A stretch of DNA of 64,000 nt, taken from positions 28,632 through 92,631 of the IMG/VR virus record IMGVR_UViG_3300021963_006415; one strand, given 5' to 3'. This DNA comes from a virus. The translations under genes were made by a program, and so were the position numbers. Positions 1 through 64,000 of the stretch are shown here, piece by piece. The notes beneath the pieces were generated by a model. The model was given only the letters and a program-made list of their open reading frames with translations. It searched no databases and was not told the DNA's origin. Numbering within the stretch: position 1 is the first letter of the stretch; every line of letters begins with the position of its first letter.

Positions 1-624
1 ATATTCTTTTATTTTTTGCAATATTTCTTCGTAAAATAATCTATGTCCTTCAAAAGACCAATGCCCATCGTTTATCTCTGCATCCACATGATTAATTCTT
101 TCCCATTTATTTTGATAACCATCTTCTAAATCCCAAACAATACAACACTTTACTTTTTTATAAGTTTCAATTATTTTTTTAAAAAATTGAATCCTTTCAA
201 TCCATCTATTATTATTTAAATCGGAATCGATAATTGATAATGTGTACATCAATGGAGCTATTTCATTTTCTACATATCCTTTTTCTTTTAGATGTAATTC
301 TGATGCTGGTGTTATTGTTTTCCAATATTGTGTACCATCTTCTGCTTTTTCACATATATCAAATCTGTGTGAGAATGTTTTTTGTATTATAACGATATCA
401 CCTTTTCCGATTAGTTCAAAATTATGTATAATACTATCAATTATATAATCGTTACCGATTGCTCCCATACCAAAATTAAATAATTTTAAATTTAATTTTT
501 TAGCCAAATGTTCAGGCCATATTAAATCATTTTCTGATTTTTTATATTTTAAAAAATATGGGTCATCTGATAAGCATCCGTTTCCACACGTAAATGAACA
601 TCCAAATACAATTAGTTTATTCAT
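1..624 (-). CDS. SGNH/GDSL-like hydrolase (3' end runs off the window)
   Basis: Not in the ORF track. Manual translation from ATG 624 gives MNKLIVFGCSFTCGNG...WPEHLAKKL...NFGMGAIGNDYI...KDGHWSFEGH, i.e. G(C/D)S block I and DxH block V. Confidence 0.75.
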   Translation of the reverse strand, partial: MNKLIVFGCSFTCGNGCLSDDPYFLKYKKSENDLIWPEHLAKKLNLKLFNFGMGAIGNDYIIDSIIHNFELIGKGDIVIIQKTFSHRFDICEKAEDGTQYWKTITPASELHLKEKGYVENEIAPLMYTLSIIDSDLNNNRWIERIQFFKKIIETYKKVKCCIVWDLEDGYQNKWERINHVDAEINDGHWSFEGHRLFYEEILQKIKEY

Positions 625-625
625 A

Positions 626-1522
626 TTAATTTACATCCGATTTACTTTTATCAAAGTATCCGTTTTCATACCAATCTTTTGATATATTAAATATTTCTTG
701 CCAATCATTGATACTATGCAATCCTTTATCTTCAGCTTCTTTTCTAACAACATAATATGGGTTGGCATGCTCTGCATATGGATGAATGTTCCAATTTGTT
801 AAGTATTTATATAATAACGTTCCGGGGCCATAATAAAATTCTGGAAATTGTACAAATTCTTGTGTTACCTTTTGCTCTCTACCAACATTCATTATTTTTT
901 TATACCATCTATATAGTTGCGCTGTTATATCCATTGTAGTTGAATCTCCATAAAAAAATACATCATCAAAACAAACCTGATTAAATTCATTGGGAAATCT
1001 CGTTGGAGTTGGAGATGATGCATATGCTGTAAATGGTTTTAAAGAATGTACATAAAACTTATTAATTGGTAATCCAAATTTATTAACCCCTTCTTGTGGA
1101 AAATTAATATCAAATCTAGTTTTGATAACCATATCATAAGTCATATCTTTCATTAACTCATATCTACGTTTAAGTTCTATACTCTTCATAAAACTATAAA
1201 ACATACCTTCCCATGCTTCTAAAAAAGCATCGGAATTATATGTTTCATATTCCATTAATTTTGGTTTGAATGCAAATTTAATTTCGCTTTCTTCGTTTGG
1301 ATTATCTATTTTACAATCCACATTTTCCCAACGGGGTTGTGTTTTGTTTCTGTAACTATTTGTATCCCATGTATGGATAAAATAATCCACATTTACTTTA
1401 CAATTTTTATCTTTATTAATTTTTACATCAAAATAGTTAATTATATTTTCTTTAGCAGCTCTCCAAGTACGAGATTGCCCGCTTAAACAAACTGCTATAT
1501 TATATGTTGTTATTTTTTTCAT
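626..1522 (-). CDS. Putative glycosyltransferase-like protein, 'IAVCLSGQ' family (paralog 3)
   Basis: IAVCLSGQxR, DYFIHTW, YDMVIKTRFD and DVFFY motifs shared with the next two ORFs. Confidence 0.5.
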   Translation of the reverse strand: MKKITTYNIAVCLSGQSRTWRAAKENIINYFDVKINKDKNCKVNVDYFIHTWDTNSYRNKTQPRWENVDCKIDNPNEESEIKFAFKPKLMEYETYNSDAFLEAWEGMFYSFMKSIELKRRYELMKDMTYDMVIKTRFDINFPQEGVNKFGLPINKFYVHSLKPFTAYASSPTPTRFPNEFNQVCFDDVFFYGDSTTMDITAQLYRWYKKIMNVGREQKVTQEFVQFPEFYYGPGTLLYKYLTNWNIHPYAEHANPYYVVRKEAEDKGLHSINDWQEIFNISKDWYENGYFDKSKSDVN

Positions 1523-2364
1523 ATTATGCTTTTATTTATGTTTGGATTTGCTTCAATAGTACCTCTTATTATATCCGGGTCGATTTTTAATCTTACATTT
1601 TTAATATCAAACATTCTTATTACATATGCTAATATTGATTCAACTTTGACATCAAATGGGAATATATCCGGTGATAATTGTGGTAAATAATTATAAACAT
1701 TTGATACAATATCATATGTAAAACTATCTGAGTAAAAAAATATATCACCAATAGCATCATGTGGAAAATACTCTGTATTGAAGCTATGAACAGAATATAA
1801 TGTTCTTTCTTTTGGTTTTTCAAAATCATTTGTAAATATCATACGATTTAAATAATCAAAACTTAAATCACTCCTCATTCTAACAACCATATCATATTCA
1901 AATCCATTTTCAAATTCATAATTACGTTTCAGTTCAGCCGCTCTCATAATACCATATAATTGCGCTCCAGCCCAACTAATTGGTGCCCATTTTGTATAAT
2001 CTCCCAATCTCCATTGTGTTCTTGCATCCAATTCTTCTTTTCTACTGGTACTTTTGAATATATTTTCAATTAAATGTCTTTTTGGTTTTATGGTTTGTAA
2101 AAATTCTTCAATCTCTTCTTTACTAACTCCTTCTGCGGGCGGCTGTTCAAATCCTGTATGGAATTTTCCAGCATCCCATTGTTGTTTTGTCCAAACTGCA
2201 AATGGCGTACTATTAAAATCCCACGTATGTACAAAATAATCAACTTCAATATCATCACCATCAATTTCTGGTGAGGTTTTTAATTCATTAAAAAATGCAT
2301 CCCAACTTTTTTGAGCATCTTTCCAAGTTCTTAATTGACCGCTTAAACAAACTGCTATTCTCAT
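1519..2364 (-). CDS. Putative glycosyltransferase-like protein, 'IAVCLSGQ' family (paralog 2)
   Basis: MRIAVCLSGQLR, DYFVHTW, YDMVVRMRSD, DIFFY. Confidence 0.5.
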   Translation of the reverse strand: MRIAVCLSGQLRTWKDAQKSWDAFFNELKTSPEIDGDDIEVDYFVHTWDFNSTPFAVWTKQQWDAGKFHTGFEQPPAEGVSKEEIEEFLQTIKPKRHLIENIFKSTSRKEELDARTQWRLGDYTKWAPISWAGAQLYGIMRAAELKRNYEFENGFEYDMVVRMRSDLSFDYLNRMIFTNDFEKPKERTLYSVHSFNTEYFPHDAIGDIFFYSDSFTYDIVSNVYNYLPQLSPDIFPFDVKVESILAYVIRMFDIKNVRLKIDPDIIRGTIEANPNINKSII

Positions 2365-2365
2365 T

Positions 2366-3250
2366 TTATTTTTCTTTTAATTCATCAATATAATATTCAA
2401 CATCATTATCAATAATATATTTATCTTTTAATAAACTAATATAATATCCTTCCGGAGTCATTGAATTTTTATTTGGGTTTCCATAATAATAATCCTCACA
2501 CCCAATACATTTATCATAAATACTTGTATATTCCAAACACTCTGGCCTTAACACAACATATCCTGTTTCTCCACCAAAATATCTTTGTTTAAAATCACAC
2601 ATTTTTACACCATTTAAAATACAATGTTTTATAAATCCATAAAAATTTTCACTGCCAAAGGCTAGCCCCCAATTTACCCATTTCAAATAATATTCGGATA
2701 CTATATTCATTGATTTTGTGTTTGATAAAAAGTAAACATCATCTACTGTGTTTGTATTTATTGAATAATCTCTTGCTAAATTTTCTATATAAATTTTTCC
2801 TGAATTCAAATCTTTCTCATAAAGCTCTATATCTTGACTTAACTTTCTATTATAATTAAAAAAAACATCTGGTCTTAGTTTTATAACATAATCATATTCA
2901 AATGAATTTTCTTTTTCAAATTCTTTTTTTAACTCTACGCTTTTATAAAAAGAATACCATAATGGCTGCACTATGTTAAATATTTTTAATTCATCTCTCA
3001 CCGATGCATAATTTTCAATAACAATTTTTTTAGGTTTATAATTTTGATTTATTGTTTCAATTTCATCTTCGTATAATTTTGTTTCTCTCGAAAATACATT
3101 AGATAAATTATAACATTTTTGCTTATTTATATCCCAAGTATGAATAAAAAAATCACAACTTGGATACAATATTCCAAAAAATTCTTTCAAATCATTATAA
3201 CAATTATTTCCAGTTCTCCACTGTCCACTAAAACAAACTGCTATTCTCAT
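2366..3250 (-). CDS. Putative glycosyltransferase-like protein, 'IAVCLSGQ' family (paralog 1)
   Basis: MRIAVCFSGQWR, DFFIHTW, YDYVIKLRPD, DVYFL. Confidence 0.5.
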   Translation of the reverse strand: MRIAVCFSGQWRTGNNCYNDLKEFFGILYPSCDFFIHTWDINKQKCYNLSNVFSRETKLYEDEIETINQNYKPKKIVIENYASVRDELKIFNIVQPLWYSFYKSVELKKEFEKENSFEYDYVIKLRPDVFFNYNRKLSQDIELYEKDLNSGKIYIENLARDYSINTNTVDDVYFLSNTKSMNIVSEYYLKWVNWGLAFGSENFYGFIKHCILNGVKMCDFKQRYFGGETGYVVLRPECLEYTSIYDKCIGCEDYYYGNPNKNSMTPEGYYISLLKDKYIIDNDVEYYIDELKEK

Positions 3251-3252
3251 AA

Positions 3253-4002
3253 TTAATAATATACGTTTCCTTCTATATAAATTTGTGGGTAGTTACCATT
3301 AAATGCGTAATTCCAAAGTTTATATCTATTCGATATTTTAAAATCACAAAAGAAGGCAAAATATTTAGTTAGTTCCAAATTTGGATTAAATATCTTATAA
3401 TTTCCAAATATGTTTTTAGAATACTTTGAATCATAATTTTTTATAATATCTTGTACATCTAAATTTAATATTTTTTTTGAAGAACAAAATATTATTTCAT
3501 ATTCAAAATCACCAATTCCTCTTGTATCTTCATCGCCAAACATACTACCACACCCAATCCAAAATGGTGAATCTTTATAAGATAATTTATTAAACCCAGA
3601 ATATACTATACTTCCTACTATATTACCATTTAAATAGCACGATATTTTTGCTTTATCATCATCATTAATCATATATAAATCCACAAAATCTTCCATATCC
3701 GAATCTTTCAATTCTACATGTACTTGTTTAACGGATTTAGTACCATCTTCTTCGTTTTCGAACCAATATGTGTATTGTAAAAATACTTTGTCCAATTGAT
3801 TTTTAAAAACGGATATACCAGAATGCATTCCGCTTCTAGAAATAATAAATGATTCTTTTTCTGTCAATTTTTCTTTATCTATTTTTACTCTTGCAAAAAG
3901 AGTAAAATCCTTTTCCATAGAACCACCAATATTTGATTCTTTAAAGGATACATTTGATGGTAAAATCAAATATAAATTATCTGCATTTATTTTTAAACTC
4001 AT
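3253..4002 (-). CDS. LamG/concanavalin A-like domain protein
   Basis: DFTLFARVK...ISCYLNG...PFWIGC pattern resembles the LamG inserts in the neighbouring GT7 genes. Start moved to ATG 4002, which forms an ATGA overlap with the radical SAM stop. Confidence 0.5.
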   Translation of the reverse strand: MSLKINADNLYLILPSNVSFKESNIGGSMEKDFTLFARVKIDKEKLTEKESFIISRSGMHSGISVFKNQLDKVFLQYTYWFENEEDGTKSVKQVHVELKDSDMEDFVDLYMINDDDKAKISCYLNGNIVGSIVYSGFNKLSYKDSPFWIGCGSMFGDEDTRGIGDFEYEIIFCSSKKILNLDVQDIIKNYDSKYSKNIFGNYKIFNPNLELTKYFAFFCDFKISNRYKLWNYAFNGNYPQIYIEGNVYY

Positions 4003-5417
4003 ATAGTAATTGTTGAACAAAAGTGATAAAATTCTTCTAATTCAGGAAATGTTTTACAAAAATCAGTTCCTCTTCTTCTATCGTGCTCACTAAAGTATTT
4101 GTAAAAATTATGTCTATTTTTTAGTTGTTGCATTGAATCTTGTGGTGCTAACATCCAATCATAAATTCTTTTAATTTTTTGAACTTCTACATCACTATAA
4201 CCAATTTGTGTTGAGTTAAATGATGGTGTTGAAAAGAATGTTGCTAATTTTGCTTGATTCATTATTTTTTCAGAAAACTGATATGGTAGTATCTGAACAG
4301 TCTGATGTAGTGGCCATCTTAAATACGATGAATCTAAAAACGTTGCAGAGTTCCAGTACCTATATGGACTTGCGTATGTTTCTTTTAATTTATAAACTTC
4401 TTTTATAAATTTATCATAATTTAAAACAGATAATGCATTATATGTAACCATAAATGTAATAACTATTTTTGGGCAACTTAACAATATTTTATTTATGTTA
4501 TCCCAAAAACGATTAAATTCTAAACCTGTTCTAATATATTCCGCCTGTTGCCCCCAAGTATCGGCAGATGTAAATAAAATTAATTCTTTTACCTTTCCAC
4601 CATCTTCAATTTTTTTTATTTTTTCAATAAGTTTATCAATCAAAGCATCAGGTACACCTAAATTAGAATTAATTGCTAATTTAAGATTTTTATTTGGATT
4701 CTTTTCGCTAATAATATAATCTAATACTCTCCATGTATCTTTTGATAATAATGGTTCTCCGCCCGTTATTCTAAATGTGTGTAAACTATGATATAATTCG
4801 GGCCACCACTTCCAAAATGCTTCAACGTATGGATTATGTTCTCTTTGTGGAATTGGCATTTTATCTTCTCGCTTCATCCAAGTTATATCATTAAAATTAT
4901 CAGTAGTTGGGTATCCGCCATATTCTTCAATTTCTTCCATCCAAGTTGTACTAAATGATGGTCCGCAATACGAACATTTAAAGTTACATGTATTTGAAAA
5001 GGCTACTTCCACATATTTTGGATTGTAATCATCTCTCCAATCTGAATTAAAAATTTCTTCTTTATGTTCCCAACTCCAACTTTCAGAAGATTTAAAAACT
5101 CTATCTGAAAAACGGTCTGAATTATCTTCTACATTCCAACAATAATCACATTCCGTTGGACGTGCTCCACTCAACATTTCTTTTCTTTTTAATTTTTTAA
5201 AACGAGTGTTATGAAGTGCTGATGGATTTCGTGCTATTTCTTGCTCTGAAATTTTATGAGTGGCTGGGTGGTGACAAGAGTGATTGTGCCCACTTTGTAG
5301 TTGTAAAGTAACCTGTGTCCATTTAGCAAGACACATACCTGGCCCTATTGAATCTAACTCATTTTTTATTTGGACATATAATGGATTTTCTCCTTTTATA
5401 ATTTTATCTTCTGCCAT
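3999..5417 (-). CDS. Radical SAM protein with N-terminal Twitch-type Cys domain
   Basis: CNFKCSYC (CxxxCxxC), TGGEPLL; N-terminal CLAKW...SCHH...CDYCW. Confidence 0.85.
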   Translation of the reverse strand: MAEDKIIKGENPLYVQIKNELDSIGPGMCLAKWTQVTLQLQSGHNHSCHHPATHKISEQEIARNPSALHNTRFKKLKRKEMLSGARPTECDYCWNVEDNSDRFSDRVFKSSESWSWEHKEEIFNSDWRDDYNPKYVEVAFSNTCNFKCSYCGPSFSTTWMEEIEEYGGYPTTDNFNDITWMKREDKMPIPQREHNPYVEAFWKWWPELYHSLHTFRITGGEPLLSKDTWRVLDYIISEKNPNKNLKLAINSNLGVPDALIDKLIEKIKKIEDGGKVKELILFTSADTWGQQAEYIRTGLEFNRFWDNINKILLSCPKIVITFMVTYNALSVLNYDKFIKEVYKLKETYASPYRYWNSATFLDSSYLRWPLHQTVQILPYQFSEKIMNQAKLATFFSTPSFNSTQIGYSDVEVQKIKRIYDWMLAPQDSMQQLKNRHNFYKYFSEHDRRRGTDFCKTFPELEEFYHFCSTITI

Positions 5418-5421
5418 GTTA

Positions 5422-6894
5422 TTATTTTATACAATGAACGTTTATCATTTTGTGTTTATCAAATATGGTTTTTGTATTTAGATATTTAAACTTACTATCT
5501 AAGTTACTCATACCATCTTTTTTATAATCTATTTTTCCTTGCTGCATTTCTAATACATATCTTCTTTCGTTTGCAGCTGTTGTTTCTCCCTTTGCCCATT
5601 TTTCTATTCCGCCAACGTTTATTAAACCTTCGGTTTGATGTGGCAAACATAAAAATTTACCATCTCTTCTATGTGGTAAAACTACATCGGAAATTTTTAT
5701 TTCTCTATCTTCAAATGTTACATTTTTGCAAACACCATCATTTAATTCTGCTTGGTCTACAACTCTTCCAACTTCATCAAATTCTTTAAAATTATAGTGA
5801 AGTAACAATCCTTTTGTAGAAAATTGTTTATGTAATAATTCTATTTCAGCTGAATTTAATGCTCTATCCCAAAATTTTATATCAGCTATTTCTCCTTTAA
5901 AGAATGCATTTGGTTCAAATCCAGCTACCGATGTTGTATGTCCAATATAAAATGGTTCACTTCCATATCTTTTTAAATTATGTTCATATCTTATGGGTGA
6001 TTCTGTGCCCGTACCATGTCTTGCACTATTTTCTCTACCATTTAGATACAAATGCATGTTTTTATTATAGTCATCTACAACCATTGTAATCCAACTCCAC
6101 TCACCCTCATATCTTTTAAACCATTGATATATGTGCTCTTTGTGAGCGGTCCATAACATAGATGTATATGCTCTACTATTGTTAAAAGATAATCCCCAAT
6201 CATACCCTGGTTTTCTAATAATTGGATATTCTACAAATTTCCTTTCGGAATCACCAATTAACCAAATTGGAACTTTTTCTATTTGTTGGTCTGCTTTTAC
6301 TAATACAGATATTGTATGAGAACTATTTAAAGCAAATCTCATATTTTCACTGCATGGTATTTTTATCATCGATGATTTTCCATCAAATATAGCGGCTGTT
6401 TTTACTTTATCAAATTCAATGAATTGTCTATCAGCCATTCCCTCCATAACACATCTCCAAAATAGGTCATCATCCTCCATACCCCAATCCCAATAATCGT
6501 TTGAATATCCATTGGTTTTTTCTACTTGTTCTTTTGAGAATAAAACTGCACCACCAAAGTATTCATAATATTTTAAAGCATAATCGGATTGAGATATACG
6601 AACTGCAATATGTTGTGGATTATCTTCTGGAAATGAATAATCACAACTTTCATCTTCCGGCACCATATCAATATCGTGCCAAACAATGTAATCACACCCA
6701 TCTTCAAATGCGTATTTAGCAGCTACGTTTTTCATAAGTCCTCTATTAAAAAGGTACTCATCGCATTGATGTGCCAAATATATAGTATGGTCTATTCCTC
6801 TTTCATCCAAAAATTTAGATACTTTAGGAACAAACTCATTCATATGAGCTTCTCTATTTCTATATGGTACGCAAACGCCTAACTTATGCCCCAT
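5422..6894 (-). CDS. GT7 (beta-1,4-galactosyltransferase-like) with inserted LamG domain
   Basis: VPYRNR, FNRG, HDID (DxD), YFGGA, NGYSNDYWDWGMEDDD, then LamG (FDGKSS...LYLNG...FYIG...FKGEIADIKFWDRAL), then the GT7 C-terminal segment (HRRDG...DGMSNL). Confidence 0.85.
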   Translation of the reverse strand: MGHKLGVCVPYRNREAHMNEFVPKVSKFLDERGIDHTIYLAHQCDEYLFNRGLMKNVAAKYAFEDGCDYIVWHDIDMVPEDESCDYSFPEDNPQHIAVRISQSDYALKYYEYFGGAVLFSKEQVEKTNGYSNDYWDWGMEDDDLFWRCVMEGMADRQFIEFDKVKTAAIFDGKSSMIKIPCSENMRFALNSSHTISVLVKADQQIEKVPIWLIGDSERKFVEYPIIRKPGYDWGLSFNNSRAYTSMLWTAHKEHIYQWFKRYEGEWSWITMVVDDYNKNMHLYLNGRENSARHGTGTESPIRYEHNLKRYGSEPFYIGHTTSVAGFEPNAFFKGEIADIKFWDRALNSAEIELLHKQFSTKGLLLHYNFKEFDEVGRVVDQAELNDGVCKNVTFEDREIKISDVVLPHRRDGKFLCLPHQTEGLINVGGIEKWAKGETTAANERRYVLEMQQGKIDYKKDGMSNLDSKFKYLNTKTIFDKHKMINVHCIK

Positions 6895-6897
6895 AAT

Positions 6898-8325
6898 TTA
6901 AATTAATACAGATAAGTGATGATATTTTTCTATATGTGTATCCCCAATTGTTTGATACAAACAGCTGTTTAATCCATCCTTTTTAGTATCATACAAATCT
7001 TGCTTTATCTCATTAAGAAATTTTATCTGATTTATTCTAGTTTCATTATGAACCCACTTTCCACTTTCCCAACTATTTGTTTTATGTGATAGCAATTTAA
7101 ATAAACCAACACGTCTATATGGTACATCTATTGTTTTACCCAATGATTCTTGTGATTTAATAAAATGAGAATTAAATACTTGTCCATCATTTTTATTAAA
7201 TGTTAAATCCATTATGTAATTATTTTTTACAAATTTAGAATCATAGTATAACATTAATTTTTCTGAAGAATTATATCCTCTAAAATTTTCTAATAAAGAG
7301 TTTTCCAAAGCGTTCTCTGAAAGTGTTTGTATTTCTTTTGGATTTAATATATCATTGAATATAGCAAACTCTGATATAATTCCTGAAAAATAATTTGGAT
7401 TACTTCTTTTAGGGTCTCCTACTCCTAAATAAAAATGTTGTTCTTTTGAATAATCTTTTAATTTTCCTTTATATAAAATTTCTTCTATCAATTCACCATC
7501 TTTATAAAACGAAATTGTTTTTTCTATGGCATTTATTACTAAAGCAATTTGTGTAAAATGGTTTGTAAGTATTTCTGAATTTATTGAAATACATTTGTTT
7601 TTATCATCCCAAATATCAACTTTATATCTTCTAAATGAATTAAAAGAAATATTAGTATCATATCCTGGTATGGAAAATGCAGTGAAATCATCATATTCAT
7701 TATTTGGGTTGGATACCAAATCATCTGGTTTAAAACTTATTAAGATAGTTCTATTTTTTGAGAAATCTAATAAATCTTTTTTTTCAATTTTAATATGTGA
7801 TTGTGAACCATCAAAATATAAACCATAAACATTTTTTATGTCATTTTTTCCAATTATTGTAGTGTCCAAAGGTAAGTTTTCCTTTTTACTTCTAAATAAA
7901 AGGTCATCATCTTCAAACCCCCATCCCCAATATAAATTAGAATACCCATTTATTTTTTCAAATGCTTCAATTGAAAACATGGTAACTCCGCCGAAATAAT
8001 CTTCGAATGATAGATTTTTTGATTTATCATTTTCTAATTCAAATTCTGTTGCTAAATGAAGTGGTATATCTGAATAAGAATAATCAACATCCAATGGAAT
8101 CATGTCCACATCGTGAAACACTACATAGTCGCATTCTAATTTTTTAGCTTCTAAAAACCCAACATTTAATAATTTTCCTCTATTAAATGGTTTTTTATCA
8201 GATTGCTCTACAACTATTAATTCGTATTCTATATTGTTGTTCAAAAGATAGGCTGGAACATTTTTTATAAACTTTTCTAAATGTTCTGGTCTATCTCTAT
8301 ATGGAACTATAACTCCTAATTTCAT
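6898..8325 (-). CDS. GT7 (beta-1,4-galactosyltransferase-like) with inserted LamG domain
   Basis: IVPYRDR, FNRGKLLNVGF, HDVD, YFGGV, INGYSNLYWGWGFEDDD, LamG insert, DGLNS. Confidence 0.88.
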   Translation of the reverse strand: MKLGVIVPYRDRPEHLEKFIKNVPAYLLNNNIEYELIVVEQSDKKPFNRGKLLNVGFLEAKKLECDYVVFHDVDMIPLDVDYSYSDIPLHLATEFELENDKSKNLSFEDYFGGVTMFSIEAFEKINGYSNLYWGWGFEDDDLLFRSKKENLPLDTTIIGKNDIKNVYGLYFDGSQSHIKIEKKDLLDFSKNRTILISFKPDDLVSNPNNEYDDFTAFSIPGYDTNISFNSFRRYKVDIWDDKNKCISINSEILTNHFTQIALVINAIEKTISFYKDGELIEEILYKGKLKDYSKEQHFYLGVGDPKRSNPNYFSGIISEFAIFNDILNPKEIQTLSENALENSLLENFRGYNSSEKLMLYYDSKFVKNNYIMDLTFNKNDGQVFNSHFIKSQESLGKTIDVPYRRVGLFKLLSHKTNSWESGKWVHNETRINQIKFLNEIKQDLYDTKKDGLNSCLYQTIGDTHIEKYHHLSVLI

Positions 8326-8333
8326 ATTTTAAT

Positions 8334-8651
8334 TTAGACTGTTTCTATATCTTTTTTTGGTCTTACCTTTCTAACAGGCATTGGATTTGATTCGGATTCA
8401 ACTGATTCTACATCATCACCCGTGTTAGCTTTAGATTTAGCTAAGTTGTGAAATTCGTATAAATAATACGCAATTCTTTCACTCCAATCTTTTTTATCGA
8501 TTTCTTCAAACCAAATGGTTAGTGCATCTAATGAATTTGCAATTTTTTCTAATGCTTTAACTTTTCTAGTTTCTAAAACAACTAATTCTAAATTGGTTGG
8601 TTGTTGTGATTGTTCCTGCGTTGTTACTTCTTCTTTTTTGTTTGTAGCCAT
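8334..8651 (-). CDS. Hypothetical protein
   Basis: 105-aa ORF packed between operon-like neighbours. Confidence 0.6.
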   Translation of the reverse strand: MATNKKEEVTTQEQSQQPTNLELVVLETRKVKALEKIANSLDALTIWFEEIDKKDWSERIAYYLYEFHNLAKSKANTGDDVESVESESNPMPVRKVRPKKDIETV

Positions 8652-8656
8652 AATAA

Positions 8657-10111
8657 TTAAATTTTAATTGAATGTATGAATATGTTTTCTTTTATTTTTT
8701 TAGTATCTTTTAAATCATATGATACTGTATTTAATCCAAATTTATCGGTATTTAAAACACCAGATGCTATTTCGTAGAAAAATATTTTTTCATTTTCTAC
8801 AAAATTTTCATCCTTTTCATCCCACTTATAGTTATCTAATTTAAGGAATTTTTTTGAATTTTCCAAAATTTCAAAATAACCAGGAGATTCTTCCGGCATA
8901 TCAAATTTGTAAGATACGTTTATATCTTCTTTTTCAATTTCTGATATAAGACCCGTAGATATTCCTCTCATATTACTTTTTGATTTTTTAGATACATCTA
9001 CATAAAAATCTCCAAATCTTTTATCAAATGGAATGTTAATTACAGGTTCAAATGTAGTGGTTTTTTCTTTATATCCATCTACATATATTTTTTGAATTTC
9101 CGATTGTTTTAGGGCATAATCAAAAATTAATAATTCTGATATTTTTCCTCTTAGATTATTTTTATACTCTAAACTGCCTACCCACACATCACTTTTAGAT
9201 GAATTTAAAATATTTGATGATATTGGTAATCTGCTGACATCTTTACCATTCATATATAAAATCATTTCTGAATTATTCAAATCAACTGTAAGAGCTATGT
9301 TAACCCACTCATTACAATAATTTCTATGTGGAAACCATATTTGTTGCAACTCTTTTTTATCGTTCCAAATTTGTGCAACTACTGCTTCGTTTTTCATAAC
9401 GAACAATCCAATATCATATCCTTTTTTACCTACTATACAAGCATTTTGTATTTGATTATCATTTATATAAACATTAGCAGAAATAGTAAAAGAATCATTA
9501 AATGTTAAATCTGTAATTTTATTTGATTTAATAACCCCACATATATTATCACTACATAAAAACGGATATATTGTTTTTTTAATTTCTCTATTTGCAAGTT
9601 TATTATCAGTCAATATGTGTGGTTTGTATATGTTTTTTGTAAAAAACTTACTTAGATTCAAATATCCACTTTTATTCAATCTATAAAGTAAATCATTCCA
9701 ATGAAATACTCCACCCCAATAATCATTACTAAATCCGTTTATTTTTTGAAATTGTTGTTTGTTTATTTTAAATGCACCACCAATCCAATCTGCGTAAGGT
9801 CTTAAATTTGGGCACAAATGAGTTGGTTTATCCGAATACCAATAATCACATCTTTCATCTTTTGGTAATACATCTATATCCTGAAAAACGAAATAGTCGT
9901 GGTCATCTTTTGTTAGTTCAAATCCTATATTACACAATTTACCATAATTAAAATATAAATCAGCATACTTTTGATTCATAAAGTGGATAGTATAATCCAT
10001 TTTATCTTCTAAAAAATATTCCATATGACCGGAAAACTTATACATTTCATCTAAACGATTTTCTGTATAAGGTACTATAATAGCTAATTTTTTACCTTTT
10101 GCATCTTTCAT
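8657..10111 (-). CDS. GT7-like/LamG protein with degenerate catalytic motif
   Basis: IIVPY, FNYGKLCNIGF, QDID and INGFSNDYWGG retained, but VFHWNDL replaces xEDDD; LamG insert; FGLNT. Confidence 0.75.
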   Translation of the reverse strand: MKDAKGKKLAIIVPYTENRLDEMYKFSGHMEYFLEDKMDYTIHFMNQKYADLYFNYGKLCNIGFELTKDDHDYFVFQDIDVLPKDERCDYWYSDKPTHLCPNLRPYADWIGGAFKINKQQFQKINGFSNDYWGGVFHWNDLLYRLNKSGYLNLSKFFTKNIYKPHILTDNKLANREIKKTIYPFLCSDNICGVIKSNKITDLTFNDSFTISANVYINDNQIQNACIVGKKGYDIGLFVMKNEAVVAQIWNDKKELQQIWFPHRNYCNEWVNIALTVDLNNSEMILYMNGKDVSRLPISSNILNSSKSDVWVGSLEYKNNLRGKISELLIFDYALKQSEIQKIYVDGYKEKTTTFEPVINIPFDKRFGDFYVDVSKKSKSNMRGISTGLISEIEKEDINVSYKFDMPEESPGYFEILENSKKFLKLDNYKWDEKDENFVENEKIFFYEIASGVLNTDKFGLNTVSYDLKDTKKIKENIFIHSIKI

Positions 10112-10968
10112 TACAAACTTATAATTTTTTTACTTAAATGATTCCAATTTTTATAATTTTCATAATTTGGAGTTGAACACATTTCAAACATATAATCCTT
10201 ATTAGAAACATCTACTATGAATCTATTATCTTTAAGAGCATCATACATTTTTTTATATTCATCCGAATATGAATATTCACTATTAATATCTGCTACGGCT
10301 TTTAACCTTCTTCTTACTGTTGAATCCCATTTAAAGTGGTGAACTTGAGTAAAGTTTTTTTCTATTGGATATCTAAATGGGTGATTCCATCCTTTCCATT
10401 TCCAAGTTGTTTCATTATCTATAATCGCATAATGTTGACCATTTGAAACCTCTACATTTCCTTTACATAAGGTAACTTTATTTGGACAAGCTCCACTCAT
10501 TGGGTGTCTAAAAAATCCAGCCATTGGAAATTCTTTCCAAAGATTAGTATCATCATCTATTGATGGAAAATCACCATCTATACCAATTCTATCTATAAAT
10601 CCACCTGTTACAAATCTCCAACCATTTATTTCACAATCATCTATTATTTCTGAAATGGGTTTTGAATATAATTGTAATTCATCATCATCAGCCACAATCC
10701 ACCAATCATCTGGAAAAAGCAACTTTGTTTCATTGTATAGCTTTGTAACCATTTCCCAATCAAATGGTTTATGTGTTTTTACTTTATGAATTTCTAATCC
10801 AAAATCAGAGCATATTTCTGCTATCTCAAATTCTATTTTCTTATTTGTTTCGGAGTTTTCATATACAACAACAAATATATCGCTCACTATATCTTTATAG
10901 TGATTTAATTGATGCCGTAATGTATTGGTACGATGGCCCGTAACTGTTACCAATTTTGGTTTAATCAT
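10111..10968 (-). CDS. GT-A fold glycosyltransferase (GT2-like)
   Basis: WWIVADDDE (DxD) motif, HHFKW. Confidence 0.6.
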   Translation of the reverse strand: MIKPKLVTVTGHRTNTLRHQLNHYKDIVSDIFVVVYENSETNKKIEFEIAEICSDFGLEIHKVKTHKPFDWEMVTKLYNETKLLFPDDWWIVADDDELQLYSKPISEIIDDCEINGWRFVTGGFIDRIGIDGDFPSIDDDTNLWKEFPMAGFFRHPMSGACPNKVTLCKGNVEVSNGQHYAIIDNETTWKWKGWNHPFRYPIEKNFTQVHHFKWDSTVRRRLKAVADINSEYSYSDEYKKMYDALKDNRFIVDVSNKDYMFEMCSTPNYENYKNWNHLSKKIISL

Positions 10969-10991
10969 AACTTATTATATATGTATATATA

Positions 10992-11750
10992 TTACTTTTT
11001 ACTTAATATTGCTAAACCCGTACTTGTTGCTTTGGATGTAAAAGTACGAAAATTTTTTAAATTTACCAAATTCCATTCACTATTATTTTCCAATTCTTTA
11101 ATAAATTTTGCGGGTCCATCAAATGGAACAAAATCTTTTTTAGCTTCTTCGGCTATAATTAATGTATCTTGATATTTTTGGTCTGTATCGTGTATTGTTA
11201 TAATACCATTTTCTGACATTATGGTTGAATATAATTCAAAATCTTTTTTTACACCTTCATAAGAGTGGTCACCATCAATATGTAAGTAATCAATTTTAAT
11301 ATCTTGTCTTACAAAATAATCATAAAATGCTCTTTCAGATGTTTCTAAAATAACTTGTGGTTGAAAATGCTGTCTTAAAAAAGAATTGGTATCTGTCCAA
11401 TCGGTATATCCCCCCACTCCATTTGAAGCATCTACTATAATTGTAGTTCCTATATCACCCCATTCATTTGTATTTTTCCCTTCAAAAATACCTTGCTCCC
11501 ATAAATCATATCGTGATTGTGTCATAAGACGTGGTATAAACCCACCGCCAGTTCCAATACATACGCATATTTTTGCTCTAATAAATTGGATAAAAGAATA
11601 TATTAGAATACCATCTCCTAAATGTAAATCAGTTGCACCATGTGTCCATCTATATGAAACAGGATTTCTTATTATAATGCCATCGGTATTTATATAATGA
11701 TTATTTGTTAAATAATCTTTTACTCTATTTAAATTGATAAGGCTTTGCAT
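10992..11750 (-). CDS. Class I SAM-dependent methyltransferase (Methyltransf_24-like)
   Basis: IGTGGG, IDYLHIDGDHSYEGVKKDF, GIITIHD. Confidence 0.85.
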   Translation of the reverse strand: MQSLINLNRVKDYLTNNHYINTDGIIIRNPVSYRWTHGATDLHLGDGILIYSFIQFIRAKICVCIGTGGGFIPRLMTQSRYDLWEQGIFEGKNTNEWGDIGTTIIVDASNGVGGYTDWTDTNSFLRQHFQPQVILETSERAFYDYFVRQDIKIDYLHIDGDHSYEGVKKDFELYSTIMSENGIITIHDTDQKYQDTLIIAEEAKKDFVPFDGPAKFIKELENNSEWNLVNLKNFRTFTSKATSTGLAILSKK

Positions 11751-12718
11751 ATTTCTTTAATCCATTTTTGTTTATTACTATAATCACTTAATCCATTTCT
11801 TAATTTAGAAAATTCTGAATTTATTGTTTCAAAATCATCTTCTAATATTTTTAAATATATGTGATTAAATTCTTGCTTTGTGTTTGCTCTGTATTTGTAA
11901 TCAATATGCTTCATCCAATCGGTGTGTATTATTGGAACTTTACCATTATCAATTGCATCAAATATTGCATACCCAAATGGTTCTTTTGTATAACATCCGT
12001 GAAATATCTGAAAATTTCCATCAAAAAATTTCTGATGAAATTGGTAATCAAATTCTATGAATCTATGATAATGAGAATTTATTTTACTACCTTCTAACAT
12101 TCTTTTATAATCATATTTGTTAGAAAATATAATTGAAGGAATATTATCCAAATAATGTGCATTTTTTCTTGTCTCACATCTTGCAGCGTAACCAATTTTA
12201 TTGCTGATAATTCCTACAAATGGTTTGTTATTTTTCCATTCATAGTAATTTGCTATGTTAATAACGTGTGGATAACTTTGATGTATATTATCATTTTCGT
12301 ATCCTATCCAAACTATATTATTTGAATTATCTAATATTTGTTTTTGCCATTCCCAATCTATTTTAGTCATTAGATTTTCATATTCATCATTCAACCCCAA
12401 CATATCAGGAATGAAAGCATGAACAAATGTTGTGTGAGTTTTGTGTAGATATTTTTTGATTATGGGATTTGGCTTATAAGAATGATGTAAAAATACTATT
12501 TTATCACATGAATCTAATAAAGCATCTACTTTTCCATCATTTTCGTGAGTATATAACTTATAAAAGTTTTCTTTATTATTTACTAATGGTCTACCATCTA
12601 TTAATAATACAAATTGCTCTTTTATTAAAGGGAAAATGTTTTCTATAAAGTTATTACACCATATATCCGAACCACCTACAACATTTTTTCCGTAACCTGT
12701 TGTTATGAATACTATCAT
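11729..12718 (-). CDS. GT-B fold glycosyltransferase (GT4-like)
   Basis: N-terminal GGSD, RKN, EPFGYAIFDAIDNGKVPI. Confidence 0.7.
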   Translation of the reverse strand: MIVFITTGYGKNVVGGSDIWCNNFIENIFPLIKEQFVLLIDGRPLVNNKENFYKLYTHENDGKVDALLDSCDKIVFLHHSYKPNPIIKKYLHKTHTTFVHAFIPDMLGLNDEYENLMTKIDWEWQKQILDNSNNIVWIGYENDNIHQSYPHVINIANYYEWKNNKPFVGIISNKIGYAARCETRKNAHYLDNIPSIIFSNKYDYKRMLEGSKINSHYHRFIEFDYQFHQKFFDGNFQIFHGCYTKEPFGYAIFDAIDNGKVPIIHTDWMKHIDYKYRANTKQEFNHIYLKILEDDFETINSEFSKLRNGLSDYSNKQKWIKEICKALSI

Positions 12719-13434
12719 AAAGTTTTAAAATAAATGTTTTTTTCTATTATAGATTCAACATATGTATTAATATTTGAATCGTTTCTACCAAAGCAAACCT
12801 TTGGATGAAAATTTTCTATATAGTTTTCTAAAGTGCAATTTGACCAAATTTGTATTGCAAATTCTTCAATTAAAGTTTTTAAATTTTGATTTTTTGCAAT
12901 TTGTAATAATTCAGTAGCTATGTTAGGATTTGATATGTAAATAAATCCAGCATTTGGTATTATATACGTTTCATCTTTTGACCAAGAGTATTTTTTTATT
13001 AAGTGTGATATATTATAATCAAATGATTCAACATCTTTATTAGAAGATTGTAATTCATTTATAGTATATTCATATATTGGTGCTAAAAATATCTTTGTAT
13101 TAAAATAGTTGAAAAAATCATCATCTAAATTTTTATATAAATTATAATCCCAATCTAAAAAAAGTATTTTTGAAAAGTTTTTAGATGCTTTTTCTATTGC
13201 AATTAATTTATGAATGAATTCATATAAAAATGATGTATATTTAAAATTTAATTTATTTCTATCGCATAGGATAGTAGTATATCCCATCGAATCCAATTGT
13301 AATTTATTTTCAATACCCCATACATATACAATTTCATTATATTGTGGTGTATTTGGAATTAATGATAAATCCATATCTCCCCAAACTGCTCTAACAAATT
13401 TAATATCTCTCGTATTTTGCGGTGTTGTAATCAT
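12715..13434 (-). CDS. Putative nucleotide-diphospho-sugar transferase-like protein
   Basis: KLIAI...ILFLDWD (DxD)...PNAGFIY...IEE. Confidence 0.5.
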   Translation of the reverse strand: MITTPQNTRDIKFVRAVWGDMDLSLIPNTPQYNEIVYVWGIENKLQLDSMGYTTILCDRNKLNFKYTSFLYEFIHKLIAIEKASKNFSKILFLDWDYNLYKNLDDDFFNYFNTKIFLAPIYEYTINELQSSNKDVESFDYNISHLIKKYSWSKDETYIIPNAGFIYISNPNIATELLQIAKNQNLKTLIEEFAIQIWSNCTLENYIENFHPKVCFGRNDSNINTYVESIIEKNIYFKTL

Positions 13435-13435
13435 A

Positions 13436-16400
13436 TTATTGATTTTCTAATTCTAAAATTCTTTCCTCTAATTGTTCTATTTTTATAAGTAATTCTTTTA
13501 TAGCAGCTGTATTTAATGCTATTATTGCATTGTAATCTAATGATAATACATCGCTTAAATTATTTATATTTCCTACATTTTTTATTAAAAATGGAAATTC
13601 ATTTTGTACTTCTTGTGCTATGAATCCATATGAATCTCCCTTATCTGTCAATGGTGCAGTTATATCATTCCACAAAAATGATTTTGGATTTAACTTTTCA
13701 ATTTTTACTAATGGAGATTCCAAATCTCTTATATTAGTTTTTAATCTTTCATCCGAAGATGATAGAACGGCAGATGTATATAAAGCTCCATTTATTCTAA
13801 CATCTCCCAAAAATGCAGCACTATATGCAGTTCCACCTACTGTTGCAACCGGTCCGATTTGAGCAAAACCACCGGCTGATGATACAATCATACCATTTAC
13901 ACCAATAGAAGTTTTTTCTTCTGCTGATGTTATATCAATTGTAGGAGAACCTCCGGTGATACCAGTCCAAGCAAATTGACCAGAAAGTGTTACTGAACCA
14001 AATGTGAAAGCAATATATTGAGATGATATTGTTCTCGAAATATCTACAACAGCATAATAAGTTCCACCCGATGTTAATCCTGAAAATGGTACTGCTGCCG
14101 TTCCTGCTGTTATAGCTGGGTGGGTGTATGGTGATGTTGCGGATGATAAATAATCACGTTGAGAGAAAACCGTAACTGTTTTTGATGTAACATAAGAACC
14201 TCCCGATGTATATATTGTTACGGTAACTGTTTGTAGGGTAAGATTCTGAACACTTCTAAAATTTGCTAAAGTTTGATTCCATTGTGATTGACCTGGTACC
14301 GCAGTTCCCGTATATGGTACATTTACAATAATCGCAGTACCTCCTATTGTGAAGTTTCCAGTTGTGGCTGATGTACCAAAAGTATTACCTACAGTTTGTT
14401 GATAGTTAAAGCTACTAAATAGTGGATTTGCACTTGTATCGGTAGTACTTGGAAATGTCGCTGATGTAGATGTGCTATTTGTTGATAAACTATCTTTTGT
14501 AATTTTAATTTTTTCAACACCACCACTTGATAATGTTATGTTACCATCGTTATACAATATAGTTTGACTATTATTGGATGAAAGGGTTGTAGAACCAATC
14601 GTCCAACCACCAATAGTTCCCGATGTTGATTTTAAAACACCCGTTGGAGTTACACTAAATGGTGCGTTAGCAAATGTTATATTTCCTAAAGAAATTCCGC
14701 TTGAATTAGCTATAAAAATACTAGTAGTTCCACTACCAATAGAAATAGTTCCACCATTAAACGTTGAAGCATTCATAGTTCCGGTGATGGATAATGCACT
14801 TCCATTGAAAGTTAATTTATCTCCCAATGAAAATACATCGGTAGAACCGGATGCAAAATAAAATGGGGTATCGGTATTATTATAATTTCCTGTACCTACA
14901 AATATTTTTTTATTAGTACCATCCAATGTAATACCACCACTACCAACTTTAAATACAGAAGAAATATATCCAGCATTACCAGCTATAATTGGCGATGAAA
15001 TTGATGTTGATGTTATAAACGTACCACTACCACCAACCCAACCACCATTTGCTAATAGGTTTACGGAAGCACTTGCAACGGCTAAAGCGTTTGAATTTGC
15101 AGTAGCAATAGCTGCTGCTTGTGCGGCACTAGCTGCATTTGAACCAGAAGTAACGGCATTATTTGCGGCAGTTTGAGCAAATAGTTGGGCTGCAGATGCT
15201 GATGCCGCAGCATTATTTGCGGCTGTTTGCCCAGCTAATGTAGCTGCTGTTTGAGCTGCTGATGCTGAAATAGAACCCGATAAAGCTGCGTTTGAAGCGT
15301 ATAGTGAGCCAGATGATACTGCGTTTGAGCCAACAGTATTTGCATATGTTTGTGTTGCCGCATCTCCACCTGTAACACTAATAGAACCTTTTATTTCTAA
15401 ATTAGTTCCTGTCCATTTTATATATGAAGTACTTCCATTTACAATACTAAATTTAGAAAGATTACTATCTCTACCCAAAAATATACCATCATTTGCATAT
15501 CCTTGCGTTGTTTGGCCAACCGATAAATATGGATTTGTAGTGCCACCGGCAAGTGTGATATTTGCGGATGAAACTCCACCACTATTATTAGTACCAATAT
15601 TTAATGTACTTTGAACAAATGAATCTTCAAATAAACCTATTTTTGCTGCAACAAAGAAATCTTGTGTACCTAAGTTTTCCCAACCCGTTTGTGCAGTTTG
15701 GTTTGGTGAGCCATCGGCTACGTTTCCTGTTGTGGATGTATGTTGTCTAATTGCTGCATAATAGTTTTCATATGGTGCTACACCCGTTGGACTCCAAAGA
15801 ACCACATCTCTGCGGCCTGTTCCTGCGCCCGTACTAAATTGGTAAGCTCTGTTAGCTTCCCAAACTCCTGTGAATACAACACCCGGACCTGTTTGACCAT
15901 CTAATGTAACCGATACCGTATGTGTTTGAGAAACAGTTGCCGATGTACCGGCTGCATTTACATACACTACATTGAAAGTCACAATTGTTCCAGCGGTTGT
16001 TGTTGGTGTTGTTGGTGTTATTGTTGCACCACTATTAGTACCACCTGATAACGATGTTATTCTAAATGTTGAATTTGCGTATGGCGATGAATCATCGTAT
16101 GTGTATGTAGTACCTCCCTCAATTACACTAACAACAAATGAACCAGGCGTTCCATATGTTCCCGTATTACTTCTCGTTACAATTTGTGATGCAGGATTTA
16201 AGTTTATTACAACCCCACTTTCACCTTGCTTTATTTTTGAAGCTCGTATTGTTATGGTTTGTGTTTGACCCGTTGTACCTTCACTATCCGTATGCGTTAC
16301 AGTCAATGTTACCGATGCTTCATCTGCATTCATTACCGCCGATGTCATTGTAAGTGTATTACTACTTACAATTGGAGCGATTGAAAAGCCAGATGAAGAA

Positions 16401-19400
16401 GCAATAGCCATAGATGTAAATCTATTAGTTGTACCTTCTAAAGCCGTTATTGTAACGTTAGTAAGTGTGCCGGTTTGTGTACCAGCTGCATTTGCTGCAA
16501 CAGTTTGTGATTGTGGAGTTGCTGAAATCGTAACGCTTGGTACTGCTTTTTTAACTTTAGTTAAAGATATTGTATCACTTAAAGTTCTACTTTGTCCTTC
16601 CGAATCCGTAACTGATGCGGTAATTGCTACACTAGCAGCATTTGTTCCATTTGCTAAAGTTCTTCCTGCTAAAGTTACTAAACCTGTTGAATTATTTGTA
16701 ACAATGTTTGCTAAATCAGAGCTACTACCACTCAATAGTATTAATCCTAAATTTGATGTAGAACCATTGTACGTTTCTGCGATAGTTACAACCGCATTTG
16801 CAAAAGAATCAATTTGTTCGCCAGTTGATTTTGCTGAAACAGATTGTGCTTTATTTGTTGTTGATAACGTTAAAGATGGTGCTGCTGCTTTTGCCTTTGA
16901 ATACGTTACAACTTTTGTTATATCAGTTGAAGTTCCTCTACCATCTTTATATCTAACAACTAAACTTAAAGAACCACTATCAGCTGTTAATGATGTAATT
17001 CCATAAGTTGCGTCATCCGGCGTTGTATCATTTGGAGTACAATTTGTACCTGTTGCCGAAATTATATCAAATCTATTATTTGTTGATAATCCTTCTTCTC
17101 TTGTAATATCTTCACCACCTACTTTTACACTCACCGAACCACTTGTTGCAACGAATGAACCACTTGCTACCCAACCCGTAGAACGTGCTGGCAAAGTTGC
17201 GTTTTCGTTTGTTAAATTTACTGATATTTGAGATTCAGCAATAACCGATGATAGTGTAACTTCGTCATTATATGCGGTGCCATTTAAATCATATGCTGTA
17301 AATGTATATGTTTGTACGCCGGTACTATATTGGTAATTTGAGGATTGCCCAGCTGAAATTGTATAAGATGTAACACCATTTCCTTCATAGTTTGGTGCTG
17401 ATAAAGCAGGAACTCCACTACCGCTTGTTACAGTTATAGTATTTGTTAAACTTCCTAAGTTTAATCTTTTTGCTAATATTGTTATGGTTTGTGAAGATGG
17501 GATAGGCGATAAATCAGTCATTTTATAAAAAAACTGATTTGCATCCGATGTTGCTATTAATCCTTTACCCTTATCACCTTTTAATACTGCATCAATTGTT
17601 ACCGATGAAGTAAAATCTCCATCAACAGTATCATATTTAAAATCATAATGGGATTGTCCAAAATCATAAACATATCCACTTCCCGAAATTGGTGTTGCAC
17701 TATATGGATGTGTAGATGAAGTTACAAATAATCTATAAACAGTCGCATTTCCAATACTTTCTATTTCATGTAATGGTGGTGGTGTTCCAACTTCAGAGCC
17801 TGATGTGATATTAAATCCCTCATCTTCATATGATGGTAAATTTTGTCTTACCAAACGAATATCAATATAATCATCGACTATATCCGATTTGTATCTATCA
17901 TCCGGGTCAAATACAAAGCTATTTTTATCTGCCGTAGCATAAAATAATCTTGCAGGTGCACCTTGGTCTATTCTAAAAATTGTAAAGTATCTATTAACAT
18001 CTTCGCAACTGGCAGTATATGTAATTGCTCCAACAGTTACCCCTAAAGCAGAAGAACCTGTAAAGTTTGCTAAAGATAATGTTCTTGTATCAACATCGAC
18101 ATAATCTAATGTTCCGGGCTGCGGTGTTACTGTAATCAAATTTCCATTTACATCAACTGATTGTGATTGGAATGTAACAGAGCCAGTTAAACCTGTTTTT
18201 GTAAAATCAATTGTTACGAATTGTGGAAAAACAGATGCTGTTGAAAAGTTAAATGAATTATTAGAAACGTTTAATTGCAAATCTCTTCTAACATCAACAT
18301 CATTACCACCACTAAAAGTAAATTCTTCTTCTAATAAAACGGGAACGTAATTGTTATTTATATCGTATAACTCAAATTTAAAATCAAATGTTTCATTATT
18401 GATTTTAACAGGCACATTTACAGTCAATGTAATTTCATTTGGAGAAAAAGATGATTCTTGTGCCGCTCTTAAACTTATATCACTAATATGCCATACACCA
18501 CCCTTTACAACATATACTAAATTACCAACACCATCCGAATCTGGTTTAAAGTTTATTTGTTGTTTATCGTATTTTCTAAATTGAGTATTTGTTGTTAAAT
18601 CTCCAATTTTTTTTCCGTAGTTTGTTTCTAATGATGTTGGAGTAAACGCAGAACCACTCATATAAATTTCAATACCACCAAATGTATCAGCTGCCGCAGA
18701 TAATAGTGGTGTAAAATCCAATTGATATTCTGTATTCTTTGTGAAGTTTATTGATTCTTTATTATAGAACTTAAATAATCCAACCGATGAACTATAATCA
18801 CTTTGTGGTGTTAATAAAACCGATTTTAAAAGAGTTGTATTATCAACACTAAGATTTACGCCGGTTTCTATTGCCGATGATGTCCAAAATGATGATAATA
18901 TAGCGTTGGTAAATAAACCGGTTCTAACATTTAGTTGATTTGCAAAAGATGATGTTAATAATAACTCATTACTTTCTAATTGAACATCTTCTAATAATTG
19001 AAAATCTCCTAAATCATTTTTAGAACTCGCATAAACTTTGATTCGGTTTACATCACCACTAAATGTTTCTAAATCGGTAATATTAATTGTAGCAAATGAT
19101 GAATTGATTGCTGAATCGGTTAATGTAACAGTTGCATCATATGACATTGTATATGATGCCGATGTAAATGCGGTAACCGAATAATAATTTGGTAAAGATG
19201 AGCCTGTTATATAATATGGAACATCAACAAACGCTTTTTTGTTTGTTGTAACATCGGTTATAATTGGGGAGTATGATTTAGCTAATCCGTTTATTTGAAT
19301 GGTTTCTCTTTCCATTGATTCGGAAAATTGAGATAATCCATTTAAAGATAGTTCGTATCGTGATACTCCTTTGAACGTTCTATAATCTTCCCCCGCTGAT

Positions 19401-19969
19401 GGTAATGTTGGTGTACCATTTACTGAACCAGATATTGTTAATCTACTTACGTTTCTATTGTAGATTGGAAGTATTGATTCGCTTATATCGATTTTAGGTC
19501 TACGATAAAATCTTATTTTAGATGTATTTGCTAATATTGGGTTTACATTTATTTGCTTTTCCCATTTAACATTATATGTATCTTTCCAATTTTCAGGAAC
19601 AGGTATTGTAACTCCATTAAAATTATACTCACTTAATTCTCCTAATATTGTTATAGTGCAAGGACCAAAAGCAGTATCGGGGTATATGTAAACAGCAACA
19701 ACTTTAGAAGTTCCTTCAAAATATTCAGGAATACCTTCGCCTGGTTCGTGATAAACTATTTTACCTTGCGAATCTCTGATTTGAATTTTTACAATTGTAT
19801 CAGAAACCAATTCAGGAGAACCTTGAATAAGGAATGCGTTTTTACCTCCCGTAAAAGTATCGGGTAATTCTGTTATTTTAAAATATTTACTATTAGGGTC
19901 AGTATCGTTTACTAAAACATTAATTGTTTCTAAACTCTCATCAAAAAGGGTTTTCTTTAAAATTGCCAT
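13436..19969 (-). CDS. Large tail fibre/spike with C-terminal peptidase S74 intramolecular chaperone
   Basis: 2177 aa, S/T/G-rich beta repeats, Ala-rich coil, GGWTIG, C-terminal SSDERLKTNI...YGFIAQEV...LDYNAII and a coiled coil. Confidence 0.85.
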   Translation of the reverse strand: MAILKKTLFDESLETINVLVNDTDPNSKYFKITELPDTFTGGKNAFLIQGSPELVSDTIVKIQIRDSQGKIVYHEPGEGIPEYFEGTSKVVAVYIYPDTAFGPCTITILGELSEYNFNGVTIPVPENWKDTYNVKWEKQINVNPILANTSKIRFYRRPKIDISESILPIYNRNVSRLTISGSVNGTPTLPSAGEDYRTFKGVSRYELSLNGLSQFSESMERETIQINGLAKSYSPIITDVTTNKKAFVDVPYYITGSSLPNYYSVTAFTSASYTMSYDATVTLTDSAINSSFATINITDLETFSGDVNRIKVYASSKNDLGDFQLLEDVQLESNELLLTSSFANQLNVRTGLFTNAILSSFWTSSAIETGVNLSVDNTTLLKSVLLTPQSDYSSSVGLFKFYNKESINFTKNTEYQLDFTPLLSAAADTFGGIEIYMSGSAFTPTSLETNYGKKIGDLTTNTQFRKYDKQQINFKPDSDGVGNLVYVVKGGVWHISDISLRAAQESSFSPNEITLTVNVPVKINNETFDFKFELYDINNNYVPVLLEEEFTFSGGNDVDVRRDLQLNVSNNSFNFSTASVFPQFVTIDFTKTGLTGSVTFQSQSVDVNGNLITVTPQPGTLDYVDVDTRTLSLANFTGSSALGVTVGAITYTASCEDVNRYFTIFRIDQGAPARLFYATADKNSFVFDPDDRYKSDIVDDYIDIRLVRQNLPSYEDEGFNITSGSEVGTPPPLHEIESIGNATVYRLFVTSSTHPYSATPISGSGYVYDFGQSHYDFKYDTVDGDFTSSVTIDAVLKGDKGKGLIATSDANQFFYKMTDLSPIPSSQTITILAKRLNLGSLTNTITVTSGSGVPALSAPNYEGNGVTSYTISAGQSSNYQYSTGVQTYTFTAYDLNGTAYNDEVTLSSVIAESQISVNLTNENATLPARSTGWVASGSFVATSGSVSVKVGGEDITREEGLSTNNRFDIISATGTNCTPNDTTPDDATYGITSLTADSGSLSLVVRYKDGRGTSTDITKVVTYSKAKAAAPSLTLSTTNKAQSVSAKSTGEQIDSFANAVVTIAETYNGSTSNLGLILLSGSSSDLANIVTNNSTGLVTLAGRTLANGTNAASVAITASVTDSEGQSRTLSDTISLTKVKKAVPSVTISATPQSQTVAANAAGTQTGTLTNVTITALEGTTNRFTSMAIASSSGFSIAPIVSSNTLTMTSAVMNADEASVTLTVTHTDSEGTTGQTQTITIRASKIKQGESGVVINLNPASQIVTRSNTGTYGTPGSFVVSVIEGGTTYTYDDSSPYANSTFRITSLSGGTNSGATITPTTPTTTAGTIVTFNVVYVNAAGTSATVSQTHTVSVTLDGQTGPGVVFTGVWEANRAYQFSTGAGTGRRDVVLWSPTGVAPYENYYAAIRQHTSTTGNVADGSPNQTAQTGWENLGTQDFFVAAKIGLFEDSFVQSTLNIGTNNSGGVSSANITLAGGTTNPYLSVGQTTQGYANDGIFLGRDSNLSKFSIVNGSTSYIKWTGTNLEIKGSISVTGGDAATQTYANTVGSNAVSSGSLYASNAALSGSISASAAQTAATLAGQTAANNAAASASAAQLFAQTAANNAVTSGSNAASAAQAAAIATANSNALAVASASVNLLANGGWVGGSGTFITSTSISSPIIAGNAGYISSVFKVGSGGITLDGTNKKIFVGTGNYNNTDTPFYFASGSTDVFSLGDKLTFNGSALSITGTMNASTFNGGTISIGSGTTSIFIANSSGISLGNITFANAPFSVTPTGVLKSTSGTIGGWTIGSTTLSSNNSQTILYNDGNITLSSGGVEKIKITKDSLSTNSTSTSATFPSTTDTSANPLFSSFNYQQTVGNTFGTSATTGNFTIGGTAIIVNVPYTGTAVPGQSQWNQTLANFRSVQNLTLQTVTVTIYTSGGSYVTSKTVTVFSQRDYLSSATSPYTHPAITAGTAAVPFSGLTSGGTYYAVVDISRTISSQYIAFTFGSVTLSGQFAWTGITGGSPTIDITSAEEKTSIGVNGMIVSSAGGFAQIGPVATVGGTAYSAAFLGDVRINGALYTSAVLSSSDERLKTNIRDLESPLVKIEKLNPKSFLWNDITAPLTDKGDSYGFIAQEVQNEFPFLIKNVGNINNLSDVLSLDYNAIIALNTAAIKELLIKIEQLEERILELENQ

Positions 19970-19991
19970 TGTATCTTTTTGGGGTTACAAA

Positions 19992-20000
19992 GATAAATAT
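19992..20000 (-). promoter_or_regulatory. Putative phage late-promoter motif (ATATTTATC)
   Basis: Variant of the recurring ATATTTATA motif, about 22 nt upstream of the tail fibre ATG. Confidence 0.55.
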
Positions 20001-20021
20001 TTCAAAAAAAATATTATCTTC

Positions 20022-20030
20022 ATATTTATA
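20022..20030 (+). promoter_or_regulatory. ATATTTATA motif upstream of the plus-strand RHH gene
   Basis: The same motif in + orientation ahead of the only + strand gene, forming a divergent pair. Confidence 0.55.
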
Positions 20031-20067
20031 TAAAGAAAACTAATAAAAACTAAAGAAATATAAAGTT

Positions 20068-20247
20068 ATGAAATACGCAATGTTACAAATAAAAAAAGAA
20101 ACCCACGAACTTCTCAAACAATATTGTGAAGAACATGGGTTTAAGATGGGAAGTTTAGTTGAAAATTTAATTAAGAAACACGTTGGTGTTACTAAACCTC
20201 AAGCGAGTGTGTTAAGAGCTGATAAGGTTAAAAATCAATCTTACTAA
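20068..20247 (+). CDS. Small ribbon-helix-helix-type DNA-binding protein (59 aa)
   Basis: Manual translation MKYAMLQIKKETHELLKQYCEEHGFKMGSLVENLIKKH..., a beta-strand/helix-G-helix pattern; shorter than any ORF in the track. Confidence 0.65.
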   Translation: MKYAMLQIKKETHELLKQYCEEHGFKMGSLVENLIKKHVGVTKPQASVLRADKVKNQSY

Positions 20248-23200
20248 ATCCATCTATCTTTTTTATCTCTATCAATCCATCTACGATATCTCTCATTTGT
20301 TCTAAGTGAGAAATCATCCATATAAAATCGAATTGAGTTTTTAAATATTGCATCATCATAAATAATGATGATAAGTTATTTGCATCCAACGTACCAAATC
20401 CCTCATCAATTACTAAGAAGTTAGGACGGGGCAGGTTACATATGTTAATCAGAGCTACTCTAATAGCCAAACCACTTACAAACTTCTCCATACCACTACA
20501 CATTTCTAATGGCCATTCTTGGTCTTCGTAAACAATTTTTGCGTTAATAGATTTACCATCTATATCCATTACGATACTAAAATCTACAACCTGCGCAAGT
20601 ATATTATTGATTTCATTTTCAATAACAGGCATTGCTTTGGAAATGAGTTCGTATGGTACACCATCTCTCTTTACAGAATCGATATAATAGGTGTATAGGC
20701 GACTCTTTTCTTCCAATTCCTTAACTTCATCCATCTTATCCTTTACATTGTCTATAAACGATTGTATTTGAGTAATAGAGCTATTCAAATCAGATATTTG
20801 TTTGTTAAGCGATTTTACTTCGGATTCTATTTCACCTTTGGTTTTATTTAAACCTTCAATAACAGATTCTATTTGTTTATTACGTTTAATCGTATCTTCA
20901 TTATCGTGATACTTTTGGATATCTGAATTTACTTGCTCCAATTGAGTGTCATACAATTGTTTTTGAGTTTCAAATCCATTTAATTCGGCAATTGTTTTTT
21001 CTTTAATTACAATTGCTTTCTGATATTTAGATTTTAACTCAACCAAATAATCCCATTGTTCTTCTACATCCGCAATATAAGATGCCTGTTGAATTAGTGA
21101 TTGGTGTTTGTTTCCTAATTCAGTTAATTTATCTTCTTGCTCTTCTACTTTAGATTTTGTTTCTAACGCATCTTTTACGAATACGTTATTCATACAAAAC
21201 TTACAGTTTGGGTCATATTCGTGTTGTTCCAAATGTGAAAGTTTTTCTCTATTGGATTCTAAAGATTGTTCTAATAACTGAATTTGATGTTCAGTTTCAT
21301 TTATCTCACTTTTATACTCATCCCATTCCTTCTTAGCATCTTCGATTGGTTTACCATTAATAGTTTTGTGTTCTTCAATCGATTGTGATATTTCGGAAAT
21401 ACTTTGTGTGTATTCATCTAATTTTGCTTTCTTATTTTTTTCTTCTGAAAGAACATGTAGAATATCAAATCCAATTTGATTCTTTTTCTTTTCCAATTTA
21501 TCTAAATCTAAATTTGCATCTACTGGCACCAACTCTTTTGTTAATCCCAATATTCTATTAGATAAATCTTCTACATCATTTGCTTTTGTTTCTAATTCCT
21601 TTTCTTTTGCTCTTAATTCTGATTTCTTTGTTTGCTTTTCTAAACCCTTTTCAGCCAACTCTGTCGTAAAGTCGGTTTTCTTAAAATTTTTGATAAGTAC
21701 TGCTACTTCCTTAATATCCTCACTTGCAGTTTCATACAATTTATCGAATATATCTAACCCCATAAATTGTGCCAATAAATCCTTACGTTCACTTTGTGAT
21801 TTATCAATGAATAGTGCATTGTTACCTTGCAAACTCAATGCAGTTAATACGAAATCTTCGTACTTACCAACGTATTGTTCAATTACTGCGTTTGTATCTC
21901 TTCTCTCCGTTCCGTTTAGAGATGTGATTGTACCACCTTCATCTTTCCAAAATTGTACATCTACTTTAACGTTCTTTCCTTTGTTAATCGTTTTAGCAGT
22001 TCTACTAATATGAAAATCTATTCCATTTACTTGGAAGTGTAAGTTACATTCGAAATCCTTTTTACGATTGTTCATAATGTGAGTAGCCTTAAATGCTCTA
22101 CTACACTTATCAAACAAACAAAAGGAGATTGCATCAAATAGGGATGATTTACCACTAGCGTTTGGTGCGAATAATCCCATTAATCCTCCTACTTTTGCGA
22201 AATCTATTTTATTATTTTCACCATAGGAGAACATATTACTGAATGTAAACTTTATAGGTTTCCAATGTATGTTCCTATGTACTTCTTCTTGCGTTATTCT
22301 GCTATTGATATCTCTATTGATTGCTTCTAAACCATCTAAATCCGCAGTGGTTGTAAATGGCATCATTCTTTGAACATAATCCTTTATCAATGTGTTTTGA
22401 TAGTTGATATCGGATATATCTTCAAAATCTAATTTGTTTAATCTATTACCTGTCTTTTGTTTTGAGAATGAATCAGTTCTGATAATTGTAAAATCATCAA
22501 CACCATATCTCATTTTGATTTCGGTAATTACTTTCTTTGTATCGGCAGTATCAGTATTTGATAAACGAACTCTCAATCGAGGGAACTTTGGCATATCCGT
22601 TACAACTGGTACTACACCATTATCTACATCCAATGTATAATATCCATAATCATTTGGAATATCTATTGCTTCGTATTTTAAAGATGCAACATCCCAAATA
22701 AGGAATCCGTGTCCGTTTAAACTCTCACCAAAGTTTTGTTGTACCAATGAACCGGCGTAAACTACTTTACATCCGCTTGGAGAAATCATAGTTTGTCTTT
22801 TATGAATATCACCTAATAAGGCTAAATCATAACCATCAAACATATCCGTTGTAAAATGTCTACTACTTACTACATACCCCACGTCTGTCATTGAATTATC
22901 AACTGGTCCGTGAAATAATGCAATCTTTTTGTTTCCAAATAGTGTTTCTGCTTTTGGCCAATTATCTTTTTTATCAAAGATACTGAATACAGCAAAATCA
23001 ACCCCACCTAACGAATATACTTGCGTATCTTTAAGATAGTGAAAATTTGGTAGGTTTAAAGCCTCTACGATTGGAGTAAGTACATCCAAACGGTCAGAGT
23101 TGTTCATATTACAATCGTGATTACCTGCAATCAAAATTGTTTCACAATGTTTAGAGCATTCGGTAAATAACCAACTAATCTCTTTCACCAATTCCGGTGA

Positions 23201-23371
23201 CATTTCCAATTTAGCATGTGCAATATCACCTGCTAAATAAATGATTGAATCTTCCGTACCTCTTTTACGGATTTCTTCAAACATCTTTTCAAACACTGCT
23301 CTATACTCTTTGTGCCTTTGTACGTTACGAATATGAATATCCGCAATATGGTAAATTCTTTTTAAACTCAT
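20228..23371 (-). CDS. Fused Mre11/SbcD nuclease-Rad50/SbcC ATPase (T4 gp47-gp46-like)
   Basis: HIADIH, AGD, GNHD, FHG, LGDIH; Walker A APNASGKSS; zinc-hook CKFC; CSGME; LVIDEGFGTLD; ISH. Confidence 0.92.
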   Translation of the reverse strand: MSLKRIYHIADIHIRNVQRHKEYRAVFEKMFEEIRKRGTEDSIIYLAGDIAHAKLEMSPELVKEISWLFTECSKHCETILIAGNHDCNMNNSDRLDVLTPIVEALNLPNFHYLKDTQVYSLGGVDFAVFSIFDKKDNWPKAETLFGNKKIALFHGPVDNSMTDVGYVVSSRHFTTDMFDGYDLALLGDIHKRQTMISPSGCKVVYAGSLVQQNFGESLNGHGFLIWDVASLKYEAIDIPNDYGYYTLDVDNGVVPVVTDMPKFPRLRVRLSNTDTADTKKVITEIKMRYGVDDFTIIRTDSFSKQKTGNRLNKLDFEDISDINYQNTLIKDYVQRMMPFTTTADLDGLEAINRDINSRITQEEVHRNIHWKPIKFTFSNMFSYGENNKIDFAKVGGLMGLFAPNASGKSSLFDAISFCLFDKCSRAFKATHIMNNRKKDFECNLHFQVNGIDFHISRTAKTINKGKNVKVDVQFWKDEGGTITSLNGTERRDTNAVIEQYVGKYEDFVLTALSLQGNNALFIDKSQSERKDLLAQFMGLDIFDKLYETASEDIKEVAVLIKNFKKTDFTTELAEKGLEKQTKKSELRAKEKELETKANDVEDLSNRILGLTKELVPVDANLDLDKLEKKKNQIGFDILHVLSEEKNKKAKLDEYTQSISEISQSIEEHKTINGKPIEDAKKEWDEYKSEINETEHQIQLLEQSLESNREKLSHLEQHEYDPNCKFCMNNVFVKDALETKSKVEEQEDKLTELGNKHQSLIQQASYIADVEEQWDYLVELKSKYQKAIVIKEKTIAELNGFETQKQLYDTQLEQVNSDIQKYHDNEDTIKRNKQIESVIEGLNKTKGEIESEVKSLNKQISDLNSSITQIQSFIDNVKDKMDEVKELEEKSRLYTYYIDSVKRDGVPYELISKAMPVIENEINNILAQVVDFSIVMDIDGKSINAKIVYEDQEWPLEMCSGMEKFVSGLAIRVALINICNLPRPNFLVIDEGFGTLDANNLSSLFMMMQYLKTQFDFIWMISHLEQMRDIVDGLIEIKKIDGFSKIDF

Positions 23372-24309
23372 AATGAATTTATTTTGTTTAATAGTAAATC
23401 TTCTGATGAAAACTCTTTAGTTTTCTTTAGTTCTTCATAAAATTTTTCATAACCCATATCCGATGCATCTTTATCTTTTAGATACATCATCTTTACATTG
23501 ATTCCATTTTTTCTGAAGTAATCAGCTGCTTTAAGTGCTTCGTTGATTGCATCGTTATCTAATGAAATAATGATATTGTTTACCCCACTCATAAAGATTT
23601 TTTCAACCAATTGTTTGGAAGGAAACTTACCTAAAAGTGGAATAGCGTTTCGTTTAATTGTAATAGCATCAAATACACCCTCACAAAGTATAATTGGTTC
23701 ATTCCAATTTACCTGTGATTCAAAACAAATTATATTCTTACTGATTGGCGGGTTTTTATATTTCATCTTCTCATCTTCATAATAAGAACGAGAAACAAAA
23801 TAATTAAGTGAACCATCTGAATTGTATGATGGGATTATCACTCTACGGGCATATAAACCTTCTTTACAATATCCAATATTGTGTTTGATGATATCTTTTA
23901 TACTAATACCTCTTTGGGTAAGATAATGTATAGCATGTTTGTATTCAGGATTAAATCCCTTTGGTTCTTCTGCTAATGAAATAAATTCTTTTGGGAGTTG
24001 AATAAACACCTTTGTTTCAGCATCTTCTTGCTGTGGTGTCCAATTACTATCACCATAGATTTCTCTAATAAGAGATATCGTTTTTCTATCTACATCTAAT
24101 TTACGAAGTAAAGATGTAAGTTTCTTACCACCACTATTACAAGTCCAACAATGCCACTTTTGGGTTTCGGTATTAACTTGTAGTTTTGGTTTGTGATGAT
24201 TACAAAAAGGACAGTAATATGCTATTTCGTTCCCTTTTAGGGATACTCCACTACCCAATACATTAGTAAGGGCAGTAATTACCTTATTTTTATCATTGCT
24301 ACTTAACAC
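23368..24309 (-). CDS. DNA primase (Zn finger + TOPRIM)
   Basis: CPFCNHH...HCWTC, CEGVFDA, LDND, KDASD. Start moved to GTG 24309 because the track's start lies inside a promoter. Confidence 0.88.
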   Translation of the reverse strand: MLSSNDKNKVITALTNVLGSGVSLKGNEIAYYCPFCNHHKPKLQVNTETQKWHCWTCNSGGKKLTSLLRKLDVDRKTISLIREIYGDSNWTPQQEDAETKVFIQLPKEFISLAEEPKGFNPEYKHAIHYLTQRGISIKDIIKHNIGYCKEGLYARRVIIPSYNSDGSLNYFVSRSYYEDEKMKYKNPPISKNIICFESQVNWNEPIILCEGVFDAITIKRNAIPLLGKFPSKQLVEKIFMSGVNNIIISLDNDAINEALKAADYFRKNGINVKMMYLKDKDASDMGYEKFYEELKKTKEFSSEDLLLNKINSL

Positions 24310-24313
24310 AAAC

Positions 24314-24345
24314 CAAATATACAACAAATATTTGAAATTACCAAA
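24314..24345 (-). promoter_or_regulatory. Bacteroidota-type primary sigma promoter (-33 TTTG / -7 TATATTTG)
   Basis: TTTG-N20-TATATTTG upstream of the primase. Confidence 0.75.
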
Positions 24346-24354
24346 TTTTTATGG

Positions 24355-24765
24355 TTATAAGAACCATTCTTCTGGTATTTCTTTATCTGCGTATTTAAAT
24401 CCGTTCTTTTCGCACCAATCTGCGTAGGTGGTTTTGGATTTTTTATTGATTTTATTCTTAGAGTTTGTAAAAACGAATCTGATATCCAATTCTGGATGTT
24501 GTTGTTTAACTAATAGGTGCTTTTTTCTATCTGCTATAACAAATCTACCTTTAGTTTCTATAATAATTCCATTTGGTAACTTAAAATCAGGATTGTAAGT
24601 ATGTTCAGAAGCAGGTATAATATAAGCCACCTTTTCGGATTCATATTTAACCTCAATTCCTTTGCTTGCAATTTGATTGGAAATATTTTCTTCAAGACCG
24701 GATTTAAATCCATACTTTTTAGCAACCCATTTAGAGTTGGACTTTTTTGTAACTTTTTTTGGCAT
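24355..24765 (-). CDS. T7 endonuclease I-like Holliday junction resolvase
   Basis: FKSGLEE, YNPDF, IIETKGRF, DRKKHL, TTYADWC. Confidence 0.9.
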   Translation of the reverse strand: MPKKVTKKSNSKWVAKKYGFKSGLEENISNQIASKGIEVKYESEKVAYIIPASEHTYNPDFKLPNGIIIETKGRFVIADRKKHLLVKQQHPELDIRFVFTNSKNKINKKSKTTYADWCEKNGFKYADKEIPEEWFL

Positions 24766-24772
24766 TAAATTA

Positions 24773-24982
24773 TTATTTCTTTACAGAATCCGAGTATTTT
24801 TTATCGTTAATTTCTCCACCTCTTCCGGTTTTGAATTTTGCAGCAGTTAACACTTGGTCATCTACCTTTTTCAAATCGTTTGTAGTGTATGGAGTTTGTG
24901 CGTTTACTCCAGCTTCAAATGAAATTTTATCAACACCTAAAGATGCTTGAGATGCTTTGTATAATTCTAAAATCTTTGACAT
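24773..24982 (-). CDS. Small hypothetical (possible virion) protein
   Basis: 69-aa ORF preceded by ATATTTATA. Confidence 0.6.
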   Translation of the reverse strand: MSKILELYKASQASLGVDKISFEAGVNAQTPYTTNDLKKVDDQVLTAAKFKTGRGGEINDKKYSDSVKK

Positions 24983-24998
24983 AGTTTCTATTGTTTAA

Positions 24999-25007
24999 TA
25001 TAAATAT
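24999..25007 (-). promoter_or_regulatory. Putative late-promoter motif ATATTTATA
   Basis: Upstream of the 24982 start. Confidence 0.6.
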
Positions 25008-25010
25008 AAG

Positions 25011-26207
25011 TTAAGTATCAAAACGAACAATAAAGTTTACAGGCAATTCAGGGTCTGACTTAATTGGTTGTGGTAATTTAGCTACCGCCACTAAATCACA
25101 ATTATCATCGTATAATCCTATTGTAGTTATAAATGGTGCTAAGAAAGAACCTGTACTATCTACCGAACTACTAGCTTCCCAATGTTCAAATCCAGCTTTT
25201 GCGCTTCCCGTAGTTCCACTAAATCTATAATCTAAAATATCTCCATTTTCTAATATAGATTTTTTACGAATGTATTTTACACCAGGATTTGTTGTTACTT
25301 TTCTAACTATACCATTGGTATCTACATATGTAGAAGTTTCTGCACCAACAACCTCTACTGCTGATGGGTTTTGTGAAACGTTAAATTCATCGGGCTGAAC
25401 TATTAATAAGAATTCGTTTTCATAAATGGTTTCGGTTGATTTATAATCTAAAGTCCAACCACTATTTAATCTATTAGCTGCATCTCTCGTTAGTACTATC
25501 AATCCTTGTGTATAGAATACATTACCTATTTTTATACCCTGTGCTGCATCTGGTAAGAATGGTAAATCATCTGCAATCAATACTCCTGATTGTACATCGT
25601 ATGATATTAATTGTTGAAAATATGTAGTACCATCCCATAAAATTCTTATTTCTTCGTTTTGAATATCAACAAATACAGTTGTTGGGTATGGAGATGAAGC
25701 ACTATATTCATTATTAATATAATCTATAAAATTTATCTGATTTGTTTGATTATCTATTAGTGATAAAATTATACTATCTCTTGGGTCTTGTATATTACCA
25801 TATCCATCATCTACATAAGTGGTAGATGAATCTACTAATGTAACTGAAAACTTTTTTATACCTTCACCAACTGCAATTTGTGGAATACTTATTACTTTTG
25901 CATAATCCTCTATATATCTTTCTTTAGCTAATGTTGCCGTTTCGTAATAATTTTTTTTAGAACCAAATCTTAAAAATGGATTATCTTCATTACCATTATA
26001 AAATTGTCCTTTAAGTTGCCCGTAAACGGATACTCTATTATATTCAGAACCACTTAAATATCCTTCGGATACAGACGCAGTTGTGTTATTTGAATATAAA
26101 ATATTTTCTGCTTCAAAAACTGAAGCATTGGAAGTTGCTCTATCCCACTCTTTATAAGCCTTAAAAGGTCTTATACTAATATCCGATTTTGGTATTCTTT
26201 TTAACAT
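25011..26207 (-). CDS. Virion tail/baseplate protein
   Basis: C-terminal PFITTIGLYDD...LVAVAKLPQP (tail-collar-like), paralogous to 26301..27515. Confidence 0.65.
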   Translation of the reverse strand: MLKRIPKSDISIRPFKAYKEWDRATSNASVFEAENILYSNNTTASVSEGYLSGSEYNRVSVYGQLKGQFYNGNEDNPFLRFGSKKNYYETATLAKERYIEDYAKVISIPQIAVGEGIKKFSVTLVDSSTTYVDDGYGNIQDPRDSIILSLIDNQTNQINFIDYINNEYSASSPYPTTVFVDIQNEEIRILWDGTTYFQQLISYDVQSGVLIADDLPFLPDAAQGIKIGNVFYTQGLIVLTRDAANRLNSGWTLDYKSTETIYENEFLLIVQPDEFNVSQNPSAVEVVGAETSTYVDTNGIVRKVTTNPGVKYIRKKSILENGDILDYRFSGTTGSAKAGFEHWEASSSVDSTGSFLAPFITTIGLYDDNCDLVAVAKLPQPIKSDPELPVNFIVRFDT

Positions 26208-26213
26208 ATCACA

Positions 26214-26222
26214 TATAAATAT
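26214..26222 (-). promoter_or_regulatory. Putative late-promoter motif ATATTTATA
   Basis: 6 nt upstream of ATG 26207. Confidence 0.6.
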
Positions 26223-26232
26223 CTTTCAAACT

Positions 26233-26259
26233 AAAAACCCAACTTTTTTGGAGTTGGGT
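26233..26259 (-). terminator. Rho-independent terminator
   Basis: ACCCAACT-loop-AGTTGGGT followed by a T tract on the minus strand. Confidence 0.7.
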
Positions 26260-26300
26260 CTAGCCTATACATTGATAGTTCGATATAAGTTACTCTCTGA

Positions 26301-27515
26301 TTAAAAGTCCAATTTAACCTTAATTGCAACTTCCTTATCAAATGATTTTTCAATTGGTTTAGATACCTTTGCTACTGCTAATAATTCATTAGCATCATCG
26401 TAAAGACCTACAGTAGTAATGTACACTTTAGGGTCTCTTTCAAAAGTAGGTTGAACAAATTGTCCAGTTGAGCCGGTTACAAATGTTGGGTTGTTTGAGA
26501 AATTGAATTCTCTATTGTTAGCTCTTACGAAATAATGTGAAGTAGAAACGTTTTCAGTTCTACGAGCTTGGAAATCTTCTCCTTTTTTCAATGCACCAAA
26601 TAAATTGTGCATATTAGTTACGTTACTATATGTGTTAGCTGCCGATGCTGAAACAAATGTTGTTCCAACGCCTGCTCTAACAGCTGCTGGGTTTAAGATG
26701 ATAACTCCTGCATCAGGATAGAATAATCCCCATCCTTGTCCGTTTGAAGCGGTTGTTGAATTGATTGTACCTTCGTTGCCTGTACCAATGTTCAATGCAC
26801 CACTTACCATATTAAATACCCTACCGCTTGAACCAACAGTTTCAACTTGGCCAGAATCATCAATTAAAGTTACTAATCCAGCTGAACCTGATAAACTTAT
26901 TTGAATGTTACCTGGGTCTAATTTTTCTTTGTATCTAGCTCTATTGATGTTTAATGCGTAGAAGTGTTCTAAATCATGTCCACCTTCAGTAGACCCATTA
27001 TAAACACTAAAATATGTATCACCACTATCTAACAATAAATTTCTCATTTGAGAATAGATAGCTTTAGTTGCTAAAGTAGAACTATCCGTTTGAGATAATG
27101 TTGGTACACCACCACCACTAATATGTGCGTATGCTATTGAAAACTGCACTTCTGCTGATGCTGATGTGTAGTGTTCGTTGTAAACATCTAAATAGTATTT
27201 ACCACTTACAGAAGAACTTTGCTCTGAAGATGAATAGAAAGCGGTTAAAGAACCAGCATCACCACTCCAAATACCAGAAGTTACAACTTCTGTTCTATTT
27301 GTTACTTTATCAATAGCACCGAATTTTTTGTAAATACCATTTGTTACAGTAGTTACATCGGCACTGATTTGTTCACCTTGTCCTAAGAATTGGTTTACAA
27401 TGTTTACTAATTCGTTTGTATCAACGGGAGTACCTGCGGTGTTAGCTGCACCTGCAAGATATTGTGATAAATTACTTGCTAAAAGGGCTCCTCTATTATC
27501 TCTTATTACTGCCAT
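26301..27515 (-). CDS. Virion tail/baseplate protein
   Basis: C-terminal YITTVGLYDD...LLAVAKVSKP...KVKLDF. Confidence 0.65.
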   Translation of the reverse strand: MAVIRDNRGALLASNLSQYLAGAANTAGTPVDTNELVNIVNQFLGQGEQISADVTTVTNGIYKKFGAIDKVTNRTEVVTSGIWSGDAGSLTAFYSSSEQSSSVSGKYYLDVYNEHYTSASAEVQFSIAYAHISGGGVPTLSQTDSSTLATKAIYSQMRNLLLDSGDTYFSVYNGSTEGGHDLEHFYALNINRARYKEKLDPGNIQISLSGSAGLVTLIDDSGQVETVGSSGRVFNMVSGALNIGTGNEGTINSTTASNGQGWGLFYPDAGVIILNPAAVRAGVGTTFVSASAANTYSNVTNMHNLFGALKKGEDFQARRTENVSTSHYFVRANNREFNFSNNPTFVTGSTGQFVQPTFERDPKVYITTVGLYDDANELLAVAKVSKPIEKSFDKEVAIKVKLDF

Positions 27516-27523
27516 AGTTTATA

Positions 27524-28147
27524 TTATTGAACGTATGTTACTGTTACTGGAATTGTTTGTGAACCACCAGTTTCGTTACCATAAACAGTTATAGTTGTTT
27601 TGATAGTCGAAGTTAATGATGGGTTTGGAATAAATTTGAAAGTTAAACCCTTAGCTACTGCTGCTGTTGCTGATACATCATCACCAATAAAGATAGGTAC
27701 AGTACCTACATCAGCGGTTACACCTTCACCTACAATATCACCAGCGTTTTTATTTGCTAATACGATTGTATATCCTAATCTTCTATTTCCGGCAGGAGAT
27801 GTAGTTGGAGATAATGAAACCTCACCACTTCTTTGATTTACTGCTACATTAGGAACACCAAATTCTACAACTGGGATTCTTGTAGTATTTTTTGGAAGTG
27901 TTACGATTTTATATTTCATCACTTGAGTTTCATCAGGCGATGCTTCTAATACTGGCATATTTTTGATTGCTGCATCATAGTAAGCAGAACCCAATGGATG
28001 TGCTGGCTCATATAATGAATAATCTATCTCATCATCTGCTAAGGCAAATTGGGTAATATTTAAACCCAAACCTGCTGCTAATTTTTCTCTACCTTTTTTA
28101 GTAAGAATTGCATCAACTGTCAATTCATTATTACTTAAATATCCCAT
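27524..28147 (-). CDS. Virion tail/baseplate protein (tail-collar N-terminal-like)
   Basis: ILTKKGREKLA...ITQFALADDE. Confidence 0.65.
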   Translation of the reverse strand: MGYLSNNELTVDAILTKKGREKLAAGLGLNITQFALADDEIDYSLYEPAHPLGSAYYDAAIKNMPVLEASPDETQVMKYKIVTLPKNTTRIPVVEFGVPNVAVNQRSGEVSLSPTTSPAGNRRLGYTIVLANKNAGDIVGEGVTADVGTVPIFIGDDVSATAAVAKGLTFKFIPNPSLTSTIKTTITVYGNETGGSQTIPVTVTYVQ

Positions 28148-28168
28148 AGTTTTTTAATTATCTTTGTT

Positions 28169-28183
28169 TATAAATATAAATAT
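28169..28183 (-). promoter_or_regulatory. Two overlapping ATATTTATA motifs
   Basis: Plus strand tataaatataaatat upstream of 28147. Confidence 0.6.
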
Positions 28184-28195
28184 TTTAAAATTCCG

Positions 28196-31100
28196 TTATT
28201 CCACTTCCAATATTGGTTCACTTGCATCTCTACCCGCTTTATTAACTCTCAACGTATTTGGATTTGTTAAGAATGTTTCAACAGGAGGAGTACCATCCAA
28301 TGTAGTTGCTGCCGTATTTTTTGAACCATTATAAAACGAATTTTGTAATCCTCTAGTTAAATCGGATGTATTTCTATAATGCGTTTTTAAATATCCATTC
28401 AATGGAATTACTTCCATATTTGCATTTGATGATGTAAATTGATGTGAACCACTAAATGGTTGTATATTTAATTTTGTTTCAATATAAGTGTCCGTTCCAA
28501 TTTTGTTATAAAGTCCACTAACTCCTACACTTCCTGTCAAATATACATATTCTCTAGTCTTTGTTTCTTTTATAATTTGAACTCTAACTCTTTCTTTTTT
28601 AAGATTACCATCTTTATCATAGTATGTTCTTATAGCAGAACCACTTTGTGCATAAATACCAAATCCAACATTCTCATAATCACTTTGCCCAACTACAACA
28701 CTACTATTTATTAAATCTATTTCGGTTAATATAGTTGGTTCGTTAAACATAGAACCTATACTAGCCGTATATTGATATGAATTACCTTCTAATATTGAAA
28801 ACTCTTTTGCATCTATTGTAGATATGTGTTGATAAGATTCCCCATCTAATATTGCTGCTGAAGCAGATTGTATAGTTGATGTATATTGGTTATTTTCACC
28901 AATCAATGAATATTCACTTTCGGTATCTAATACAACATCGTATTGAGTATATTCAGCAGAAAGTAATTCATTACCATATTGTATTACGGATTCATAATTG
29001 TTATGCTCACCAACTGGTTTTGAATATTGATGTTTACTTCTTTCTAAAATATGTGGTTCTATTAAAAGACCGGTACTTGCTTTAACTCTTGCAGGTAACA
29101 TCTTCTTAATATCTTCAAACATAGATTTCTCATATAGTTTGATTAAGTTGATGTATGAATAAATATCTCTGCCATCGAATCTTTGGAAATAGTAATGTCT
29201 TAACTTATCCAAATTTCTATAACTATCTTTATATCTATCCGATGGGTCACCAATGTAGTTATCCAAATTAATTCCACCAAACGATTTAGCAATATCAATA
29301 TTCAACTCTTTTGTAGGAGAGAAGAATAAACCAACTCTATTTGAATCGGTTGGAGATTGGTCAAATGCTTTTTTAGTTGCTCTACCTTTTGATGATAAAT
29401 CAGAAACTAATGTTTGCTCCTCAAATCTAACTTTATTAGTTGAATAACGAGATGAGCCCATATCAGGAACTTCTAGCACAACACTTCTATCGATTGCCTC
29501 AAATTGATATGGATAATTTGGCTGTGCATTAAATCCTGCTACACTTGCGGAGAATGAAGCTGATGGATTAATTGAATACAAATCGGTTGAACTACCGCTT
29601 TCATAAGCTGCTCTATCAGAACCTTCAGCAAAGTAAATGTTTGTATCTACGTTTGGTAATGTTTGGAATACTGACAAATCTTTTGGATATTCAAAATCTA
29701 AACGGAAATGTAAATCATCGGTTGAAGATGAAATATGATTACCATTAATCATTTCAGGGAATGAAACGTGCTCATAGAATCTTTCTTTATTTAATGGCGT
29801 AGACCATAAACGGAATTCATCTGTTGTTCCAACAAAGTCATTACCAAATCTTATATTAGAACCATTGTTCCAATTTGAATTGGTTGCTAAAACGCTTATT
29901 GTTTTAGAGTCTTCAAATATAGTTCTATCTTTATCTGCTTGTCTTAAATTTAATTCAAAGTTATGATAGCTAGAACTAACTTCTCTACTAACTTCTACAC
30001 CAAAAAATCTACCATTAAATATTGGTAATAATGATGATGATATTGCGTTTGAGCCCGAATAGTTTAATATTACTCTACCATAATTTTGATTAGTAGAACC
30101 ACTTATATGTACTCCCCAACCACTACCAGAAACAATATTATATTCACCGGCTACGGATGGTTTTACAAAAAATTCTATTGTATCTGGTTTTCTATTTTGA
30201 TTTGTATTAAGCCAATCTATTGATATATAAGAGCCGTTATTCATTTTTAAACCATAAGTTAGATTATCAAATACTAACTTCGATTTACCAACTTCACTAA
30301 CTTCCGGTCCCCCAAATTCTAAAATTGAAAGATTTGATGATGGAATACCATAACAACTTAATAGTGCATATATACCCCTTCTTGTACCTTTATGTTTTAA
30401 TAGGTAAGGTAAGTTATTTACAATTCTTCTCCAAACTTCATATGTTCTTTGTTTAGCAGGATTTTCGTTTTTAATATTACCATCTACATCTATGCCAAAT
30501 GCATATTCCCAAAGTTTAGAATCTGCTGCAAGATTTTTTGCATCCCAATTGAATGATTTAAGAATATCAAATAACAATTTATCTGATACGCCATCTTTTG
30601 CTTTATATCCCAGCCCTCTACTCCTTTCAATTGCTTTAGTGTGGAAGTAAATGTTATCAAAATGTTGACCAACCATTGTAAAGAATAACGTAAATTGGTC
30701 ATTTATTTCATTATTAACAATATATTCAGGTATGTTATTTAAAACATAATTTGGATTTTCAATATCAAAATCTTCTGCTAAAGTTATTATATTATCATAC
30801 CAAGGAGTAACACTTGCAGTATCAGATGAACTCAATCTAATATTGCCATTATAAGGCCATCCCATAGAAGATGATTCGTATAAGAATTTCTCAAATCCAT
30901 CAAAACCAGCTATTAATGTATCTTTTTTAGATTGCTGTCTTTGTCTTTCTTGTATAGCAGATATTGAACCTGTATGTGAGCCGGATAAAGGAGCTGAGCC
31001 TGTTAGGTATGTATTATTAAATGCCGTTTCATATACTTCAATTAATTGAACCTTATAAACAAAATTATCAACTCTTTCTTTAGCTGAACTAAAATGTACA

Positions 31101-33373
31101 AAGTTATTCCATAGATAGTCCGAACCGCTAGCATATTCCACATTTAATTCATCGGTATTTATTAAAGATGATGTTAGGTATGTGGAAACTAATTGAGCCG
31201 ATGATGTTGAACCACTTAATATAAGATTATCCAATGATTCATAAGTAGTAGATTGACCACTTACAAAATCAGCATCAATATTAAAATTTGGTCCCTTTAT
31301 TGGAGGGCATTTAACATCATCTTGCTCTGTAAGAACTATTGTTTCAATTAGTGGATTGGACATTAATTTGGTAATCCACAATGTAGAATTTACAGAAATG
31401 TTAGGATTTAAAGGCGTGTATAATTTAAGAATTAAAGAATCTACTTCATTAGTTATCTTTACGTTTCCTATTTCATCTGTTTCTTTTTTCGATAAAGTCC
31501 AATTATCATTTTCCCAAGAAGAAATTAATATCTGCTCATCGTTACCAAAATTTGTTAAATGAGATAAATACTTATTTTCTTTTTCGGGTTCGATTACACT
31601 TAATTTTTCTGCAAAAGCATCAAATATAACAGTTGAGAATATATTTTCATCAAATTGAAATGCAGGTAATCCTAAAGTAGTTATTACCTCATATTCGTTA
31701 CCAATAAGTTCTTCGGCACCACCTCTATTAAATGGTTTAAATACTAAAGTTACGTTATCGCTTCCTGTCCAATTTGGAAACTTTTCTCTTAGAGTTTTTA
31801 AGTTTATTAAAACTTCTCCATTTGGATTTAAGTTTTTAAATAAACCTATTCTTCTTTTATCTTTTAGTAATAAATCTACATCAATAGTTGTTGTTGAAAA
31901 CGATGTATATTCTACTTTGTATTCTATATTAAAATCTGAAAACGATGGTACATCTATGTTTTGTGGAAAATTTATTTCTGTAATTGATGGAAAATCGTTT
32001 ACAGAATTAAAAGTAATTATTGAAGTAGCAGAATCACCTGTTCCGTATTTATCACTTTTAGCTAATAATACTACTTTTTTACTTCCGTAAATTTCACCAA
32101 AATCTTTTTTAAATGATAGTGTTATATATTCATTAGATGCTGGTATTGTTATTACTTCATCATTTCCATTAATGTAAATTAATATATTATCAGCGTTTTG
32201 CGTTTTAAATGGAATAGAAATAGTTTTATCATCATCCGATTCTTTTACTTGGACAGATATTTGTTTATATACATCATTTATTTCAATAGAAGGTCTTTCT
32301 ACTTGTATTTCTTTTTCAAAAAGAGTTACAACCGATATGCCTGTTTTTAAAGATTGACCTGGTACACTAAAAACAGATGATTGACTAGTCCATTTACTAT
32401 AATCAGAATCGTTTACCCCAGCTAATGCTGATGGGTTTGATGTTTGATATATGTTCTTTAAAAAATAGTTAGATGGTAAATTGTTGTATCTTATTTTAAA
32501 ATCAACCCTACTATTATTTAAAGTATTTAAATCTATTTGTTTTATAGTATTTCCCGTCTCTAAATCAATAGAACCTTCTCCTATTATATTGCCATTTGAA
32601 GAAAATATTGTATAATCTAATATTACATTTTTTCCTAATTCATTTTTTAAATTAGAAGAAAATCCAATTTCATATTCAACCATTTGTTGGGTTGGAGTTA
32701 TTTGGTCTATTGGATTTACAACATCAATCGGAAAGTTTTTTTGTATAGGTTTTAATGTAAACGTTAATGGAACGCTACCAAAATTAAATGTTCTACTATC
32801 GGCAAATTGATATGTACCATCCGATTGTAATTGCCACTCTCTTAATGTTAATATTTCAGAGTAACTATAATCGATGGCTGTTACGTTTGGTGTTATATTA
32901 TAGTTAAATCCATAGTAACCATAATCATATCTGTTATAACCATAAAAATCATAATTTGTTGGTTGATATGTGTTATAGTATGTATAATTTTGTGGTTGAT
33001 ATGTCTTTGTTACTTCTACCTCAAAATATTGATTTGGTAAAGTACCCTCTTTTCTAACCTCATATCTTTTAATACCATTAAATGTACTAGATGGAGAATA
33101 TGTTATAGTATTTGAAATACCATATCCTTTGTTTATACCATTTTCTAAAAATTCTACTTCACCACTATTTGATAATAGAGTTATTGTTATAGAATTATTA
33201 GTTATTTGATTTGTATAATTAGTTGGTACATACGTTGGATTTGGGGTAACAGGTGGTACATAACCTCCTCCACCTCCACCACCTCCATTTATAAAAGCAG
33301 TGTAATTACCATATCCATCATATGAATTCAAAGTTGGTTCTCCACCAAATATATTTTCTAATGCTGCTATCAC
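28196..33373 (-). CDS. Large baseplate wedge/tail protein (P2 gpI/T4 gp7-like segment plus LamG-like domain)
   Basis: 1725 aa; LPYLLKHKGTRRGIYALLSCYG; DEFRLWSTPL; lies in the baseplate module. Confidence 0.7.
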   Translation of the reverse strand: MIAALENIFGGEPTLNSYDGYGNYTAFINGGGGGGGGYVPPVTPNPTYVPTNYTNQITNNSITITLLSNSGEVEFLENGINKGYGISNTITYSPSSTFNGIKRYEVRKEGTLPNQYFEVEVTKTYQPQNYTYYNTYQPTNYDFYGYNRYDYGYYGFNYNITPNVTAIDYSYSEILTLREWQLQSDGTYQFADSRTFNFGSVPLTFTLKPIQKNFPIDVVNPIDQITPTQQMVEYEIGFSSNLKNELGKNVILDYTIFSSNGNIIGEGSIDLETGNTIKQIDLNTLNNSRVDFKIRYNNLPSNYFLKNIYQTSNPSALAGVNDSDYSKWTSQSSVFSVPGQSLKTGISVVTLFEKEIQVERPSIEINDVYKQISVQVKESDDDKTISIPFKTQNADNILIYINGNDEVITIPASNEYITLSFKKDFGEIYGSKKVVLLAKSDKYGTGDSATSIITFNSVNDFPSITEINFPQNIDVPSFSDFNIEYKVEYTSFSTTTIDVDLLLKDKRRIGLFKNLNPNGEVLINLKTLREKFPNWTGSDNVTLVFKPFNRGGAEELIGNEYEVITTLGLPAFQFDENIFSTVIFDAFAEKLSVIEPEKENKYLSHLTNFGNDEQILISSWENDNWTLSKKETDEIGNVKITNEVDSLILKLYTPLNPNISVNSTLWITKLMSNPLIETIVLTEQDDVKCPPIKGPNFNIDADFVSGQSTTYESLDNLILSGSTSSAQLVSTYLTSSLINTDELNVEYASGSDYLWNNFVHFSSAKERVDNFVYKVQLIEVYETAFNNTYLTGSAPLSGSHTGSISAIQERQRQQSKKDTLIAGFDGFEKFLYESSSMGWPYNGNIRLSSSDTASVTPWYDNIITLAEDFDIENPNYVLNNIPEYIVNNEINDQFTLFFTMVGQHFDNIYFHTKAIERSRGLGYKAKDGVSDKLLFDILKSFNWDAKNLAADSKLWEYAFGIDVDGNIKNENPAKQRTYEVWRRIVNNLPYLLKHKGTRRGIYALLSCYGIPSSNLSILEFGGPEVSEVGKSKLVFDNLTYGLKMNNGSYISIDWLNTNQNRKPDTIEFFVKPSVAGEYNIVSGSGWGVHISGSTNQNYGRVILNYSGSNAISSSLLPIFNGRFFGVEVSREVSSSYHNFELNLRQADKDRTIFEDSKTISVLATNSNWNNGSNIRFGNDFVGTTDEFRLWSTPLNKERFYEHVSFPEMINGNHISSSTDDLHFRLDFEYPKDLSVFQTLPNVDTNIYFAEGSDRAAYESGSSTDLYSINPSASFSASVAGFNAQPNYPYQFEAIDRSVVLEVPDMGSSRYSTNKVRFEEQTLVSDLSSKGRATKKAFDQSPTDSNRVGLFFSPTKELNIDIAKSFGGINLDNYIGDPSDRYKDSYRNLDKLRHYYFQRFDGRDIYSYINLIKLYEKSMFEDIKKMLPARVKASTGLLIEPHILERSKHQYSKPVGEHNNYESVIQYGNELLSAEYTQYDVVLDTESEYSLIGENNQYTSTIQSASAAILDGESYQHISTIDAKEFSILEGNSYQYTASIGSMFNEPTILTEIDLINSSVVVGQSDYENVGFGIYAQSGSAIRTYYDKDGNLKKERVRVQIIKETKTREYVYLTGSVGVSGLYNKIGTDTYIETKLNIQPFSGSHQFTSSNANMEVIPLNGYLKTHYRNTSDLTRGLQNSFYNGSKNTAATTLDGTPPVETFLTNPNTLRVNKAGRDASEPILEVE

Positions 33374-33387
33374 TCTTTATTGTTTAT

Positions 33388-33396
33388 TATAAATAT
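33388..33396 (-). promoter_or_regulatory. Putative late-promoter motif ATATTTATA
   Basis: Upstream of the 33373 start. Confidence 0.6.
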
Positions 33397-33397
33397 C

Positions 33398-34774
33398 CTA
33401 TTGTATGTTTTCTCTTTGAAGCATATCTCTTTCAAATACTTGCTCTCTACCATATCCAGTTCCTAAATCTCTTTCTATATAGCCGCCGCCTCCGCCACCG
33501 CCGCTATAAGATGGAGTATCTGCTATCGGAGTTTTTATTGGGTCCTCTAATATGGGCTCTTCTTTTACAGGTTCTATTTTAATAATAGGGTCTGGTTCTA
33601 TTACTAAAATTGGTCTTGGTTTGATTGGCTCTATTTTAATAGGTTCAGGTTCTGCGGGTGGCGCTGGTGGTAAATCAACCGGCGGAATAACCTCTTTCGG
33701 TTGTTCTATAATATCAATTGGTTGTTCTACTTTTACATTATATATTTTACTACCTTTGATATTTAATTCTACTTTTTCAGGATTATATACATTCCTTACT
33801 CTATTTTCTTCAATTTTTATTTCACCAACTAAATCTTTAACTTCTTTTTTAAGTTCAGTAATTTCAAACTCTTTAGGAAGTGTTTTTATAGTAATATCTC
33901 TTCTTTTTAATGTTTTTGTATGATAATCTATACAATTTCTTAATATAGAGTTTATTTCACTCAATAATCTACTAAATTCATATTGTTCACAATCTTCAAA
34001 TCTAATTGCAGATGGTTTTCCAAAATTAGATTCTGAAACATTATAATTTTTATTGTTTACCCAATATGTTACACTATCTTTAAAATCAGAAAATATTCTT
34101 TTTTTAAATCCATCAAAATCAGATAAACCAAAATCTTTTTTAAGAATTGCAAAGAAATCTTTTCCGAATCTAGCAATCATAGCATCGGTGATTGATTCTA
34201 AATATGTAACTTCAAATGAATCCAATGCATCTAATATATTTTTTTTGTAATATTTAAAATCTTTATTTAGGTTATTTATATTTTTAAATTCTAATTCTAT
34301 TCTTTTATTAACAGTCGAATCACTTGTTTTTAATGGTAATACTCTTATCTCTTCTCTTGAGGGGGATATTTCTTGTATCCAAACTCTACTTAATTCATTA
34401 TCATTACCAACTCTATTTCTTACAAAGTTTATTATAACTTTAAGAATACCATTTGTAAATCCTAAGTCATTTAATAATTTTTCAATATCAATTGCTAATT
34501 CTTTTTGACCACCTTTGTTTGTAAGGTTATATAAATAATTTTTAATATCGCCTGTTTTTATGTAAGCAACATTATTACCCGTTTTGTGTGGAAGTAAATT
34601 GTTATTAATATCATAAACAGATACTTCCATAACATCGTATTTACAATCACCAAAATCGGTTTCTTCAACTTCATTTTTTGTGACAATAAATTTGTCATCC
34701 TTCATCAAAAATTCACCTTGATTGGATTTATTTATGTCGATTGAATCGAAGTTTGTATATTTTGTAATACTCAT
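33398..34774 (-). CDS. Putative structural protein with Pro-rich and Gly-run C-terminus
   Basis: IQEISPSREEIR; PPVDLPPAPPAEPEP; SGGGGGGG. Confidence 0.55.
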   Translation of the reverse strand: MSITKYTNFDSIDINKSNQGEFLMKDDKFIVTKNEVEETDFGDCKYDVMEVSVYDINNNLLPHKTGNNVAYIKTGDIKNYLYNLTNKGGQKELAIDIEKLLNDLGFTNGILKVIINFVRNRVGNDNELSRVWIQEISPSREEIRVLPLKTSDSTVNKRIELEFKNINNLNKDFKYYKKNILDALDSFEVTYLESITDAMIARFGKDFFAILKKDFGLSDFDGFKKRIFSDFKDSVTYWVNNKNYNVSESNFGKPSAIRFEDCEQYEFSRLLSEINSILRNCIDYHTKTLKRRDITIKTLPKEFEITELKKEVKDLVGEIKIEENRVRNVYNPEKVELNIKGSKIYNVKVEQPIDIIEQPKEVIPPVDLPPAPPAEPEPIKIEPIKPRPILVIEPDPIIKIEPVKEEPILEDPIKTPIADTPSYSGGGGGGGYIERDLGTGYGREQVFERDMLQRENIQ

Positions 34775-34784
34775 AATTTATTTA

Positions 34785-35936
34785 TTAATATGAATTAGGA
34801 TGGTATTTACCAAAACCGGCATCATAAGTTTTTTCTTTGGATGTACCATCGGCACGTGTAATAGTTACTTTCAATGAACCACCTTTATAATCTTTTGAAT
34901 GCGTATGCCCTCCAAATAATCCACCCTTCTTTCTAGCATCTAAATCACCAACACTATTTTCTGTTAGTGAAAATTCAATTGATTTGTTTTCGCCAGGAGC
35001 CATTGTGAATGATGTTGATGGTATTGAATAAAAATCTCTACCACCTTCCGGATTAGTTTTTGTTATTTTAACTGTTATTTCCTTTTTATCATTATTTGTT
35101 ATACTTAATGATTTTCCGTTTTTCCATTGTGAACCACCGCCCGATTTGAATCTAGCCCATATCTTTGGTGCATTAGTATCTTCTTCAGGTTCTAACTTAA
35201 CAATAGCAACTTCATTTATAACATCAGCTCCAGCAGCTTGTGCCTGTGCCTGTGTACCTTGTACAATTGCCTGTTGGTTTTGTACTGCTCCCAATTGAGA
35301 TTGTAATCCTTCAACAATTGAATTCAATGAATCGATTTGTTTAATCAATGCTTGAATCTGAGCTTTAAATCCTGTATTTTGTGATTGAAGTGATGCTCTT
35401 AAAATACCTTCTTCTACTGATTTTTGTAATGACGTTTGAATTTGTATTGTGAAATCATCAATCGTTTGTGTTAGAGTATTTAATTGATTAACTAAAGCAT
35501 CGTTTGTTTGTTCGATATTTAATCTATTATCCGTTTCACTTTTCAAATTAACTTCTAAATCAGATACCTTTTGTGTTAAATCTTCAATTTGTTTAGTTAA
35601 ATTTTCGTTTTCTTTTCTTAAATCAGCATTATTATTAACCTCTTCATCATATAATGGTTTCGGTACTAAATCTAAATTTGGTTTTGGAATATCAGGTCTA
35701 AGTTCTTTAACTTCAACATTTATAGCTTTTTTAAGTTCTACCTCATCATACTTTGGCTTTACTAAAGTTTTAAATGCTAATGATGATGCTACATTATTTT
35801 CATCAACAACAGTTATACCATATTCATTTCTCGCAATAGCAGCAGAACCAGATACCTTTAATATGGTTTCTAATTCAGATTTTCTTTTTTCTTCTAGCTT
35901 TTGTGCTATTGTTTCCAATGGTGTTAATCCGTTCAT
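34785..35936 (-). CDS. Coiled-coil putative structural protein
   Basis: Long Q/L/E heptad region followed by a beta-rich C-terminus. Confidence 0.55.
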   Translation of the reverse strand: MNGLTPLETIAQKLEEKRKSELETILKVSGSAAIARNEYGITVVDENNVASSLAFKTLVKPKYDEVELKKAINVEVKELRPDIPKPNLDLVPKPLYDEEVNNNADLRKENENLTKQIEDLTQKVSDLEVNLKSETDNRLNIEQTNDALVNQLNTLTQTIDDFTIQIQTSLQKSVEEGILRASLQSQNTGFKAQIQALIKQIDSLNSIVEGLQSQLGAVQNQQAIVQGTQAQAQAAGADVINEVAIVKLEPEEDTNAPKIWARFKSGGGSQWKNGKSLSITNNDKKEITVKITKTNPEGGRDFYSIPSTSFTMAPGENKSIEFSLTENSVGDLDARKKGGLFGGHTHSKDYKGGSLKVTITRADGTSKEKTYDAGFGKYHPNSY

Positions 35937-35938
35937 TA

Positions 35939-37024
35939 TTATTCTATTTCAAATATAAACCTATCATCTATTACAGTAGATATACCATCTTCAACTATTT
36001 TAATTTTCAATCTATAAGCTCTATTTATTGGTAAAGTTGATAAATTCATTTTAAAATAGTTACTCTCATTATCACAACTAACTTTTGTATATTCTCCAAA
36101 TGGAAATATAATATCGCCGGTTTTGTAATCTTCTAACTGATAATATGTTGTAGTTGGTAAATATTTAGTTTGTGCGTATTCGAATGTAATTCCAAAAGAT
36201 TTTAAAGGATAAGTATCTCTACCTTTTAATCTTACTTTAATAATAGAATTGGTTGGATATTTAGATTTTAAATTTGTAATTATAACTTTATAATCATCAT
36301 CTGAAGCAGAACCTGTTACAGGAGATAAATTACCTGTTGATATTATTTGGTCATTCCAAACTAATTCTAATTTTGGTTCGTATATGGTATTGGTTTCTTT
36401 TGAAAAGAATTTTAATACACCATAATCATTTGTATTTGATTCGCTTTCTAAACTATGATGAATGATGAATCCATTATTTGGTATAGAACCACTATTCCAA
36501 AGTTTAATTATTTCGGTAACATTCATTCTAACATCTGATTCTTCATAATTAAATGATTGAGATGCTTGAGATGCGGTGTACCAAGTACCACCCTCTGCGT
36601 TTGCAGAACCTGTTGTTCCAGTTGTAAATACAGCAGTACCACCTATTACATTATCCTGCCAAGTATTAATACCATCTCTATATTTCCAACTAACACCATC
36701 TGATGTTACATTATCAAATTTGGTACCAGTTCCCATTGTCCAACTTTGAGAAACTGCATTTGTATAGATTGTGTATTCTAATGGAATTTCTTCAGCTTGT
36801 ACTGATTTTAAGTTTAAATAAGCTTTCCAACTTCCACTAACTTCTCCATTTGCTATTGAAGCAGAAATTGAAGATACATCAAACTTAATTAAGGCTCTAC
36901 ATACTTCTCTATTATCACCATAGTATAGTTTGCCAACTTCTAATACTTCATCTCTACCCGAATTTTGGTCGGGTTGTTGAAGATATACGCTTGCATCAAA
37001 AGATGCTGTAAAAAATCTAATCAT
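35939..37024 (-). CDS. DNRLRE/CBM96-like virion protein
   Basis: DASVY...PDQNSG...LEVG...RALIKFD...FFSKE...PKLEL. Confidence 0.6.
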   Translation of the reverse strand: MIRFFTASFDASVYLQQPDQNSGRDEVLEVGKLYYGDNREVCRALIKFDVSSISASIANGEVSGSWKAYLNLKSVQAEEIPLEYTIYTNAVSQSWTMGTGTKFDNVTSDGVSWKYRDGINTWQDNVIGGTAVFTTGTTGSANAEGGTWYTASQASQSFNYEESDVRMNVTEIIKLWNSGSIPNNGFIIHHSLESESNTNDYGVLKFFSKETNTIYEPKLELVWNDQIISTGNLSPVTGSASDDDYKVIITNLKSKYPTNSIIKVRLKGRDTYPLKSFGITFEYAQTKYLPTTTYYQLEDYKTGDIIFPFGEYTKVSCDNESNYFKMNLSTLPINRAYRLKIKIVEDGISTVIDDRFIFEIE

Positions 37025-39045
37025 TATAATGCCCTACCTTTTATGTCTTTATTTGGATATTTAACTTCAAATACACAAGGGTCTAAAGATGGATAAACTA
37101 TTTTACCTTTAGTAGCCTCATCTATATTATATTTGTTTGGTGAATAGTTTCCATCACCACCGCACAAATTATAAATTTTAACAGATGGTACACTCATCAC
37201 ACCTTCTACATTTGCTAATATTAATTCTATTTCTGAAATGTTGATTGGTTTGTTGAATGTCCACTTATCTATTTCAAAATATGATTGCAATTCAGTTAAA
37301 CAATTTGCAACTACTTCTCTTTTATTATAATTTGAATAGCAAATTACTTCAAAATCTAAACCTATATTTACTATAAAACCATCAATAATATTAACTGCAT
37401 CAGTTAACATTCTATATTCACCTAAATAAGTTTTTAGATTTTGTTTAACCGCCTGGTTTAATTGAGTTAGGTTTTTGTTACCATCATATCCTAAAACATA
37501 CATATTAATAGCAAATGGGTTATTTACTTCTGCTATTGCGGTTTTCTTTTGAGAAAGATATTTAACTAATTCTTTTTGAATTTCGCTTGTAGATTTATCC
37601 TTCATTCCCTCTACAACACCAACAAACTCTGCTATATTTTTTGGAGATGCAAGAATTGAAGAAGGTGAATTATTATCTATCTCACCATCTGGAGATACAT
37701 AAACTTTTGCAACACTTCCATATCTTTCAGGTAAAGATAATGCTCTTACAACATAATCTTCTCTAGTTACTGCTCTATTTTGAGAACCAAACATTGCTAA
37801 TGCGTTTTGTCTGATTTCCTCTATTGTTTCTGCTCCTCTACCACCAACCGCAGGTTCATCATTATTTACTGCAATCGAATCTTTCATAAATGAATACAAA
37901 CTTGGGTTTTCTACTGAAACCAAATCTTCTTCGTATTCTATTTTAACTATTCTATTTAATTCATTTGAATTTATATTAGATGAAACTCCACCACCTACTA
38001 AATATTTAACACTCAATGTTGTATTTGTTGGTACAACGCCAAACGTATTTGTTTTTAAAAAGTTTGATGGGTCTATTCCTTGATTTAATCTGTTTATTGA
38101 ATTGGCCAAACCCAATCCTACATTTTTTGTATTTGGAAGAATTATTTCATCTGCCATATTTGTATCACCACTACCGAATTGTAAATCTAAGGTATTATCT
38201 GAATTTACCTTTACGGCAAATCTATATGGTACTTTTTGTACCTCTAATATGTAAGGAACTACCGATGATGAAACGCTTAATTCTCCACCATTTGATTCTG
38301 TATTTGCCTTTTCAATAAATACACTTTCTTGTGCTAAATATGGAACTTCATACCACTTAGTTGAACCACCATCGGAAGTTACGGATGATATACCAATTAT
38401 ATTATCATCTGTTATAGTTACCTTTGGGTATTCTTGATATGTTGTAAATGCAAATGATTGTTCCTTTTCGGTTGCAGATATTGCTTTAACTTTTTTAGTT
38501 AATAAATAGAATGTTGGCTCTCCTGTTATAGGATTTCTTTCTTGTACATCAACTTCTCTGTCGGCTTTTAATGAAAAATCAACTACATCCGTTGTTCTAA
38601 AAATAATATTAGAATCAGTATTAGAAGAAATTTCCATACCTTCTTTTATTCTAAGACAATATGATTCATCGGGTATATTTGAGCTACCACTACCAATAGA
38701 TGGCACTTGTTGGTACACAGTTAATGTAGTTACTGCTGGTGTTGATATTTTTGGTTTATAGCCCATTGTTTGAGCTAATGCAACAACGTTCTTTCTTTCA
38801 GAAGCGTGTGCTAACATTGATTCTTTTAATTGTGTATCCTGATAAAAAGATAATACATCTCCAATAGCTGCAGCTTGTTCAATAAACACCATACCGGGAG
38901 ATGCTTCATTGAAATCCGAATAGGTATTTGGGAAATACGTTTTAGTGTATTCGATAAGGTTTTCTTTTAATGTAGCAAAATCCTTACCAACATAATTTAT
39001 GTTTCTACTACTACCAAAATTCTTATCTTTAGGTTTTATCGCCAT
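37024..39045 (-). CDS. Baseplate wedge subunit (T4 gp6/baseplate J-like)
   Basis: KDFATLKENL...DFNEASPG...LSFYQD...GYKP; GGRGAETIEEIR...QNRAVTREDY. Confidence 0.88.
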   Translation of the reverse strand: MAIKPKDKNFGSSRNINYVGKDFATLKENLIEYTKTYFPNTYSDFNEASPGMVFIEQAAAIGDVLSFYQDTQLKESMLAHASERKNVVALAQTMGYKPKISTPAVTTLTVYQQVPSIGSGSSNIPDESYCLRIKEGMEISSNTDSNIIFRTTDVVDFSLKADREVDVQERNPITGEPTFYLLTKKVKAISATEKEQSFAFTTYQEYPKVTITDDNIIGISSVTSDGGSTKWYEVPYLAQESVFIEKANTESNGGELSVSSSVVPYILEVQKVPYRFAVKVNSDNTLDLQFGSGDTNMADEIILPNTKNVGLGLANSINRLNQGIDPSNFLKTNTFGVVPTNTTLSVKYLVGGGVSSNINSNELNRIVKIEYEEDLVSVENPSLYSFMKDSIAVNNDEPAVGGRGAETIEEIRQNALAMFGSQNRAVTREDYVVRALSLPERYGSVAKVYVSPDGEIDNNSPSSILASPKNIAEFVGVVEGMKDKSTSEIQKELVKYLSQKKTAIAEVNNPFAINMYVLGYDGNKNLTQLNQAVKQNLKTYLGEYRMLTDAVNIIDGFIVNIGLDFEVICYSNYNKREVVANCLTELQSYFEIDKWTFNKPINISEIELILANVEGVMSVPSVKIYNLCGGDGNYSPNKYNIDEATKGKIVYPSLDPCVFEVKYPNKDIKGRAL

Positions 39046-39052
39046 TCTCTAA

Positions 39053-39487
39053 TTATTTTATGTCTATTATTACTGATGCTCCTACGTTGCTATTTGATTT
39101 TAATGAAAATTGTATTTCTAATTGTAATTTATTTGTATCAATATCATTTTCATCGTAATCAAACAATATGGTATCTATGTTTAAATATGGCAACCACGTA
39201 TTTACCGCATCTAATATAGATTGCTCAATCTTAGATTCTATATCCCCCTCTACAATTGGTTCAAATATTATTTTCCAAATATCACAACCAAATTCAGGCT
39301 GCATTAATCTTTCACCCTTTCTGGTTAGGATTAAGTTTTGTAAATTACTTTTTGCTTGATTAATAGATGTAAAGTTTACAGCGAACGCACCATTTGAAGT
39401 AGATGTTTCATTTATAGAAACACCAAGAACTTTATAGTCGTTCTCCTTTATATCCGTTACATTATATTTACCAAGCTCTATTGCCAT
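39053..39487 (-). CDS. Baseplate wedge subunit (T4 gp25/GPW-like)
   Basis: NLQNLILTRKGERLMQPEFGC...WLP. Confidence 0.9.
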   Translation of the reverse strand: MAIELGKYNVTDIKENDYKVLGVSINETSTSNGAFAVNFTSINQAKSNLQNLILTRKGERLMQPEFGCDIWKIIFEPIVEGDIESKIEQSILDAVNTWLPYLNIDTILFDYDENDIDTNKLQLEIQFSLKSNSNVGASVIIDIK

Positions 39488-40008
39488 TATTTAAATCTCT
39501 TTACTAATTCCGAATAATCTCTCGTTAATGCCTTTGCTAAAACATCCACACCAGCATTATCGGTTGATGGAATTTGATGTGATGGCATATTAGCATTTGA
39601 ATAACTTAATGTTTCCCAATCTTCTTCCATACTTCTTTCCGGCTGAATAGCATCTAAGATACTACCGCCACCCATACCCATTGAAGCAGCTGCTCCTTCT
39701 GCTCTATGTGCTGCAGTAAATGGTTGAGTCATATTTAAAATCTCATTTAAAACGGGATTCTTTGTAAACTCTCTTTGTGGTTGTGTTGGTGTAACCTTTC
39801 TACTATTTTGTAAAGCTTGATTTGCTTTTTCAAATGGGTCAATTTCGATTGCTTCTTTTAATGAAGGTGTTGTGGTTTTTGGTTTAGAGCTATTTAATGT
39901 AATAGCGCCACTTTTAACAAGTCTAACGATTTCTTCTTTAACCTGTTGTTTAACCTCATTTTTAACAACTTCTTTAATTAGACCCAATAATACATCTGAT
40001 TTTGACAT
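39487..40008 (-). CDS. Hypothetical protein
   Basis: 173-aa ORF; ATATTTAT at 40025..40032 upstream. Confidence 0.6.
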   Translation of the reverse strand: MSKSDVLLGLIKEVVKNEVKQQVKEEIVRLVKSGAITLNSSKPKTTTPSLKEAIEIDPFEKANQALQNSRKVTPTQPQREFTKNPVLNEILNMTQPFTAAHRAEGAAASMGMGGGSILDAIQPERSMEEDWETLSYSNANMPSHQIPSTDNAGVDVLAKALTRDYSELVKRFK

Positions 40009-40050
40009 AATAGATACTTTTTTAATAAATATTGAAATAGAAAATTTAAT

Positions 40051-40599
40051 TTAATCGGGCACTTTATATCCACTCCATTGAACAACACCTGGAGCAGGTG
40101 GAGATGGTGGTGGGTATTGTGCTAATACTGAATATATTCCCGATACACTCATTAAATGTAATTTAGCTGAACGTATGAATGCATCTAAAAATTGTTCAGG
40201 GTTATTGTTTGGTGGAACTTTTGTGGGAGTCCAAGTTCCTGGCTTTAGTACTACTCCCATTGTAGTTGCTATGTTTTTTATAGAACCGGGAGCGGGTATT
40301 GTTGGTGGTGGTAATGGTGACATTTTTCCACCTACCCAATATATTATAACTGCTGGTCCAACTACTTCTAAAAATGTAAGTACTTTTGCTTTTTGTGTTT
40401 GCTCTAAAAATTGAATGATTGCTTCTTGCATCAGAACGGGGTTTCCTTTCAATAATGGTACACCATTTATTGGGTCTTTACCTGATTTGATAGCTACATC
40501 ATATGCAAATGTAAATGCTTTTGCAAAATCACTAATACTCTGATAAGAGTTGTTTTGCATTTGTGGTAATAATGTCGATTTGAATGTTTTCCAAGACAT
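40051..40599 (-). CDS. Hypothetical baseplate-region protein
   Basis: Pro-rich 182-aa ORF coupled to the spike-like gene. Confidence 0.55.
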   Translation of the reverse strand: MSWKTFKSTLLPQMQNNSYQSISDFAKAFTFAYDVAIKSGKDPINGVPLLKGNPVLMQEAIIQFLEQTQKAKVLTFLEVVGPAVIIYWVGGKMSPLPPPTIPAPGSIKNIATTMGVVLKPGTWTPTKVPPNNNPEQFLDAFIRSAKLHLMSVSGIYSVLAQYPPPSPPAPGVVQWSGYKVPD

Positions 40600-41861
40600 T
40601 ATGATTTACTTAAAAAGTTTTTAGCAGATAGTAGTGTTTTTAACTTCGATTTAATTGAAGTAAATTGTGCTACGTTTGTAGGTCCAACCGATGAAGGTCC
40701 GGCTGGTGTTAAGTATTGTTGCTTTGTTATAGCATCAATCAGTTCACCCATAATTTTAACCAATTCGCCACCCATTACCATTTTTTGTACTGCAGCTCCT
40801 GCATCTCCCTCACCACTATTCTTTCCCAAATATATTTTACCGTTATCTGAATTTAAGAATATTTGATTAGAACCTTCGGAATGAATTGTTATGTTTTTCT
40901 TATTATGAAAATATATTTCCTTTTCAGCATCAATAGAAAAATTACCATCGGTTATTATGCCGGTGTTTCCTTTACCAAACATAATAAATTCTTTTGCTTT
41001 AGCTGATAAAACTATTCTATCTGAATTAACAAATAGTTGGTCTCCTTTAAAATCAGATGAAGATGGATATTCTTTAAATCCTTTCTTTTCTTTTTTTATT
41101 TCCTCTTTAAATGGAACTTTAACTTTGTTAGATACAATGTATATAGATGTACCATCTTTATTAATATCTTCTTCTACTAACTCACCAATTTTTTTATCAT
41201 CTAATTCTGGGTTTTGTTTGTTACGAATGAATATTGATGGAGATGATGTTTTACCATCTTCAGTTAAATGAAACTCACTAAAACGAATTGTGTTACCAAC
41301 TCTACCACTTATAATGGTATCGCCTTCTTTTGGATTTAAAAATTTAATTTTTTCGTTTACTTTATATTTTTTAGAATCCGATTTAGTTTGTGTTGGTTTT
41401 TGATTTGGCGTTCCAGTTGCTTTTGTTTCTTGGTAATTTTTGTTTTTAGATTCAGTAGTATTTTTTGATATCTCTTTTTCTTTACCTATTTGAGATGTTT
41501 TGTAATCCTCTCTATAATTTGGATAATGTGTATTAGAGTATGGAAGCCAATAGAAATCTTTACCAATTTCAAGTATTAAAACAGTCTCTCCTAATATTGG
41601 GTAAGTTATATTATTTTTATCAAATGGAAAAGCGTATCCTTCATTGATAATAGCAGATTCTCTTGCAAATTCAATAGCACCTAAAAAGCGAATATCATTA
41701 GAATCAAAGTTTTTGTTATCATTATATACTTTTATATAATCCTTCTCTTTATCTAATTCTTTATCCGATTTAAGATATACTTTGGTTACTACTGCTAAGT
41801 ATGCTTCAATAGCAGATGATGTACCGCCTTCATTACTATTTAGATTTGTTCCTGTTGGCAT
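40599..41861 (-). CDS. Baseplate central spike-like protein (gp5/gpV-like)
   Basis: YPILGETVLI (OB-like), EGDTIISGRVGNTIRF, NSDRIVLSAK, beta-helix repeats, VMGGEL. Confidence 0.6.
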   Translation of the reverse strand: MPTGTNLNSNEGGTSSAIEAYLAVVTKVYLKSDKELDKEKDYIKVYNDNKNFDSNDIRFLGAIEFARESAIINEGYAFPFDKNNITYPILGETVLILEIGKDFYWLPYSNTHYPNYREDYKTSQIGKEKEISKNTTESKNKNYQETKATGTPNQKPTQTKSDSKKYKVNEKIKFLNPKEGDTIISGRVGNTIRFSEFHLTEDGKTSSPSIFIRNKQNPELDDKKIGELVEEDINKDGTSIYIVSNKVKVPFKEEIKKEKKGFKEYPSSSDFKGDQLFVNSDRIVLSAKAKEFIMFGKGNTGIITDGNFSIDAEKEIYFHNKKNITIHSEGSNQIFLNSDNGKIYLGKNSGEGDAGAAVQKMVMGGELVKIMGELIDAITKQQYLTPAGPSSVGPTNVAQFTSIKSKLKTLLSAKNFLSKS

Positions 41862-41862
41862 T

Positions 41863-42267
41863 TTACATTTTGGATTTTAATTCGTCTAATTCTAATTTAA
41901 TATCATCCAATTTTTCTTCATTCTTTTTTTCTACTTCATTTATAGTTTCCTCCATATCTTGTAGTAGTTGAGCTTTTTCAGTTTCACTTAACCAACCATC
42001 TTCACCAATTCCTTTTGCTTCTGCAGCTGCTAACCTTTGTGCAATTGTTGCGAGTTTAATTAAGTGGTCATCATTTTTAACTGATACCTCTATAAGGTCT
42101 TTTATAATTGGAGCAATAACCGTTGCTTCACCAACATTTTTAATTAATTTACGAAGTGATTCAATCAAATCGGAAATGTTTTTCTTTTTGTTTTGTTGGT
42201 TTTCGTATATATCTTTAAACAATGATGATAGGTTTTTCCCATCAAACAATTGGAATTCTGATGCCAT
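41863..42267 (-). CDS. Hypothetical helical protein
   Basis: 134-aa ORF. Confidence 0.55.
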   Translation of the reverse strand: MASEFQLFDGKNLSSLFKDIYENQQNKKKNISDLIESLRKLIKNVGEATVIAPIIKDLIEVSVKNDDHLIKLATIAQRLAAAEAKGIGEDGWLSETEKAQLLQDMEETINEVEKKNEEKLDDIKLELDELKSKM

Positions 42268-42291
42268 AATTCGTATTTTATCTACTAATAA

Positions 42292-43989
42292 TTATTTACT
42301 TATCAAATAATTACCCAATACCAAATAATCCATATCCGAATTTAGAAATGTCCATATGGCTTTTTGTGGGTCATTAGTCATTGTATGTCCTCTTAAATTA
42401 AAGGATGTATTTAATAGTATTGGTGTACCACTAACTTTCTTAAATTCTTTTAACAAAGTGTGATATAGTTTATTTTGTTTTTTAGTAACAGTGTGTATTC
42501 TAGCGGATTTATCAACGTGTGTTACCGATGGAATTGATTTATAATTGGTAACTTTAACAACCTGATTCATATACGGAACTTCTCCTTCCGATGTAAAGTA
42601 TTTTGTGTATTCTTCTACTACAACCGATGGTGCAAATGGTCTAAATAGTTCTCTCTTTTTAACAACTCTATTTATCCTATCTCTAACATCTGGCAAATGT
42701 GGATTTGCTAATATAGAACGATTTCCTAATGCTCTTGCACCAAATTCGGTTCTACCCTGAAACCAGCCTACTACTGCTCCATCGTTTATTAATTTTGCAA
42801 CTTCTTTACACAACATCGTTACTTCATCATAAAACATTGCTTTATGTGTAACTTCTTCTTTGACAATTATATTTGTCAGTTGTTGATTAGTCCATTCTGG
42901 TCCTAAATACGGAGATTGATTATCTCCACCTTTTACTTTTGGGTTTCCTAATATATTATGCCAATGATATAAACATGCTCCAATAGCAGAACCAGCATCT
43001 GATGGTGCGAATGGAATCCATAAATTACCAACCGGTGCATGCTTTTGTATTTTACCATTAGCAGTTCCATTGTATGCAGAACCTCCACCCAATACTAAGT
43101 TAGATGTATTAGATTGTTGCATACAATTATTTGTAAAATAATAAAAACAACTCTCATACCATTTTTGTAATGCGGCTGCTAAATCCATATGGTGTTGCTC
43201 TATTTTCGATTCTGGCTCTCTTGGTTCTATTCCTATAAGATTTACTAATTTGTATGTGTACATATCAGTATTTGAATATTGCCAAGTAAAATACTTTTGC
43301 TCAATTTCTATACTACCACGAGCATCAAATTTTGAAATCTTATCAAATACGTGCTTATATTTTGTTGGGTCACCATATGGTGCTAATCCCATTACTTTAT
43401 ATTCTCCGTTGTTTGGTTTGAATCCTAAATATGCGGTTATGGTTGAATAAACCAATCCCAATGAGTTTGGAAATTTAAGAGATGCAATTTCTTCAAATGT
43501 ATTATTCTTACACATTACCGCTAATGCACTCTCCCACTCACCAACACCATCTACTGAAATACCAACACAATTATCAAATGGAGACGTGTAATATGAAAAA
43601 GCTAAATGAGAATGATGGTGTTTTATATATTCTATTTTGCCTGTAAAATTTAATTTTTTGGCCAAATATACGTTTAAATTACCTTCAGTTTCTTCAAATT
43701 CTTTTTTAAATTGTTTCCAAATTTTACGATTTTTCCACCAACGTTTTCCTACGGTGTTTTTTACTCTATCGTATTTTAAGATTGGGTCCTCATACCAACA
43801 AATGGTATCTATATCGGATATTGTTTTTTTAGAATAATCTAATACCCACTTAATTGCTTGCTTTGGAAATGAATTATCGTGTTTTATGCCAGATAATTTT
43901 TCTTCTTCAATAGCCGCTATCACTTTTCCGTTTTCAAATAAACAAACTGCTGAATCGTGATAAAATGCGGAAATGCCTAATGAAACCAT
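42292..43989 (-). CDS. Carbamoyltransferase (CmcH/NodU family)
   Basis: LGISAFYHDSA, HHHSH, DGVGE, GEYKVMGLAPYG, EFGARALGNRSIL, RPFAP, LLNTSFN. Confidence 0.95.
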   Translation of the reverse strand: MVSLGISAFYHDSAVCLFENGKVIAAIEEEKLSGIKHDNSFPKQAIKWVLDYSKKTISDIDTICWYEDPILKYDRVKNTVGKRWWKNRKIWKQFKKEFEETEGNLNVYLAKKLNFTGKIEYIKHHHSHLAFSYYTSPFDNCVGISVDGVGEWESALAVMCKNNTFEEIASLKFPNSLGLVYSTITAYLGFKPNNGEYKVMGLAPYGDPTKYKHVFDKISKFDARGSIEIEQKYFTWQYSNTDMYTYKLVNLIGIEPREPESKIEQHHMDLAAALQKWYESCFYYFTNNCMQQSNTSNLVLGGGSAYNGTANGKIQKHAPVGNLWIPFAPSDAGSAIGACLYHWHNILGNPKVKGGDNQSPYLGPEWTNQQLTNIIVKEEVTHKAMFYDEVTMLCKEVAKLINDGAVVGWFQGRTEFGARALGNRSILANPHLPDVRDRINRVVKKRELFRPFAPSVVVEEYTKYFTSEGEVPYMNQVVKVTNYKSIPSVTHVDKSARIHTVTKKQNKLYHTLLKEFKKVSGTPILLNTSFNLRGHTMTNDPQKAIWTFLNSDMDYLVLGNYLISK

Positions 43990-43993
43990 AATT

Positions 43994-44683
43994 TTAGATT
44001 TTTATATCACCTTCTCTATCAAACTCATTATAAAGTGCCATCTGCTTTTCTTTCATTTTGTTGACAACTTTAGTTATATAATGAGTAGGGTAGCCTGTCA
44101 TTTCTCTAATAAGTAGATAAAGTGATTTTTTATTGAAACTTTCTATATAATTTGCTCTTCTGAATAATTCTAATACTGCATCGGCTATTTGTATATCTCT
44201 TTTCTTTTGAAAGAAATTTTCTAAATGAACATCCCAGTATTGTAGCATTCTATCATTAAATGTTCTATGCTCATCGTTACGAACTTCTTCTGTCCAATTG
44301 TTTTCAGTATCCCAATTTTCAGGCAAAGATGACATTACATCGGTATCTTTGTATCTTTTGTAATTTGAATTGTTATTTAGAATAAGATAGTTTCTGGCAA
44401 CAATAGTAAAGTAAGAGAATGCTTTTCCCTTACCCTCTTGGTACATATGAATCTTCTCAATCATAAAGGCAACTACCTCTGCCATTACGTCTTGTGGGTC
44501 ATCATCAAAGTATGTAAACTTCCATTTATTGTAAACAATTTCAGCCAGCTTTTCAAATGAATGCTGAATTCTATCTTTGTATAATCTATTTTTTATACGT
44601 TGGTCATCGGTTTTATTATATTCGATGATAGCATCTTCTGTGTCTTTTGTGAAATAATCTCTGGGTACTCTTTTTCTAGGCAT
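43994..44683 (-). CDS. Phage sigma-factor-like protein (region 2, gp55-like)
   Basis: YFTKDTEDAIIEYN...KIHMYQEGKGKAFSYFTIVARNYLI; C-terminal HTH-like segment. Confidence 0.6.
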   Translation of the reverse strand: MPRKRVPRDYFTKDTEDAIIEYNKTDDQRIKNRLYKDRIQHSFEKLAEIVYNKWKFTYFDDDPQDVMAEVVAFMIEKIHMYQEGKGKAFSYFTIVARNYLILNNNSNYKRYKDTDVMSSLPENWDTENNWTEEVRNDEHRTFNDRMLQYWDVHLENFFQKKRDIQIADAVLELFRRANYIESFNKKSLYLLIREMTGYPTHYITKVVNKMKEKQMALYNEFDREGDIKI

Positions 44684-44686
44684 TTT

Positions 44687-44926
44687 TTAGAATTGTTTGA
44701 ATTGGGTGATGGTATCCTTTATTTGCGTAAACAAAGAACCTACTTCATCATCCTTCTCAAACATTTGCTTAGAATCTATTCTACGCAAAGTCTCCAGTAA
44801 TGTTTGGTTATTTAATTCTTGCTGGTCTATAAAATCTTCATATCTTTCTACTTTAGATAATAGGTTATATACCGCATATACTAAAGCGATTAACATAAAG
44901 ACTAATATTAAAATTACATATTCCAT
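44687..44926 (-). CDS. Small membrane-anchored protein
   Basis: N-terminal hydrophobic helix. Confidence 0.6.
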   Translation of the reverse strand: MEYVILILVFMLIALVYAVYNLLSKVERYEDFIDQQELNNQTLLETLRRIDSKQMFEKDDEVGSLFTQIKDTITQFKQF

Positions 44927-44927
44927 A

Positions 44928-45566
44928 TTATACTACTTCATATCCTTTTAAAAAATAATCGTTTGCTTTTTTGTATTTTACTTCAACTAAATCACCATTA
45001 GGTGCTTTCATAACAATCTTATCATTTCTACCATAAGATTGTTTTTTAACTATTGTAGTTGAATATACTCTATCTTTAATTGTAATCCCATCTAAATGGT
45101 CAATCTCATGTTGAACTACAACTGTTTTCATTGTATCTTCTGAAACTTGCCCTTCTAATTTTCTATCTTCTTCTGGGTTGATTTCAAATCTTAATTCACC
45201 TAAATTATCAGTTTGTACAACAACGTATGTTGAACGTATGGTTCTAACGGGTTTACGAATAGTATCTGGTATCGATAAACATCCTTCGTAGAATATAAAT
45301 CCTTCATTAGAACGTTCTGTAATAACAGGGTTTAAAAGAAATAGTTCGACATCATTAAATTTAATGACACATGCTCTTTTATTTACACCGATTTGATTTG
45401 CGGATAATCCTACACCACCCATACCTTTAAGTGCTGCAAATAGTGTGTCTCTTAGTACATCAACTTCTAATTGACTTAATTCGGATTTAGGTACTACATT
45501 TTTTAGATATTTTACAAAATCCGGATTTGGCATTCCAGTTTGTTTTTTATCAACGATTAATTTCAT
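44928..45566 (-). CDS. def: Peptide deformylase with a Cys-less SEC-C-like C-terminal extension
   Basis: GVGLSANQ, EGCLS, QHEIDHLDG; tail YGRNDK...VKYKKA. Confidence 0.93.
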   Translation of the reverse strand: MKLIVDKKQTGMPNPDFVKYLKNVVPKSELSQLEVDVLRDTLFAALKGMGGVGLSANQIGVNKRACVIKFNDVELFLLNPVITERSNEGFIFYEGCLSIPDTIRKPVRTIRSTYVVVQTDNLGELRFEINPEEDRKLEGQVSEDTMKTVVVQHEIDHLDGITIKDRVYSTTIVKKQSYGRNDKIVMKAPNGDLVEVKYKKANDYFLKGYEVV

Positions 45567-45571
45567 AATAT

Positions 45572-45682
45572 TTAATTTGTTATTAAAATAATTCCCAATG
45601 TTATTATTAATCCAATAATAGCATAAAAGGATACATCTTGTGAGAATTTAATTTGTTCTGGTCTTTTACCTTGATTTTCCAT
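45572..45682 (-). CDS. 36-aa membrane peptide
   Basis: Manual translation MENQGKRPEQIKFSQDVSFYAIIGLIITLGIILITN; fills the intergenic gap. Confidence 0.55.
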   Translation of the reverse strand: MENQGKRPEQIKFSQDVSFYAIIGLIITLGIILITN

Positions 45683-45683
45683 T

Positions 45684-45896
45684 TTATTTTTGCTTTTTTA
45701 ATCCGTATTTTATATATTGATACCAAACTCTTTCATGTAAAAAATAAATAATCGGTTTAAATAATAATTCACCAACTCCAACCATACCTGCCCACTTTAA
45801 TGGTAATCCGGCGGATAATGTTAGTGCAATCGTTGTAAGTGTACCAACAAATCTGTAACTAATACTTTTAGCTATGTGTCGCTTTACCTGTGGCAT
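45684..45896 (-). CDS. DUF2061-like membrane protein
   Basis: RHIAKSISYR...YFLHERVW. Confidence 0.8.
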   Translation of the reverse strand: MPQVKRHIAKSISYRFVGTLTTIALTLSAGLPLKWAGMVGVGELLFKPIIYFLHERVWYQYIKYGLKKQK

Positions 45897-46233
45897 CTAT
45901 TTCTCCTTTTCTAATTTTAGTTCCGCTAATTTCTGCAATTTCTGTTGGTGGTTCGTGGTATATAACTTCATATCCAACACCTCTACCATAGTTTACACTT
46001 TCGATATCTGGAATAATTGATACAAATAGTTTATCCCAATTGTTTTGAAAAAATGTTTCGTTTTGTAACATAGTTAAAACTTCATGAGCTGATTTGGGGT
46101 TGTTCTCATCTTTTGGAACATCTCTAATTGCAACCCATACATTTTTTCCTTTATCCATTTGCTGGCGGATTAACCATTCATGTCCTTTATGCCAGTTCTG
46201 CCAACGGCCTATGAACAATGCGTACTTTTTCAT
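45868..46233 (-). CDS. Cytidyltransferase-like (HIGH) nucleotidyltransferase
   Basis: IGRWQNWHKGH, YGRGVGY, ISGTKIR. Confidence 0.8.
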   Translation of the reverse strand: MKKYALFIGRWQNWHKGHEWLIRQQMDKGKNVWVAIRDVPKDENNPKSAHEVLTMLQNETFFQNNWDKLFVSIIPDIESVNYGRGVGYEVIYHEPPTEIAEISGTKIRKGEIDATGKATHS

Positions 46234-47131
46234 TTATATTTTTTTTTAAATAGGGTAATATGGCTAACTCTTTACCTTTAGCTTCTACCATAACATCGAT
46301 ATCTAATCCGTATGTATTTGGTAGTTTGTTAATGTATAATGAGTGAGCCTGTGGTTTTTCTTTTGGATTATTTTCGTGTAATGCTTTTGATTCCGAATAA
46401 TGAACTTCTTGTCTAATATCTTTAGGCCAAGTTGTAGCTGCTAACTTTAATGCTTGTTCTTCCGAAAGGTCACCCGTACAAAATTGGTGGTGATGATAGT
46501 CAAATACAATTGGAATGTTTGTTTTTTCGTGTATATACATTAAGTCTTTAACGGAATACATAGAAGCCTTGTCATCGTTTTCAATTGTAAGCCTATTTTG
46601 AACTGATTTGGAGAGTCTTTTGAAATTAGTGATAAATCTATCCATCGCACTCTTTTTATCTCCATAAACACCATTACAATGGATATTAATGTTATTGTAT
46701 GTGGTTTTAGATAATCCCATCATATCAAATATCTTACCATGTAGTTCTAAATCTGCAATTGCGTTAGTTACAACATTTTCATTTGGTGAAGTAAGTACAC
46801 AAAATGGGCCAGGGTGTGAATTTATACGCATTTCCCAAAACTTAGCGAAATCACCTGCTTTTTTGAGTTCTGATTTAATTTGTTTGTAGTCTTTGAGTTG
46901 GGTCAAATCAATATGGTCACCCCAAGGTATAATTGCGGAAGATAAACGGAAGAATTTGATACCATTCAATCGATTCCATTCTAAAATCTTAATAATATCA
47001 CTTGCATTAGCTAATGCCAGTTCGGAAACATAATCCAAACCCTTAGATTGAAAGGTTTTTTTAACCATTGTACGATTTGTAGAAACTTTCTTACCCATCG
47101 TCATATTAATACAAGCGTATCCTAAATTCAT
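46187..47131 (-). CDS. uvsE: UV DNA damage endonuclease
   Basis: LGYACIN, FFRLSS, SHPG, IENDD, FDYHHH, HYSE, EAKGKELA. Confidence 0.93.
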   Translation of the reverse strand: MNLGYACINMTMGKKVSTNRTMVKKTFQSKGLDYVSELALANASDIIKILEWNRLNGIKFFRLSSAIIPWGDHIDLTQLKDYKQIKSELKKAGDFAKFWEMRINSHPGPFCVLTSPNENVVTNAIADLELHGKIFDMMGLSKTTYNNINIHCNGVYGDKKSAMDRFITNFKRLSKSVQNRLTIENDDKASMYSVKDLMYIHEKTNIPIVFDYHHHQFCTGDLSEEQALKLAATTWPKDIRQEVHYSESKALHENNPKEKPQAHSLYINKLPNTYGLDIDVMVEAKGKELAILPYLKKNINEKVRIVHRPLAELA

Positions 47132-47153
47132 ATTTAAAGTTTATTAGTTTTAT

Positions 47154-47185
47154 CAAATATAAACAAAAAATATGAAAAAACCAAA
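47154..47185 (-). promoter_or_regulatory. Bacteroidota-type promoter
   Basis: TTTG-N20-TATATTTG upstream of uvsE. Confidence 0.75.
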
Positions 47186-47189
47186 TAAA

Positions 47190-48314
47190 TTAATATGTTT
47201 TTGTATTTTCTAGTCTCTCTCTTTCCTCTTTAGCGTACTTATCAGCTTCTCTACGTGAACCACCTTTGGTTGAAATCCAATAATTAACTGCTTTTGGATT
47301 ATTAATCCACATTTTTTTATTATTCCAAGGAAATTCGGGATGCATGTATTCTTCCCATTTTAAATCGGGTGTTTCTGATGTGGTTTGTTGGGATTTTTCC
47401 ACATTAACTACGTTTTCTTCCTCTAATGTTGATTTTTTTCCACTATCTTCGATATTTTGTGAAATATTTTCCACTATATCTTCTTTTTTATCGCCATACA
47501 CCTCATATAACCCCAATTTTTCATCATTTTCCATCATTTCTATCAGAGTTTCCTTTTGTTTACGTTTTTTATCGGAAATCAATCCGTTAAAAGCGATAAT
47601 TAAAGCAACCGCAAGTGGGTCAAACACCAAAACTATCAAAAATATGAAAAATTTCACTACTTGAGCCAATTCTACACCGAATGCTTCAGCAACAAATCTG
47701 AATCCACCCACTTCTTTCTCTATATCAATGTTTGCGTTCTTAATTTTGTTGATTTCTTCGTAATTTTTGTTATTTTCTTCAGTTAAAGCGTTGATTTTTG
47801 CCGAAATTGTAGTAATTTCTTTATCTGCATTACGAACCATTTGAGAAAGACGTGATGTTGAGCCATTTCTTTCAACAACTTTGGAAATATTTTGCTCTTG
47901 TGAGTTACGAATGTTTTGTTGATTGGTTAATTGAGTGGTATAACGAGCAATTTCACTCTCATTTTGCTTAATTTTTGTATCAAAAACGGCAATTTCTCTT
48001 TCAATCTGCATCAATTCGATGTTTTGTTGTTGAAAAGCGTTTGAAAGGTAACCAAAAATACCGGCAGATGTGATTAACATAAGAACACCAACGGAAATTG
48101 TTATGTACCATTTGTTAAATCCACTAATTTCATCCCATTTTTGCTTTAAATATGTAGCTGCAACTAACTTTGCCAGTTCTAATGCGGAAGCCATTATCAT
48201 CACCGATAGTGAAGCTCCGGCAAATAGTACACCTAACCCCGTTACGGAGAAGTAAGCCGCACATCCTGCGATAATTAGTGCGGATAGACCCACTAAAATT
48301 TTAAGCCAATTCAT
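47190..48314 (-). CDS. Membrane protein with coiled coil
   Basis: Several N-terminal TM helices, a coiled coil, and TM FDPLAVALIIA. Confidence 0.7.
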   Translation of the reverse strand: MNWLKILVGLSALIIAGCAAYFSVTGLGVLFAGASLSVMIMASALELAKLVAATYLKQKWDEISGFNKWYITISVGVLMLITSAGIFGYLSNAFQQQNIELMQIEREIAVFDTKIKQNESEIARYTTQLTNQQNIRNSQEQNISKVVERNGSTSRLSQMVRNADKEITTISAKINALTEENNKNYEEINKIKNANIDIEKEVGGFRFVAEAFGVELAQVVKFFIFLIVLVFDPLAVALIIAFNGLISDKKRKQKETLIEMMENDEKLGLYEVYGDKKEDIVENISQNIEDSGKKSTLEEENVVNVEKSQQTTSETPDLKWEEYMHPEFPWNNKKMWINNPKAVNYWISTKGGSRREADKYAKEERERLENTKTY

Positions 48315-48490
48315 TATCTTTCTATACTAATGATTTCTGAAATACGTTCAGTAACCGCTTTTGTATCCTTAATAACTCTATCAACCTCCGCTTGAGATAA
48401 TCGCATAGAACCATTCGAAACGTTTTCGATAATTCTAAGTTTAGCGGTTAAAACCTCTAATAAATTTATTACTTTTTCTTTGTAAACCAT
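48314..48490 (-). CDS. Small hypothetical protein
   Basis: Likely start MVYKEKV at 48490; the track's start lies inside the terminator hairpin. Confidence 0.55.
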   Translation of the reverse strand: MVYKEKVINLLEVLTAKLRIIENVSNGSMRLSQAEVDRVIKDTKAVTERISEIISIER

Positions 48491-48510
48491 AATAATAAGT
48501 ATTTTTAAAT

Positions 48511-48542
48511 AAAAAAAGGTGGTAAGCACTTCTTACCACCTT
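48511..48542 (-). terminator. Rho-independent terminator after hsp20
   Basis: AAGGTGGTAAG-aagtg-CTTACCACCTT followed by a T tract. Confidence 0.8.
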
Positions 48543-48543
48543 C

Positions 48544-48575
48544 CAAATATACACAAAAAAATCAAATTAACCAAC
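48544..48575 (-). promoter_or_regulatory. Bacteroidota-type promoter
   Basis: GTTG-N20-TATATTTG. Confidence 0.6.
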
Positions 48576-48965
48576 TTTTATGGAAACTTTTTTGGGTTTA
48601 GATTCTTCTCTTTTATCTACCACCAATGTAAGAATACCATTTTTAAATTCTGCTTTGGCGCTTCTACCATCTAAATCTTTTCCTAATGTAATTCTATCAT
48701 CGATGTTAGCTACTAACTCATCAAATGGAGTTTTTTCATCTTTGGTTTCCCTCTTTGCTTTGATTTCAATCTTATCTTCATAACAATTGATTTCAATGTT
48801 TTTAGGGTCATGTCCTAATACTGATAAAGCTATGTGAGCCTTTTCATCTTTTACATCGACCGCAAATTTAGAAGGAACGAATGTTCTCGAATGTGTTTCC
48901 CAAAGCGGTTTGTTATCCGCTACTAATAATTTCTCAACGAATTTGTCAAAATCTGAATAAAACAT
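48567..48965 (-). CDS. Small heat-shock protein (Hsp20/alpha-crystallin)
   Basis: AVDV...VLGHDPKNIEI...AKAEFKNGILTL...PKKVSIK. Confidence 0.88.
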   Translation of the reverse strand: MFYSDFDKFVEKLLVADNKPLWETHSRTFVPSKFAVDVKDEKAHIALSVLGHDPKNIEINCYEDKIEIKAKRETKDEKTPFDELVANIDDRITLGKDLDGRSAKAEFKNGILTLVVDKREESKPKKVSIKVG

Positions 48966-49004
48966 AATTTATAATTTTTAAGTTAAACAATATACCCTAT
49001 ATGT

Positions 49005-49019
49005 TCAACTTTTATACCA
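49005..49019 (-). promoter_or_regulatory. Sigma54-like -24/-12 promoter upstream of hsp20
   Basis: TGGTATAAAAGTTGA has the spacing of TGGCACGNNNNTTGC; inverted repeats upstream at 49028-49087. Confidence 0.5.
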
Positions 49020-49088
49020 ACCCCTATTTTGTAACAATTTACTGACAAAATTACATTAACTTTGTTACAAATCGGAAAATTAGTCAGA

Positions 49089-49736
49089 TTAGATTTCGTT
49101 ACTTTGAGATTCTATTACTGTAGAGATATGGTCTGCCCAATGCATTATGTAAGGGATTTTATACTTCATCCTTTTACTAATATCAAACACCTTTAGATAT
49201 TTCATATTGTCCTCATCGTATAATCCATCGGTTAGTTTCATACCAAAATATTCTGCTTCTGAAAAGGTTATACTATATTGTTGTAAAACAAATATAGTTC
49301 TATCGGTATGAGTCATATGATGTAATTCAGGATTAGCTGCATATACTTTACCTTGATTCTTAATATGCCAATCTGAAGGATTTGGTATATAGTATGGTTT
49401 ATTTTTTAAACCTAACTTACCTAAGTCGTGATGTAGTGCTACAAATATCAATTCTTCGTCTGTAAAATCTACTTTACCGCCTAACTGAATAAATAATTCT
49501 TTAACTTTAAGTGCGTTTTTACAAACATTGAAAATATGGTCAATGTATCCGCCTGTATAACAATTATGATAACCGGCATTACCACTAGCTGGAGCAATTG
49601 CAAGATTTGGTCCTAACTCTCCTTCTGAATACATATGAAGAAGTTTCTCCAATCTATCACCTGTAAAATATTTTTTGATAATGGCAATAAACCTCTCGTA
49701 ATTGTCTTTCAGTTCTTTTTCTGTCTTTTGTTTCAT
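49089..49736 (-). CDS. HD-domain phosphohydrolase
   Basis: APAS...YHN...GGYIDH...LHHDLGK...HWAD. Confidence 0.85.
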   Translation of the reverse strand: MKQKTEKELKDNYERFIAIIKKYFTGDRLEKLLHMYSEGELGPNLAIAPASGNAGYHNCYTGGYIDHIFNVCKNALKVKELFIQLGGKVDFTDEELIFVALHHDLGKLGLKNKPYYIPNPSDWHIKNQGKVYAANPELHHMTHTDRTIFVLQQYSITFSEAEYFGMKLTDGLYDEDNMKYLKVFDISKRMKYKIPYIMHWADHISTVIESQSNEI

Positions 49737-49815
49737 ATTCTATTTTTTAAGTTTTATTTTTAATCTTTTAGTGCTTATGTACTGTCTGCTTTAAAGTAAT
49801 AATAAAAAGATACCT

Positions 49816-49847
49816 CAAATATACAAAAATTTTTTCAAATTTCCAAA
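49816..49847 (-). promoter_or_regulatory. Bacteroidota-type promoter
   Basis: TTTG-N20-TATATTTG. Confidence 0.75.
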
Positions 49848-50171
49848 TTAATACAGGTCTTTTTTTGTTAAAATTTTATAAAGTATCTCTACTTCCTCTT
49901 CTGTGGTTAATTCGGGAAGGTCTTCATCGAATAATCGCATAGTATAAAGGGTAATACCCTCCTCCGATTCAAACTCTGTAGACTCGGATGACCATAATGA
50001 TGGTATTGATTCTAAATTATTTTCTAATTCTTGCTGTGATACATCGATAAGCGGTATGATGTAGTAATGGTAGGTATCTTCTAAATTTTCATCCTTTACT
50101 TCTAATTTAATGCAAGGATTCCACTTAGTAAAGCTAACGTCTGTTATCGGAGTTTCTGGTACAATTATCAT
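49848..50171 (-). CDS. Acidic hypothetical protein
   Basis: 107-aa ORF with its own promoter. Confidence 0.6.
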   Translation of the reverse strand: MIIVPETPITDVSFTKWNPCIKLEVKDENLEDTYHYYIIPLIDVSQQELENNLESIPSLWSSESTEFESEEGITLYTMRLFDEDLPELTTEEEVEILYKILTKKDLY

Positions 50172-50176
50172 AATAC

Positions 50177-50208
50177 CAAATATATGTAAAAAATTTTAAA
50201 ATAACAAA
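50177..50208 (-). promoter_or_regulatory. Bacteroidota-type promoter
   Basis: TTTG-N20-TATATTTG ending 5 nt before ATG 50171, so the mRNA may be leaderless. Confidence 0.75.
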
Positions 50209-50209
50209 T

Positions 50210-50899
50210 TTAAATTAGATTAAATAACTCTGGTCTTTTATTTTTTAGTTCATTTAATTGTTCTTTTGTTAAATCCATATGTGTAAAGTCTGTTTCTTTA
50301 CTAAATAAAAACTTAAATCCTTTTATATTTTTATAATTTAAAAATAAATCATATATAAAATTACGATAAACAATATCAGGTTTAAAATTATAAACACCTC
50401 TAATTTGATTTATAAATCCATCTTTAGATATAACAACAACAACTCTACTATAATTAGAATTATCTATATCATATTCTCTAAGCTCTAAAAAATTTTGATA
50501 TGAATTCACTCTTCCACAATTATTCATTCTAAAAACCATTTCGGAACTATAATAGCAATTCAAATCAACCCAATATAATCCTATATTGTTTTTTCTATAA
50601 TCAAACAAAATATTATTATTTTCTATATAATTTTTTGATGTGTAAACTAATTTATTATTAATAACCCAATCTTTGTATAATTCTATTATATCGTTAATAG
50701 ATAATAACTCTAAGCCACCATATTTACCATTATTAACAAAATCTATATAATTTACAATTGGATAAACTATATCCGATACATATTTTGTTGATTTATGTGA
50801 TAGAGATATATTATCCGATTCAATTTTTTTTATAACGAAATCAGAATGCCTGTCGAAATGCGTTTTAATGTATTCTATATTTCTTATTATAGATGCCAT
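50210..50899 (-). CDS. Hypothetical protein, PcfJ-like C-terminal motif
   Basis: E...MNNCG...LELR...QIRGVYNFKP. Confidence 0.4.
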   Translation of the reverse strand: MASIIRNIEYIKTHFDRHSDFVIKKIESDNISLSHKSTKYVSDIVYPIVNYIDFVNNGKYGGLELLSINDIIELYKDWVINNKLVYTSKNYIENNNILFDYRKNNIGLYWVDLNCYYSSEMVFRMNNCGRVNSYQNFLELREYDIDNSNYSRVVVVISKDGFINQIRGVYNFKPDIVYRNFIYDLFLNYKNIKGFKFLFSKETDFTHMDLTKEQLNELKNKRPELFNLI

Positions 50900-51558
50900 T
50901 ATATTATTTTTTTATTATCAATTAATGAGTATAAAAAATGTGCAAAATTTAAATGACCATTAAATGAAAAGTGTGTATCCTTTATTAAACCATTCGTATG
51001 CTTATATATTGTTTCAAATGATGCGTATAGCTCATCATCATCTTCTAAAGACCATATGTAGCAAAACTTAACTTTGGTTTCGCTTAATAATCTTTTTTTT
51101 ATAAAATCAAATCTTTTTTTGTGTCTGTTTTTATAAAAAATATCATTTGAAAAATAATATTGAAAATTTAATATTGTTTCTATTTTATCTTTATCATTTA
51201 TACAATCTTTGTTCAAAATATTTTTAGCACCTTCATATGCTGATAATATGTGATGTATGTTATCATCAATAGGAACATCAATTCTTCCATATAAGGTTGT
51301 ATTTATTATAACAATATCATTATTTTGGATGGAATCAAAATTATCAATTATACTATCGAATATGTAGTCATTAGAAGCTCCATTTTTTCCAAAATTTTTA
51401 ACATCATAATTTAATAAATTACCTAAATGATTTGGCCAAATATCATCACCTTTATTCTTATATAAAGAATACTTCACACTAACATCGGATTTACAATTTA
51501 TATTACAACCATGACCAAATGTCATAGAATCTCCAAAAGTCCAAAGCACAGTACTCAT
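50899..51558 (-). CDS. SGNH/GDSL-like hydrolase/acyltransferase
   Basis: FGDSMTFG, WP, GKNGASN, DTHFSFNGH. Confidence 0.8.
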   Translation of the reverse strand: MSTVLWTFGDSMTFGHGCNINCKSDVSVKYSLYKNKGDDIWPNHLGNLLNYDVKNFGKNGASNDYIFDSIIDNFDSIQNNDIVIINTTLYGRIDVPIDDNIHHILSAYEGAKNILNKDCINDKDKIETILNFQYYFSNDIFYKNRHKKRFDFIKKRLLSETKVKFCYIWSLEDDDELYASFETIYKHTNGLIKDTHFSFNGHLNFAHFLYSLIDNKKII

Positions 51559-52166
51559 ATGAATCTTTTAATATTTTTTTTACAAAATTGAACATCTATA
51601 TCATATCTTTTTAAACTCTTTTTAAATAATTGTATTTCTGATGAATTGATTATATCGAAATCATTTTCTTTTAAAAAATTTATTACATCATCTATATAAT
51701 TAAAACTATTTAAATATAAATCTTCAAATAAAGATACTTCTACCTTGCCTCTTTTTATTATTGATATTTTTTCTCCAAATGATTTTAAAATTTTAAAATC
51801 CTCACCTTGAGCATCGCAATGAAAATAATCTACATAATTAATTTTATTTTGATTTAAAAACGCATCCATTCTTATAACATCTACCAATATTTTATCTACA
51901 TACTTTATTTTACTATTTTGATTAGCAAATTGAGTTAATTGATTTAAAGAAGAAGATAATCCATCACTTGCTAAATTAAAAAAGGAAGTTCCGTTAAAAT
52001 CACTAACCGCTTTTTCTATTATATTAACATTCTTATATCTTTTAAATTTGTTTTTTAATAAATTAGCATATATTGGATTTGGTTCAAAACACCAAACGTT
52101 TGCATTATCTAAAAAACCAATTGTGTGGCTTCCATCATTAGAGCCTATTTCAATTATATTTTTCAT
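51555..52166 (-). CDS. FkbM family methyltransferase
   Basis: IEIGSNDG, FEPNP, AVSD, HCDAQGED. Confidence 0.85.
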   Translation of the reverse strand: MKNIIEIGSNDGSHTIGFLDNANVWCFEPNPIYANLLKNKFKRYKNVNIIEKAVSDFNGTSFFNLASDGLSSSLNQLTQFANQNSKIKYVDKILVDVIRMDAFLNQNKINYVDYFHCDAQGEDFKILKSFGEKISIIKRGKVEVSLFEDLYLNSFNYIDDVINFLKENDFDIINSSEIQLFKKSLKRYDIDVQFCKKNIKRFI

Positions 52167-52861
52167 ATCAGTTTTCCGGATTTAAATAAATGCCTATTCA
52201 ACATTTTTTCAGCCATATGATATACTCCATTTTTTTCTAAATTATCATAAGATGGGTTACTATCAAATAAATAATTAATATTATTAAAATATAAATTAAT
52301 GTATTGTTGATTTAATGTAATTGGTGGAACACCATTGTACCTTTCAATAAAAAAATCATAATTCTTGTCTATAATTTTCAACACATCAGAATAAGATTTA
52401 TTAACGTTTAAATAATCATTAGTCGCCACTATACACGTGTTATTTAATTCGTTAAATTTTAGAGGGATGTTAGAATAACGTTTATATATTTCAGTAAAAT
52501 GCTCTGTTTGGGTTTCACTTAAAGGATGTTTGTAACCTAAGTTCAGTTTATCACCATCTACGATGTTCATTAATTTACTAAAATCTTCAACTAATAAATC
52601 ATTATCTAAATGTATAAATGGAAAATCAATTGTGGATAATACTTTTAATTTAGGATATGACCATAACGCGTTTCGATTATATTTTTCATCTATCTCAAAT
52701 TTAATCCATTTATATTTTAGACCCACCTGTTCGAAATAATCTTTATCGGAATATATCAAAGGAATGATGTTTTGACTATTTAAATTTTCAATAGAGTATT
52801 TTAAATATATTTCAGTAGTTTGTTTAAGTCTAATTGGTAAATATGTAAATACAACTTGCAT
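52163..52861 (-). CDS. Putative nucleotide-diphospho-sugar transferase-like protein
   Basis: WSYPKL...PFIHLDND (DxD). Confidence 0.55.
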   Translation of the reverse strand: MQVVFTYLPIRLKQTTEIYLKYSIENLNSQNIIPLIYSDKDYFEQVGLKYKWIKFEIDEKYNRNALWSYPKLKVLSTIDFPFIHLDNDLLVEDFSKLMNIVDGDKLNLGYKHPLSETQTEHFTEIYKRYSNIPLKFNELNNTCIVATNDYLNVNKSYSDVLKIIDKNYDFFIERYNGVPPITLNQQYINLYFNNINYLFDSNPSYDNLEKNGVYHMAEKMLNRHLFKSGKLI

Positions 52862-54114
52862 TATAATAAAGATTTTTTAATTAAAAATTCAGTTTTCAAA
52901 CCTCCATCAATTATCAAATCCAATAATGAATTTTCATTTTCTATTTTATACATTAGTTTGTTATGTACCAAATCGGACCATTCTTTACATAATCTATAAT
53001 TTTCATCAAAATTATGTAAAAAATCTTTAATAAAACATGCAAACATTTTTGAGTTTGCTCTAAATTCCTTAGATTCTTTATAAAAAGGATGCGGTCTTAC
53101 ACCTAACATAGATTGAACTATATCTAACGGATAATTATGCGTTGAAACAAAAGGTATCGAAGCTAATAGCAAGCTTAATGTTTTTTCTGAAAGATATTGT
53201 GATGTAAAATCTCTATCACTCCAAGACCAACTTTCGCATAATATTTGCATTTTGGATTTTGGAAGAACTCTAAAAAATACATCCATATATCCTTGGTGAT
53301 TTGCTATATAACTAATATCATCAAAATCTTTTTCACCATATATAGAATTGGTTTTTATATGAGTTATTTTTGGAGAATACTTTTCATATGCTTGATTTTG
53401 TAAAGCATTTGTATGTTGTAAATACAACCTATCATTTTTTAATTTACTTAATTCATTTATAATATTAATTCTGTTTATTTTATGATTCTTAATACTGTAC
53501 ATTAAATCATAATCAAAGTTTAATTTATCATATACTTGCTTAAACTCATAATACCATCTAACATTCCAATTTGTATTCCATTGAAATATTGTGTTTGTTA
53601 ATACATAATAAAAATTTGGGTACTGCTGTTTTATCGATTCGTTTAAAAAAAAATTATCTGTAATTATATGATGCTGACTCAATTGAGATATCAAAGATTC
53701 TATTTCTAACCATTTTTCATCAAAGTAATTAACATCTTTAGTTTGTAATATTTTTTCAGTTCTAAAATATGTTATTATCCATTTTTGATTTTTTGGACAA
53801 TTTTTTAATAAATTTATAAATATTTTTAAAATTTGTTGAGTTTCTCTTTCCATATACTGCATATCTGGCAGAATAGCACCTATTTTTGGGTCATTTTTCC
53901 CATATGAAAATGCCGCAAAATAATCTAATATATGGATACCATCTTCTTCAAAACTCATCTCTTGCTTAAAAATGAATTCTAATTTTGTATTATTGTACTT
54001 ACAAAATATACTTCCCTCATTATTATCTTTTATATCAAAGATTCTATTTGTAGTATTATGCGCTAATTTATAAAAAATAGATTTATTATAATAATGATGT
54101 ATGTATATTTTCAT
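52861..54114 (-). CDS. Hypothetical protein, glycosyltransferase-like C-terminus
   Basis: ILCES...YLSEKT...IPFV motif typical of GT-B-like phage proteins. Confidence 0.4.
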   Translation of the reverse strand: MKIYIHHYYNKSIFYKLAHNTTNRIFDIKDNNEGSIFCKYNNTKLEFIFKQEMSFEEDGIHILDYFAAFSYGKNDPKIGAILPDMQYMERETQQILKIFINLLKNCPKNQKWIITYFRTEKILQTKDVNYFDEKWLEIESLISQLSQHHIITDNFFLNESIKQQYPNFYYVLTNTIFQWNTNWNVRWYYEFKQVYDKLNFDYDLMYSIKNHKINRINIINELSKLKNDRLYLQHTNALQNQAYEKYSPKITHIKTNSIYGEKDFDDISYIANHQGYMDVFFRVLPKSKMQILCESWSWSDRDFTSQYLSEKTLSLLLASIPFVSTHNYPLDIVQSMLGVRPHPFYKESKEFRANSKMFACFIKDFLHNFDENYRLCKEWSDLVHNKLMYKIENENSLLDLIIDGGLKTEFLIKKSLL

Positions 54115-54725
54115 TAAATTAAATTATTTAAAATATTAGAATATGCAGATTCATTTATTCCCATTTTTTTCAATATTTCATTTGCTATATAGTAATGGCC
54201 TTTTACATTTGGGTGCCCAATCGAATCTATTGAATATTTATTTTTTATCATATGTTCTTTATTAATTAATAAAGATTTATCCCAATTTATTTCCGAATAT
54301 ACTGATAAATTTTTTACGCTAATATCTAAATCCATATAATTAAAAAAGAAATAATTAATTTTATTATTTTCTAAAAAATTTTGTAATAAGAACATATAAT
54401 GTAAAGTGTGTTTACTAGCCATAGGTTCAAATTTTGGAAATAATTCAGTCCAATCGTAAGGAGTAACTAAACGTTCACTTCCATCAATATCACAATGAGT
54501 TCTTCTAGATGGTCCGGACCATTGTAATATTACTAAATCTGGATTAGATTTTAATTTTAGTAAATCTTCTAACGCAGTATGCAATATCCAATCATTGCCA
54601 ACGCTACATTTTGAAGAATTTGTAATATCACAATTAAAATAACTTTTTAATAATGATGGATATGAATTTTGTTTATTTACCCCATAACCATAAGTAACTG
54701 AACATCCAATAGAATAAATAAACAT
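54114..54725 (-). CDS. SGNH/GDSL-like protein
   Basis: IGCSVTYG, GND, QWSGPSR, GHPNVKGH. Confidence 0.75.
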   Translation of the reverse strand: MFIYSIGCSVTYGYGVNKQNSYPSLLKSYFNCDITNSSKCSVGNDWILHTALEDLLKLKSNPDLVILQWSGPSRRTHCDIDGSERLVTPYDWTELFPKFEPMASKHTLHYMFLLQNFLENNKINYFFFNYMDLDISVKNLSVYSEINWDKSLLINKEHMIKNKYSIDSIGHPNVKGHYYIANEILKKMGINESAYSNILNNLI

Positions 54726-54727
54726 TT

Positions 54728-55216
54728 TTAAATTAATTTAGATTCTTCATTTTTAATTCTTAAACGATTATAACTATTTATATCAAATAAATTTTCATAG
54801 TATTGAATTTCAATATTTAATATCTTTGATAGTGTTTCTATTTCTTTAATCCATTTAAAGATATCACTTGTGCATAAATCTATAATATTTTTTGGCGGTT
54901 GTTTATAGCAATATTTATTATTAGAATTATACCCCTCTACTTTTGAAAAATAAGTTTGATATGAATGAGATTCTATCAACTCTTTTAAATTTTTTCTACT
55001 TAAAAGTATAACTTCATCAAATGATTTTGCTAATTCTAAATTATTGGGGTGGTGAGAAATTATCGTTTTAACAACTGAATTATTTTGATTATTATAAATA
55101 ACTCTATTAGTTCCATCAAATGGTTCAAAGAATGGTTTTAAATTTTTTTCATTTGCCAACCTATACATCAAAGATGTTGAGCCTGTTCTTGGTAAGGCTA
55201 TTATTAATATTTTCAT
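54728..55216 (-). CDS. Sulfotransferase-like (P-loop) protein
   Basis: IALPRTGSTSL (5'-PSB), FEPF, LSRKN...S, YYE. Confidence 0.7.
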   Translation of the reverse strand: MKILIIALPRTGSTSLMYRLANEKNLKPFFEPFDGTNRVIYNNQNNSVVKTIISHHPNNLELAKSFDEVILLSRKNLKELIESHSYQTYFSKVEGYNSNNKYCYKQPPKNIIDLCTSDIFKWIKEIETLSKILNIEIQYYENLFDINSYNRLRIKNEESKLI

Positions 55217-55776
55217 AAAAAAGATTTTTCTTTTTTCATAGGTATAAATCTATTTTCTTCCTCCGATAACCAAATATTTAAAGCATATCGTTCACCTTTG
55301 GTCACAGGCAAAACACCGTGAAAAATTTCATTTCCTATAAAAGATATACCATCTCCTTTAGAAAGTTTTATAAGTTTTATATTATTTAAATTTTCAAAAT
55401 GATAGTTGTTACTAACCTTATTTGTTATAGCAAATCTTCCATCTTCATACTCATCATTTAAAGTTATAACAATTGTTAAAGAACTACTGGAATCTTTATG
55501 TAAATTTAAATATCTTCCATCATAGTATGCAGTTAAACTTACGTTTATACTTTTTACTTTTAAAGATTCAAAATCCATCCATAAATTCCAATCCCCCGCT
55601 TTATATTTACTTTCTAATATTTTATATACTTTTAGCTTCAATTCCTCATCATAAATTCTTCTACAATCCCAATTTTCATTTGGATTATAATTAAATGGTA
55701 CTCCTATTTCTAATGCTTTTTTTAGAAAATAAGAACATTCATCATCATTAAAAAAATTATTTATTGTATAGTTCAT
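55213..55776 (-). CDS. 2OG-Fe(II) oxygenase
   Basis: LHKD...LNDEYEDG...HGVLPVTKGERY. Confidence 0.88.
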   Translation of the reverse strand: MNYTINNFFNDDECSYFLKKALEIGVPFNYNPNENWDCRRIYDEELKLKVYKILESKYKAGDWNLWMDFESLKVKSINVSLTAYYDGRYLNLHKDSSSSLTIVITLNDEYEDGRFAITNKVSNNYHFENLNNIKLIKLSKGDGISFIGNEIFHGVLPVTKGERYALNIWLSEEENRFIPMKKEKSFL

Positions 55777-56591
55777 ATTAGATGTGATTTTTTTACTGCA
55801 TCGTAATTTAATAAATTATTATTATCTATGAAACTAAATAATTCATCCGCAATAAATTTATATCCATTACTATTTGGGTGTTTACCCACAATATCCGACC
55901 AAGACTCATTATCTTCCCATACATCATTTTGTTTAGTATCTATTAGTAAGTCAGCCATTGTTTTGGTTTGATAACCCCAATATCGATTGATACCTATTAA
56001 ATTGGTTTTATTAATCAATGTATCTATATTTTTACTAATCATAGTATCAAACGCATCACAAAAAAGATATCTAATTCCTAACTCTTTGAACATAAACTGA
56101 AGATGAAGAATATAGTTTTGATTCACTATATCGTAGTATGCATCATTAAATAAATTAGCTATGTAGTAATTTCTAAAATTTTTCTCTGCTTTGTTATATT
56201 TTACACTATCTCCACTTATTCCATCAAATATATTTTTAAAAATATGTCCCTTACTTTTATATCGTTTACCCCATATAAAAAAATCATCTTCATTGTGAAA
56301 AAAAGGTAAGGGGTCTCTTAACGATGATGACCACATAACAACAACAAAATCATCTTTGGTGATAATTTCATTTTTCAGTTGATAAAAAATTGTATTAAAT
56401 ATTGCATTATTTGAGAAACCACCAACTCCATTATTTTTAACCTCACAACCAAGCGATTCAGACAGGTATTTTGGCCAACAATATTTTTGTCTTATTTTTG
56501 TTTTTTCTTCGGGAATATTGGTAGTATCTTCTTCTCTAATATTCCCACCAACTCCTTCTGTCCAGCTATCACCATATGTAAATAATTTCAT
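55773..56591 (-). CDS. SGNH/GDSL-like protein
   Basis: YGDSWTEG, WP, GGFSN, KHPNSNGY. Confidence 0.78.
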   Translation of the reverse strand: MKLFTYGDSWTEGVGGNIREEDTTNIPEEKTKIRQKYCWPKYLSESLGCEVKNNGVGGFSNNAIFNTIFYQLKNEIITKDDFVVVMWSSSLRDPLPFFHNEDDFFIWGKRYKSKGHIFKNIFDGISGDSVKYNKAEKNFRNYYIANLFNDAYYDIVNQNYILHLQFMFKELGIRYLFCDAFDTMISKNIDTLINKTNLIGINRYWGYQTKTMADLLIDTKQNDVWEDNESWSDIVGKHPNSNGYKFIADELFSFIDNNNLLNYDAVKKSHLI

Positions 56592-56594
56592 ACA

Positions 56595-57335
56595 CTATAT
56601 GATTGATAAGTTATTTTTAATAGAACCATCAATATACTTATTAACAAACTCTACTAACTCCGGTGTTCTCTTTACTTTAGAAGTTATTGAATTTTGATTT
56701 ACATGCATTAATTTAAAATCAACATTAAATTTATTAGACATATATGATTCAAATTCATACAATTTATCAAAATCAAATGTTTTAACTTTTACTCTATCGT
56801 TTAGAATCCAATGATATTGTGATGATAATCCAAATGTGTGAATTTGAAATCTATCATTGAACGCCTCATTAGTCAAATATTTTTGCTTAAACCCTAAATC
56901 GATTAATAATTTTTCAAAGAAAGATTTTCTAATATCTTGAGAGGAATAAATGTTTGTATATTCCGAATAGTTTTTTTTAATAAAATCAATTACAAACGAA
57001 TTATCTATATTTGTTAAATGATAAATAGTTTCTTCATCCGGATGTAGTTCACACATACCAGCTATAAAAAATCTCCAAGCGGATATAAACCTATCGGTAG
57101 AATCTCTTATTATTGAAACAAATTCAAAATCAGAACCAAAGCTAGCTATTAAAGAATGAAGTTTAGAATGTATGTGATTTCTTTTATTTTTCATTCTGAT
57201 ATTAGACCTAATCGAATTTTCCCATAAAGTATTTGGGAACTTTAAATCAAAACCATAAAATATACAGGATTCCTCTACAGACCAAGAAGCATTTTTAGGT
57301 ATTGGAATAAATGCAACTTTATCATTTATAATCAT
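56595..57335 (-). CDS. Sulfotransferase family 2-like protein
   Basis: FIPIPKNASWSV, H, IIRDSTDRFISAW (3'-PB), HVN. Confidence 0.78.
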   Translation of the reverse strand: MIINDKVAFIPIPKNASWSVEESCIFYGFDLKFPNTLWENSIRSNIRMKNKRNHIHSKLHSLIASFGSDFEFVSIIRDSTDRFISAWRFFIAGMCELHPDEETIYHLTNIDNSFVIDFIKKNYSEYTNIYSSQDIRKSFFEKLLIDLGFKQKYLTNEAFNDRFQIHTFGLSSQYHWILNDRVKVKTFDFDKLYEFESYMSNKFNVDFKLMHVNQNSITSKVKRTPELVEFVNKYIDGSIKNNLSII

Positions 57336-57336
57336 A

Positions 57337-57888
57337 TTAAATTAAACTTTTTGCGTTTTTAATTTTATTTTTTATTTGAAACCCCAAACTTAAAGTTATT
57401 CTAGGTTTATCACCAATAACAGGCGTAGAACCATGCATTACTTTTCCCGCAACACACCTCCAAACCATTTTTTCTTTAAGCTCGTTTATTTTTCCATTAT
57501 AAATTGAATGACCGCCTTCGTTTGGATACGATATTATTACATTATATCTAATGTGTGTATAACCTTCTAAATTTGGGTCACTATGTAGATGGATATTACC
57601 GCCGGCTTTATTTATACCAATACCATCTTCAAAATTTGGTTCTGTAACCCATTCATTAATTTTTTCTAAATTTATTATTCTATTTTTTATAGAACTAACT
57701 AACTCAAATATATTAGTATGAAATTCTTTTATAACCAAATACTTTCTAGAACCATATGGTGATGATTTTGATTCATTTACAGGAAAAATAAACTCATTTT
57801 CTTTTATCCAATTTAAAAAAGTTAATTGTTCACTATCGGATATAAAGTTTTCATACCCATATGTATCATATAGCTCGACTCGATTCAT
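57337..57888 (-). CDS. 2OG-Fe(II) oxygenase
   Basis: HLHSD...RYNV...EGG...HGSTPV...RITLSLG. Confidence 0.8.
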   Translation of the reverse strand: MNRVELYDTYGYENFISDSEQLTFLNWIKENEFIFPVNESKSSPYGSRKYLVIKEFHTNIFELVSSIKNRIINLEKINEWVTEPNFEDGIGINKAGGNIHLHSDPNLEGYTHIRYNVIISYPNEGGHSIYNGKINELKEKMVWRCVAGKVMHGSTPVIGDKPRITLSLGFQIKNKIKNAKSLI

Positions 57889-57908
57889 AACTAATTAAAT
57901 TAAATTAT

Positions 57909-58025
57909 TTATTGAGTAACATCCGTATATATAATAGATGCAACTTCTTGCATTATAGTTGCTATGCTAGAATTTGTAGATGAGCTTGTTAATACTACTT
58001 CTGATGATATGATTTTTGGTTTCAT
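57909..58025 (-). CDS. 38-aa Ser/Thr-rich peptide (unannotated)
   Basis: Manual translation MKPKIISSEVVLTSSSTNSSIATIMQEVASIIYTDVTQ; fills the gap between 58044 and 57888. Confidence 0.65.
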   Translation of the reverse strand: MKPKIISSEVVLTSSSTNSSIATIMQEVASIIYTDVTQ

Positions 58026-58043
58026 TTTATTAAATTATTTATA

Positions 58044-59573
58044 TTATAGTTTAGGTATTGGGCCATAGCAAAAAGAGCAACTATTACAGTAATAATAAGC
58101 ACATGAGCTCGTCCAACACCAACCATAGCATGGATTGTGTTGGATAAACGATAATCCTAAATTTTCATCTGCTAAAGGTAAAAACAAATCATTCTCTTCC
58201 ACATCTATATCATATACTTTTCTATTTGCATATACCACTTCTAAATTTGTTATTTTAGATTTAACCAATGTATTATTATTATAATCATAAAACACAATGG
58301 AATCATTTACTCTAAATTCATTTGTATGAGAGAAAATTGTTCTAAGAGTATCATATTCTTCTATTAACATATCACTATGTGGCAAATCTTCATAAATCAA
58401 CCCATTTTCTAGAGTTACTTTTATCATTAAAGATTCCTTAGTTTCACTAACTAAATTAACTATTGTAGTGCCTGTTATACCAAACGTAGTTAAATCTTCG
58501 GCAAAACTTCCAGAATTTACAGTTGGTATATACAATGGTTCGCCTGTTTCCGATATATCATTTGCCGGCACCCAAGGTAATGTAACTGTTTTTAAAACAT
58601 CATTTTCAAGTACTTGATTCGGAAATTTCATTGAACCATCTGCGTATAATATCTTAGTATCATCATCAAAAATGTATGAAATACCCATTCTTTGGTTAGG
58701 CGATTTACTAATCCATAAAGGTCTTGCTTCCTGATTCATTAAACCATTAGAATTATATAATGTATCCCAACTATTAGCTTTAATAGGTGATGTCATTATA
58801 TATGAACCCAAATGTAAACAATTTAATGTAGAACCATATATAATATCTAAACTTCTGATAACACCCATTTTTTCTTCAACCACATTATCAGTATTTGAGT
58901 GAAACTCTTCTAAATACTCTAAAGATGTTAACGAAGCTTTTAATGTTGCTAAATCTTCTAAAGAATTTACTTTATATAATTTTGGATATTGTACATAATC
59001 CGTATTTGGATATCTAGTCTTTACAATATAGTTTGGAGCATCTCCATCTGTTAAATGTAATTCTATCAAATTATCTACATTAAGACTTGTATCGGTTGAT
59101 GAGTTATAATATATTTTTGTTGAAAAAGATTGATTAGAAACTGCTCTATGAAAATTCACTTTATCTTTTGCATAACTTTCATCAATAATAGCTGTTGTAT
59201 CATATGATGTTCTTAATATTAAAGTATCATCTGCATCTTCTACATATGGAACTGTTATTGAATTTTTTGCAACTTCATATGCGGTAAATGTACCACCAAT
59301 TTCGTTTGCAACCTCTTCCAATTTATCTTTTAAAGTTAGTTTTGGAATATGCGTATCGAATCTTGTGGCTCTTTCTGTATTTATGAAATTACCATCTGTA
59401 TAAATAAAATGTAATTTAGATATAGAGTTATCTATTAAAAATTGTTTAAAAGATACCCAATCTAAATCAGGCACAATTATATTATGCACATCTACATTAG
59501 TATTTGTTTCTACAATTTTTAAGTTACCATTGTTATCTTTAACAAAGTCAGTTCCAATTATTACGGCTTTCAT
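58044..59573 (-). CDS. Circularly permuted ATP-grasp-like ligase + Hint domain + C-terminal six-Cys peptide
   Basis: GTDF...KIVETNTN, NYIVK, YLEEF; Hint IFDDDTKILYADGS...VYDIDVE...HN; tail PCYGWCWTSSCAYYYCNSCSFCYGPIPKL. Confidence 0.75.
   Translation of the reverse strand: MKAVIIGTDFVKDNNGNLKIVETNTNVDVHNIIVPDLDWVSFKQFLIDNSISKLHFIYTDGNFINTERATRFDTHIPKLTLKDKLEEVANEIGGTFTAYEVAKNSITVPYVEDADDTLILRTSYDTTAIIDESYAKDKVNFHRAVSNQSFSTKIYYNSSTDTSLNVDNLIELHLTDGDAPNYIVKTRYPNTDYVQYPKLYKVNSLEDLATLKASLTSLEYLEEFHSNTDNVVEEKMGVIRSLDIIYGSTLNCLHLGSYIMTSPIKANSWDTLYNSNGLMNQEARPLWISKSPNQRMGISYIFDDDTKILYADGSMKFPNQVLENDVLKTVTLPWVPANDISETGEPLYIPTVNSGSFAEDLTTFGITGTTIVNLVSETKESLMIKVTLENGLIYEDLPHSDMLIEEYDTLRTIFSHTNEFRVNDSIVFYDYNNNTLVKSKITNLEVVYANRKVYDIDVEENDLFLPLADENLGLSFIQHNPCYGWCWTSSCAYYYCNSCSFCYGPIPKL
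58134..58673 (-). other. Hint (intein-like) domain, residues ~301-480
   Basis: Block A xFxxxTxIxxADGSxK, block F KVYDIDVE, terminal His-Asn; no endonuclease motifs. Confidence 0.8.
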
Positions 59574-59590
59574 CAGTTATTTCTTTTTGT

Positions 59591-59599
59591 TATAAATAT
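59591..59599 (-). promoter_or_regulatory. Putative late-promoter motif ATATTTATA
   Basis: 17 nt upstream of the ATP-grasp-Hint ATG. Confidence 0.6.
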
Positions 59600-59606
59600 T
59601 AATATT

Positions 59607-60242
59607 TTAAATTAAACTTACTTTTTCTTTTACATATTCAAACCCAACATTACCGGCTATTACTATTCTATCTTTAGTAGAATTAGGCGAATTATTTGGA
59701 GAATGCTCTAATGTTCCATCCATAACAATCAGGTCACATACTTCCGGCATTATATAATATCTTTTACCTTCTTTACCCCCAATAATCAATGTACCCTCAT
59801 TGTTTTCTAAATTATCAGGCATCTGCAAATAATATACAAATGTGTAATTTGGATAAAACAATCCATCTTTTTTTTGTAAATCTACATGATTATGTAGGGA
59901 TACTTCCTCATTTTTTTTGAAATTAGTTTGTTTTGGTTTTCCCTTTCTAACAACATTTATCCAACACCCAAATTTGATTATATTAAAATTCATTTTATTC
60001 GTTTTTGCTAAAGATGCACATTCCGCTAAACAAAGTTTTACAGCTTGCTCCATAAAATTATTTGGAATAAAATCTTTTTCTAAATCAAAAAAGTCGCCAC
60101 CGAAAAAAGAATAATTATCCCTCCTTGCATAACTATTTATTAGATAATCTTCACATTCTTTTAAAACTAATTTTTGAAAATCATATGAATCTATTTTTGT
60201 CTTATAGACAAATATCCCATCTTCAAACGTAATTTTTTCCAT
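59607..60242 (-). CDS. Putative 2OG-Fe(II) oxygenase
   Basis: WINV...LHNH...FVYYL...EHSP...DRIVIAGN. Confidence 0.75.
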   Translation of the reverse strand: MEKITFEDGIFVYKTKIDSYDFQKLVLKECEDYLINSYARRDNYSFFGGDFFDLEKDFIPNNFMEQAVKLCLAECASLAKTNKMNFNIIKFGCWINVVRKGKPKQTNFKKNEEVSLHNHVDLQKKDGLFYPNYTFVYYLQMPDNLENNEGTLIIGGKEGKRYYIMPEVCDLIVMDGTLEHSPNNSPNSTKDRIVIAGNVGFEYVKEKVSLI

Positions 60243-60244
60243 AT

Positions 60245-60541
60245 CTAAATAGTTGTTTTTTGTTTTTTACTTTTTAAGGTAAGAGATTTTACATATGGCT
60301 CTTCCACTATATTCCATTTATCCAATGGACAACTACCATATTGGTCTGTAAATATTTTTTTTGATAGAGGACATCCACACTTACCACATAAAGCAGACCA
60401 TTTTTTATTATGAATTATTTCCTTACGCATATCACATCCCATACAAATATTCAGCCTAAGTTCTGCTAATTCTTTTTGCATTTTATTTGGGTTTTCTGCT
60501 GTTACCCAAGCTTTTAATATTTCTATTAAATCAAATCCCAT
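60245..60541 (-). CDS. Small Cys-rich metal-binding protein
   Basis: RLNICMGC...CGKCGC...CPLDKW. Confidence 0.7.
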   Translation of the reverse strand: MGFDLIEILKAWVTAENPNKMQKELAELRLNICMGCDMRKEIIHNKKWSALCGKCGCPLSKKIFTDQYGSCPLDKWNIVEEPYVKSLTLKSKKQKTTI

Positions 60542-60542
60542 T

Positions 60543-61103
60543 TTATAATAAAGTTTTTTTAATATTTTTTATTTGTTTTAATTTCAACCAATTTACTAAA
60601 GAGTATCTTATACCTGAAGTTATTGGTTTAACCCTATGTACCACTTCCGAAGGAAATATAAATAGATTTCCTACTCCTTTTTCTAATGTAATTTCTTTAT
60701 TTGTTAAAAGTTGAAACTCACCATCCATATATTCATCATTCAATTGCAGGACTATTGTATAAAATCTATCTTTAAATACCGTATCATTTGAATCGGCATG
60801 CCAATCAAAGAAATCGCCTTTTTCATATTTTGTAAACTGAAAGGTATCCAAAGATGGTTCATATCCTTTTATATTCTCAACATGCTCTTTGACTTTATCT
60901 AAAATTTTATTACCCACTATTCCAATATCTTCTACAAAAGAAACCTTAGATTTTCTCGTTTCTTTTTTTCTTTGAATATTATCAGGGTGATATACTTCCG
61001 CATTACTTAATTCCGAATCAATGTTATAATTGTTTATCAACAAATCACACTCATCCTTTTCTAAAAATTTCGGAATAGTTAGTATTTTATAATCATTTTG
61101 CAT
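60543..61103 (-). CDS. 2OG-Fe(II) oxygenase (prolyl hydroxylase-like)
   Basis: RKS, FQFTKY, WHAD, LNDEYMDGE, FPS..HRVKPITSGIRYSLV. Confidence 0.9.
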   Translation of the reverse strand: MQNDYKILTIPKFLEKDECDLLINNYNIDSELSNAEVYHPDNIQRKKETRKSKVSFVEDIGIVGNKILDKVKEHVENIKGYEPSLDTFQFTKYEKGDFFDWHADSNDTVFKDRFYTIVLQLNDEYMDGEFQLLTNKEITLEKGVGNLFIFPSEVVHRVKPITSGIRYSLVNWLKLKQIKNIKKTLL

Positions 61104-61104
61104 A

Positions 61105-61407
61105 TTATAACTTATTTTTTATAGAATGTAATTTAGCACATTCTTCGTACATCTCTAATTCAGTTAACCTATTCATCAACCATTTACCCATAGAATTAAA
61201 ATCCTCTCTCTTTAGAGTTATATATGCTGGCATAGATTTATACTTAATCAGTATTATTTCCCTACACTTACGATTTGATTTCCAGTTATCCAACTTATCA
61301 ACCAATTCTGAAAGGTTTTGTTTAGATAATCTAGTCTTAGGAAGATATGTTTTCCACTCCAAAGATATCCATCCCTTTTCCAATTTATCTAAGACTGTAA
61401 TATTCAT
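61105..61407 (-). CDS. Hypothetical protein
   Basis: 100-aa ORF with C-terminal EMYEECAKL. Confidence 0.6.
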   Translation of the reverse strand: MNITVLDKLEKGWISLEWKTYLPKTRLSKQNLSELVDKLDNWKSNRKCREIILIKYKSMPAYITLKREDFNSMGKWLMNRLTELEMYEECAKLHSIKNKL

Positions 61408-61412
61408 AACCT

Positions 61413-61444
61413 ACAATATACTAATAATTATTGAAATTTACAAA
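61413..61444 (-). promoter_or_regulatory. Bacteroidota-type promoter (variant)
   Basis: TTTG-N20-TATATTGT just upstream of ATG 61407. Confidence 0.55.
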
Positions 61445-61518
61445 TTTATTTTTGGGGGTGGGGGTAGGGGGCCCGGTCGTTTTTAAAAAAGAAAATTTTT
61501 TGTTATCCCTATTGATAG

Positions 61519-61674
61519 TTACACTTTAAACCATCTTTTCCTCGTCTTAAACGCTCTTTGTATCCACCATATGGGAAAACGTATAAGAAAGTATAAAACC
61601 ACCAATAAAGCAACTCCTATTAGCAATGGTAATAGAGTTACATAGAGTGATATATCTGCGAATCGTTTAAGCAT
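61519..61674 (-). pseudogene. Small membrane protein interrupted by an apparent +1 frameshift
   Basis: Removing one A from GTAAACT joins MLKRFADISLYV to TLLPLLIGVALLVVLYFLIRFPIWWIQRAFKTRKRWFKV. Confidence 0.4.
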
Positions 61675-61680
61675 ATACTA

Positions 61681-62700
61681 TTATATATCAATTCCTTTCG
61701 CTTTTAATCTTTGTAATAGAGAAGCGTTTGTATTCGTTAGATTTTGTTGTGCTTGGAGTAACTGCCTTCTTAGTTCGGATTGAGCTGCGGTATCGCCCGC
61801 TTGTGCGGTTTTAATAGTATTTTCCGTTTGGTTAATCTTTTGTTGTAAATCCGTTTGAGCCTGCTCTACCTTTTGTGCCAAATCATCTGCTTTCTTTTGA
61901 GCGGCATCGGCAACGGATGTGGATACGAGGGGTTTCTTATCTACCAAAGTAGAAGATTTATTCACCACTTGAACGGATATATCATCTCCCGAATCTGCTG
62001 CGGCAAGAGTAGTATATTTAGTTGTTGAAGTAGGTGTAATCTTCCCAAAGTAGAATATATCCTTAATGGTTTGAAAATCGGAATTCAATTGAGTTAACCT
62101 ATCATTGATTACCTTTAGATTATTAGCCAGTTTATCTTCAGGTATTCTTGCATCCTTATCTAATGGTTCTACGGGTATCTTATCTATTGAGTAATCTGCG
62201 GAAAGATTTAAATCAAATACCTTATAGGTATCTAATGGTTTAGGAGCATTAGGGGATAGTGTCCATATAATCTGCTTAATAAGTCCTGAAGTATCTCCTC
62301 CATTGATTTCCCATTCTACATCCTTAACTCCTGAAAAAGGAATCTTACCCTTTTGTTTCTCTATTTCCTCTAATATCTTTAGAGTATCTATTGGTATGAT
62401 AGGGATTGTTCTTCCGATTGTAGCACCTAATACCTTAGAGTGTTCCTTATATGTGTAGTGGGGGTTTATAGAAACCACTTCCGCAAGTGTTTGTACCAAT
62501 TCCTCCGATGCTATATACCTATTGTAATTTCTTAAATAAATAATTACTCCTCTAATATCAAAAGGTAGGATACCTTCTATCTCCAAATCATCTTCTAAGA
62601 CTTGGATAGTAACTGGCGGTATTCCTTCTTTAGCAGATATCGTATATACGTTATCGGTTTTGGAGTACCTTCTTTGGTTTTGTTGTAGTTCTACTATCAC
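61681..62700 (-). CDS. Hypothetical protein with C-terminal coiled coil (possibly the 3' part of one gene with 62651..62947)
   Basis: Long ORF with A/Q-rich heptads; 50-nt overlap with the upstream ORF. Confidence 0.6.
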   Translation of the reverse strand: MIVELQQNQRRYSKTDNVYTISAKEGIPPVTIQVLEDDLEIEGILPFDIRGVIIYLRNYNRYIASEELVQTLAEVVSINPHYTYKEHSKVLGATIGRTIPIIPIDTLKILEEIEKQKGKIPFSGVKDVEWEINGGDTSGLIKQIIWTLSPNAPKPLDTYKVFDLNLSADYSIDKIPVEPLDKDARIPEDKLANNLKVINDRLTQLNSDFQTIKDIFYFGKITPTSTTKYTTLAAADSGDDISVQVVNKSSTLVDKKPLVSTSVADAAQKKADDLAQKVEQAQTDLQQKINQTENTIKTAQAGDTAAQSELRRQLLQAQQNLTNTNASLLQRLKAKGIDI

Positions 62701-62947
62701 CTTTAATTGCTTTCTTATATATAGTTAATTCTTTAATTCCCTTACGAGCTATCCTTTCTAAACGAAGAACCTCTCTACGAACCTTCTGATAAGAACCATC
62801 CTCAATAGTGTGGTATATCAATTCGTTACATCTCATATCATCCGTTATCTTATGAGTTGAAGCATCCCACAGTTCCAAACCTCTTGCCATTCCAACCGCA
62901 GTTCCAAACTCCTCCGATATTCTTACATATGTATCTTGTCTAAGCAT
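62651..62947 (-). CDS. Hypothetical protein
   Basis: 98-aa ORF preceded by ATATTTATA at 62962..62970. Confidence 0.6.
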   Translation of the reverse strand: MLRQDTYVRISEEFGTAVGMARGLELWDASTHKITDDMRCNELIYHTIEDGSYQKVRREVLRLERIARKGIKELTIYKKAIKGDSRTTTKPKKVLQNR

Positions 62948-63045
62948 ATGGAATTCTTTATTATAAATATCACTTAACTAAATATATTTCAGCTATATGC
63001 CGCATTAGTGTGTTAACACTTATATCAAAATTGCTTCCCATAGCG

Positions 63046-63147
63046 AAAAAACCGGGCTCGGTATTTAAGCGTACCCGACCGGGTTTGCACGTGCTCGAAT
63101 TCGTTGGGTTACATGAAATTCAGTTAGGGGGGTCTATCGCATATGTG
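63046..63147 (-). ncRNA. Candidate small non-coding RNA
   Basis: Promoter-like TTTA-N20-TATATTCG at 63154..63185, no credible minus-strand ORF, and a GC-rich hairpin plus T6 at the end. Confidence 0.3.
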
Positions 63148-63198
63148 GATATACGAATATACAAATGTAAATTTACAAATGTAAATGCGAATGAGCAT

Positions 63199-63230
63199 AA
63201 AAAAAGCCCATAGCATTTCGGCTACGGGCT
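63199..63230 (-). terminator. Rho-independent terminator
   Basis: AGCCCGTAGC-cgaaat-GCTATGGGCT followed by a T tract. Confidence 0.85.
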
Positions 63231-63259
63231 CTTAGGGGATTGAGTGTTGTACTCTATAC

Positions 63260-63505
63260 TTACATGGCATGCAATCTGCGGAGTATTCGAATGAGTGGGT
63301 TAGAGTTTCTATCTACTCCACTCCATTGGCTCATTAGGTTGTTAGCATTGTGTACTAACTCTCTATTGGTATGTAGTCTACCTACGTTATACTGCTTATA
63401 CCACTTTTGGAATTGTGGGTCAGCCATTACAGTTTCTCTTTGTCTATGTAGGGCTTCTATCTTCTCTATATCTGTATATGTATCTACTACTATATGTGTA
63501 TTCAT
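63260..63505 (-). CDS. Hypothetical protein
   Basis: 81-aa ORF followed by a terminator. Confidence 0.6.
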   Translation of the reverse strand: MNTHIVVDTYTDIEKIEALHRQRETVMADPQFQKWYKQYNVGRLHTNRELVHNANNLMSQWSGVDRNSNPLIRILRRLHAM

Positions 63506-63547
63506 ATGCTTTGCTGATTTTATTTTTATTAAGGGTGTCCGATACGA

Positions 63548-63712
63548 TTATGCCGCCTCCACTCTATTGTGGGCTTTAATCAACTTCAATGCATCTCTAA
63601 TCTCATTTAACCTAGCCGATGCGGCCCATTTGGGGCTACCATCTTTCATAGCACGAATGCGTTTCATTAGGACCGCCTCCGCTTTCTCTAATACTAATAT
63701 TGCTTCTTCCAT
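63548..63712 (-). CDS. Small helical hypothetical protein (54 aa)
   Basis: Manual translation MEEAILVLEKAEAVLMKRIRAMKDGSPKWAASARLNEIRDALKLIKAHNRVEAA; fills the gap. Confidence 0.6.
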   Translation of the reverse strand: MEEAILVLEKAEAVLMKRIRAMKDGSPKWAASARLNEIRDALKLIKAHNRVEAA

Positions 63713-63716
63713 ATGT

Positions 63717-64000
63717 TTATTTATTTAATTTTGGTTTAATGTCCCTCCACATATCACTATATAGCTTCTCCGATGAATATGCTGCTCTTTCGAAGGGGTT
63801 TCTGCTATATGCTACCTCATTGTACTCCTTCCACTTAGATGTAAGGGGTTGTAGCGAGTGTGTCCATTCGTGGATGATTGTTTGTAATAACTCTTTAACG
63901 TTGTCTATATTCTTATAGTATATAAAGATAGTGTGCTCTTGTGGGTCATATTCACCCATATCGGTGTCCTCCTCAAACAGGCACCTCCAATAGCATACGC
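63717..64000 (-). CDS. Zincin-like metallopeptidase domain protein (5' truncated)
   Basis: TIIHEWTHSLQ...NPFERAAY; the frame is open to the window edge. Confidence 0.7.
   Translation of the reverse strand, partial: VCYWRCLFEEDTDMGEYDPQEHTIFIYYKNIDNVKELLQTIIHEWTHSLQPLTSKWKEYNEVAYSRNPFERAAYSSEKLYSDMWRDIKPKLNK

Follow-up and report, generated by a model that had tools for sequence, protein, structure and literature searches.

The single 509-residue ORF on the minus strand of the window (the whole 64,000-nucleotide stretch of DNA analyzed here, from an uncultured large phage) joins an ATP-grasp ligase domain, a degenerate Hint domain and a cysteine-rich tail, and we favor, with a probability of about 55%, the view that this fusion is a self-releasing, enzyme-fused RiPP-like precursor at the center of a phage peptide-tailoring island. 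A hypervariable, gene-encoded candidate core peptide was found beside conserved tailoring enzymes in the 80 loci examined, and the whole looks like an undescribed viral route to modified peptides. A RiPP-like system had already been proposed in a sequence-only reading of this DNA. Both of its domain assignments and the family comparison that it called for held. Relatives added further support through the self-cleaving modules behind their peptide and through the halogenase and radical SAM genes of their islands. The ORF was also recovered at 58044-59573, stop codon included, although that reading had left its minus-strand orientation unstated.

In the proposed mechanism cyclization of Asn480 would release the 29-mer and give it a new N-terminus, so that the 480-residue body would serve as both folded leader and leader peptidase. 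The 2OG oxygenases and sulfotransferase-like proteins of the island, and in relatives also a Trp halogenase or a radical SAM enzyme, would decorate the peptide. With ATP, the ligase would then form an amide bond at the free C-terminal carboxylate of the peptide, the partner being either its own N-terminus (to give a cyclotide-like macrocycle) or an amine, e.g., a polyamine or a Lys side chain. The tag K-x-S/T-L-I-COOH, carried by the neighboring proteins, would most likely bring the tailoring enzymes to the fusion hub.

Table 1. Positions in the window of the fusion gene, its parts and the neighboring genes
Feature	Position	Strand	Remarks
Rest of tagged island: SGNH/DUF6071 proteins, DUF6734 protein, others	50210..56591	-	
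FkbM methyltransferase	51555-52166	-	
F5, P-loop sulfotransferase-like	54728-55216	-	
Second 2OG oxygenase of tagged island	55213-55776	-	
F4, 246-aa sulfotransferase-like	56595..57335	-	ends ...LSII (tagged)
F34, 183-aa	57337..57888	-	ends ...KSLI (tagged); oxygenase-like by H-x-D...H motif only
Conserved 38-aa ORF	57909..58025	-	starts 18 nt past fusion stop
Fusion coding region	58047-59573	-	ATP-grasp, Hint and Cys tail in one ORF
29-aa tail, putative released peptide	58047..58133	-	residues 481-509
Degenerate BIL-like Hint domain	58134..58676	-	residues 300-480
Predicted amide ligase domain (minimal, circularly permuted ATP-grasp)	58677..59573	-	residues 1-299; GSH synthetase/GspS/YgiC type
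ATATTTATA promoter-like motif	59591..59599	-	18-26 nt before fusion ATG
F3, 211-aa 2OG-Fe(II) oxygenase family protein	59607..60242	-	ends ...VSLI (tagged)
F2, 98-aa, DUF6171-like	60245..60541	-	six invariant Cys; ends ...KTTI (tagged)
F1, 2OG-Fe(II) oxygenase	60543..61103	-	PF13640, E 1.3e-13; ends ...KTLL (tagged)

Domains and distribution of the fusion protein

All the motifs singled out at the start were located in the protein: GTDF..KIVETNTN at residues 7-26, NYIVK at 181-185, YLEEF at 220-224 and QHN at 478-480, followed by the 29-residue tail with six Cys. Judged from the homologous sequences, the three-part layout is not a product of chance, since clustering at 50% identity puts the fusion at the head of a family of 262 clusters, 173 viral contigs of marine and freshwater metagenomic origin encode a relative, and key residues are invariant across homologs. 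No match to the fusion was obtained in PHROGs. The 50,697 records of cultured phages gave none in tblastn searches with the fusion, F4 and F3, nor did cultured phage records in a megablast search with the 10 kb region, and a pattern scan of 185,579 cellular species genomes revealed no fusion relative. The fusion is so far known only from phage contigs, and its large family has neither a cultured representative nor an annotation. Neither the family libraries nor the literature searched on ATP-grasp fusions with Hint or BIL domains and on phage RiPP clusters described such an architecture, in agreement with the initial remark that no pathway of this kind was known.

The N-terminal domain had been recognized from sequence as a circularly permuted ATP-grasp, and the structural searches bore this out. 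The model of residues 1-299 (pLDDT 93.2) matched YgiC (VIA Z 9.6, model residues 1-290) and GspS (Z 9.1, model residues 1-293 on chain residues 310-609), and then GSH synthetase-type enzymes, the Cp1B ligase and trypanothione synthetase (Z 7.3-8.6). Classical non-permuted ATP-grasps were aligned only from residue 50 on (Z 5-6.4). Foldseek E-values for the domain ranged from 1.6e-5 to 1e-3, with eukaryotic GSH synthetases at about 1e-5. The domain opens directly with the Mg-binding D9...E22-x-N24 hairpin, and K185 and E223 come later. D9, E22, N24, R121, D131 and R240 were invariant in 114/114 aligned homologs and K185 was shared by at least 90% of them; in hhalign, D9, E22 and N24 fell on D102, E114 and N116 of YgiC, in a match that was weak. 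The ATP-grasp families of Pfam (GSP_synth, GSH_synth_ATP and CP_ATPgrasp) gave no match at E up to 10, and the PDB sequence profile of the fusion yielded for the ligase part nothing beyond 26 residues matched to biotin carboxylase (E 1.5). Sequence matches in Pfam, PHROGs or the PDB do not back the ligase assignment, which is one of predicted fold. By its model and conserved residues, the domain is a minimal ATP-grasp of the circularly permuted kind that has the full catalytic set, with predicted ligase chemistry. Its closest characterized structural relatives, GSH synthetase, GspS and YgiC/YjfC, couple small peptides to amines by activating the C-terminal carboxylate of the peptide. YgiC is annotated as a peptide-spermidine ligase, as also stated by Pederick (2023), cited in PMC12568646. 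A scan of viral contigs with the apparent stand-alone ligase P0201 returned only ordinary full-length relatives.

The Hint domain, likewise called from sequence, was matched by Foldseek to BIL2, the RecA intein and hedgehog (E ~1e-7, TM 0.65-0.77), the best match being the BIL2 domain from a Tetrahymena BUBL locus, and its profile matched the KlbA intein with E 3e-8. The only Pfam match of the fusion was a weak one to Intein_splicing (E 0.018). In the 30-sequence alignment, position 1 (residue 301) is I, H, V or F and never Cys, Ser or Thr. Block B reads T387-x-x-N/D/T (here T-x-x-N) instead of the T-x-x-H of inteins, and the residue after Asn480 is P, A, L, Q, G or T, so that the position-1 nucleophile, the block-B His and the +1 nucleophile of splicing inteins are all missing; a Cys stands at +2 or +3. 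In contrast, the Q-H-N of block G is invariant in the same alignment, and the terminal H479/N480 pair is kept in at least 90% of the 114 homologs; two homologs without the Cys tail read QYS or QYN in place of QHN, which points to a coupling between the His-Asn end and the tail. By these residues, the domain is predicted to have lost the chemistry of the N-terminal junction and to keep the invariant His-Asn used for Asn cyclization, and the crippled intein-like domain can probably cut only at its own C-terminal end. Two points count against self-release, namely the Pro that directly follows Asn480 in the protein of the window and the general slowness of isolated Asn cyclization without the upstream steps of the intein reaction.

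The cysteine-rich tail and its relatives

The tail has its six Cys in the spacing C-x3-C-x4-C-x4-C-x2-C-x2-C, is rich in aromatic residues, holds no Asp or Glu and ends in Lys-Leu. The comparison of homologs gave the pattern anticipated for a precursor, in which the enzyme and the Hint domain are conserved and the part after His-Asn is hypervariable and does not form an invariant Zn-binding domain. Non-Cys positions of the tail were 22% identical compared with 63-66% for the ATP-grasp and Hint domains, and the tail evolved about three times faster than the body. At least 90% of 114 homologs share the first tail Cys, and four of the tail Cys are invariant in the 30-sequence alignment. Six Cys were counted in 101/157 plain tails, the range across homologs being 4-12 Cys and 21-68 residues. 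The most constant feature of the tail is a Lys within the last four residues. Since a few homologs have a tail of only 5-7 residues, with Lys and none or one Cys, the Cys peptide is not the universal element of the family and the C-terminal Lys is.

Some relatives carry further modules behind the peptide. In 19/223 homologs (proteins of about 582 residues) the Cys peptide is followed by an S74-like module with the S..K(+5) dyad kept (Peptidase_S74, E 5e-4 to 0.08), and in eight others, of about 650 residues, by a second Hint domain with Cys1. The peptide is therefore either terminal or trailed by a self-cleaving module, which suggests, as far as sequence comparison goes, that it needs a free C-terminus.

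A rather unlikely alternative is that no cleavage occurs and the 58 kDa protein works intact as an enzyme for a small peptidyl-amine metabolite, like those of GspS and YgiC, with the Hint domain as a structural spacer and the Cys tail as a metal-binding or redox module. A Cys-rich tail from the reducing cytoplasm could simply bind metal, and the conserved Cys positions in a cytoplasmic protein, the six invariant Cys of the adjacent F2, the loss of the N-terminal splicing residues and the small-molecule products of the structural relatives GspS and YgiC all fit such an enzyme. For a mere spacer, however, the constancy of His-Asn is hard to explain, and the variable loop lengths and Cys counts as well as the extra self-cleaving modules flanking the peptide in relatives also argue for release. 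In the full model the tail (pLDDT 36-52) is unpacked, against an integral module of the enzyme, and is unplaced relative to the ligase site, which counts against the precursor reading.

An ESM Atlas look-up of the tail gave no match above chance. A diversity-generating retroelement was considered as the source of the rapid tail evolution and was dropped, no second copy of the tail DNA being present in the 92.6 kb contig (~49% of the genome). As a separate observation, the same contig holds two ORFs with a YxDD-type motif.

The enzyme island and its shared C-terminal tag

Around the fusion, a conserved island of 2OG oxygenases, sulfotransferase-like proteins and a 6-Cys protein was found in the 80 loci; the module holds together down to about 30% identity of the fusion (F0), with the gene order shuffled. 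F1 was present in 77, F2 in 74 (in 53 directly upstream of the fusion), F3 in 67 and F4 in 66 of the 80 loci, and conversely the fusion was present in 60/75 loci fetched via F3. The flanking oxygenases expected from sequence were confirmed by matches to PF13640, found in 18/20 members of the F3 family as well as in F1. The expected sulfotransferases have matches too, but only weak ones: Pfam matches of F4 were weak and its family profile reached E 0.0016 with heparan sulfate 2-O-sulfotransferase. F34 had no Pfam match, PDB profile searches with F3 and F2 gave spurious or weak matches only, and the complex prediction for the fusion with F2 scored 0.01, a value that speaks neither for nor against binding.

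In the islands of relatives we found a Trp halogenase with WxWxIP (E 5e-92) and a CxxxCxxC-bearing radical SAM enzyme. Halogenase loci go with CWCPW tails and radical SAM loci with CWC[STG]W tails, an association of tail motif with enzyme set that may stem from just two clades. Glycans or virion proteins would be equally plausible substrates of the island enzymes.

The C-terminus K-x-S/T-L-I-COOH recurs in 16 island families that are unrelated to one another. Over 659 proteins, I/L was counted at position -1 in 93%, L/I at -2 in 90%, S/T at -3 in 62% and K at -4 in 59%; the proteins of the distal part of the island (50210..56591) all end in a hydrophobic dipeptide. The pattern was fitted by only 12/293 non-island neighbors and by 0/80 fusion proteins, and three F1 homologs from cultured cyanophages have no C-terminal extension. 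As the synonymous codons vary, the constraint acts on the protein; an origin of the tag as an artefact of translational coupling was ruled out by the same variation and by the use of all three stop codons. No PDZ protein or S41 tail-specific protease that could read the tag was found in the contig (~49% of the genome).

The shared tag allows a different role for the ligase, in which it would recognize the tagged ends of the neighbors, activate their C-terminal carboxylates and couple these to the Cys peptide, at its conserved Lys or at the N-terminus set free by the Hint domain, an ATP-grasp-driven, ubiquitin-like tagging hub that we hold to be unlikely. The occurrence of the tag on unrelated island families and its rarity among other neighbors, the protein-level constraint, the untagged cyanophage homologs and fusion proteins, and the constant Lys near the end of the tail speak for it, as does the use of peptide C-terminal carboxylates and alkyl-amine acceptors by the closest enzymes. 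On the other hand, in a few loci, on contigs that are cut, tagged proteins were seen and the fusion gene was not, and the tag would equally suit a class I PDZ-type ligand or a degron for a host protein. The fuller version, an E1/E2-free ubiquitin-like hub in which the tag is the address of the carboxylate substrate and the Cys-rich label is swappable at one locus, appears more doubtful still. A common tag on many unrelated tailoring enzymes suggests a new way of recruiting enzymes to a substrate.

Known systems and flanking sequences

With GspS, YgiC/YjfC and eukaryotic GSH synthetase the fusion shares the predicted fold and the placement of D...E-x-N before the ATP-binding Lys. It differs from GspS, YgiC and GSH synthetase in having no significant match to their Pfam families and in the Hint domain and peptide fused on, and compared with YgiC its ligase domain is about 90 residues shorter N-terminally and starts at the Mg hairpin. 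The Hint fold is that of BIL domains, BUBL loci and pretoxin-HINT, with autoprocessing and not splicing as the predicted role here. In ciliate BUBL loci, BIL domains flank a Ubl (BIL-Ubl-BIL), and in the ~650-residue relatives the peptide similarly lies between Hint(HN) and Hint(Cys1); PT-HINT domains of polymorphic toxins also have a variable C-terminal cargo that is released. Unlike in all of these, the Hint domain of the fusion is without the position-1 nucleophile and the block-B His and has an ATP-grasp upstream, and unlike in BUBL and PT-HINT the cargo is a 29-residue Cys peptide instead of a Ubl or toxin domain.

By analogy only, the fusion resembles borosins, where enzyme and a hypervariable candidate core peptide lie in one polypeptide, and SCIFF/ranthipeptides and halogenated-Trp RiPPs, given the six Cys and the radical SAM enzyme or flavin Trp halogenase added in relatives. 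It differs from these RiPPs in its enzyme class, the lack of a leader peptide or RRE, the putative release by a Hint domain and not a protease, and the C-terminal tag shared by the tailoring enzymes. If both cleavage and ligation are true, this would be the first peptide-maturation route with a Hint domain in the place of the leader peptidase and the first GSH-synthetase-type ATP-grasp fused to its own ribosomal substrate, moreover phage-encoded and not cellular. The proposed self-releasing design and the hypervariable six-Cys scaffold could both serve peptide engineering.

The Ser/Lys(+5) module directly after the Cys peptide of the ~582-residue relatives recalls the Peptidase_S74 chaperone of tail spikes; it is absent from the protein of the window and in relatives follows a small peptide, not a trimeric fiber shaft. 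A virion or tail-fiber structural protein with the Cys region as a disulfide knot in a trimer, toward which this intramolecular chaperone, the baseplate and fiber genes of the same window and the promoter-like motif shared with neighboring large, probably structural genes might point, is very improbable in view of the invariant full set of ATP-grasp catalytic residues, the model without fiber-like repeat or beta-helix, the absence of S74 from most homologs and the position of the gene in an enzyme island apart from the structural genes.

The motif in question, ATATTTATA, was described at the outset as of late type. It is present before the fusion gene and shows a bias of strand and position, 8/9 copies lying on the coding strand and 5/9 at 7-36 nt upstream of a start codon, but its count in the window (nine observed) equals the chance expectation (8.9), and its role as a putative late promoter is weakly supported. 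Downstream of the fusion, the 38-residue ORF recurs at the same spot in 22 loci of the clade of the window, with 59-95% identity in tblastn.

The fusion gene and its ligase domain

The open reading frame that the sequence-only reading had placed at 58044-59573 is real, contains all the motifs quoted from it and, as we add here, lies on the minus strand. Its source is a 92.6 kb IMG/VR virus record with an estimated completeness of 49%; judged by the baseplate wedge protein, this phage stands closest, among cultured ones, to Microcystis phage Mel-JY01 and the Flavobacterium 'immuto' phages (40-43% identity). On the fusion protein, Pfam returned Intein_splicing alone, below threshold (E 0.018), and PHROGs gave no match. 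Relatives were found neither in the cultured phages of INPHARED nor in a pattern scan of prokaryotic genomes, one per species. A word-indexed search yielded 152 relatives and a full HMMER scan set the family size at 262 clusters at 50% identity; 173 IMG/VR contigs, up to 334 kb long, encode a relative.

Each module of the fusion falls in a known superfamily, and the layout of the whole was not described in family libraries or in the searched literature. Directly established are the build from three modules, the way in which each is conserved, the additional cleavage modules of relatives, and the conserved gene island with its C-terminal tag. Beyond this, we consider it slightly better than an even bet (roughly 55%) that the fusion is a self-releasing, enzyme-fused RiPP-like precursor. 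Cleavage would occur after N480, the peptide would be tailored by the island enzymes, and an amide would be formed at its carboxylate at the expense of ATP. The proposed arrangement resembles PT-HINT systems, in which Hint domains release cargo, and borosins, in which an enzyme is fused to its own precursor.

Residues 1-300 were modelled with AlphaFold2 from a 114-sequence alignment (pLDDT 93.2). The best Foldseek matches were only eukaryotic glutathione synthetases, E. coli YjfC/YgiC, GspS and trypanothione synthetase (E 1.6e-5 to 1e-3). An independent structure scan of 48,161 chains ranked YgiC first (Z 9.6, model residues 1-290) and GspS second (Z 9.1, model residues 1-293 on chain residues 310-609), followed by GSH-synthetase-type enzymes and the E-64 ligase Cp1B. 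These matches confirmed the circularly permuted ATP-grasp proposed from the sequence. The classical non-permuted ATP-grasps RimK, LysX, Ddl and TTLL aligned only from model residue 50 (Z 5-6.4). This is expected of a circular permutation, since the piece that forms the N-terminal hairpin D9...E22-x-N24 here sits C-terminally in ordinary ATP-grasps. Among the 114 homologs, D9, E22, N24, R121, D131 and R240 were invariant and T25, D113, D125, Y134, N181 and K185 were conserved in at least 90%; in a weak profile alignment, D9/E22/N24 paired with YgiC D102/E114/N116. All the characterised enzymes of this group (GSH synthetase, GspS and YgiC/YjfC) activate a small peptide at its C-terminal carboxylate, where the acyl-phosphate forms. 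The annotation of YgiC is peptide-spermidine ligase, an activity that a passage of the E-64 paper (PMC12568646) credits to Pederick et al. 2023. One homolog, P0201 (291 aa), is an apparent stand-alone ligase domain, whose end ...STSSKLI resembles the island tag; it may be a fragment.

The Hint domain and the peptide behind it

In the full-length model (pLDDT 81), the Hint domain matched Tetrahymena BUBL BIL2, a RecA mini-intein and the hedgehog Hint (E about 1e-7, TM 0.65-0.77), and the family profile matched the KlbA intein (E 3e-8), which bears out the assignment of residues ~301-480. In a 30-sequence alignment, residue 301, the intein Cys1 equivalent, was I, H, V or F and never a nucleophile, and block B read T387-x-x-N/D/T instead of T-x-x-H; therefore, neither splicing nor cleavage at the N-terminal junction is possible. 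In the same alignment, Glu of block F was invariant and its Asp present in 29 sequences, Q478 was found in 27, and H479 and N480 in all; the position after Asn varied, and Cys stood at +2 or +3. Judged by these residues, the domain keeps the requirements for Asn cyclisation.

A plain tail formed the C-terminal end of 157 of the 223 full-length homologs (median 31 aa), with six Cys in 101, eight in 33 and 0, 1, 4, 7, 10 or 12 in the others. Mean pairwise identity among the 64 closest homologs was 66% in the ligase, 63% in the Hint and 36% in the tail, falling to 22% at its non-Cys positions. The tail is neither generally missing nor an invariant Zn domain, the two outcomes that the sequence-only reading had named as refuting it. 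A small-molecule ligase that stays uncleaved and uses the tail as a metal module seems unlikely. Six homologs (P0130, P0146, P0190, P0217, P0228 and P0230) have no Cys-rich tail: three carry 5-7 Lys-containing residues after HN with 0 or 1 Cys, two have QYS or QYN in place of QHN and a Cys-free tail ending K-P-V, and one has IYN followed by YKA. The penultimate His is replaced by Tyr in three of the six. Because each of the six still has Lys in a short C-terminal stretch, Lys and not the Cys array is the constant element of the tail; Lys was among the last four residues in 128/157 plain tails.

In a comparison of the four closest genes, a small sample, the tail showed elevated dN as well as dS. 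Over the 29 tail codons (window versus loci L002, L003 and L004), synonymous and non-synonymous divergence was several-fold above that of the gene's remainder; between L003 and L004, dS was 0.54 in the tail and 0.02-0.11 elsewhere. Either cassette exchange or small-sample noise may account for this divergence. No template repeat of the tail was found in the contig.

Relatives carry further modules behind the peptide. In 19 of the 223 homologs it is followed by 'SDISFKEN...', which matches Peptidase_S74 weakly (E 5e-4 to 0.08) and retains the Ser/Lys(+5) dyad, and in eight by a second Hint with Cys1 present, ending HN-K, HN-KK or HN-KKF. Directly behind the first Hint, 15 more distant homologs have 2-3 others in tandem, with Lys at the end. 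As the peptide is either terminal or placed before another self-cleaving module, we take the pattern to mean that its C-terminus has to be free. The distant P0225, P0243, P0247, P0255, P0265 and P0267 have 2-3 tandem Cys1-type Hints behind the first, separated by 1-5 residue linkers or a Cys-rich peptide; except for P0225, they end HN-K or HN-KF. The relatives' Hint(HN)-peptide-Hint(Cys1) layout resembles the BIL-Ubl-BIL arrangement of the ciliate BUBL loci, whose BIL2 domain is the structural match given above.

The tagged gene island

Open reading frames were called and then clustered in 80 related loci (L002-L081). The resulting set co-occurs across clades despite shuffled gene order, and the fusion was present in 60 of 75 further loci fetched via the oxygenase family F3, the remaining 15 being mostly cut by contig ends.

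Features of the fusion gene, its island and relatives (window positions unless a locus is named)
Feature	Position	Strand	Loci	Description
Fusion ORF	58047-59573 plus stop codon	minus		509 aa
Tail codons	58047-58133			
38-aa ORF	57909-58025	minus		18 nt 3' of fusion gene
Tagged genes	50210-61407	minus		16 consecutive genes
F1			77/80	2OG oxygenase, multi-copy
F2	60245-60541	minus	74/80	98 aa, six invariant Cys
F3			67/80	2OG oxygenase
F4			66/80	sulfotransferase-like (weak matches)
F5			61/80	
F6			41/80	flavin-dependent Trp halogenase; PF04820, E 5e-92, GxGxxG and WxWxIP
F7			36/80	SGNH
F11			25/80	radical SAM enzyme, CxxxCxxC
Tagged Trp halogenase or radical SAM enzyme in relatives	L059:752-1996; L066:11610-12617; sister loci			
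ATATTTATA	26214, 28169, 28175, 33388, 59591, 62962	minus		7-36 nt before start codons

Of the flanking enzymes named earlier, the oxygenases were confirmed (PF13640 in 18/20 F3 members), and the sulfotransferases are recognised by weak matches only. The small Cys protein F2 is the immediate upstream neighbour of the fusion in 53/80 loci; it matched DUF6171 weakly and received no fold assignment. It is tagged and shows the pattern C-x2-C...C-x2-C-x-C...C with conserved Trp and Lys. The halogenase and the radical SAM enzyme are absent from the window. Tails read x-C-W-C-P-W in halogenase loci and C-W-C-[STG]-W where the radical SAM enzyme lies directly downstream; this pairing fits tail-specific tailoring but may reflect two clades only.

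The tagged window genes end with a Lys-rich stretch followed by a hydrophobic dipeptide or Lys-Leu, encoded by differing codons, and each of the three stop codons occurs among them. Across the 80 loci, the tag (K-x-S/T-L-I-COOH) was found in 83-100% of members of 16 unrelated families; in 659 proteins, position -1 was I/L in 93%, -2 L/I in 90%, -3 S/T in 62% and -4 K in 59%. Only 12/293 proteins of non-island neighbouring families fitted the pattern, and the F1 homologs of three cultured cyanophages stop right behind the catalytic core, without the tag extension. The tag fits the class I PDZ-ligand pattern; the contig yielded neither a PDZ nor an S41 protein. Its presence on 16 unrelated island families and its absence from the fusion protein (0/80, with ends K-L, K-V or K) speak for the neighbours' tagged C-termini as the true carboxylate substrates of the ligase, a possibility that we hold to be quite doubtful.

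Within the window's clade, 22 loci have the 38-aa ORF in the same place next to the fusion gene (59-95% identity); no copy was found in clades further away. The overall count of ATATTTATA in the window equals chance frequency. Genes preceded by it include large, probably structural ones; that the fusion is itself a structural protein is very improbable. From its placement before start codons, ATATTTATA may be a promoter element.

Follow-up and report, generated by a model that had tools for sequence, protein, structure and literature searches.

A degenerate Hint domain between an ATP-grasp-type ligase and a hypervariable cysteine-rich tail: a candidate one-sided release module in uncultured aquatic phages

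We describe a phage protein in which an ATP-grasp-type amide ligase, a degenerate Hint domain and a short cysteine-rich tail are fused in one polypeptide (P0001), and we propose that the Hint domain probably acts as an asparagine-lyase release module whose logic is closest to that of the PT-HINT and BIL domains. The gene lies in a 64,000-nucleotide stretch of the IMG/VR virus record IMGVR_UViG_3300021963_006415 (positions 28,632 to 92,631 of that record; hereafter, the window), and its features are listed in Table 1. As judged from comparative sequence and structure analysis, the domain has lost the residues of the N-terminal splicing chemistry, and its terminal His-Asn pair is retained across homologues. 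Both the cleavage and the tail as its product are predictions from these patterns.

The proposed mechanism would reduce the Hint domain (residues 301-480) to a single reaction. Asn480 would cyclise to a succinimide, aided by His479 and probably by Asp462, and the N480-P481 bond would break. The 29-residue six-Cys tail, of about 3.4 kDa, would be set free with a newly exposed alpha-amine, and a 54.5-kDa ligase-Hint protein would remain. The role would match that of pretoxin Hints in polymorphic toxins, except that it would be one-sided and set in a phage ligase-peptide fusion. Neither the literature nor the curated families searched contained the P0001 layout. Likewise, no paper describing an ATP-grasp domain fused to a Hint domain in phage was found, and searches for Hint with RiPP and for Hint with cyanophage returned nothing relevant.

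Table 1. Features of the P0001 gene and its surroundings, with positions counted from the first letter of the window.
Feature	Position	Strand	Basis
P0001, whole gene: ATP-grasp / Hint / Cys-rich tail fusion, 509 aa	58044..59573	-	ORF list and translation
ATP-grasp-type amide ligase domain, residues 1-295	58689..59573	-	VIA-wide, Foldseek, ESM Atlas, conservation
Degenerate Hint domain, residues 301-480	58134..58673	-	profile, AF2 model, Foldseek, VIA-wide, hhalign
Ile301, Hint position 1 (Cys/Ser/Thr in inteins)	58671..58673	-	hhalign, homologue column
Family-specific insert between blocks A and B, roughly residues 332-365	58479..58580	-	hhalign, VIA-wide
Block B remnant DLPHS, residues 396-400, TxxH lost	58374..58388	-	KlbA and canonical Hint alignments
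Asp462, at the block F His position (F:13)	58188..58190	-	hhalign correspondence
His479-Asn480, predicted asparagine-cyclisation site (scissile bond N480-P481)	58134..58139	-	homologue conservation
Cargo tail, 29 residues (481-509), six Cys, one Lys, ends PKL	58047..58133	-	translation
Conserved micro-ORF, 38 aa, directly downstream of the P0001 gene	57909..58025	-	homologue counts at related loci
Six-Cys zinc-ribbon-like protein, 98 aa	60245..60541	-	present in 71/80 related loci; weak DUF6171 match
Conserved enzyme island around the P0001 gene	50210..61103	-	family counts over 80 loci, annotation

Distribution, ligase domain and Hint fold

Homologues of P0001 comprise 152 close and 262 representative sequences, and the family occurs on at least 251 IMG/VR contigs. 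The gene belongs to a large, uncultured phage; a neighbouring gene marks Microcystis phage Mel-JY01 as the nearest one in culture. For cultured phages, a tblastn search of 50,697 phage records gave no match, and for cellular genomes a pattern scan of GTDB, the sensitivity of which is limited, gave no relative.

The N-terminal region resembles ATP-grasp enzymes in structure. VIA-wide comparisons matched YgiC with ADP (Z 9.5), the GspS synthetase (Z 9.2) and a glutathione synthetase-like protein (Z 8.6), values that are only modestly above background; Foldseek matched YjfC, further ATP-grasp leads came from the ESM Atlas, and Pfam has no match in this region. The most conserved residues of the whole protein, near-invariant among homologues, lie in this domain (D9, E22, N24, R121, D131, K185 and R240), and they may correspond to catalytic residues of the ATP-grasp fold, such as its Mg-ATP ligands.

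A Hint domain at 58134-58673 was proposed in the first-pass annotation, made from the letters of the sequence, and its fold is confirmed by profile, model and structure comparisons, with coordinates that equal residues 301-480 exactly. A family profile searched against PDB sequences matched the KlbA intein (2jmz) over profile positions 290-450 at E 1.2e-8. With the AF2 model of P0001 (pLDDT 90.7, pTM 0.86), Foldseek matched the RecA mini-intein, the Hedgehog Hint and BIL2, each at E about 1e-7, and VIA-wide aligned the NpuDnaB intein at Z 15.6 (2.2 A over 139 residues), followed by BIL2 (15.1), Hedgehog (15.1) and the Clostridium thermocellum BIL (15.0). Some relatives carry canonical Hints further downstream, and hhalign pairs the P0001 Hint with these at 98.7% probability (E 2e-16), setting Cys1 against I301, the block F His against D462, and HN against HN. 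In the structural alignment, residue 1 of the intein falls on model residue 300/301 and its terminal Asn on N480, and the block correspondences agree in three independent alignments (PDB profile, VIA-wide, hhalign).

General family resources detect little of this. The only Pfam match in P0001 is a sub-threshold Intein_splicing hit (E 0.018, 15.3 bits), PF07591 (PT-HINT) is absent from the same scan, and PHROGs and NCBIfam report no family match. A fold search of BFVD brought up other viral proteins with Hint domains and nothing else, and none of them resembled P0001 over its full length. The mini-intein alignment takes in 139 of 183 residues, and the insert between blocks A and B, about 35-40 residues that hhalign leaves unaligned to the canonical Hints, is modelled as folded at high pLDDT.

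Loss of N-terminal residues and conservation of His-Asn

The residues that start protein splicing are lost throughout the family. At position 301, where Cys1 of the canonical Hints aligns, P0001 has Ile, as had been noticed from the sequence, and Cys occurs in none of the 227 full-length homologues (I 96, H 39, K 17, G 13, others). Ser or Thr is found there in only 13/227, and at either 300 or 301 in only 18/227. The TxxH of block B, previously called degenerate, is indeed replaced by D396-L-P-H-S, with no credible TxxH in any of these homologues; D396 is kept in 115/142, and the block B His position is variable, H399 being common to only 8/142. Pro at +1 (P481) was also read correctly, and the residue at this position across 226 homologues is mostly A (50), G (40) or P (39), with C, S or T in only 19 (Cys in 5).

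Because the domain has neither a position-1 nucleophile nor the block B TxxH, we expect no N-terminal (thio)ester to form, and therefore neither splicing nor a cut on the N side; the Hint domain would stay joined to the ATP-grasp ligase. The conclusion that this is no selfish intein stands: Cys1, TxxH and the usual +1 nucleophile are missing, the domain is fixed in full-length members, and a homing endonuclease is lacking, as the first-pass annotation had it, in a domain of 180 residues whose sole insert is the short A-B segment. No homologue pattern of Cys1 and TxxH with Cys, Ser or Thr at +1, and no failure to conserve HN, was found among the 227.

Non-canonical splicing is a further route by which the ligase could be joined to the tail and the Hint domain excised, in a class 2- or class 3-like reaction with a downstream Cys as first nucleophile. 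We regard it as extremely improbable, even though KlbA, a class 2 intein whose first residue is Ala, gives the best PDB profile match, and most members carry a Cys at +2 or +3. Class 2 splicing requires a +1 Cys together with TxxH, and here the former is restricted to 5/226 and the latter is absent; the WCT motif of class 3 is likewise absent, and block F:4 in the homologues is D, E, S, T or N, never Cys. Moreover, no full-length homologue has the ligase joined straight to the tail, as an empty allele or a spliced form would, and the short matches are fragments.

The terminal His-Asn, reported intact in P0001, occurs in 220/227 homologues, and nothing else in the Hint domain is strongly conserved. 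Asn480 (codon 58134-58136, minus strand) is kept in 225/227 (99.1%) and His479 in 96.5%, in homologues down to about 20% identity, and the two rank sixth and twelfth in conservation among the 509 positions, with Asn480 first within the Hint domain. By this measure of sequence conservation, selection on HN is strong. A terminal Asn is dispensable for Hints without C-terminal cleavage, such as that of Hedgehog.

Block F fared differently. Its Asp had been counted as retained machinery, and this part of the earlier reading does not hold for the family: D455 (F:4) is present in P0001 but is Asp in 28/142 homologues. The block F residues that are conserved are E459 and D462, the latter in the column usually held by the block F His (D 97/142, H 25/142). 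The block F His and the F:4 Asp are usual helpers of C-terminal cleavage in inteins, and the replacement of the former by Asp in most members, together with the variability of the latter, counts against release.

Engineered inteins with Pro at +1 are reported to undergo slower C-terminal cleavage, and it had been cautioned that cleavage of P0001 might be slow or need a trigger. The caveat is softened because 39/226 homologues share this Pro. The mostly small residues at +1, where no nucleophile is required, are as expected for bare Asn cyclisation.

The cysteine-rich tail and its genomic setting

The tail holds six Cys, against one in the body of P0001, spaced C-x3-C-x4-C-x4-C-x2-C-x2-C, and is disordered in the AF2 model (pLDDT 35-55), which therefore gives it no set position for cleavage, a point against release. 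Tails across homologues have 4-12 Cys in 21-68 residues, with even counts (6, 8 or 10) in 146/162. The Cys framework is conserved, the loops are hypervariable and aromatic-rich, at least one Lys occurs in each of 130 short tails examined, and a near-terminal Lys is conserved across homologues. Tail identity outside the Cys residues is 70% where the bodies are 95% identical and 12% where they are 60% identical. In five of six pairwise comparisons the tail shows elevated dN together with elevated dS, which suggests exchange of the tail as a cassette. A diversity-generating retroelement was rejected as the source of this variability because the window contains no template-like repeat of the tail DNA. 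Hypervariability of this kind hints that the tail takes part in some form of conflict or recognition.

Since the Hint domain stands between an ATP-grasp ligase and a fast-evolving six-Cys peptide, it most likely serves release of that peptide. The architecture of the family changes right after HN, and the variable cargo always starts there: 162 members have a Cys-rich tail of 21-68 residues, 22 have a tail followed by Peptidase_S74, and about 11 have a tail followed by a canonical Cys1...HN Hint. A further 15 members place the canonical Hint, with its Cys1, straight after HN with no cargo between, an arrangement that pure peptide release leaves unexplained. The downstream modules score up to 76.7 bits for PT-HINT and 64.5 bits for Intein_splicing, and as these are self-cleaving families, the cargo in those relatives would be bracketed by two autoprocessing sites. 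In two such proteins (P0243, P0263) Cys-rich segments again come after the HN of intervening canonical Hints. The S74 domain is above the Pfam cut-off in P0160 and P0171, and an HMM of the S74-like extensions has no match to the S74 domain of the window's own fibre. His is lost in 3/11 members without cargo versus 3/215 with cargo (Fisher p 0.0016). With respect to the "domesticated release switch" envisaged at first, the release part thus gains comparative support from the position of the cargo after HN, the second module, and the joint loss of His and cargo; cleavage is a prediction.

We consider it unlikely that no cleavage occurs and that the Hint domain instead serves the ligase as an adaptor, structural or regulatory, with the tail remaining attached as a Zn, Fe-S or redox module and HN serving folding or a metal site. 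Such a role would suit a phage protein made in the cytoplasm, since metal binding is the usual function of Cys clusters in that reducing environment, and it would draw on the proximity of H479 to C482 and C486, the CxxCxxC of the tail, the divergence of the assisting block F residues, and the packing of ligase and Hint as one confident unit (pTM 0.86). Against it, Asn binds metals poorly, and yet it is more conserved here than His (225/227 vs 220/227). The number and spacing of Cys vary widely between hypervariable loops, and the counts are mostly even rather than multiples of four. The second self-cleaving module after the tail in relatives and the loss of His along with cargo also count against it.

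A cut whose product is not the peptide is very doubtful. The tail would then be a removable pro-segment of the ligase (an autoinhibitory plug or folding aid), or the reactive C-terminal succinimide of the ligase-Hint protein would be what matters. Seven or eight members retain HN despite short or non-Cys tails, and HN is kept even before a directly adjoining canonical Hint, so the cut or the new C-terminus may matter in itself; Peptidase_S74, moreover, is classically a discarded chaperone. However, if the tail plugged an active site as strongly conserved as this one, hypervariability around a conserved disulfide-like framework, and exchange in the manner of a cassette, would not be expected of it, and the Cys framework and near-terminal Lys are conserved across homologues.

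Release of the tail, the reading we prefer, would take place among a set of conserved genes. A 37-50-residue ORF homologous to the micro-ORF follows the P0001-type gene in 79/80 related loci, and the zinc-ribbon-like gene usually adjoins it; in the window, a 211-residue gene intervenes. Island enzymes include 2OG-Fe(II) oxygenases, sulfotransferase-like and SGNH/DUF6071-like proteins, and others, and general annotation of the island reported no immunity gene. Families of the cluster share a C-terminal tag, K-[S/T/K]-[L/I]-[I/L]-COOH, that is absent from flanking families.

These neighbours bear on a rather unlikely extension of the scheme, in which the Hint cut would unmask the alpha-amine of the tail as a nucleophile for the fused ATP-grasp domain, leading to head-to-tail closure or to joining with a carboxylate. 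Candidate carboxylates would be the tail's own C-terminus or the K-[S/T]-[L/I]-[I/L]-COOH ends of neighbours. Relatives with a Cys1 Hint after the cargo might reach the same end via a thioester, as a natural counterpart of engineered SICLOPPS. If true, viruses would encode a new way of making disulfide-rich peptides that are modified or cyclic.

Natural Hint domains are otherwise splicing inteins, two-sided cleavers of the BIL and PT-HINT kind, or Hedgehog-type N-side processors. If P0001 and its relatives keep only C-terminal Asn cyclisation, this widespread family, on more than 250 viral contigs, would show in clear form that nature has reduced a Hint to one reaction and would supply many natural variants for tag-release protein engineering. 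Overall, the family points to large aquatic phages that make small, fast-diversifying Cys-rich peptides from a ligase-linked precursor within an enzyme island, a capacity absent from the papers and curated families searched.

Relation to known Hint systems

P0001 has the Hint fold, the terminal HN and a conserved Asn at the predicted scissile bond, and lacks the other residues that mark class 1, 2 and 3 inteins, type A BILs and Hedgehog Hints. Mini-inteins (NpuDnaB, 4o1r; Mtu RecA, 2in0) are the best structural matches and share the terminal His-Asn and the same predicted succinimide chemistry. They differ in that the P0001 Hint is a fixed domain without a position-1 Cys, Ser or Thr, TxxH, a +1 nucleophile, an endonuclease or an intein-free allele. 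Type A BILs (2lwy of C. thermocellum; 6tmm, Tetrahymena BIL2) have in common with it the fold, the terminal HN, a variable protein context and the lack of splicing, but keep the N-terminal Cys or Ser and block B and can cut at both ends, whereas P0001 would make at most the C-terminal cut. The Hedgehog/Hog Hint is similar in fold (Z 15.1) and as a domesticated, one-sided, cargo-maturing autoprocessing domain, a role that is predicted for P0001. Its polarity is opposite: there, Cys1 and TxxH act on N-side cargo and no terminal HN exists, while P0001 would act on the C side only.

Two peptide-producing systems also invite comparison. Like RiPP precursors with enzyme-like or fused leaders, P0001 ends a large conserved protein with a short hypervariable Cys-rich core and is encoded amid tailoring-type enzymes; to our knowledge, in no class of RiPP is the leader protease a Hint domain. 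Some relatives recall the engineered SICLOPPS intein cyclisation in placing cargo between a Hint that ends in HN and one that starts with Cys1, but their two Hints are separate complete domains and not halves of one intein.

PT-HINT domains are found before the polymorphic C-terminal module of toxins, end in HN, and by prediction free the module through autoproteolysis (PMC3482391). They (PF07591) keep Cys1 and TxxH, and P0001 has neither and is part of a cytoplasmic ligase fusion of a phage, in which general family scans with Pfam, PHROGs and NCBIfam reported no secretion or trafficking domain. Its cargo, moreover, is a Cys-rich peptide of about 30 residues rather than a toxin domain. The P0001 Hint nevertheless also lies directly before a recombination-swapped C-terminal module and ends in HN, and relatives of P0001 carry bona fide PT-HINT domains further downstream.

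Fold and active-site residues of the degenerate Hint domain

Window 58134-58673 corresponds exactly to residues 301-480 of the hub ORF, which encodes an ATP-grasp-like/Hint/Cys-rich tail fusion, and four independent routes agree that this segment is a Hint domain. Pfam returns only a weak Intein_splicing match on the hub protein (E 0.018); with a 142-homologue profile, the best PDB match is the KlbA intein (E 1.2e-8), ahead of further inteins and Hedgehog. In an AlphaFold model built from the same 142-homologue alignment (pLDDT 90.7, pTM 0.86), the segment 298-480 can be superposed on the NpuDnaB intein with Z 15.6 (139 residues at 2.2 A), while BIL2 and Hedgehog match at Z 15.1 each and a bacterial BIL at 15.0; model residue 300/301 falls on intein residue 1 and N480 on the last intein Asn. 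Finally, hhalign against the canonical downstream Hints of relatives (98.7% probability, E 2e-16) pairs I301 with Cys1, D462 with the block F His, and HN with HN. The first-pass annotation reported no homing endonuclease, and none was found in the domain; the surplus length is a family-specific insert between blocks A and B, a position that differs from the usual endonuclease insertion site. This insert may contact the ligase domain.

The same annotation described a Hint domain that had lost its splicing residues, and a survey of 227 full-length homologues (142 members for block B and F columns) bears this out. Cys at position 300 or 301 occurs in 0/227, in keeping with the Ile noted at position 1, and none of the 13 homologues with Ser/Thr at 301 has a credible TxxH. 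Block B is degenerate, as proposed: its Thr position adjoins a conserved Asp (D396, 115/142) and its His position is variable. The +1 residue is A, G, or P in 129/226 members and a nucleophile in only 19/226. Lacking both a first nucleophile and a TxxH, the domain cannot undergo the N-terminal acyl shift, and splicing and N-side cleavage are thus excluded. Non-canonical splicing is highly improbable; its requirements were tested and none was found.

The terminal His-Asn, by contrast with these losses, was said to be intact, and HN is kept in 220/227 homologues and Asn in 225/227. Asn480 ranks sixth in conservation in the whole protein and first in the Hint domain, all better conserved positions lying in the N-terminal domain. 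The block F Asp, D455, does not belong to the retained machinery as had been supposed: it is Asp in only 28/142 members, and the conserved residues are E459 and D462, the latter at the usual His position (column D 97, H 25 of 142). The terminal His-Asn is the only strongly selected Hint feature, and its sole known role in a Hint fold is to form a succinimide and so break the next bond. Fold, residues, conservation, and architecture are established. Because its one selected feature has that sole known role, the degenerate Hint is most likely a one-reaction asparagine lyase; that it cleaves, how fast, and in response to what is inferred. The cut would free a 3.37 kDa tail starting at Pro481 and leave a 54.5-kDa ligase-Hint protein.

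The Cys-rich segment behind the His-Asn

Behind N480 lies a 29-residue tail, rich in aromatics, that holds six Cys and a single Lys; the 480-residue body contains just one Cys. Sequence beyond HN is variable throughout the family. Cys-rich tails occur in 162 members (21-68 aa, median 31), with a Cys count of 6, 8, or 10 in 146 and a Lys within the last three residues in 129; all 130 short tails checked (45 aa or less) carry at least one Lys. That the Hint does not cleave and the tail instead binds metal is unlikely, though the most credible of the alternatives considered here. His is missing from six members, three of which also lack cargo, and its loss is concentrated there (3/11 without cargo vs 3/215 with cargo; Fisher p 0.0016).

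Several layouts follow the HN. The tail precedes a Peptidase_S74 autoprocessing domain in 22 members (above the Pfam cut-off in homologues P0160 and P0171) and a canonical Cys1...HN Hint in about 11 (up to 76.7 bits for PT-HINT, 64.5 bits for Intein_splicing). In 15 members HN is followed at once by one to three canonical Hints, and a few have short tails. In P0243 and P0263 canonical Hints intervene, and the Cys-rich segment lies again behind a Hint's HN. In a sizeable minority, the Cys-rich segment is therefore bracketed by two different self-cleaving modules. That cleavage strips a pro-segment, the tail not being a product, is an improbable reading. Separately, six relatives (P0225, P0227, P0247, P0255, P0265, P0267) have tandem arrays of two or three PT-HINT-type Hints behind the degenerate Hint, spaced 0-5 residues apart and ending in one or two Lys.

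Non-Cys tail identity falls from 70% at 95% body identity to 46% at 85% and 12% at 60%. Among the four closest genes, dN is 0.10-0.34 in the tail vs 0.01-0.11 in the body, and dS over window 58047-58133, compared with related loci L002-L004, is 0.54-2.3 vs 0.02-0.53 for the rest of the gene in 5/6 comparisons, small numbers that rest on 29 codons. Between L003 and L004, dS climbs toward the 3' end (0.02, 0.10, 0.54). Raised dN and dS together suggest recombinational exchange of tail cassettes, not point mutation alone. A diversity-generating retroelement was rejected as the source, there being no template repeat of the required kind in the window.

The probable ligase domain and its conserved island

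The N-terminal domain (residues 1-295) appears to have an ATP-grasp fold, resembling YgiC (Z 9.5), glutathionylspermidine synthetase (9.2), and a glutathione synthetase-like protein (8.6) at scores modestly above background, with further leads to YjfC (Foldseek) and ATP-grasp matches (Atlas). Near-invariant polar residues (D9, E22, N24, R121, D131, K185, R240) accompany what is probably an active amide ligase.

The source is a large uncultured tailed phage; its IMG/VR record spans 92.6 kb (estimated 49% complete), and all window genes share one coding strand at a GC of ~30%. The Mre11/Rad50-like fusion has its top cultured match in Microcystis phage Mel-JY01 (41.5% identity). The Peptidase_S74 intramolecular chaperone domain of the fibre is of the type found after the Cys-rich tail in some hub relatives.

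Features of the hub gene and its surroundings
Feature	Position	Strand	Remarks
Fibre-like protein	13436-19969	-	2177 aa; C-terminal Peptidase_S74, E 3e-14
Mre11/Rad50-like fusion	20228-23371	-	1047 aa, one protein; Metallophos phosphoesterase + AAA_23/SMC ATPase
14 consecutive genes	50210-61103	-	Shared C-terminal motif K/x-[S/T/K]-[L/I/F]-[I/L]
Micro-ORF	57909-58025	-	38 aa, 18 nt past hub stop; 37-50-aa homologue after hub in 79/80 loci
Hub ORF	58044-59573	-	509 aa
Hint insert	58479-58580	-	~35 residues, blocks A-B; well folded in model
Six-Cys zinc-ribbon-like protein	60245-60541	-	98 aa; 71/80 loci; weak DUF6171 match

Across 80 related loci, the island around the hub gene features 2OG-Fe(II) oxygenases (78/80), a 246-aa sulfotransferase-like protein (69/80), and SGNH/DUF6071-like and other proteins. 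The 98-aa protein has six conserved Cys (C..C...C-x2-C-x-C...CP), bears the shared C-terminal tag, and usually directly adjoins the hub gene; here a 211-aa gene intervenes. The tag, K-[S/T/K]-[L/I]-[I/L]-COOH, marks island families (main oxygenase family 154/168; others 66/72, 70/75, 68/76, and 70/76) and not flanking families in the 80 loci; window examples are KTLL, KTTI, VSLI, KSLI, LSII, SHLI, SKLI, and KSLL. Judged by the homologous ORF that so regularly trails the hub gene, the 38-aa ORF is a real, unannotated micro-gene. Island conservation, the shared tag, and the micro-ORF suggest that ligase, tail, and island act together.

Distribution and relation to known systems

The family is present in at least 251 IMG/VR contigs. 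It was not found in 50,697 deposited phage genomes, nor did a pattern search of limited sensitivity recover it from GTDB genomes. BFVD has no entry resembling the full-length hub protein, and we found no description of the family in the literature. In polymorphic toxins, PT-HINT lies directly before a swapped C-terminal module for its predicted autoproteolytic release (PMC3482391). Unlike PT-HINT and type A BIL domains, the degenerate Hint lacks the N-terminal nucleophile and block B; it also has no PF07591 match and is located in a phage ligase fusion. No trafficking domain turned up in domain scans of the hub protein, and no immunity gene in the annotation of the island. Relative to Hedgehog, the polarity is opposite. 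The degenerate Hint is nearest in logic to the PT-HINT of polymorphic toxins and to type A BIL, and a member of neither.

Follow-up and report, generated by a model that had tools for sequence, protein, structure and literature searches.

The question raised by this locus is why a phage protein of 509 residues should end in a 29-residue peptide carrying six cysteines, and whether this peptide leaves the protein as a separate product. The window, i.e., the whole stretch of 64,000 nucleotides that was analyzed, spans positions 28,632 to 92,631 of the IMG/VR record IMGVR_UViG_3300021963_006415, and the coordinates given below refer to it. The source contig is a T4-like myovirus of 92.6 kb with a GC content of 30%.

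Anatomy of the Gene

Translation of the minus strand of 58044–59573 yields an open reading frame (ORF) of 509 amino acids, the C-terminal 29 residues of which are exactly the peptide that the initial annotation had described as six-Cys, aromatic-rich and devoid of Asp and Glu. Its composition and coordinates were likewise confirmed. The peptide is encoded by 29 codons at 58047–58133 on the minus strand, with the stop codon at 58044–58046. The six Cys are spaced C-x3-C-x4-C-x4-C-x2-C-x2-C and are accompanied by five Tyr, two Trp, one Phe and one Lys, with zero Asp or Glu. Throughout the 92.6-kb contig, at least five Cys per 35 residues are found in two real-gene stretches only (real genes being judged by eye from the ORF list): this tail and a neighboring 98-amino acid protein. 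An overlapping ORF in an alternative frame (58022–58126), the product of which would be hydrophobic, was rejected as it contains a stop codon in locus L001. The gene is divided as follows:

58686–59573, minus strand: predicted circularly permuted ATP-grasp-like amide-ligase domain, residues 1–296 (AF2 model, structure comparison, invariant residues)
58134–58676, minus strand: predicted Hint domain, residues 300–480 (Foldseek, structure comparison, invariant residues)
58134–58139, minus strand: His479-Asn480, predicted site of Asn cyclization and C-terminal cleavage (conservation, intein alignment)
58047–58133, minus strand: six-Cys peptide, residues 481–509, at the C-extein (+1) position of the Hint domain
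58047–58052, minus strand: terminal Lys508-Leu509, the conserved Lys-hydrophobic C-terminus (tail alignment, S74 variants, island tag)

The peptide alone had zero matches in Pfam, and its best score against the ESM Atlas (0.80) lies in the noise range. The whole protein (P0001) matched no Pfam family at E ≤0.01, neither a Hint nor an ATP-grasp model, and no PHROG, structural families included. A sequence-profile search of the PDB returned chance nanobody matches only (E >0.1). The tail has a pLDDT below 50 in the AF2 model and thus no confident structure.

Distribution of the Family and Evolution of the Tail

The same layout recurs in 152 homologues, on 178 IMG/VR viral contigs and in 438 clusters at 50% identity. 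This rules out a frameshift or assembly error, which had been named among the findings that would refute the peptide. As both the architecture and the Cys scaffold are seen in independent assemblies from many samples, the broader suspicion of an artefact, chance extension of the ORF included, has a negligible likelihood. No family match was obtained among GenBank phages (50,697; tblastn and megablast), no relative was present in GTDB at one genome per species (185,579 species), and no paper on this layout was found in the literature. The family has been met solely among viral sequences and does not appear to have been described before.

All 151 unique short tails contain at least six Cys, with seven in 14 of them. 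Each also has a Lys within its last four residues, in last or penultimate position in 146 cases; in a distant clade, with a Hint domain ending in Glu-His-Asn, the terminal Lys is mostly missing. Cys makes up 20.5% of the tails versus 0.4% of the bodies, a 50-fold enrichment that holds family-wide, and Trp is enriched 8-fold in tails. The Cys frameworks vary by clade (3-4-4-2-2, 1-4-3-4-2, 4-6-5-2-4), with a CxxC pair in each. Within the framework of the window’s peptide there are zero invariant non-Cys positions, and positions are kept in aromatic class alone. The suggestion that Tyr, Trp, Pro and Asn residues serve as tailoring sites is therefore not supported.

The comparison of tails among homologues, which had been recommended as a check, revealed a retained six-Cys scaffold with hypervariable loops: the Cys codons and their flanks are conserved and the sequence between them is not. 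Over 10 independent close pairs, pN is 0.099 in the tail versus 0.017 in the body, approximately six times the non-synonymous change. The corresponding pN/pS values are 0.47 and 0.17, the pooled tail being below 1 and so short of formal positive selection. Between loci L002 and L003, there are 20 changes in the 87 nucleotides of the tail versus 30 in the approximately 1440 nucleotides of the body. Part of this variation looks like cassette exchange. A diversity-generating retroelement was considered and rejected; the substitutions are not adenine-specific, and no reverse transcriptase was noticed among the ORFs looked over. Taken as a sequence pattern, the conserved scaffold and hypervariable loops support the type of evolution that would be expected of disulfide-rich effector peptides.

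The Hint Domain and the Predicted Cleavage Site

Foldseek assigns residues 300–480 to a Hint fold with a probability of 1.00 (E 7e-8 to 2e-7). In the VIA structure comparison, the best match is the NpuDnaB intein (4o1r), with a Z of 15.6 and an rmsd of 2.2 Å over 139/142 residues, followed closely by Tetrahymena BIL2 (Z 15.5) and the C. thermocellum BIL (Z 15.2). Inteins, BILs and Hedgehog match this region at Z 14–15.6, and 112 chains reach a Z of at least 8. On the modelled fold, residues 300–480 are placed in the Hint superfamily (intein / BIL / Hedgehog / PT-HINT). The first-to-last residues of inteins map onto 300–480, the terminal intein Asn being aligned with Asn480 and residue 1 with Tyr300.

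His479, Asn480 and Asp462 (block F) are invariant in a 47-sequence alignment (A1) in which identity falls as low as 31%. The residues required for splicing are replaced. Position 1 is not the Cys, Ser or Thr nucleophile of a splicing intein but Tyr300, which is invariant in the alignment; one locus has Phe. The +1 residue of the C-extein, for which splicing requires Cys, Ser or Thr, is Pro in the window’s protein, and across the 151 tails it is Ala in 35, Ser in 30, Gly in 28, Pro in 25, Leu in 9 and others in the remainder. The first Cys of the tails sits 1–4 residues off this position. In place of the Thr-x-x-His of block B, Thr387 is invariant and is followed at +3 by Asn, Asp or Gly, with no conserved His. 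As this His is missing and the block F His of inteins is replaced by Asp462, the cleavage chemistry would be non-canonical. With Tyr at position 1 and His-Asn retained, the domain could only cyclize Asn480.

These findings support the earlier view of the peptide as a discrete cargo, placed at the +1 position of a Hint domain by Foldseek and structure comparison, and the domain with its His-Asn most likely frees it. The proposed head-to-tail closure on the first Pro did not stand, since the variability of the +1 residue means that Pro is not a conserved closure partner. Pro is a poor leaving partner in C-terminal cleavage by inteins. Most relatives carry Ala, Ser or Gly at +1, where the window’s protein has Pro.

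The N-Terminal Ligase-Like Domain

The N-domain is modelled by AF2 with a pLDDT of 84. Its best 10 structure matches in the PDB are ATP-grasp ligases throughout, with moderate Z values (9.3–7.4), and they span residues 1–292: YgiC (9.3), GspS (9.1), eukaryotic glutathione synthetases (8.2–7.5) and Cp1B (7.4). The strand order is permuted, as the unpermuted RimK, LysX and TTL align only from approximately residue 50 onward. In family alignments, D9, E22, N24, K185, K212 and R240 vary little or not at all, with Asp9, Glu22 and Asn24 forming a D...ExN motif at the N-terminus. Sequence-profile support for ATP-grasp membership is confined to a RimK match (E 0.017) in 2 of 40 N-domains. From the model and its moderate Z values, the predicted fold of residues 1–296 is that of the circularly permuted ATP-grasp amide ligases typified by glutathionylspermidine synthetase and YgiC.

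Along the full length of the N-domain, the structures that match best are GspS, E. coli YgiC/YjfC and eukaryotic glutathione synthetase (Z 9.3–7.5), and their metal-binding D...ExN strand likewise comes first in sequence. The chemistry of these ligases joins the terminal carboxylate of a peptide to an amine. Unlike the present protein, which resembles them at moderate Z and without a profile match, none of them has a Hint domain or a substrate-like peptide of its own. The initial annotation had proposed that an ATP-grasp enzyme activates a carboxylate of the peptide, and the predicted similarity to amide ligases acting on peptide terminal carboxylates is consistent with this. It had also argued that, lacking acidic side chains, the peptide could be activated at its C-terminal carboxylate alone. 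This reasoning holds at the level of the family: Asp or Glu occurs in 100 of 151 tails and at zero conserved positions, so that the C-terminal carboxylate and the Lys present in every tail are the sole conserved handles.

Variants Downstream of His-Asn

The core (residues 1–480) is conserved in the 438 clusters, and the sequence after His-Asn is polymorphic. It may be a Cys-rich peptide of 21–70 amino acids, a Cys peptide followed by Peptidase_S74, a Cys peptide followed by a second Hint domain starting with Cys, tandem canonical Hint domains, or other sequence of up to 539 amino acids. As far as sequence can indicate, a conserved core with swapped cargo is the logic of a putative releasing domain.

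Peptidase_S74, a self-cleaving domain, follows the Cys module in approximately 15 homologues and is absent from the window’s protein. The PF13884 profile matches P0167 and P0150 with 25.3 and 23.2 bits (cut-off 22), and P0021 with 13.8 bits, below the cut-off. Position 1 of the S74 profile is a Ser directly after the conserved Lys (Lys-Ser), or after Lys-Pro in some forms, e.g., P0021. On the predicted cuts, the peptide of these variants would be freed at both ends and would finish in Lys or Lys-Pro. Many short forms likewise finish in Lys.

Variants of 650 amino acids consist of a first Hint domain, a Cys peptide ending in Gly-Gly-Gly, and a second Hint domain starting with Cys. Of the 29 second- or tandem-Hint variants listed, approximately 19 end in His-Asn with a Lys immediately behind it, or with a few further residues that include Lys or Lys-Lys. 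The PF07591 profile matches the extra Hint domains of distant relatives (P0238, P0243 and others), not P0001.

Gene Neighborhood and the Island Tag

Gene context was compared across 80 viral loci, from IMG/VR only. The following neighbors are relevant:

57909–58025, minus strand: ORF of 38 amino acids, conserved companion directly downstream (78/80 loci)
60245–60541, minus strand: six-Cys protein of 98 amino acids, CxxC...CxxCxCP...C, the most tightly linked neighbor (71/80 loci)
50210–61407, minus strand: co-oriented island of enzyme genes with a common C-terminal tag (Pfam/PHROG matches, synteny in 80 loci)

Across the 80 loci, the fusion gene is accompanied by the small ORF, by the six-Cys protein and by enzymes bearing the tag. 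The small ORF, which encodes 37–52 amino acids with a common helix motif, follows the fusion gene in 78 of them. In L002 and L003, the tails of which differ at no fewer than eight residues, this ORF is almost identical. Its reading as an immunity protein was rejected in that form, since it stays conserved next to a varying tail. The gene of the 98-amino acid protein usually lies directly upstream of the fusion gene or within about 300 bases downstream of it. Cys33, 36, 52, 55, 57 and 71 of this protein are invariant, and it has a weak match to DUF6171 (E 0.002).

The island contains 2OG-Fe(II) oxygenases, a sulfotransferase-like protein, SGNH/DUF6071, an FkbM methyltransferase and DUF6734; no exporter or protease gene was seen within it. 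The tag, K-[S/T]-[L/I]-[I/L] at the C-terminus, is present in its strict form in 10 of 17 island ORFs versus 2 of 69 elsewhere (Fisher p 3e-7), the former counted within 49800–61450 and so including the untagged ORF at 49848–50171. Homologues of every island family retain it. The tag is unlikely to be a by-product of translational coupling at AT-rich gene ends, because the 69 ORFs outside the island are equally packed and so rarely carry the tag. Judging by the motif, the Lys-Leu end of the peptide would be better explained as a short form of this island-wide tag.

Proposed Mechanism

The proposed scheme starts from the observed anatomy, folds, conservation pattern, cargo polymorphism and synteny, and from these predicts the cleavage and the disulfide or metal folding, together with ligation or tailoring, if any, and a biological target. 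The favored explanation, with a probability of roughly 0.55, is that the peptide is a cargo released by Asn cyclization, its Lys-hydrophobic end acting as a handle for the fused ligase or for a docking partner, with the chemistry being predicted. The ATP-grasp ligase, Hint domain and peptide would form one chain, a self-processing phage protein of single turnover. The Hint domain would cyclize Asn480 and break the Asn480-Pro481 bond, freeing a peptide of approximately 3 kDa with Pro481 at its start. The six invariant Cys would hold this as a small knot through three disulfides or a bound metal. The loops between them appear to evolve fast and episodically, as would be expected of contact with a variable partner such as the host, a competitor or a defense component. 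Past the sixth Cys, a flexible Gly/Pro-rich arm would present the conserved Lys-hydrophobic C-terminus. This end may be recognized by the fused ligase, which would be of the clade joining a peptide terminal carboxylate to an amine. Alternatively, it may be read by whatever recognizes the related tag that the island enzymes carry. Several observations count against release: Pro at +1 in the window’s protein, the altered block B and block F residues, the low pLDDT of the tail, the tails with seven Cys, a pooled tail pN/pS below 1, an island in which neither exporter nor protease gene was seen, and the missing match to Pfam Hint or ATP-grasp models.

Should release occur, this would be a protease-free route to small cysteine-knot peptides, with a self-cutting precursor that carries its own ligase. 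That the loops diversify at several times the pace of the remaining gene points to an arms-race role in phage–host or phage–phage conflict, and the conserved terminal Lys together with the common island tag leads to a specific hypothesis of ligation or docking. The 438-cluster family would supply a natural scaffold library for peptide engineering, as well as a natural C-cleaving Hint domain tolerant of many +1 residues.

Alternative Explanations

The explanation by cargo release can be extended, and release need not be excluded, if the peptide is a conjugation tag whose C-terminal end is joined to another molecule with or without release of the N-terminus. This is rather unlikely. Bond formation would use either the terminal carboxylate or the epsilon-amine of the conserved Lys, and might couple the peptide to one of the tagged island proteins, to a protein of the virion or the host, or to a polyamine. 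Short forms would rely for this on the fused ATP-grasp domain, long forms on a second Hint domain of the BIL2 type. The N-domain fold is that of enzymes joining a peptide terminal carboxylate to an amine, Lys occurs in every short tail, and the island enzymes carry a Lys-containing tag. The 650-amino acid variants follow the arrangement seen in the Tetrahymena BUBL loci (BIL-Ubl-BIL), BIL2 (6y75) ranks among the top structural matches, and Lys or a short Lys-containing stretch follows the final His-Asn in most of the second- or tandem-Hint variants listed. BIL2 splices to the epsilon-amine of Lys and thereby forms an isopeptide bond (PMC8616854). However, the ATP-grasp domain is retained in the forms with a second Hint domain, so that one does not simply stand in for the other; the Glu-His-Asn clade mostly lacks the terminal Lys, and hypervariable loops are unusual in a generic tag. 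The full scheme would be a hypervariable virus-encoded conjugation module, in which a crippled Hint domain frees the N-terminus and the Lys-hydrophobic C-terminus then becomes attached to proteins or amines through an amide or isopeptide linkage. In short forms the cis ligase would drive this step with ATP; in long forms a second Hint domain similar to BIL2 would do so without ATP. The targets may include the tagged island enzymes. This scheme is quite doubtful; if true, a Cys knot, a ligase and an intein relic would together make up a tagging system resembling ubiquitin.

It is also unlikely that the tail remains uncleaved and serves the ligase as a C-terminal domain with a regulatory or structural role, its six Cys binding Zn (e.g., Zn2Cys6-like) or an Fe-S cluster and its His-Asn being structural. 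The protein is made in the cytoplasm, where six-Cys modules bind metal more commonly than they form disulfides. Each framework has a CxxC pair, the adjoining partner protein also has six invariant Cys in CxxC-type motifs, and the tail is left unmodelled by AF2, as is often the case with metal-dependent folds. The odd Cys number of the 14 tails with seven counts against a disulfide knot. Set against this, Cys spacing that varies by clade and hypervariable loops would be unusual at a fixed metal site, and unrelated cargo can take the place of the module, or a second self-cleaving domain can bracket it. Moreover, His-Asn and Asp462 are invariant despite the loss of the splicing residues. A Cys-rich stretch at the distal tip of a trimeric, fibre-like virion protein would fit both the S74 intramolecular-chaperone domain present behind the Cys module of some homologues and the wealth of tail and baseplate genes on the contig. 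This is very improbable, as the N-terminal 480 residues are an enzyme fold and a Hint domain with no fibre, and the gene lies in the enzyme island and not among the structural genes, with no structural match in PHROGs.

Comparison with Known Systems

Conotoxins, defensins and knottins likewise combine an invariant Cys framework with fast-evolving loops, and have no sequence homology to the window’s tail. RiPPs with large leaders or fused enzymes (NHLP leaders, BURP-domain cyclases) likewise have a core fused to a large protein, whether leader or enzyme, and adjoining candidate tailoring enzymes; sequence homology is again absent. The RiPP-like context here consists of synteny with oxygenases, a sulfotransferase-like protein and hydrolases only. 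In the RiPP literature, release through Asn cyclization by a Hint domain was found described for no class.

The Pretoxin-HINT domain (PF07591) of bacterial polymorphic toxins also has a conserved part on its N-terminal side and, on its C-terminal side, a polymorphic cargo that it presumably releases; a small gene follows directly. In contrast, the N-terminal part here is a predicted ATP-grasp ligase, not a secretion or RHS module, and the cargo is a putative Cys knot of 26–39 amino acids, not a toxin domain. The small ORF is conserved without co-variation with the cargo, and the setting is a phage, not a bacterium.

BIL domains and the Tetrahymena BUBL loci (PDB 2lwy, 6y75) share the same fold (Z 15.2–15.5) and perform autoprocessing instead of true splicing, and the Hint-payload-Hint layout of BUBL loci is common to the 650-amino acid relatives. 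The present system differs in that the payload is a Cys-rich peptide and not a ubiquitin fold, and in that a predicted ATP-dependent ligase is present in cis. The window’s Hint domain also lacks Cys at position 1, so that no thioester can form.

Organization of the fusion gene and its contig

The 29-residue six-Cys peptide proposed in the initial annotation is, on translation, exactly the C-terminal 29 residues (481-509) of a longer open reading frame (ORF), the fusion gene:

58044-59573, minus strand: fusion-gene ORF of 509 residues

This tail has the cysteine pattern C-x3-C-x4-C-x4-C-x2-C-x2-C and lacks acidic residues; its aromatic residues are five Tyr, two Trp and one Phe, and it has a single Lys. 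The contig (92.6 kb, GC 30%) is a T4-like myovirus, with genes that include a long tail fibre, an SbcCD-like nuclease, a carbamoyltransferase and a baseplate wedge of ~40% identity to its counterparts in Flavobacterium phage immuto and Microcystis phage Mel-JY01. Among the contig stretches assigned to real genes (by eye, from the ORF list), only the tail and an adjoining 98-aa protein reach at least 5 Cys per 35 residues. A 34-aa hydrophobic ORF lying over the tail in an alternative frame (58022-58126, minus strand) is probably no gene, as a stop codon falls within it in the 97% relative L001.

Ligase and Hint domains

Pfam and PHROG profiles do not match any portion of the 509-residue protein. 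An AlphaFold2 model of the full protein, built from 47 homologues, has a mean pLDDT of 85.5, with values below 50 confined to residues 484-509, leaving the tail unmodelled. The ligase domain (residues 1-296) was also modelled separately (pLDDT 84). When it was compared with 48,161 chains, the ten best structural matches were without exception circularly permuted ATP-grasp amide ligases, including YgiC (Z 9.3), glutathionylspermidine synthetase (9.1), eukaryotic glutathione synthetases (8.2-7.5) and Cp1B (7.4); alignment to the unpermuted RimK, LysX and TTL begins only at about residue 50. Asp9, Glu22 and Asn24 at the extreme N-terminus, Lys185 and Arg240 are invariant. Cp1B is a ligase of the E-64 pathway that forms amides (PMC12568646).

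Structure comparison of the model identifies residues 300-480 as a Hint domain, which matches the NpuDnaB intein (Z 15.6, rmsd 2.2 A over 139 residues), Tetrahymena BIL2 (Z 15.5), the Clostridium thermocellum BIL (Z 15.2) and Hedgehog (Z 14.6-14.7). In the structural match Tyr300 is the counterpart of intein residue 1 and Asn480 of the terminal Asn; both are invariant in the alignment, as are Thr387, Asp462 and His479. Blocks B and F are non-canonical. In the alignment, Cys, Ser or Thr is absent from position 1, block B lacks its His and +1 offers no nucleophile; the domain is therefore unable to splice. It retains the requirements for a predicted C-terminal cleavage. The peptide starts at the +1 position, which in the window protein is Pro, a residue unfavourable to such cleavage. 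Tyr300 and Asp303, the latter at +3 (together 58665-58676, minus strand), are both strictly conserved despite the loss of the nucleophile.

Conservation and diversification of the tail

The fusion-protein family comprises 152 homologues (90% clustering), 178 IMG/VR contigs and 438 clusters (50% identity); members were found neither among 50,697 GenBank phages nor in 185,579 GTDB species genomes. The comparison of tails among homologues suggested in the initial annotation bears out the cysteine framework, with at least six Cys in all 151 unique short tails of 26-39 residues (six in 133, seven in 14, eight in 4). Lys lies within the final four residues of every one, and is last or penultimate in 146 of the 151. 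Cysteine spacing depends on the clade (3-4-4-2-2, 1-4-3-4-2, 4-6-5-2-4) and the +1 residue varies (A, S, G, P, others). The 33 tails of the window's own framework have no invariant non-Cys position. They retain aromatic-class positions (Trp before Cys2, Trp/Tyr before Cys4, Phe/Trp before Cys6) and a Gly- or Pro-rich arm that leads from Cys6 to a Lys-hydrophobic end.

The tail differs between the window and L001 by seven non-synonymous changes and a single synonymous one; its dN is 0.105, that of the body 0.010-0.014. Loci L002 and L003 have near-identical bodies and 20 changes within the 87 nt of the tail; these fall on loop codons, with the Cys codons, flanks and downstream ORF conserved. 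Over ten independent close pairs, pN is 0.099 in the tail against 0.017 in the body. The tail thus undergoes accelerated, scaffold-constrained diversification, its pN/pS of 0.47 (body 0.17) being below 1 and short of formal proof of positive selection. Divergence is uneven, with bursts of change in some phage pairs and none in others, which suggests episodic change or cassette exchange between phages. In the comparisons L028/L030, L051/L066 against L052/L060, and L002/L003, diverged bodies with identical tails are seen, as is the converse; in the converse pairs, bodies are near-identical and a quarter of tail nucleotides differ.

Cargo of the relatives

Other relatives carry different cargo after His-Asn: longer Cys-rich segments, or unrelated sequence of up to 539 residues. 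The releasing Hint domains of polymorphic toxins likewise combine a conserved core with swappable cargo. In a further type, a Peptidase_S74 domain comes after the Cys peptide. Its profile begins at a Ser that immediately follows the conserved Lys in most forms and is preceded by Lys-Pro in some (e.g., P0021). Given this start, self-cleavage would leave Lys or Lys-Pro at the end of the peptide.

In another type the Cys peptide ends in a Gly run and is followed by a second, canonical Hint domain that starts with Cys and ends in His-Asn and a short Lys-Lys-containing stretch. Relatives of 650 aa (P0090, P0092, P0096, P0097, P0126, others) have a canonical mini-Hint (PF14890) between the post-Cys6 Gly run and the short Lys-Lys-containing end; as its +1 residue is Val or Met, they are unable to splice canonically. 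Distant relatives (P0218, P0225, P0238, P0240, P0243, others) have canonical Hint domains arrayed in tandem, two or three per protein, right after the core His-Asn, and about two thirds of these relatives end in His-Asn-Lys or have Lys shortly after. The Hint-payload-Hint layout resembles the BUBL loci of Tetrahymena (BIL-Ubl-BIL), where BIL2 carries out splicing to the epsilon-amine of a Lys (PMC8616854, section 2.4).

Neighbouring genes and the island tag

Synteny was sampled over 80 viral loci. Two small ORFs flank the fusion gene:

60245-60541, minus strand: 98-aa protein in which six Cys are invariant (C33-x2-C36, C52-x2-C55-x-C57-P, C71), with a weak match to DUF6171
57909-58025, minus strand: 38-aa ORF that begins 18 nt past the fusion gene

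The 98-aa protein is the tightest-linked neighbour (71 of 80 loci); most clades have its gene immediately upstream of the fusion gene, others no more than ~300 bases downstream of it. Other fixed partners include several 2OG-Fe(II) oxygenases, a sulfotransferase-like protein and SGNH/DUF6071 proteins. An ORF of 37-52 aa lies 3′ of the fusion gene in 78 of 80 loci, with a common C-terminal helix motif (I-A-T-I-M/F-Q-x-V). It is conserved where the tail varies and has no C-terminal tag.

Nearly all products of the co-oriented enzyme island (50210-61407, minus strand) end in K-[S/T/K]-[L/I]-[I/L]. Defined strictly as Lys/Arg, 0-3 residues and two C-terminal aliphatic residues, this tag occurs in 10 of 17 island ORFs vs. 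2 of 69 elsewhere in the contig (Fisher p 3e-7). Homologues of every island family, at 30-50% identity, retain it; in the same check it was absent from flanking non-island families. It is similar to C-termini of the class I PDZ type or those recognised by proteases, and the K-[L/I/V] end of the peptide looks like a short form of the tag.

Proposed function of the peptide

The favoured reading, at a probability of about 0.55, is that cyclisation of Asn480 frees the peptide as a six-Cys knot, the cleavage being predicted. Its loops would contact a variable partner, and its Lys-hydrophobic end may act as a handle for the fused ligase or for a reader of the island tag. A version of this reading in which the peptide is a conjugation tag is conceivable, if doubtful. 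It may also stay attached as an uncleaved metal-binding module, which we consider unlikely. A role of the peptide at a fibre tip is very improbable; that a tail shared by so many homologues is an artefact is scarcely credible.

Hint-released cargo, permuted ATP-grasp ligases and Cys-framework peptides are each already known separately. Their union in a phage was not found in the profile libraries or literature, and here it also comprises the invariant terminal Lys and the island-wide tag. Far from the island, the ORFs at 1519-2364 and 6898-8325 (both minus strand) end in …KSII and …SVLI, respectively, and may be further tagged proteins.
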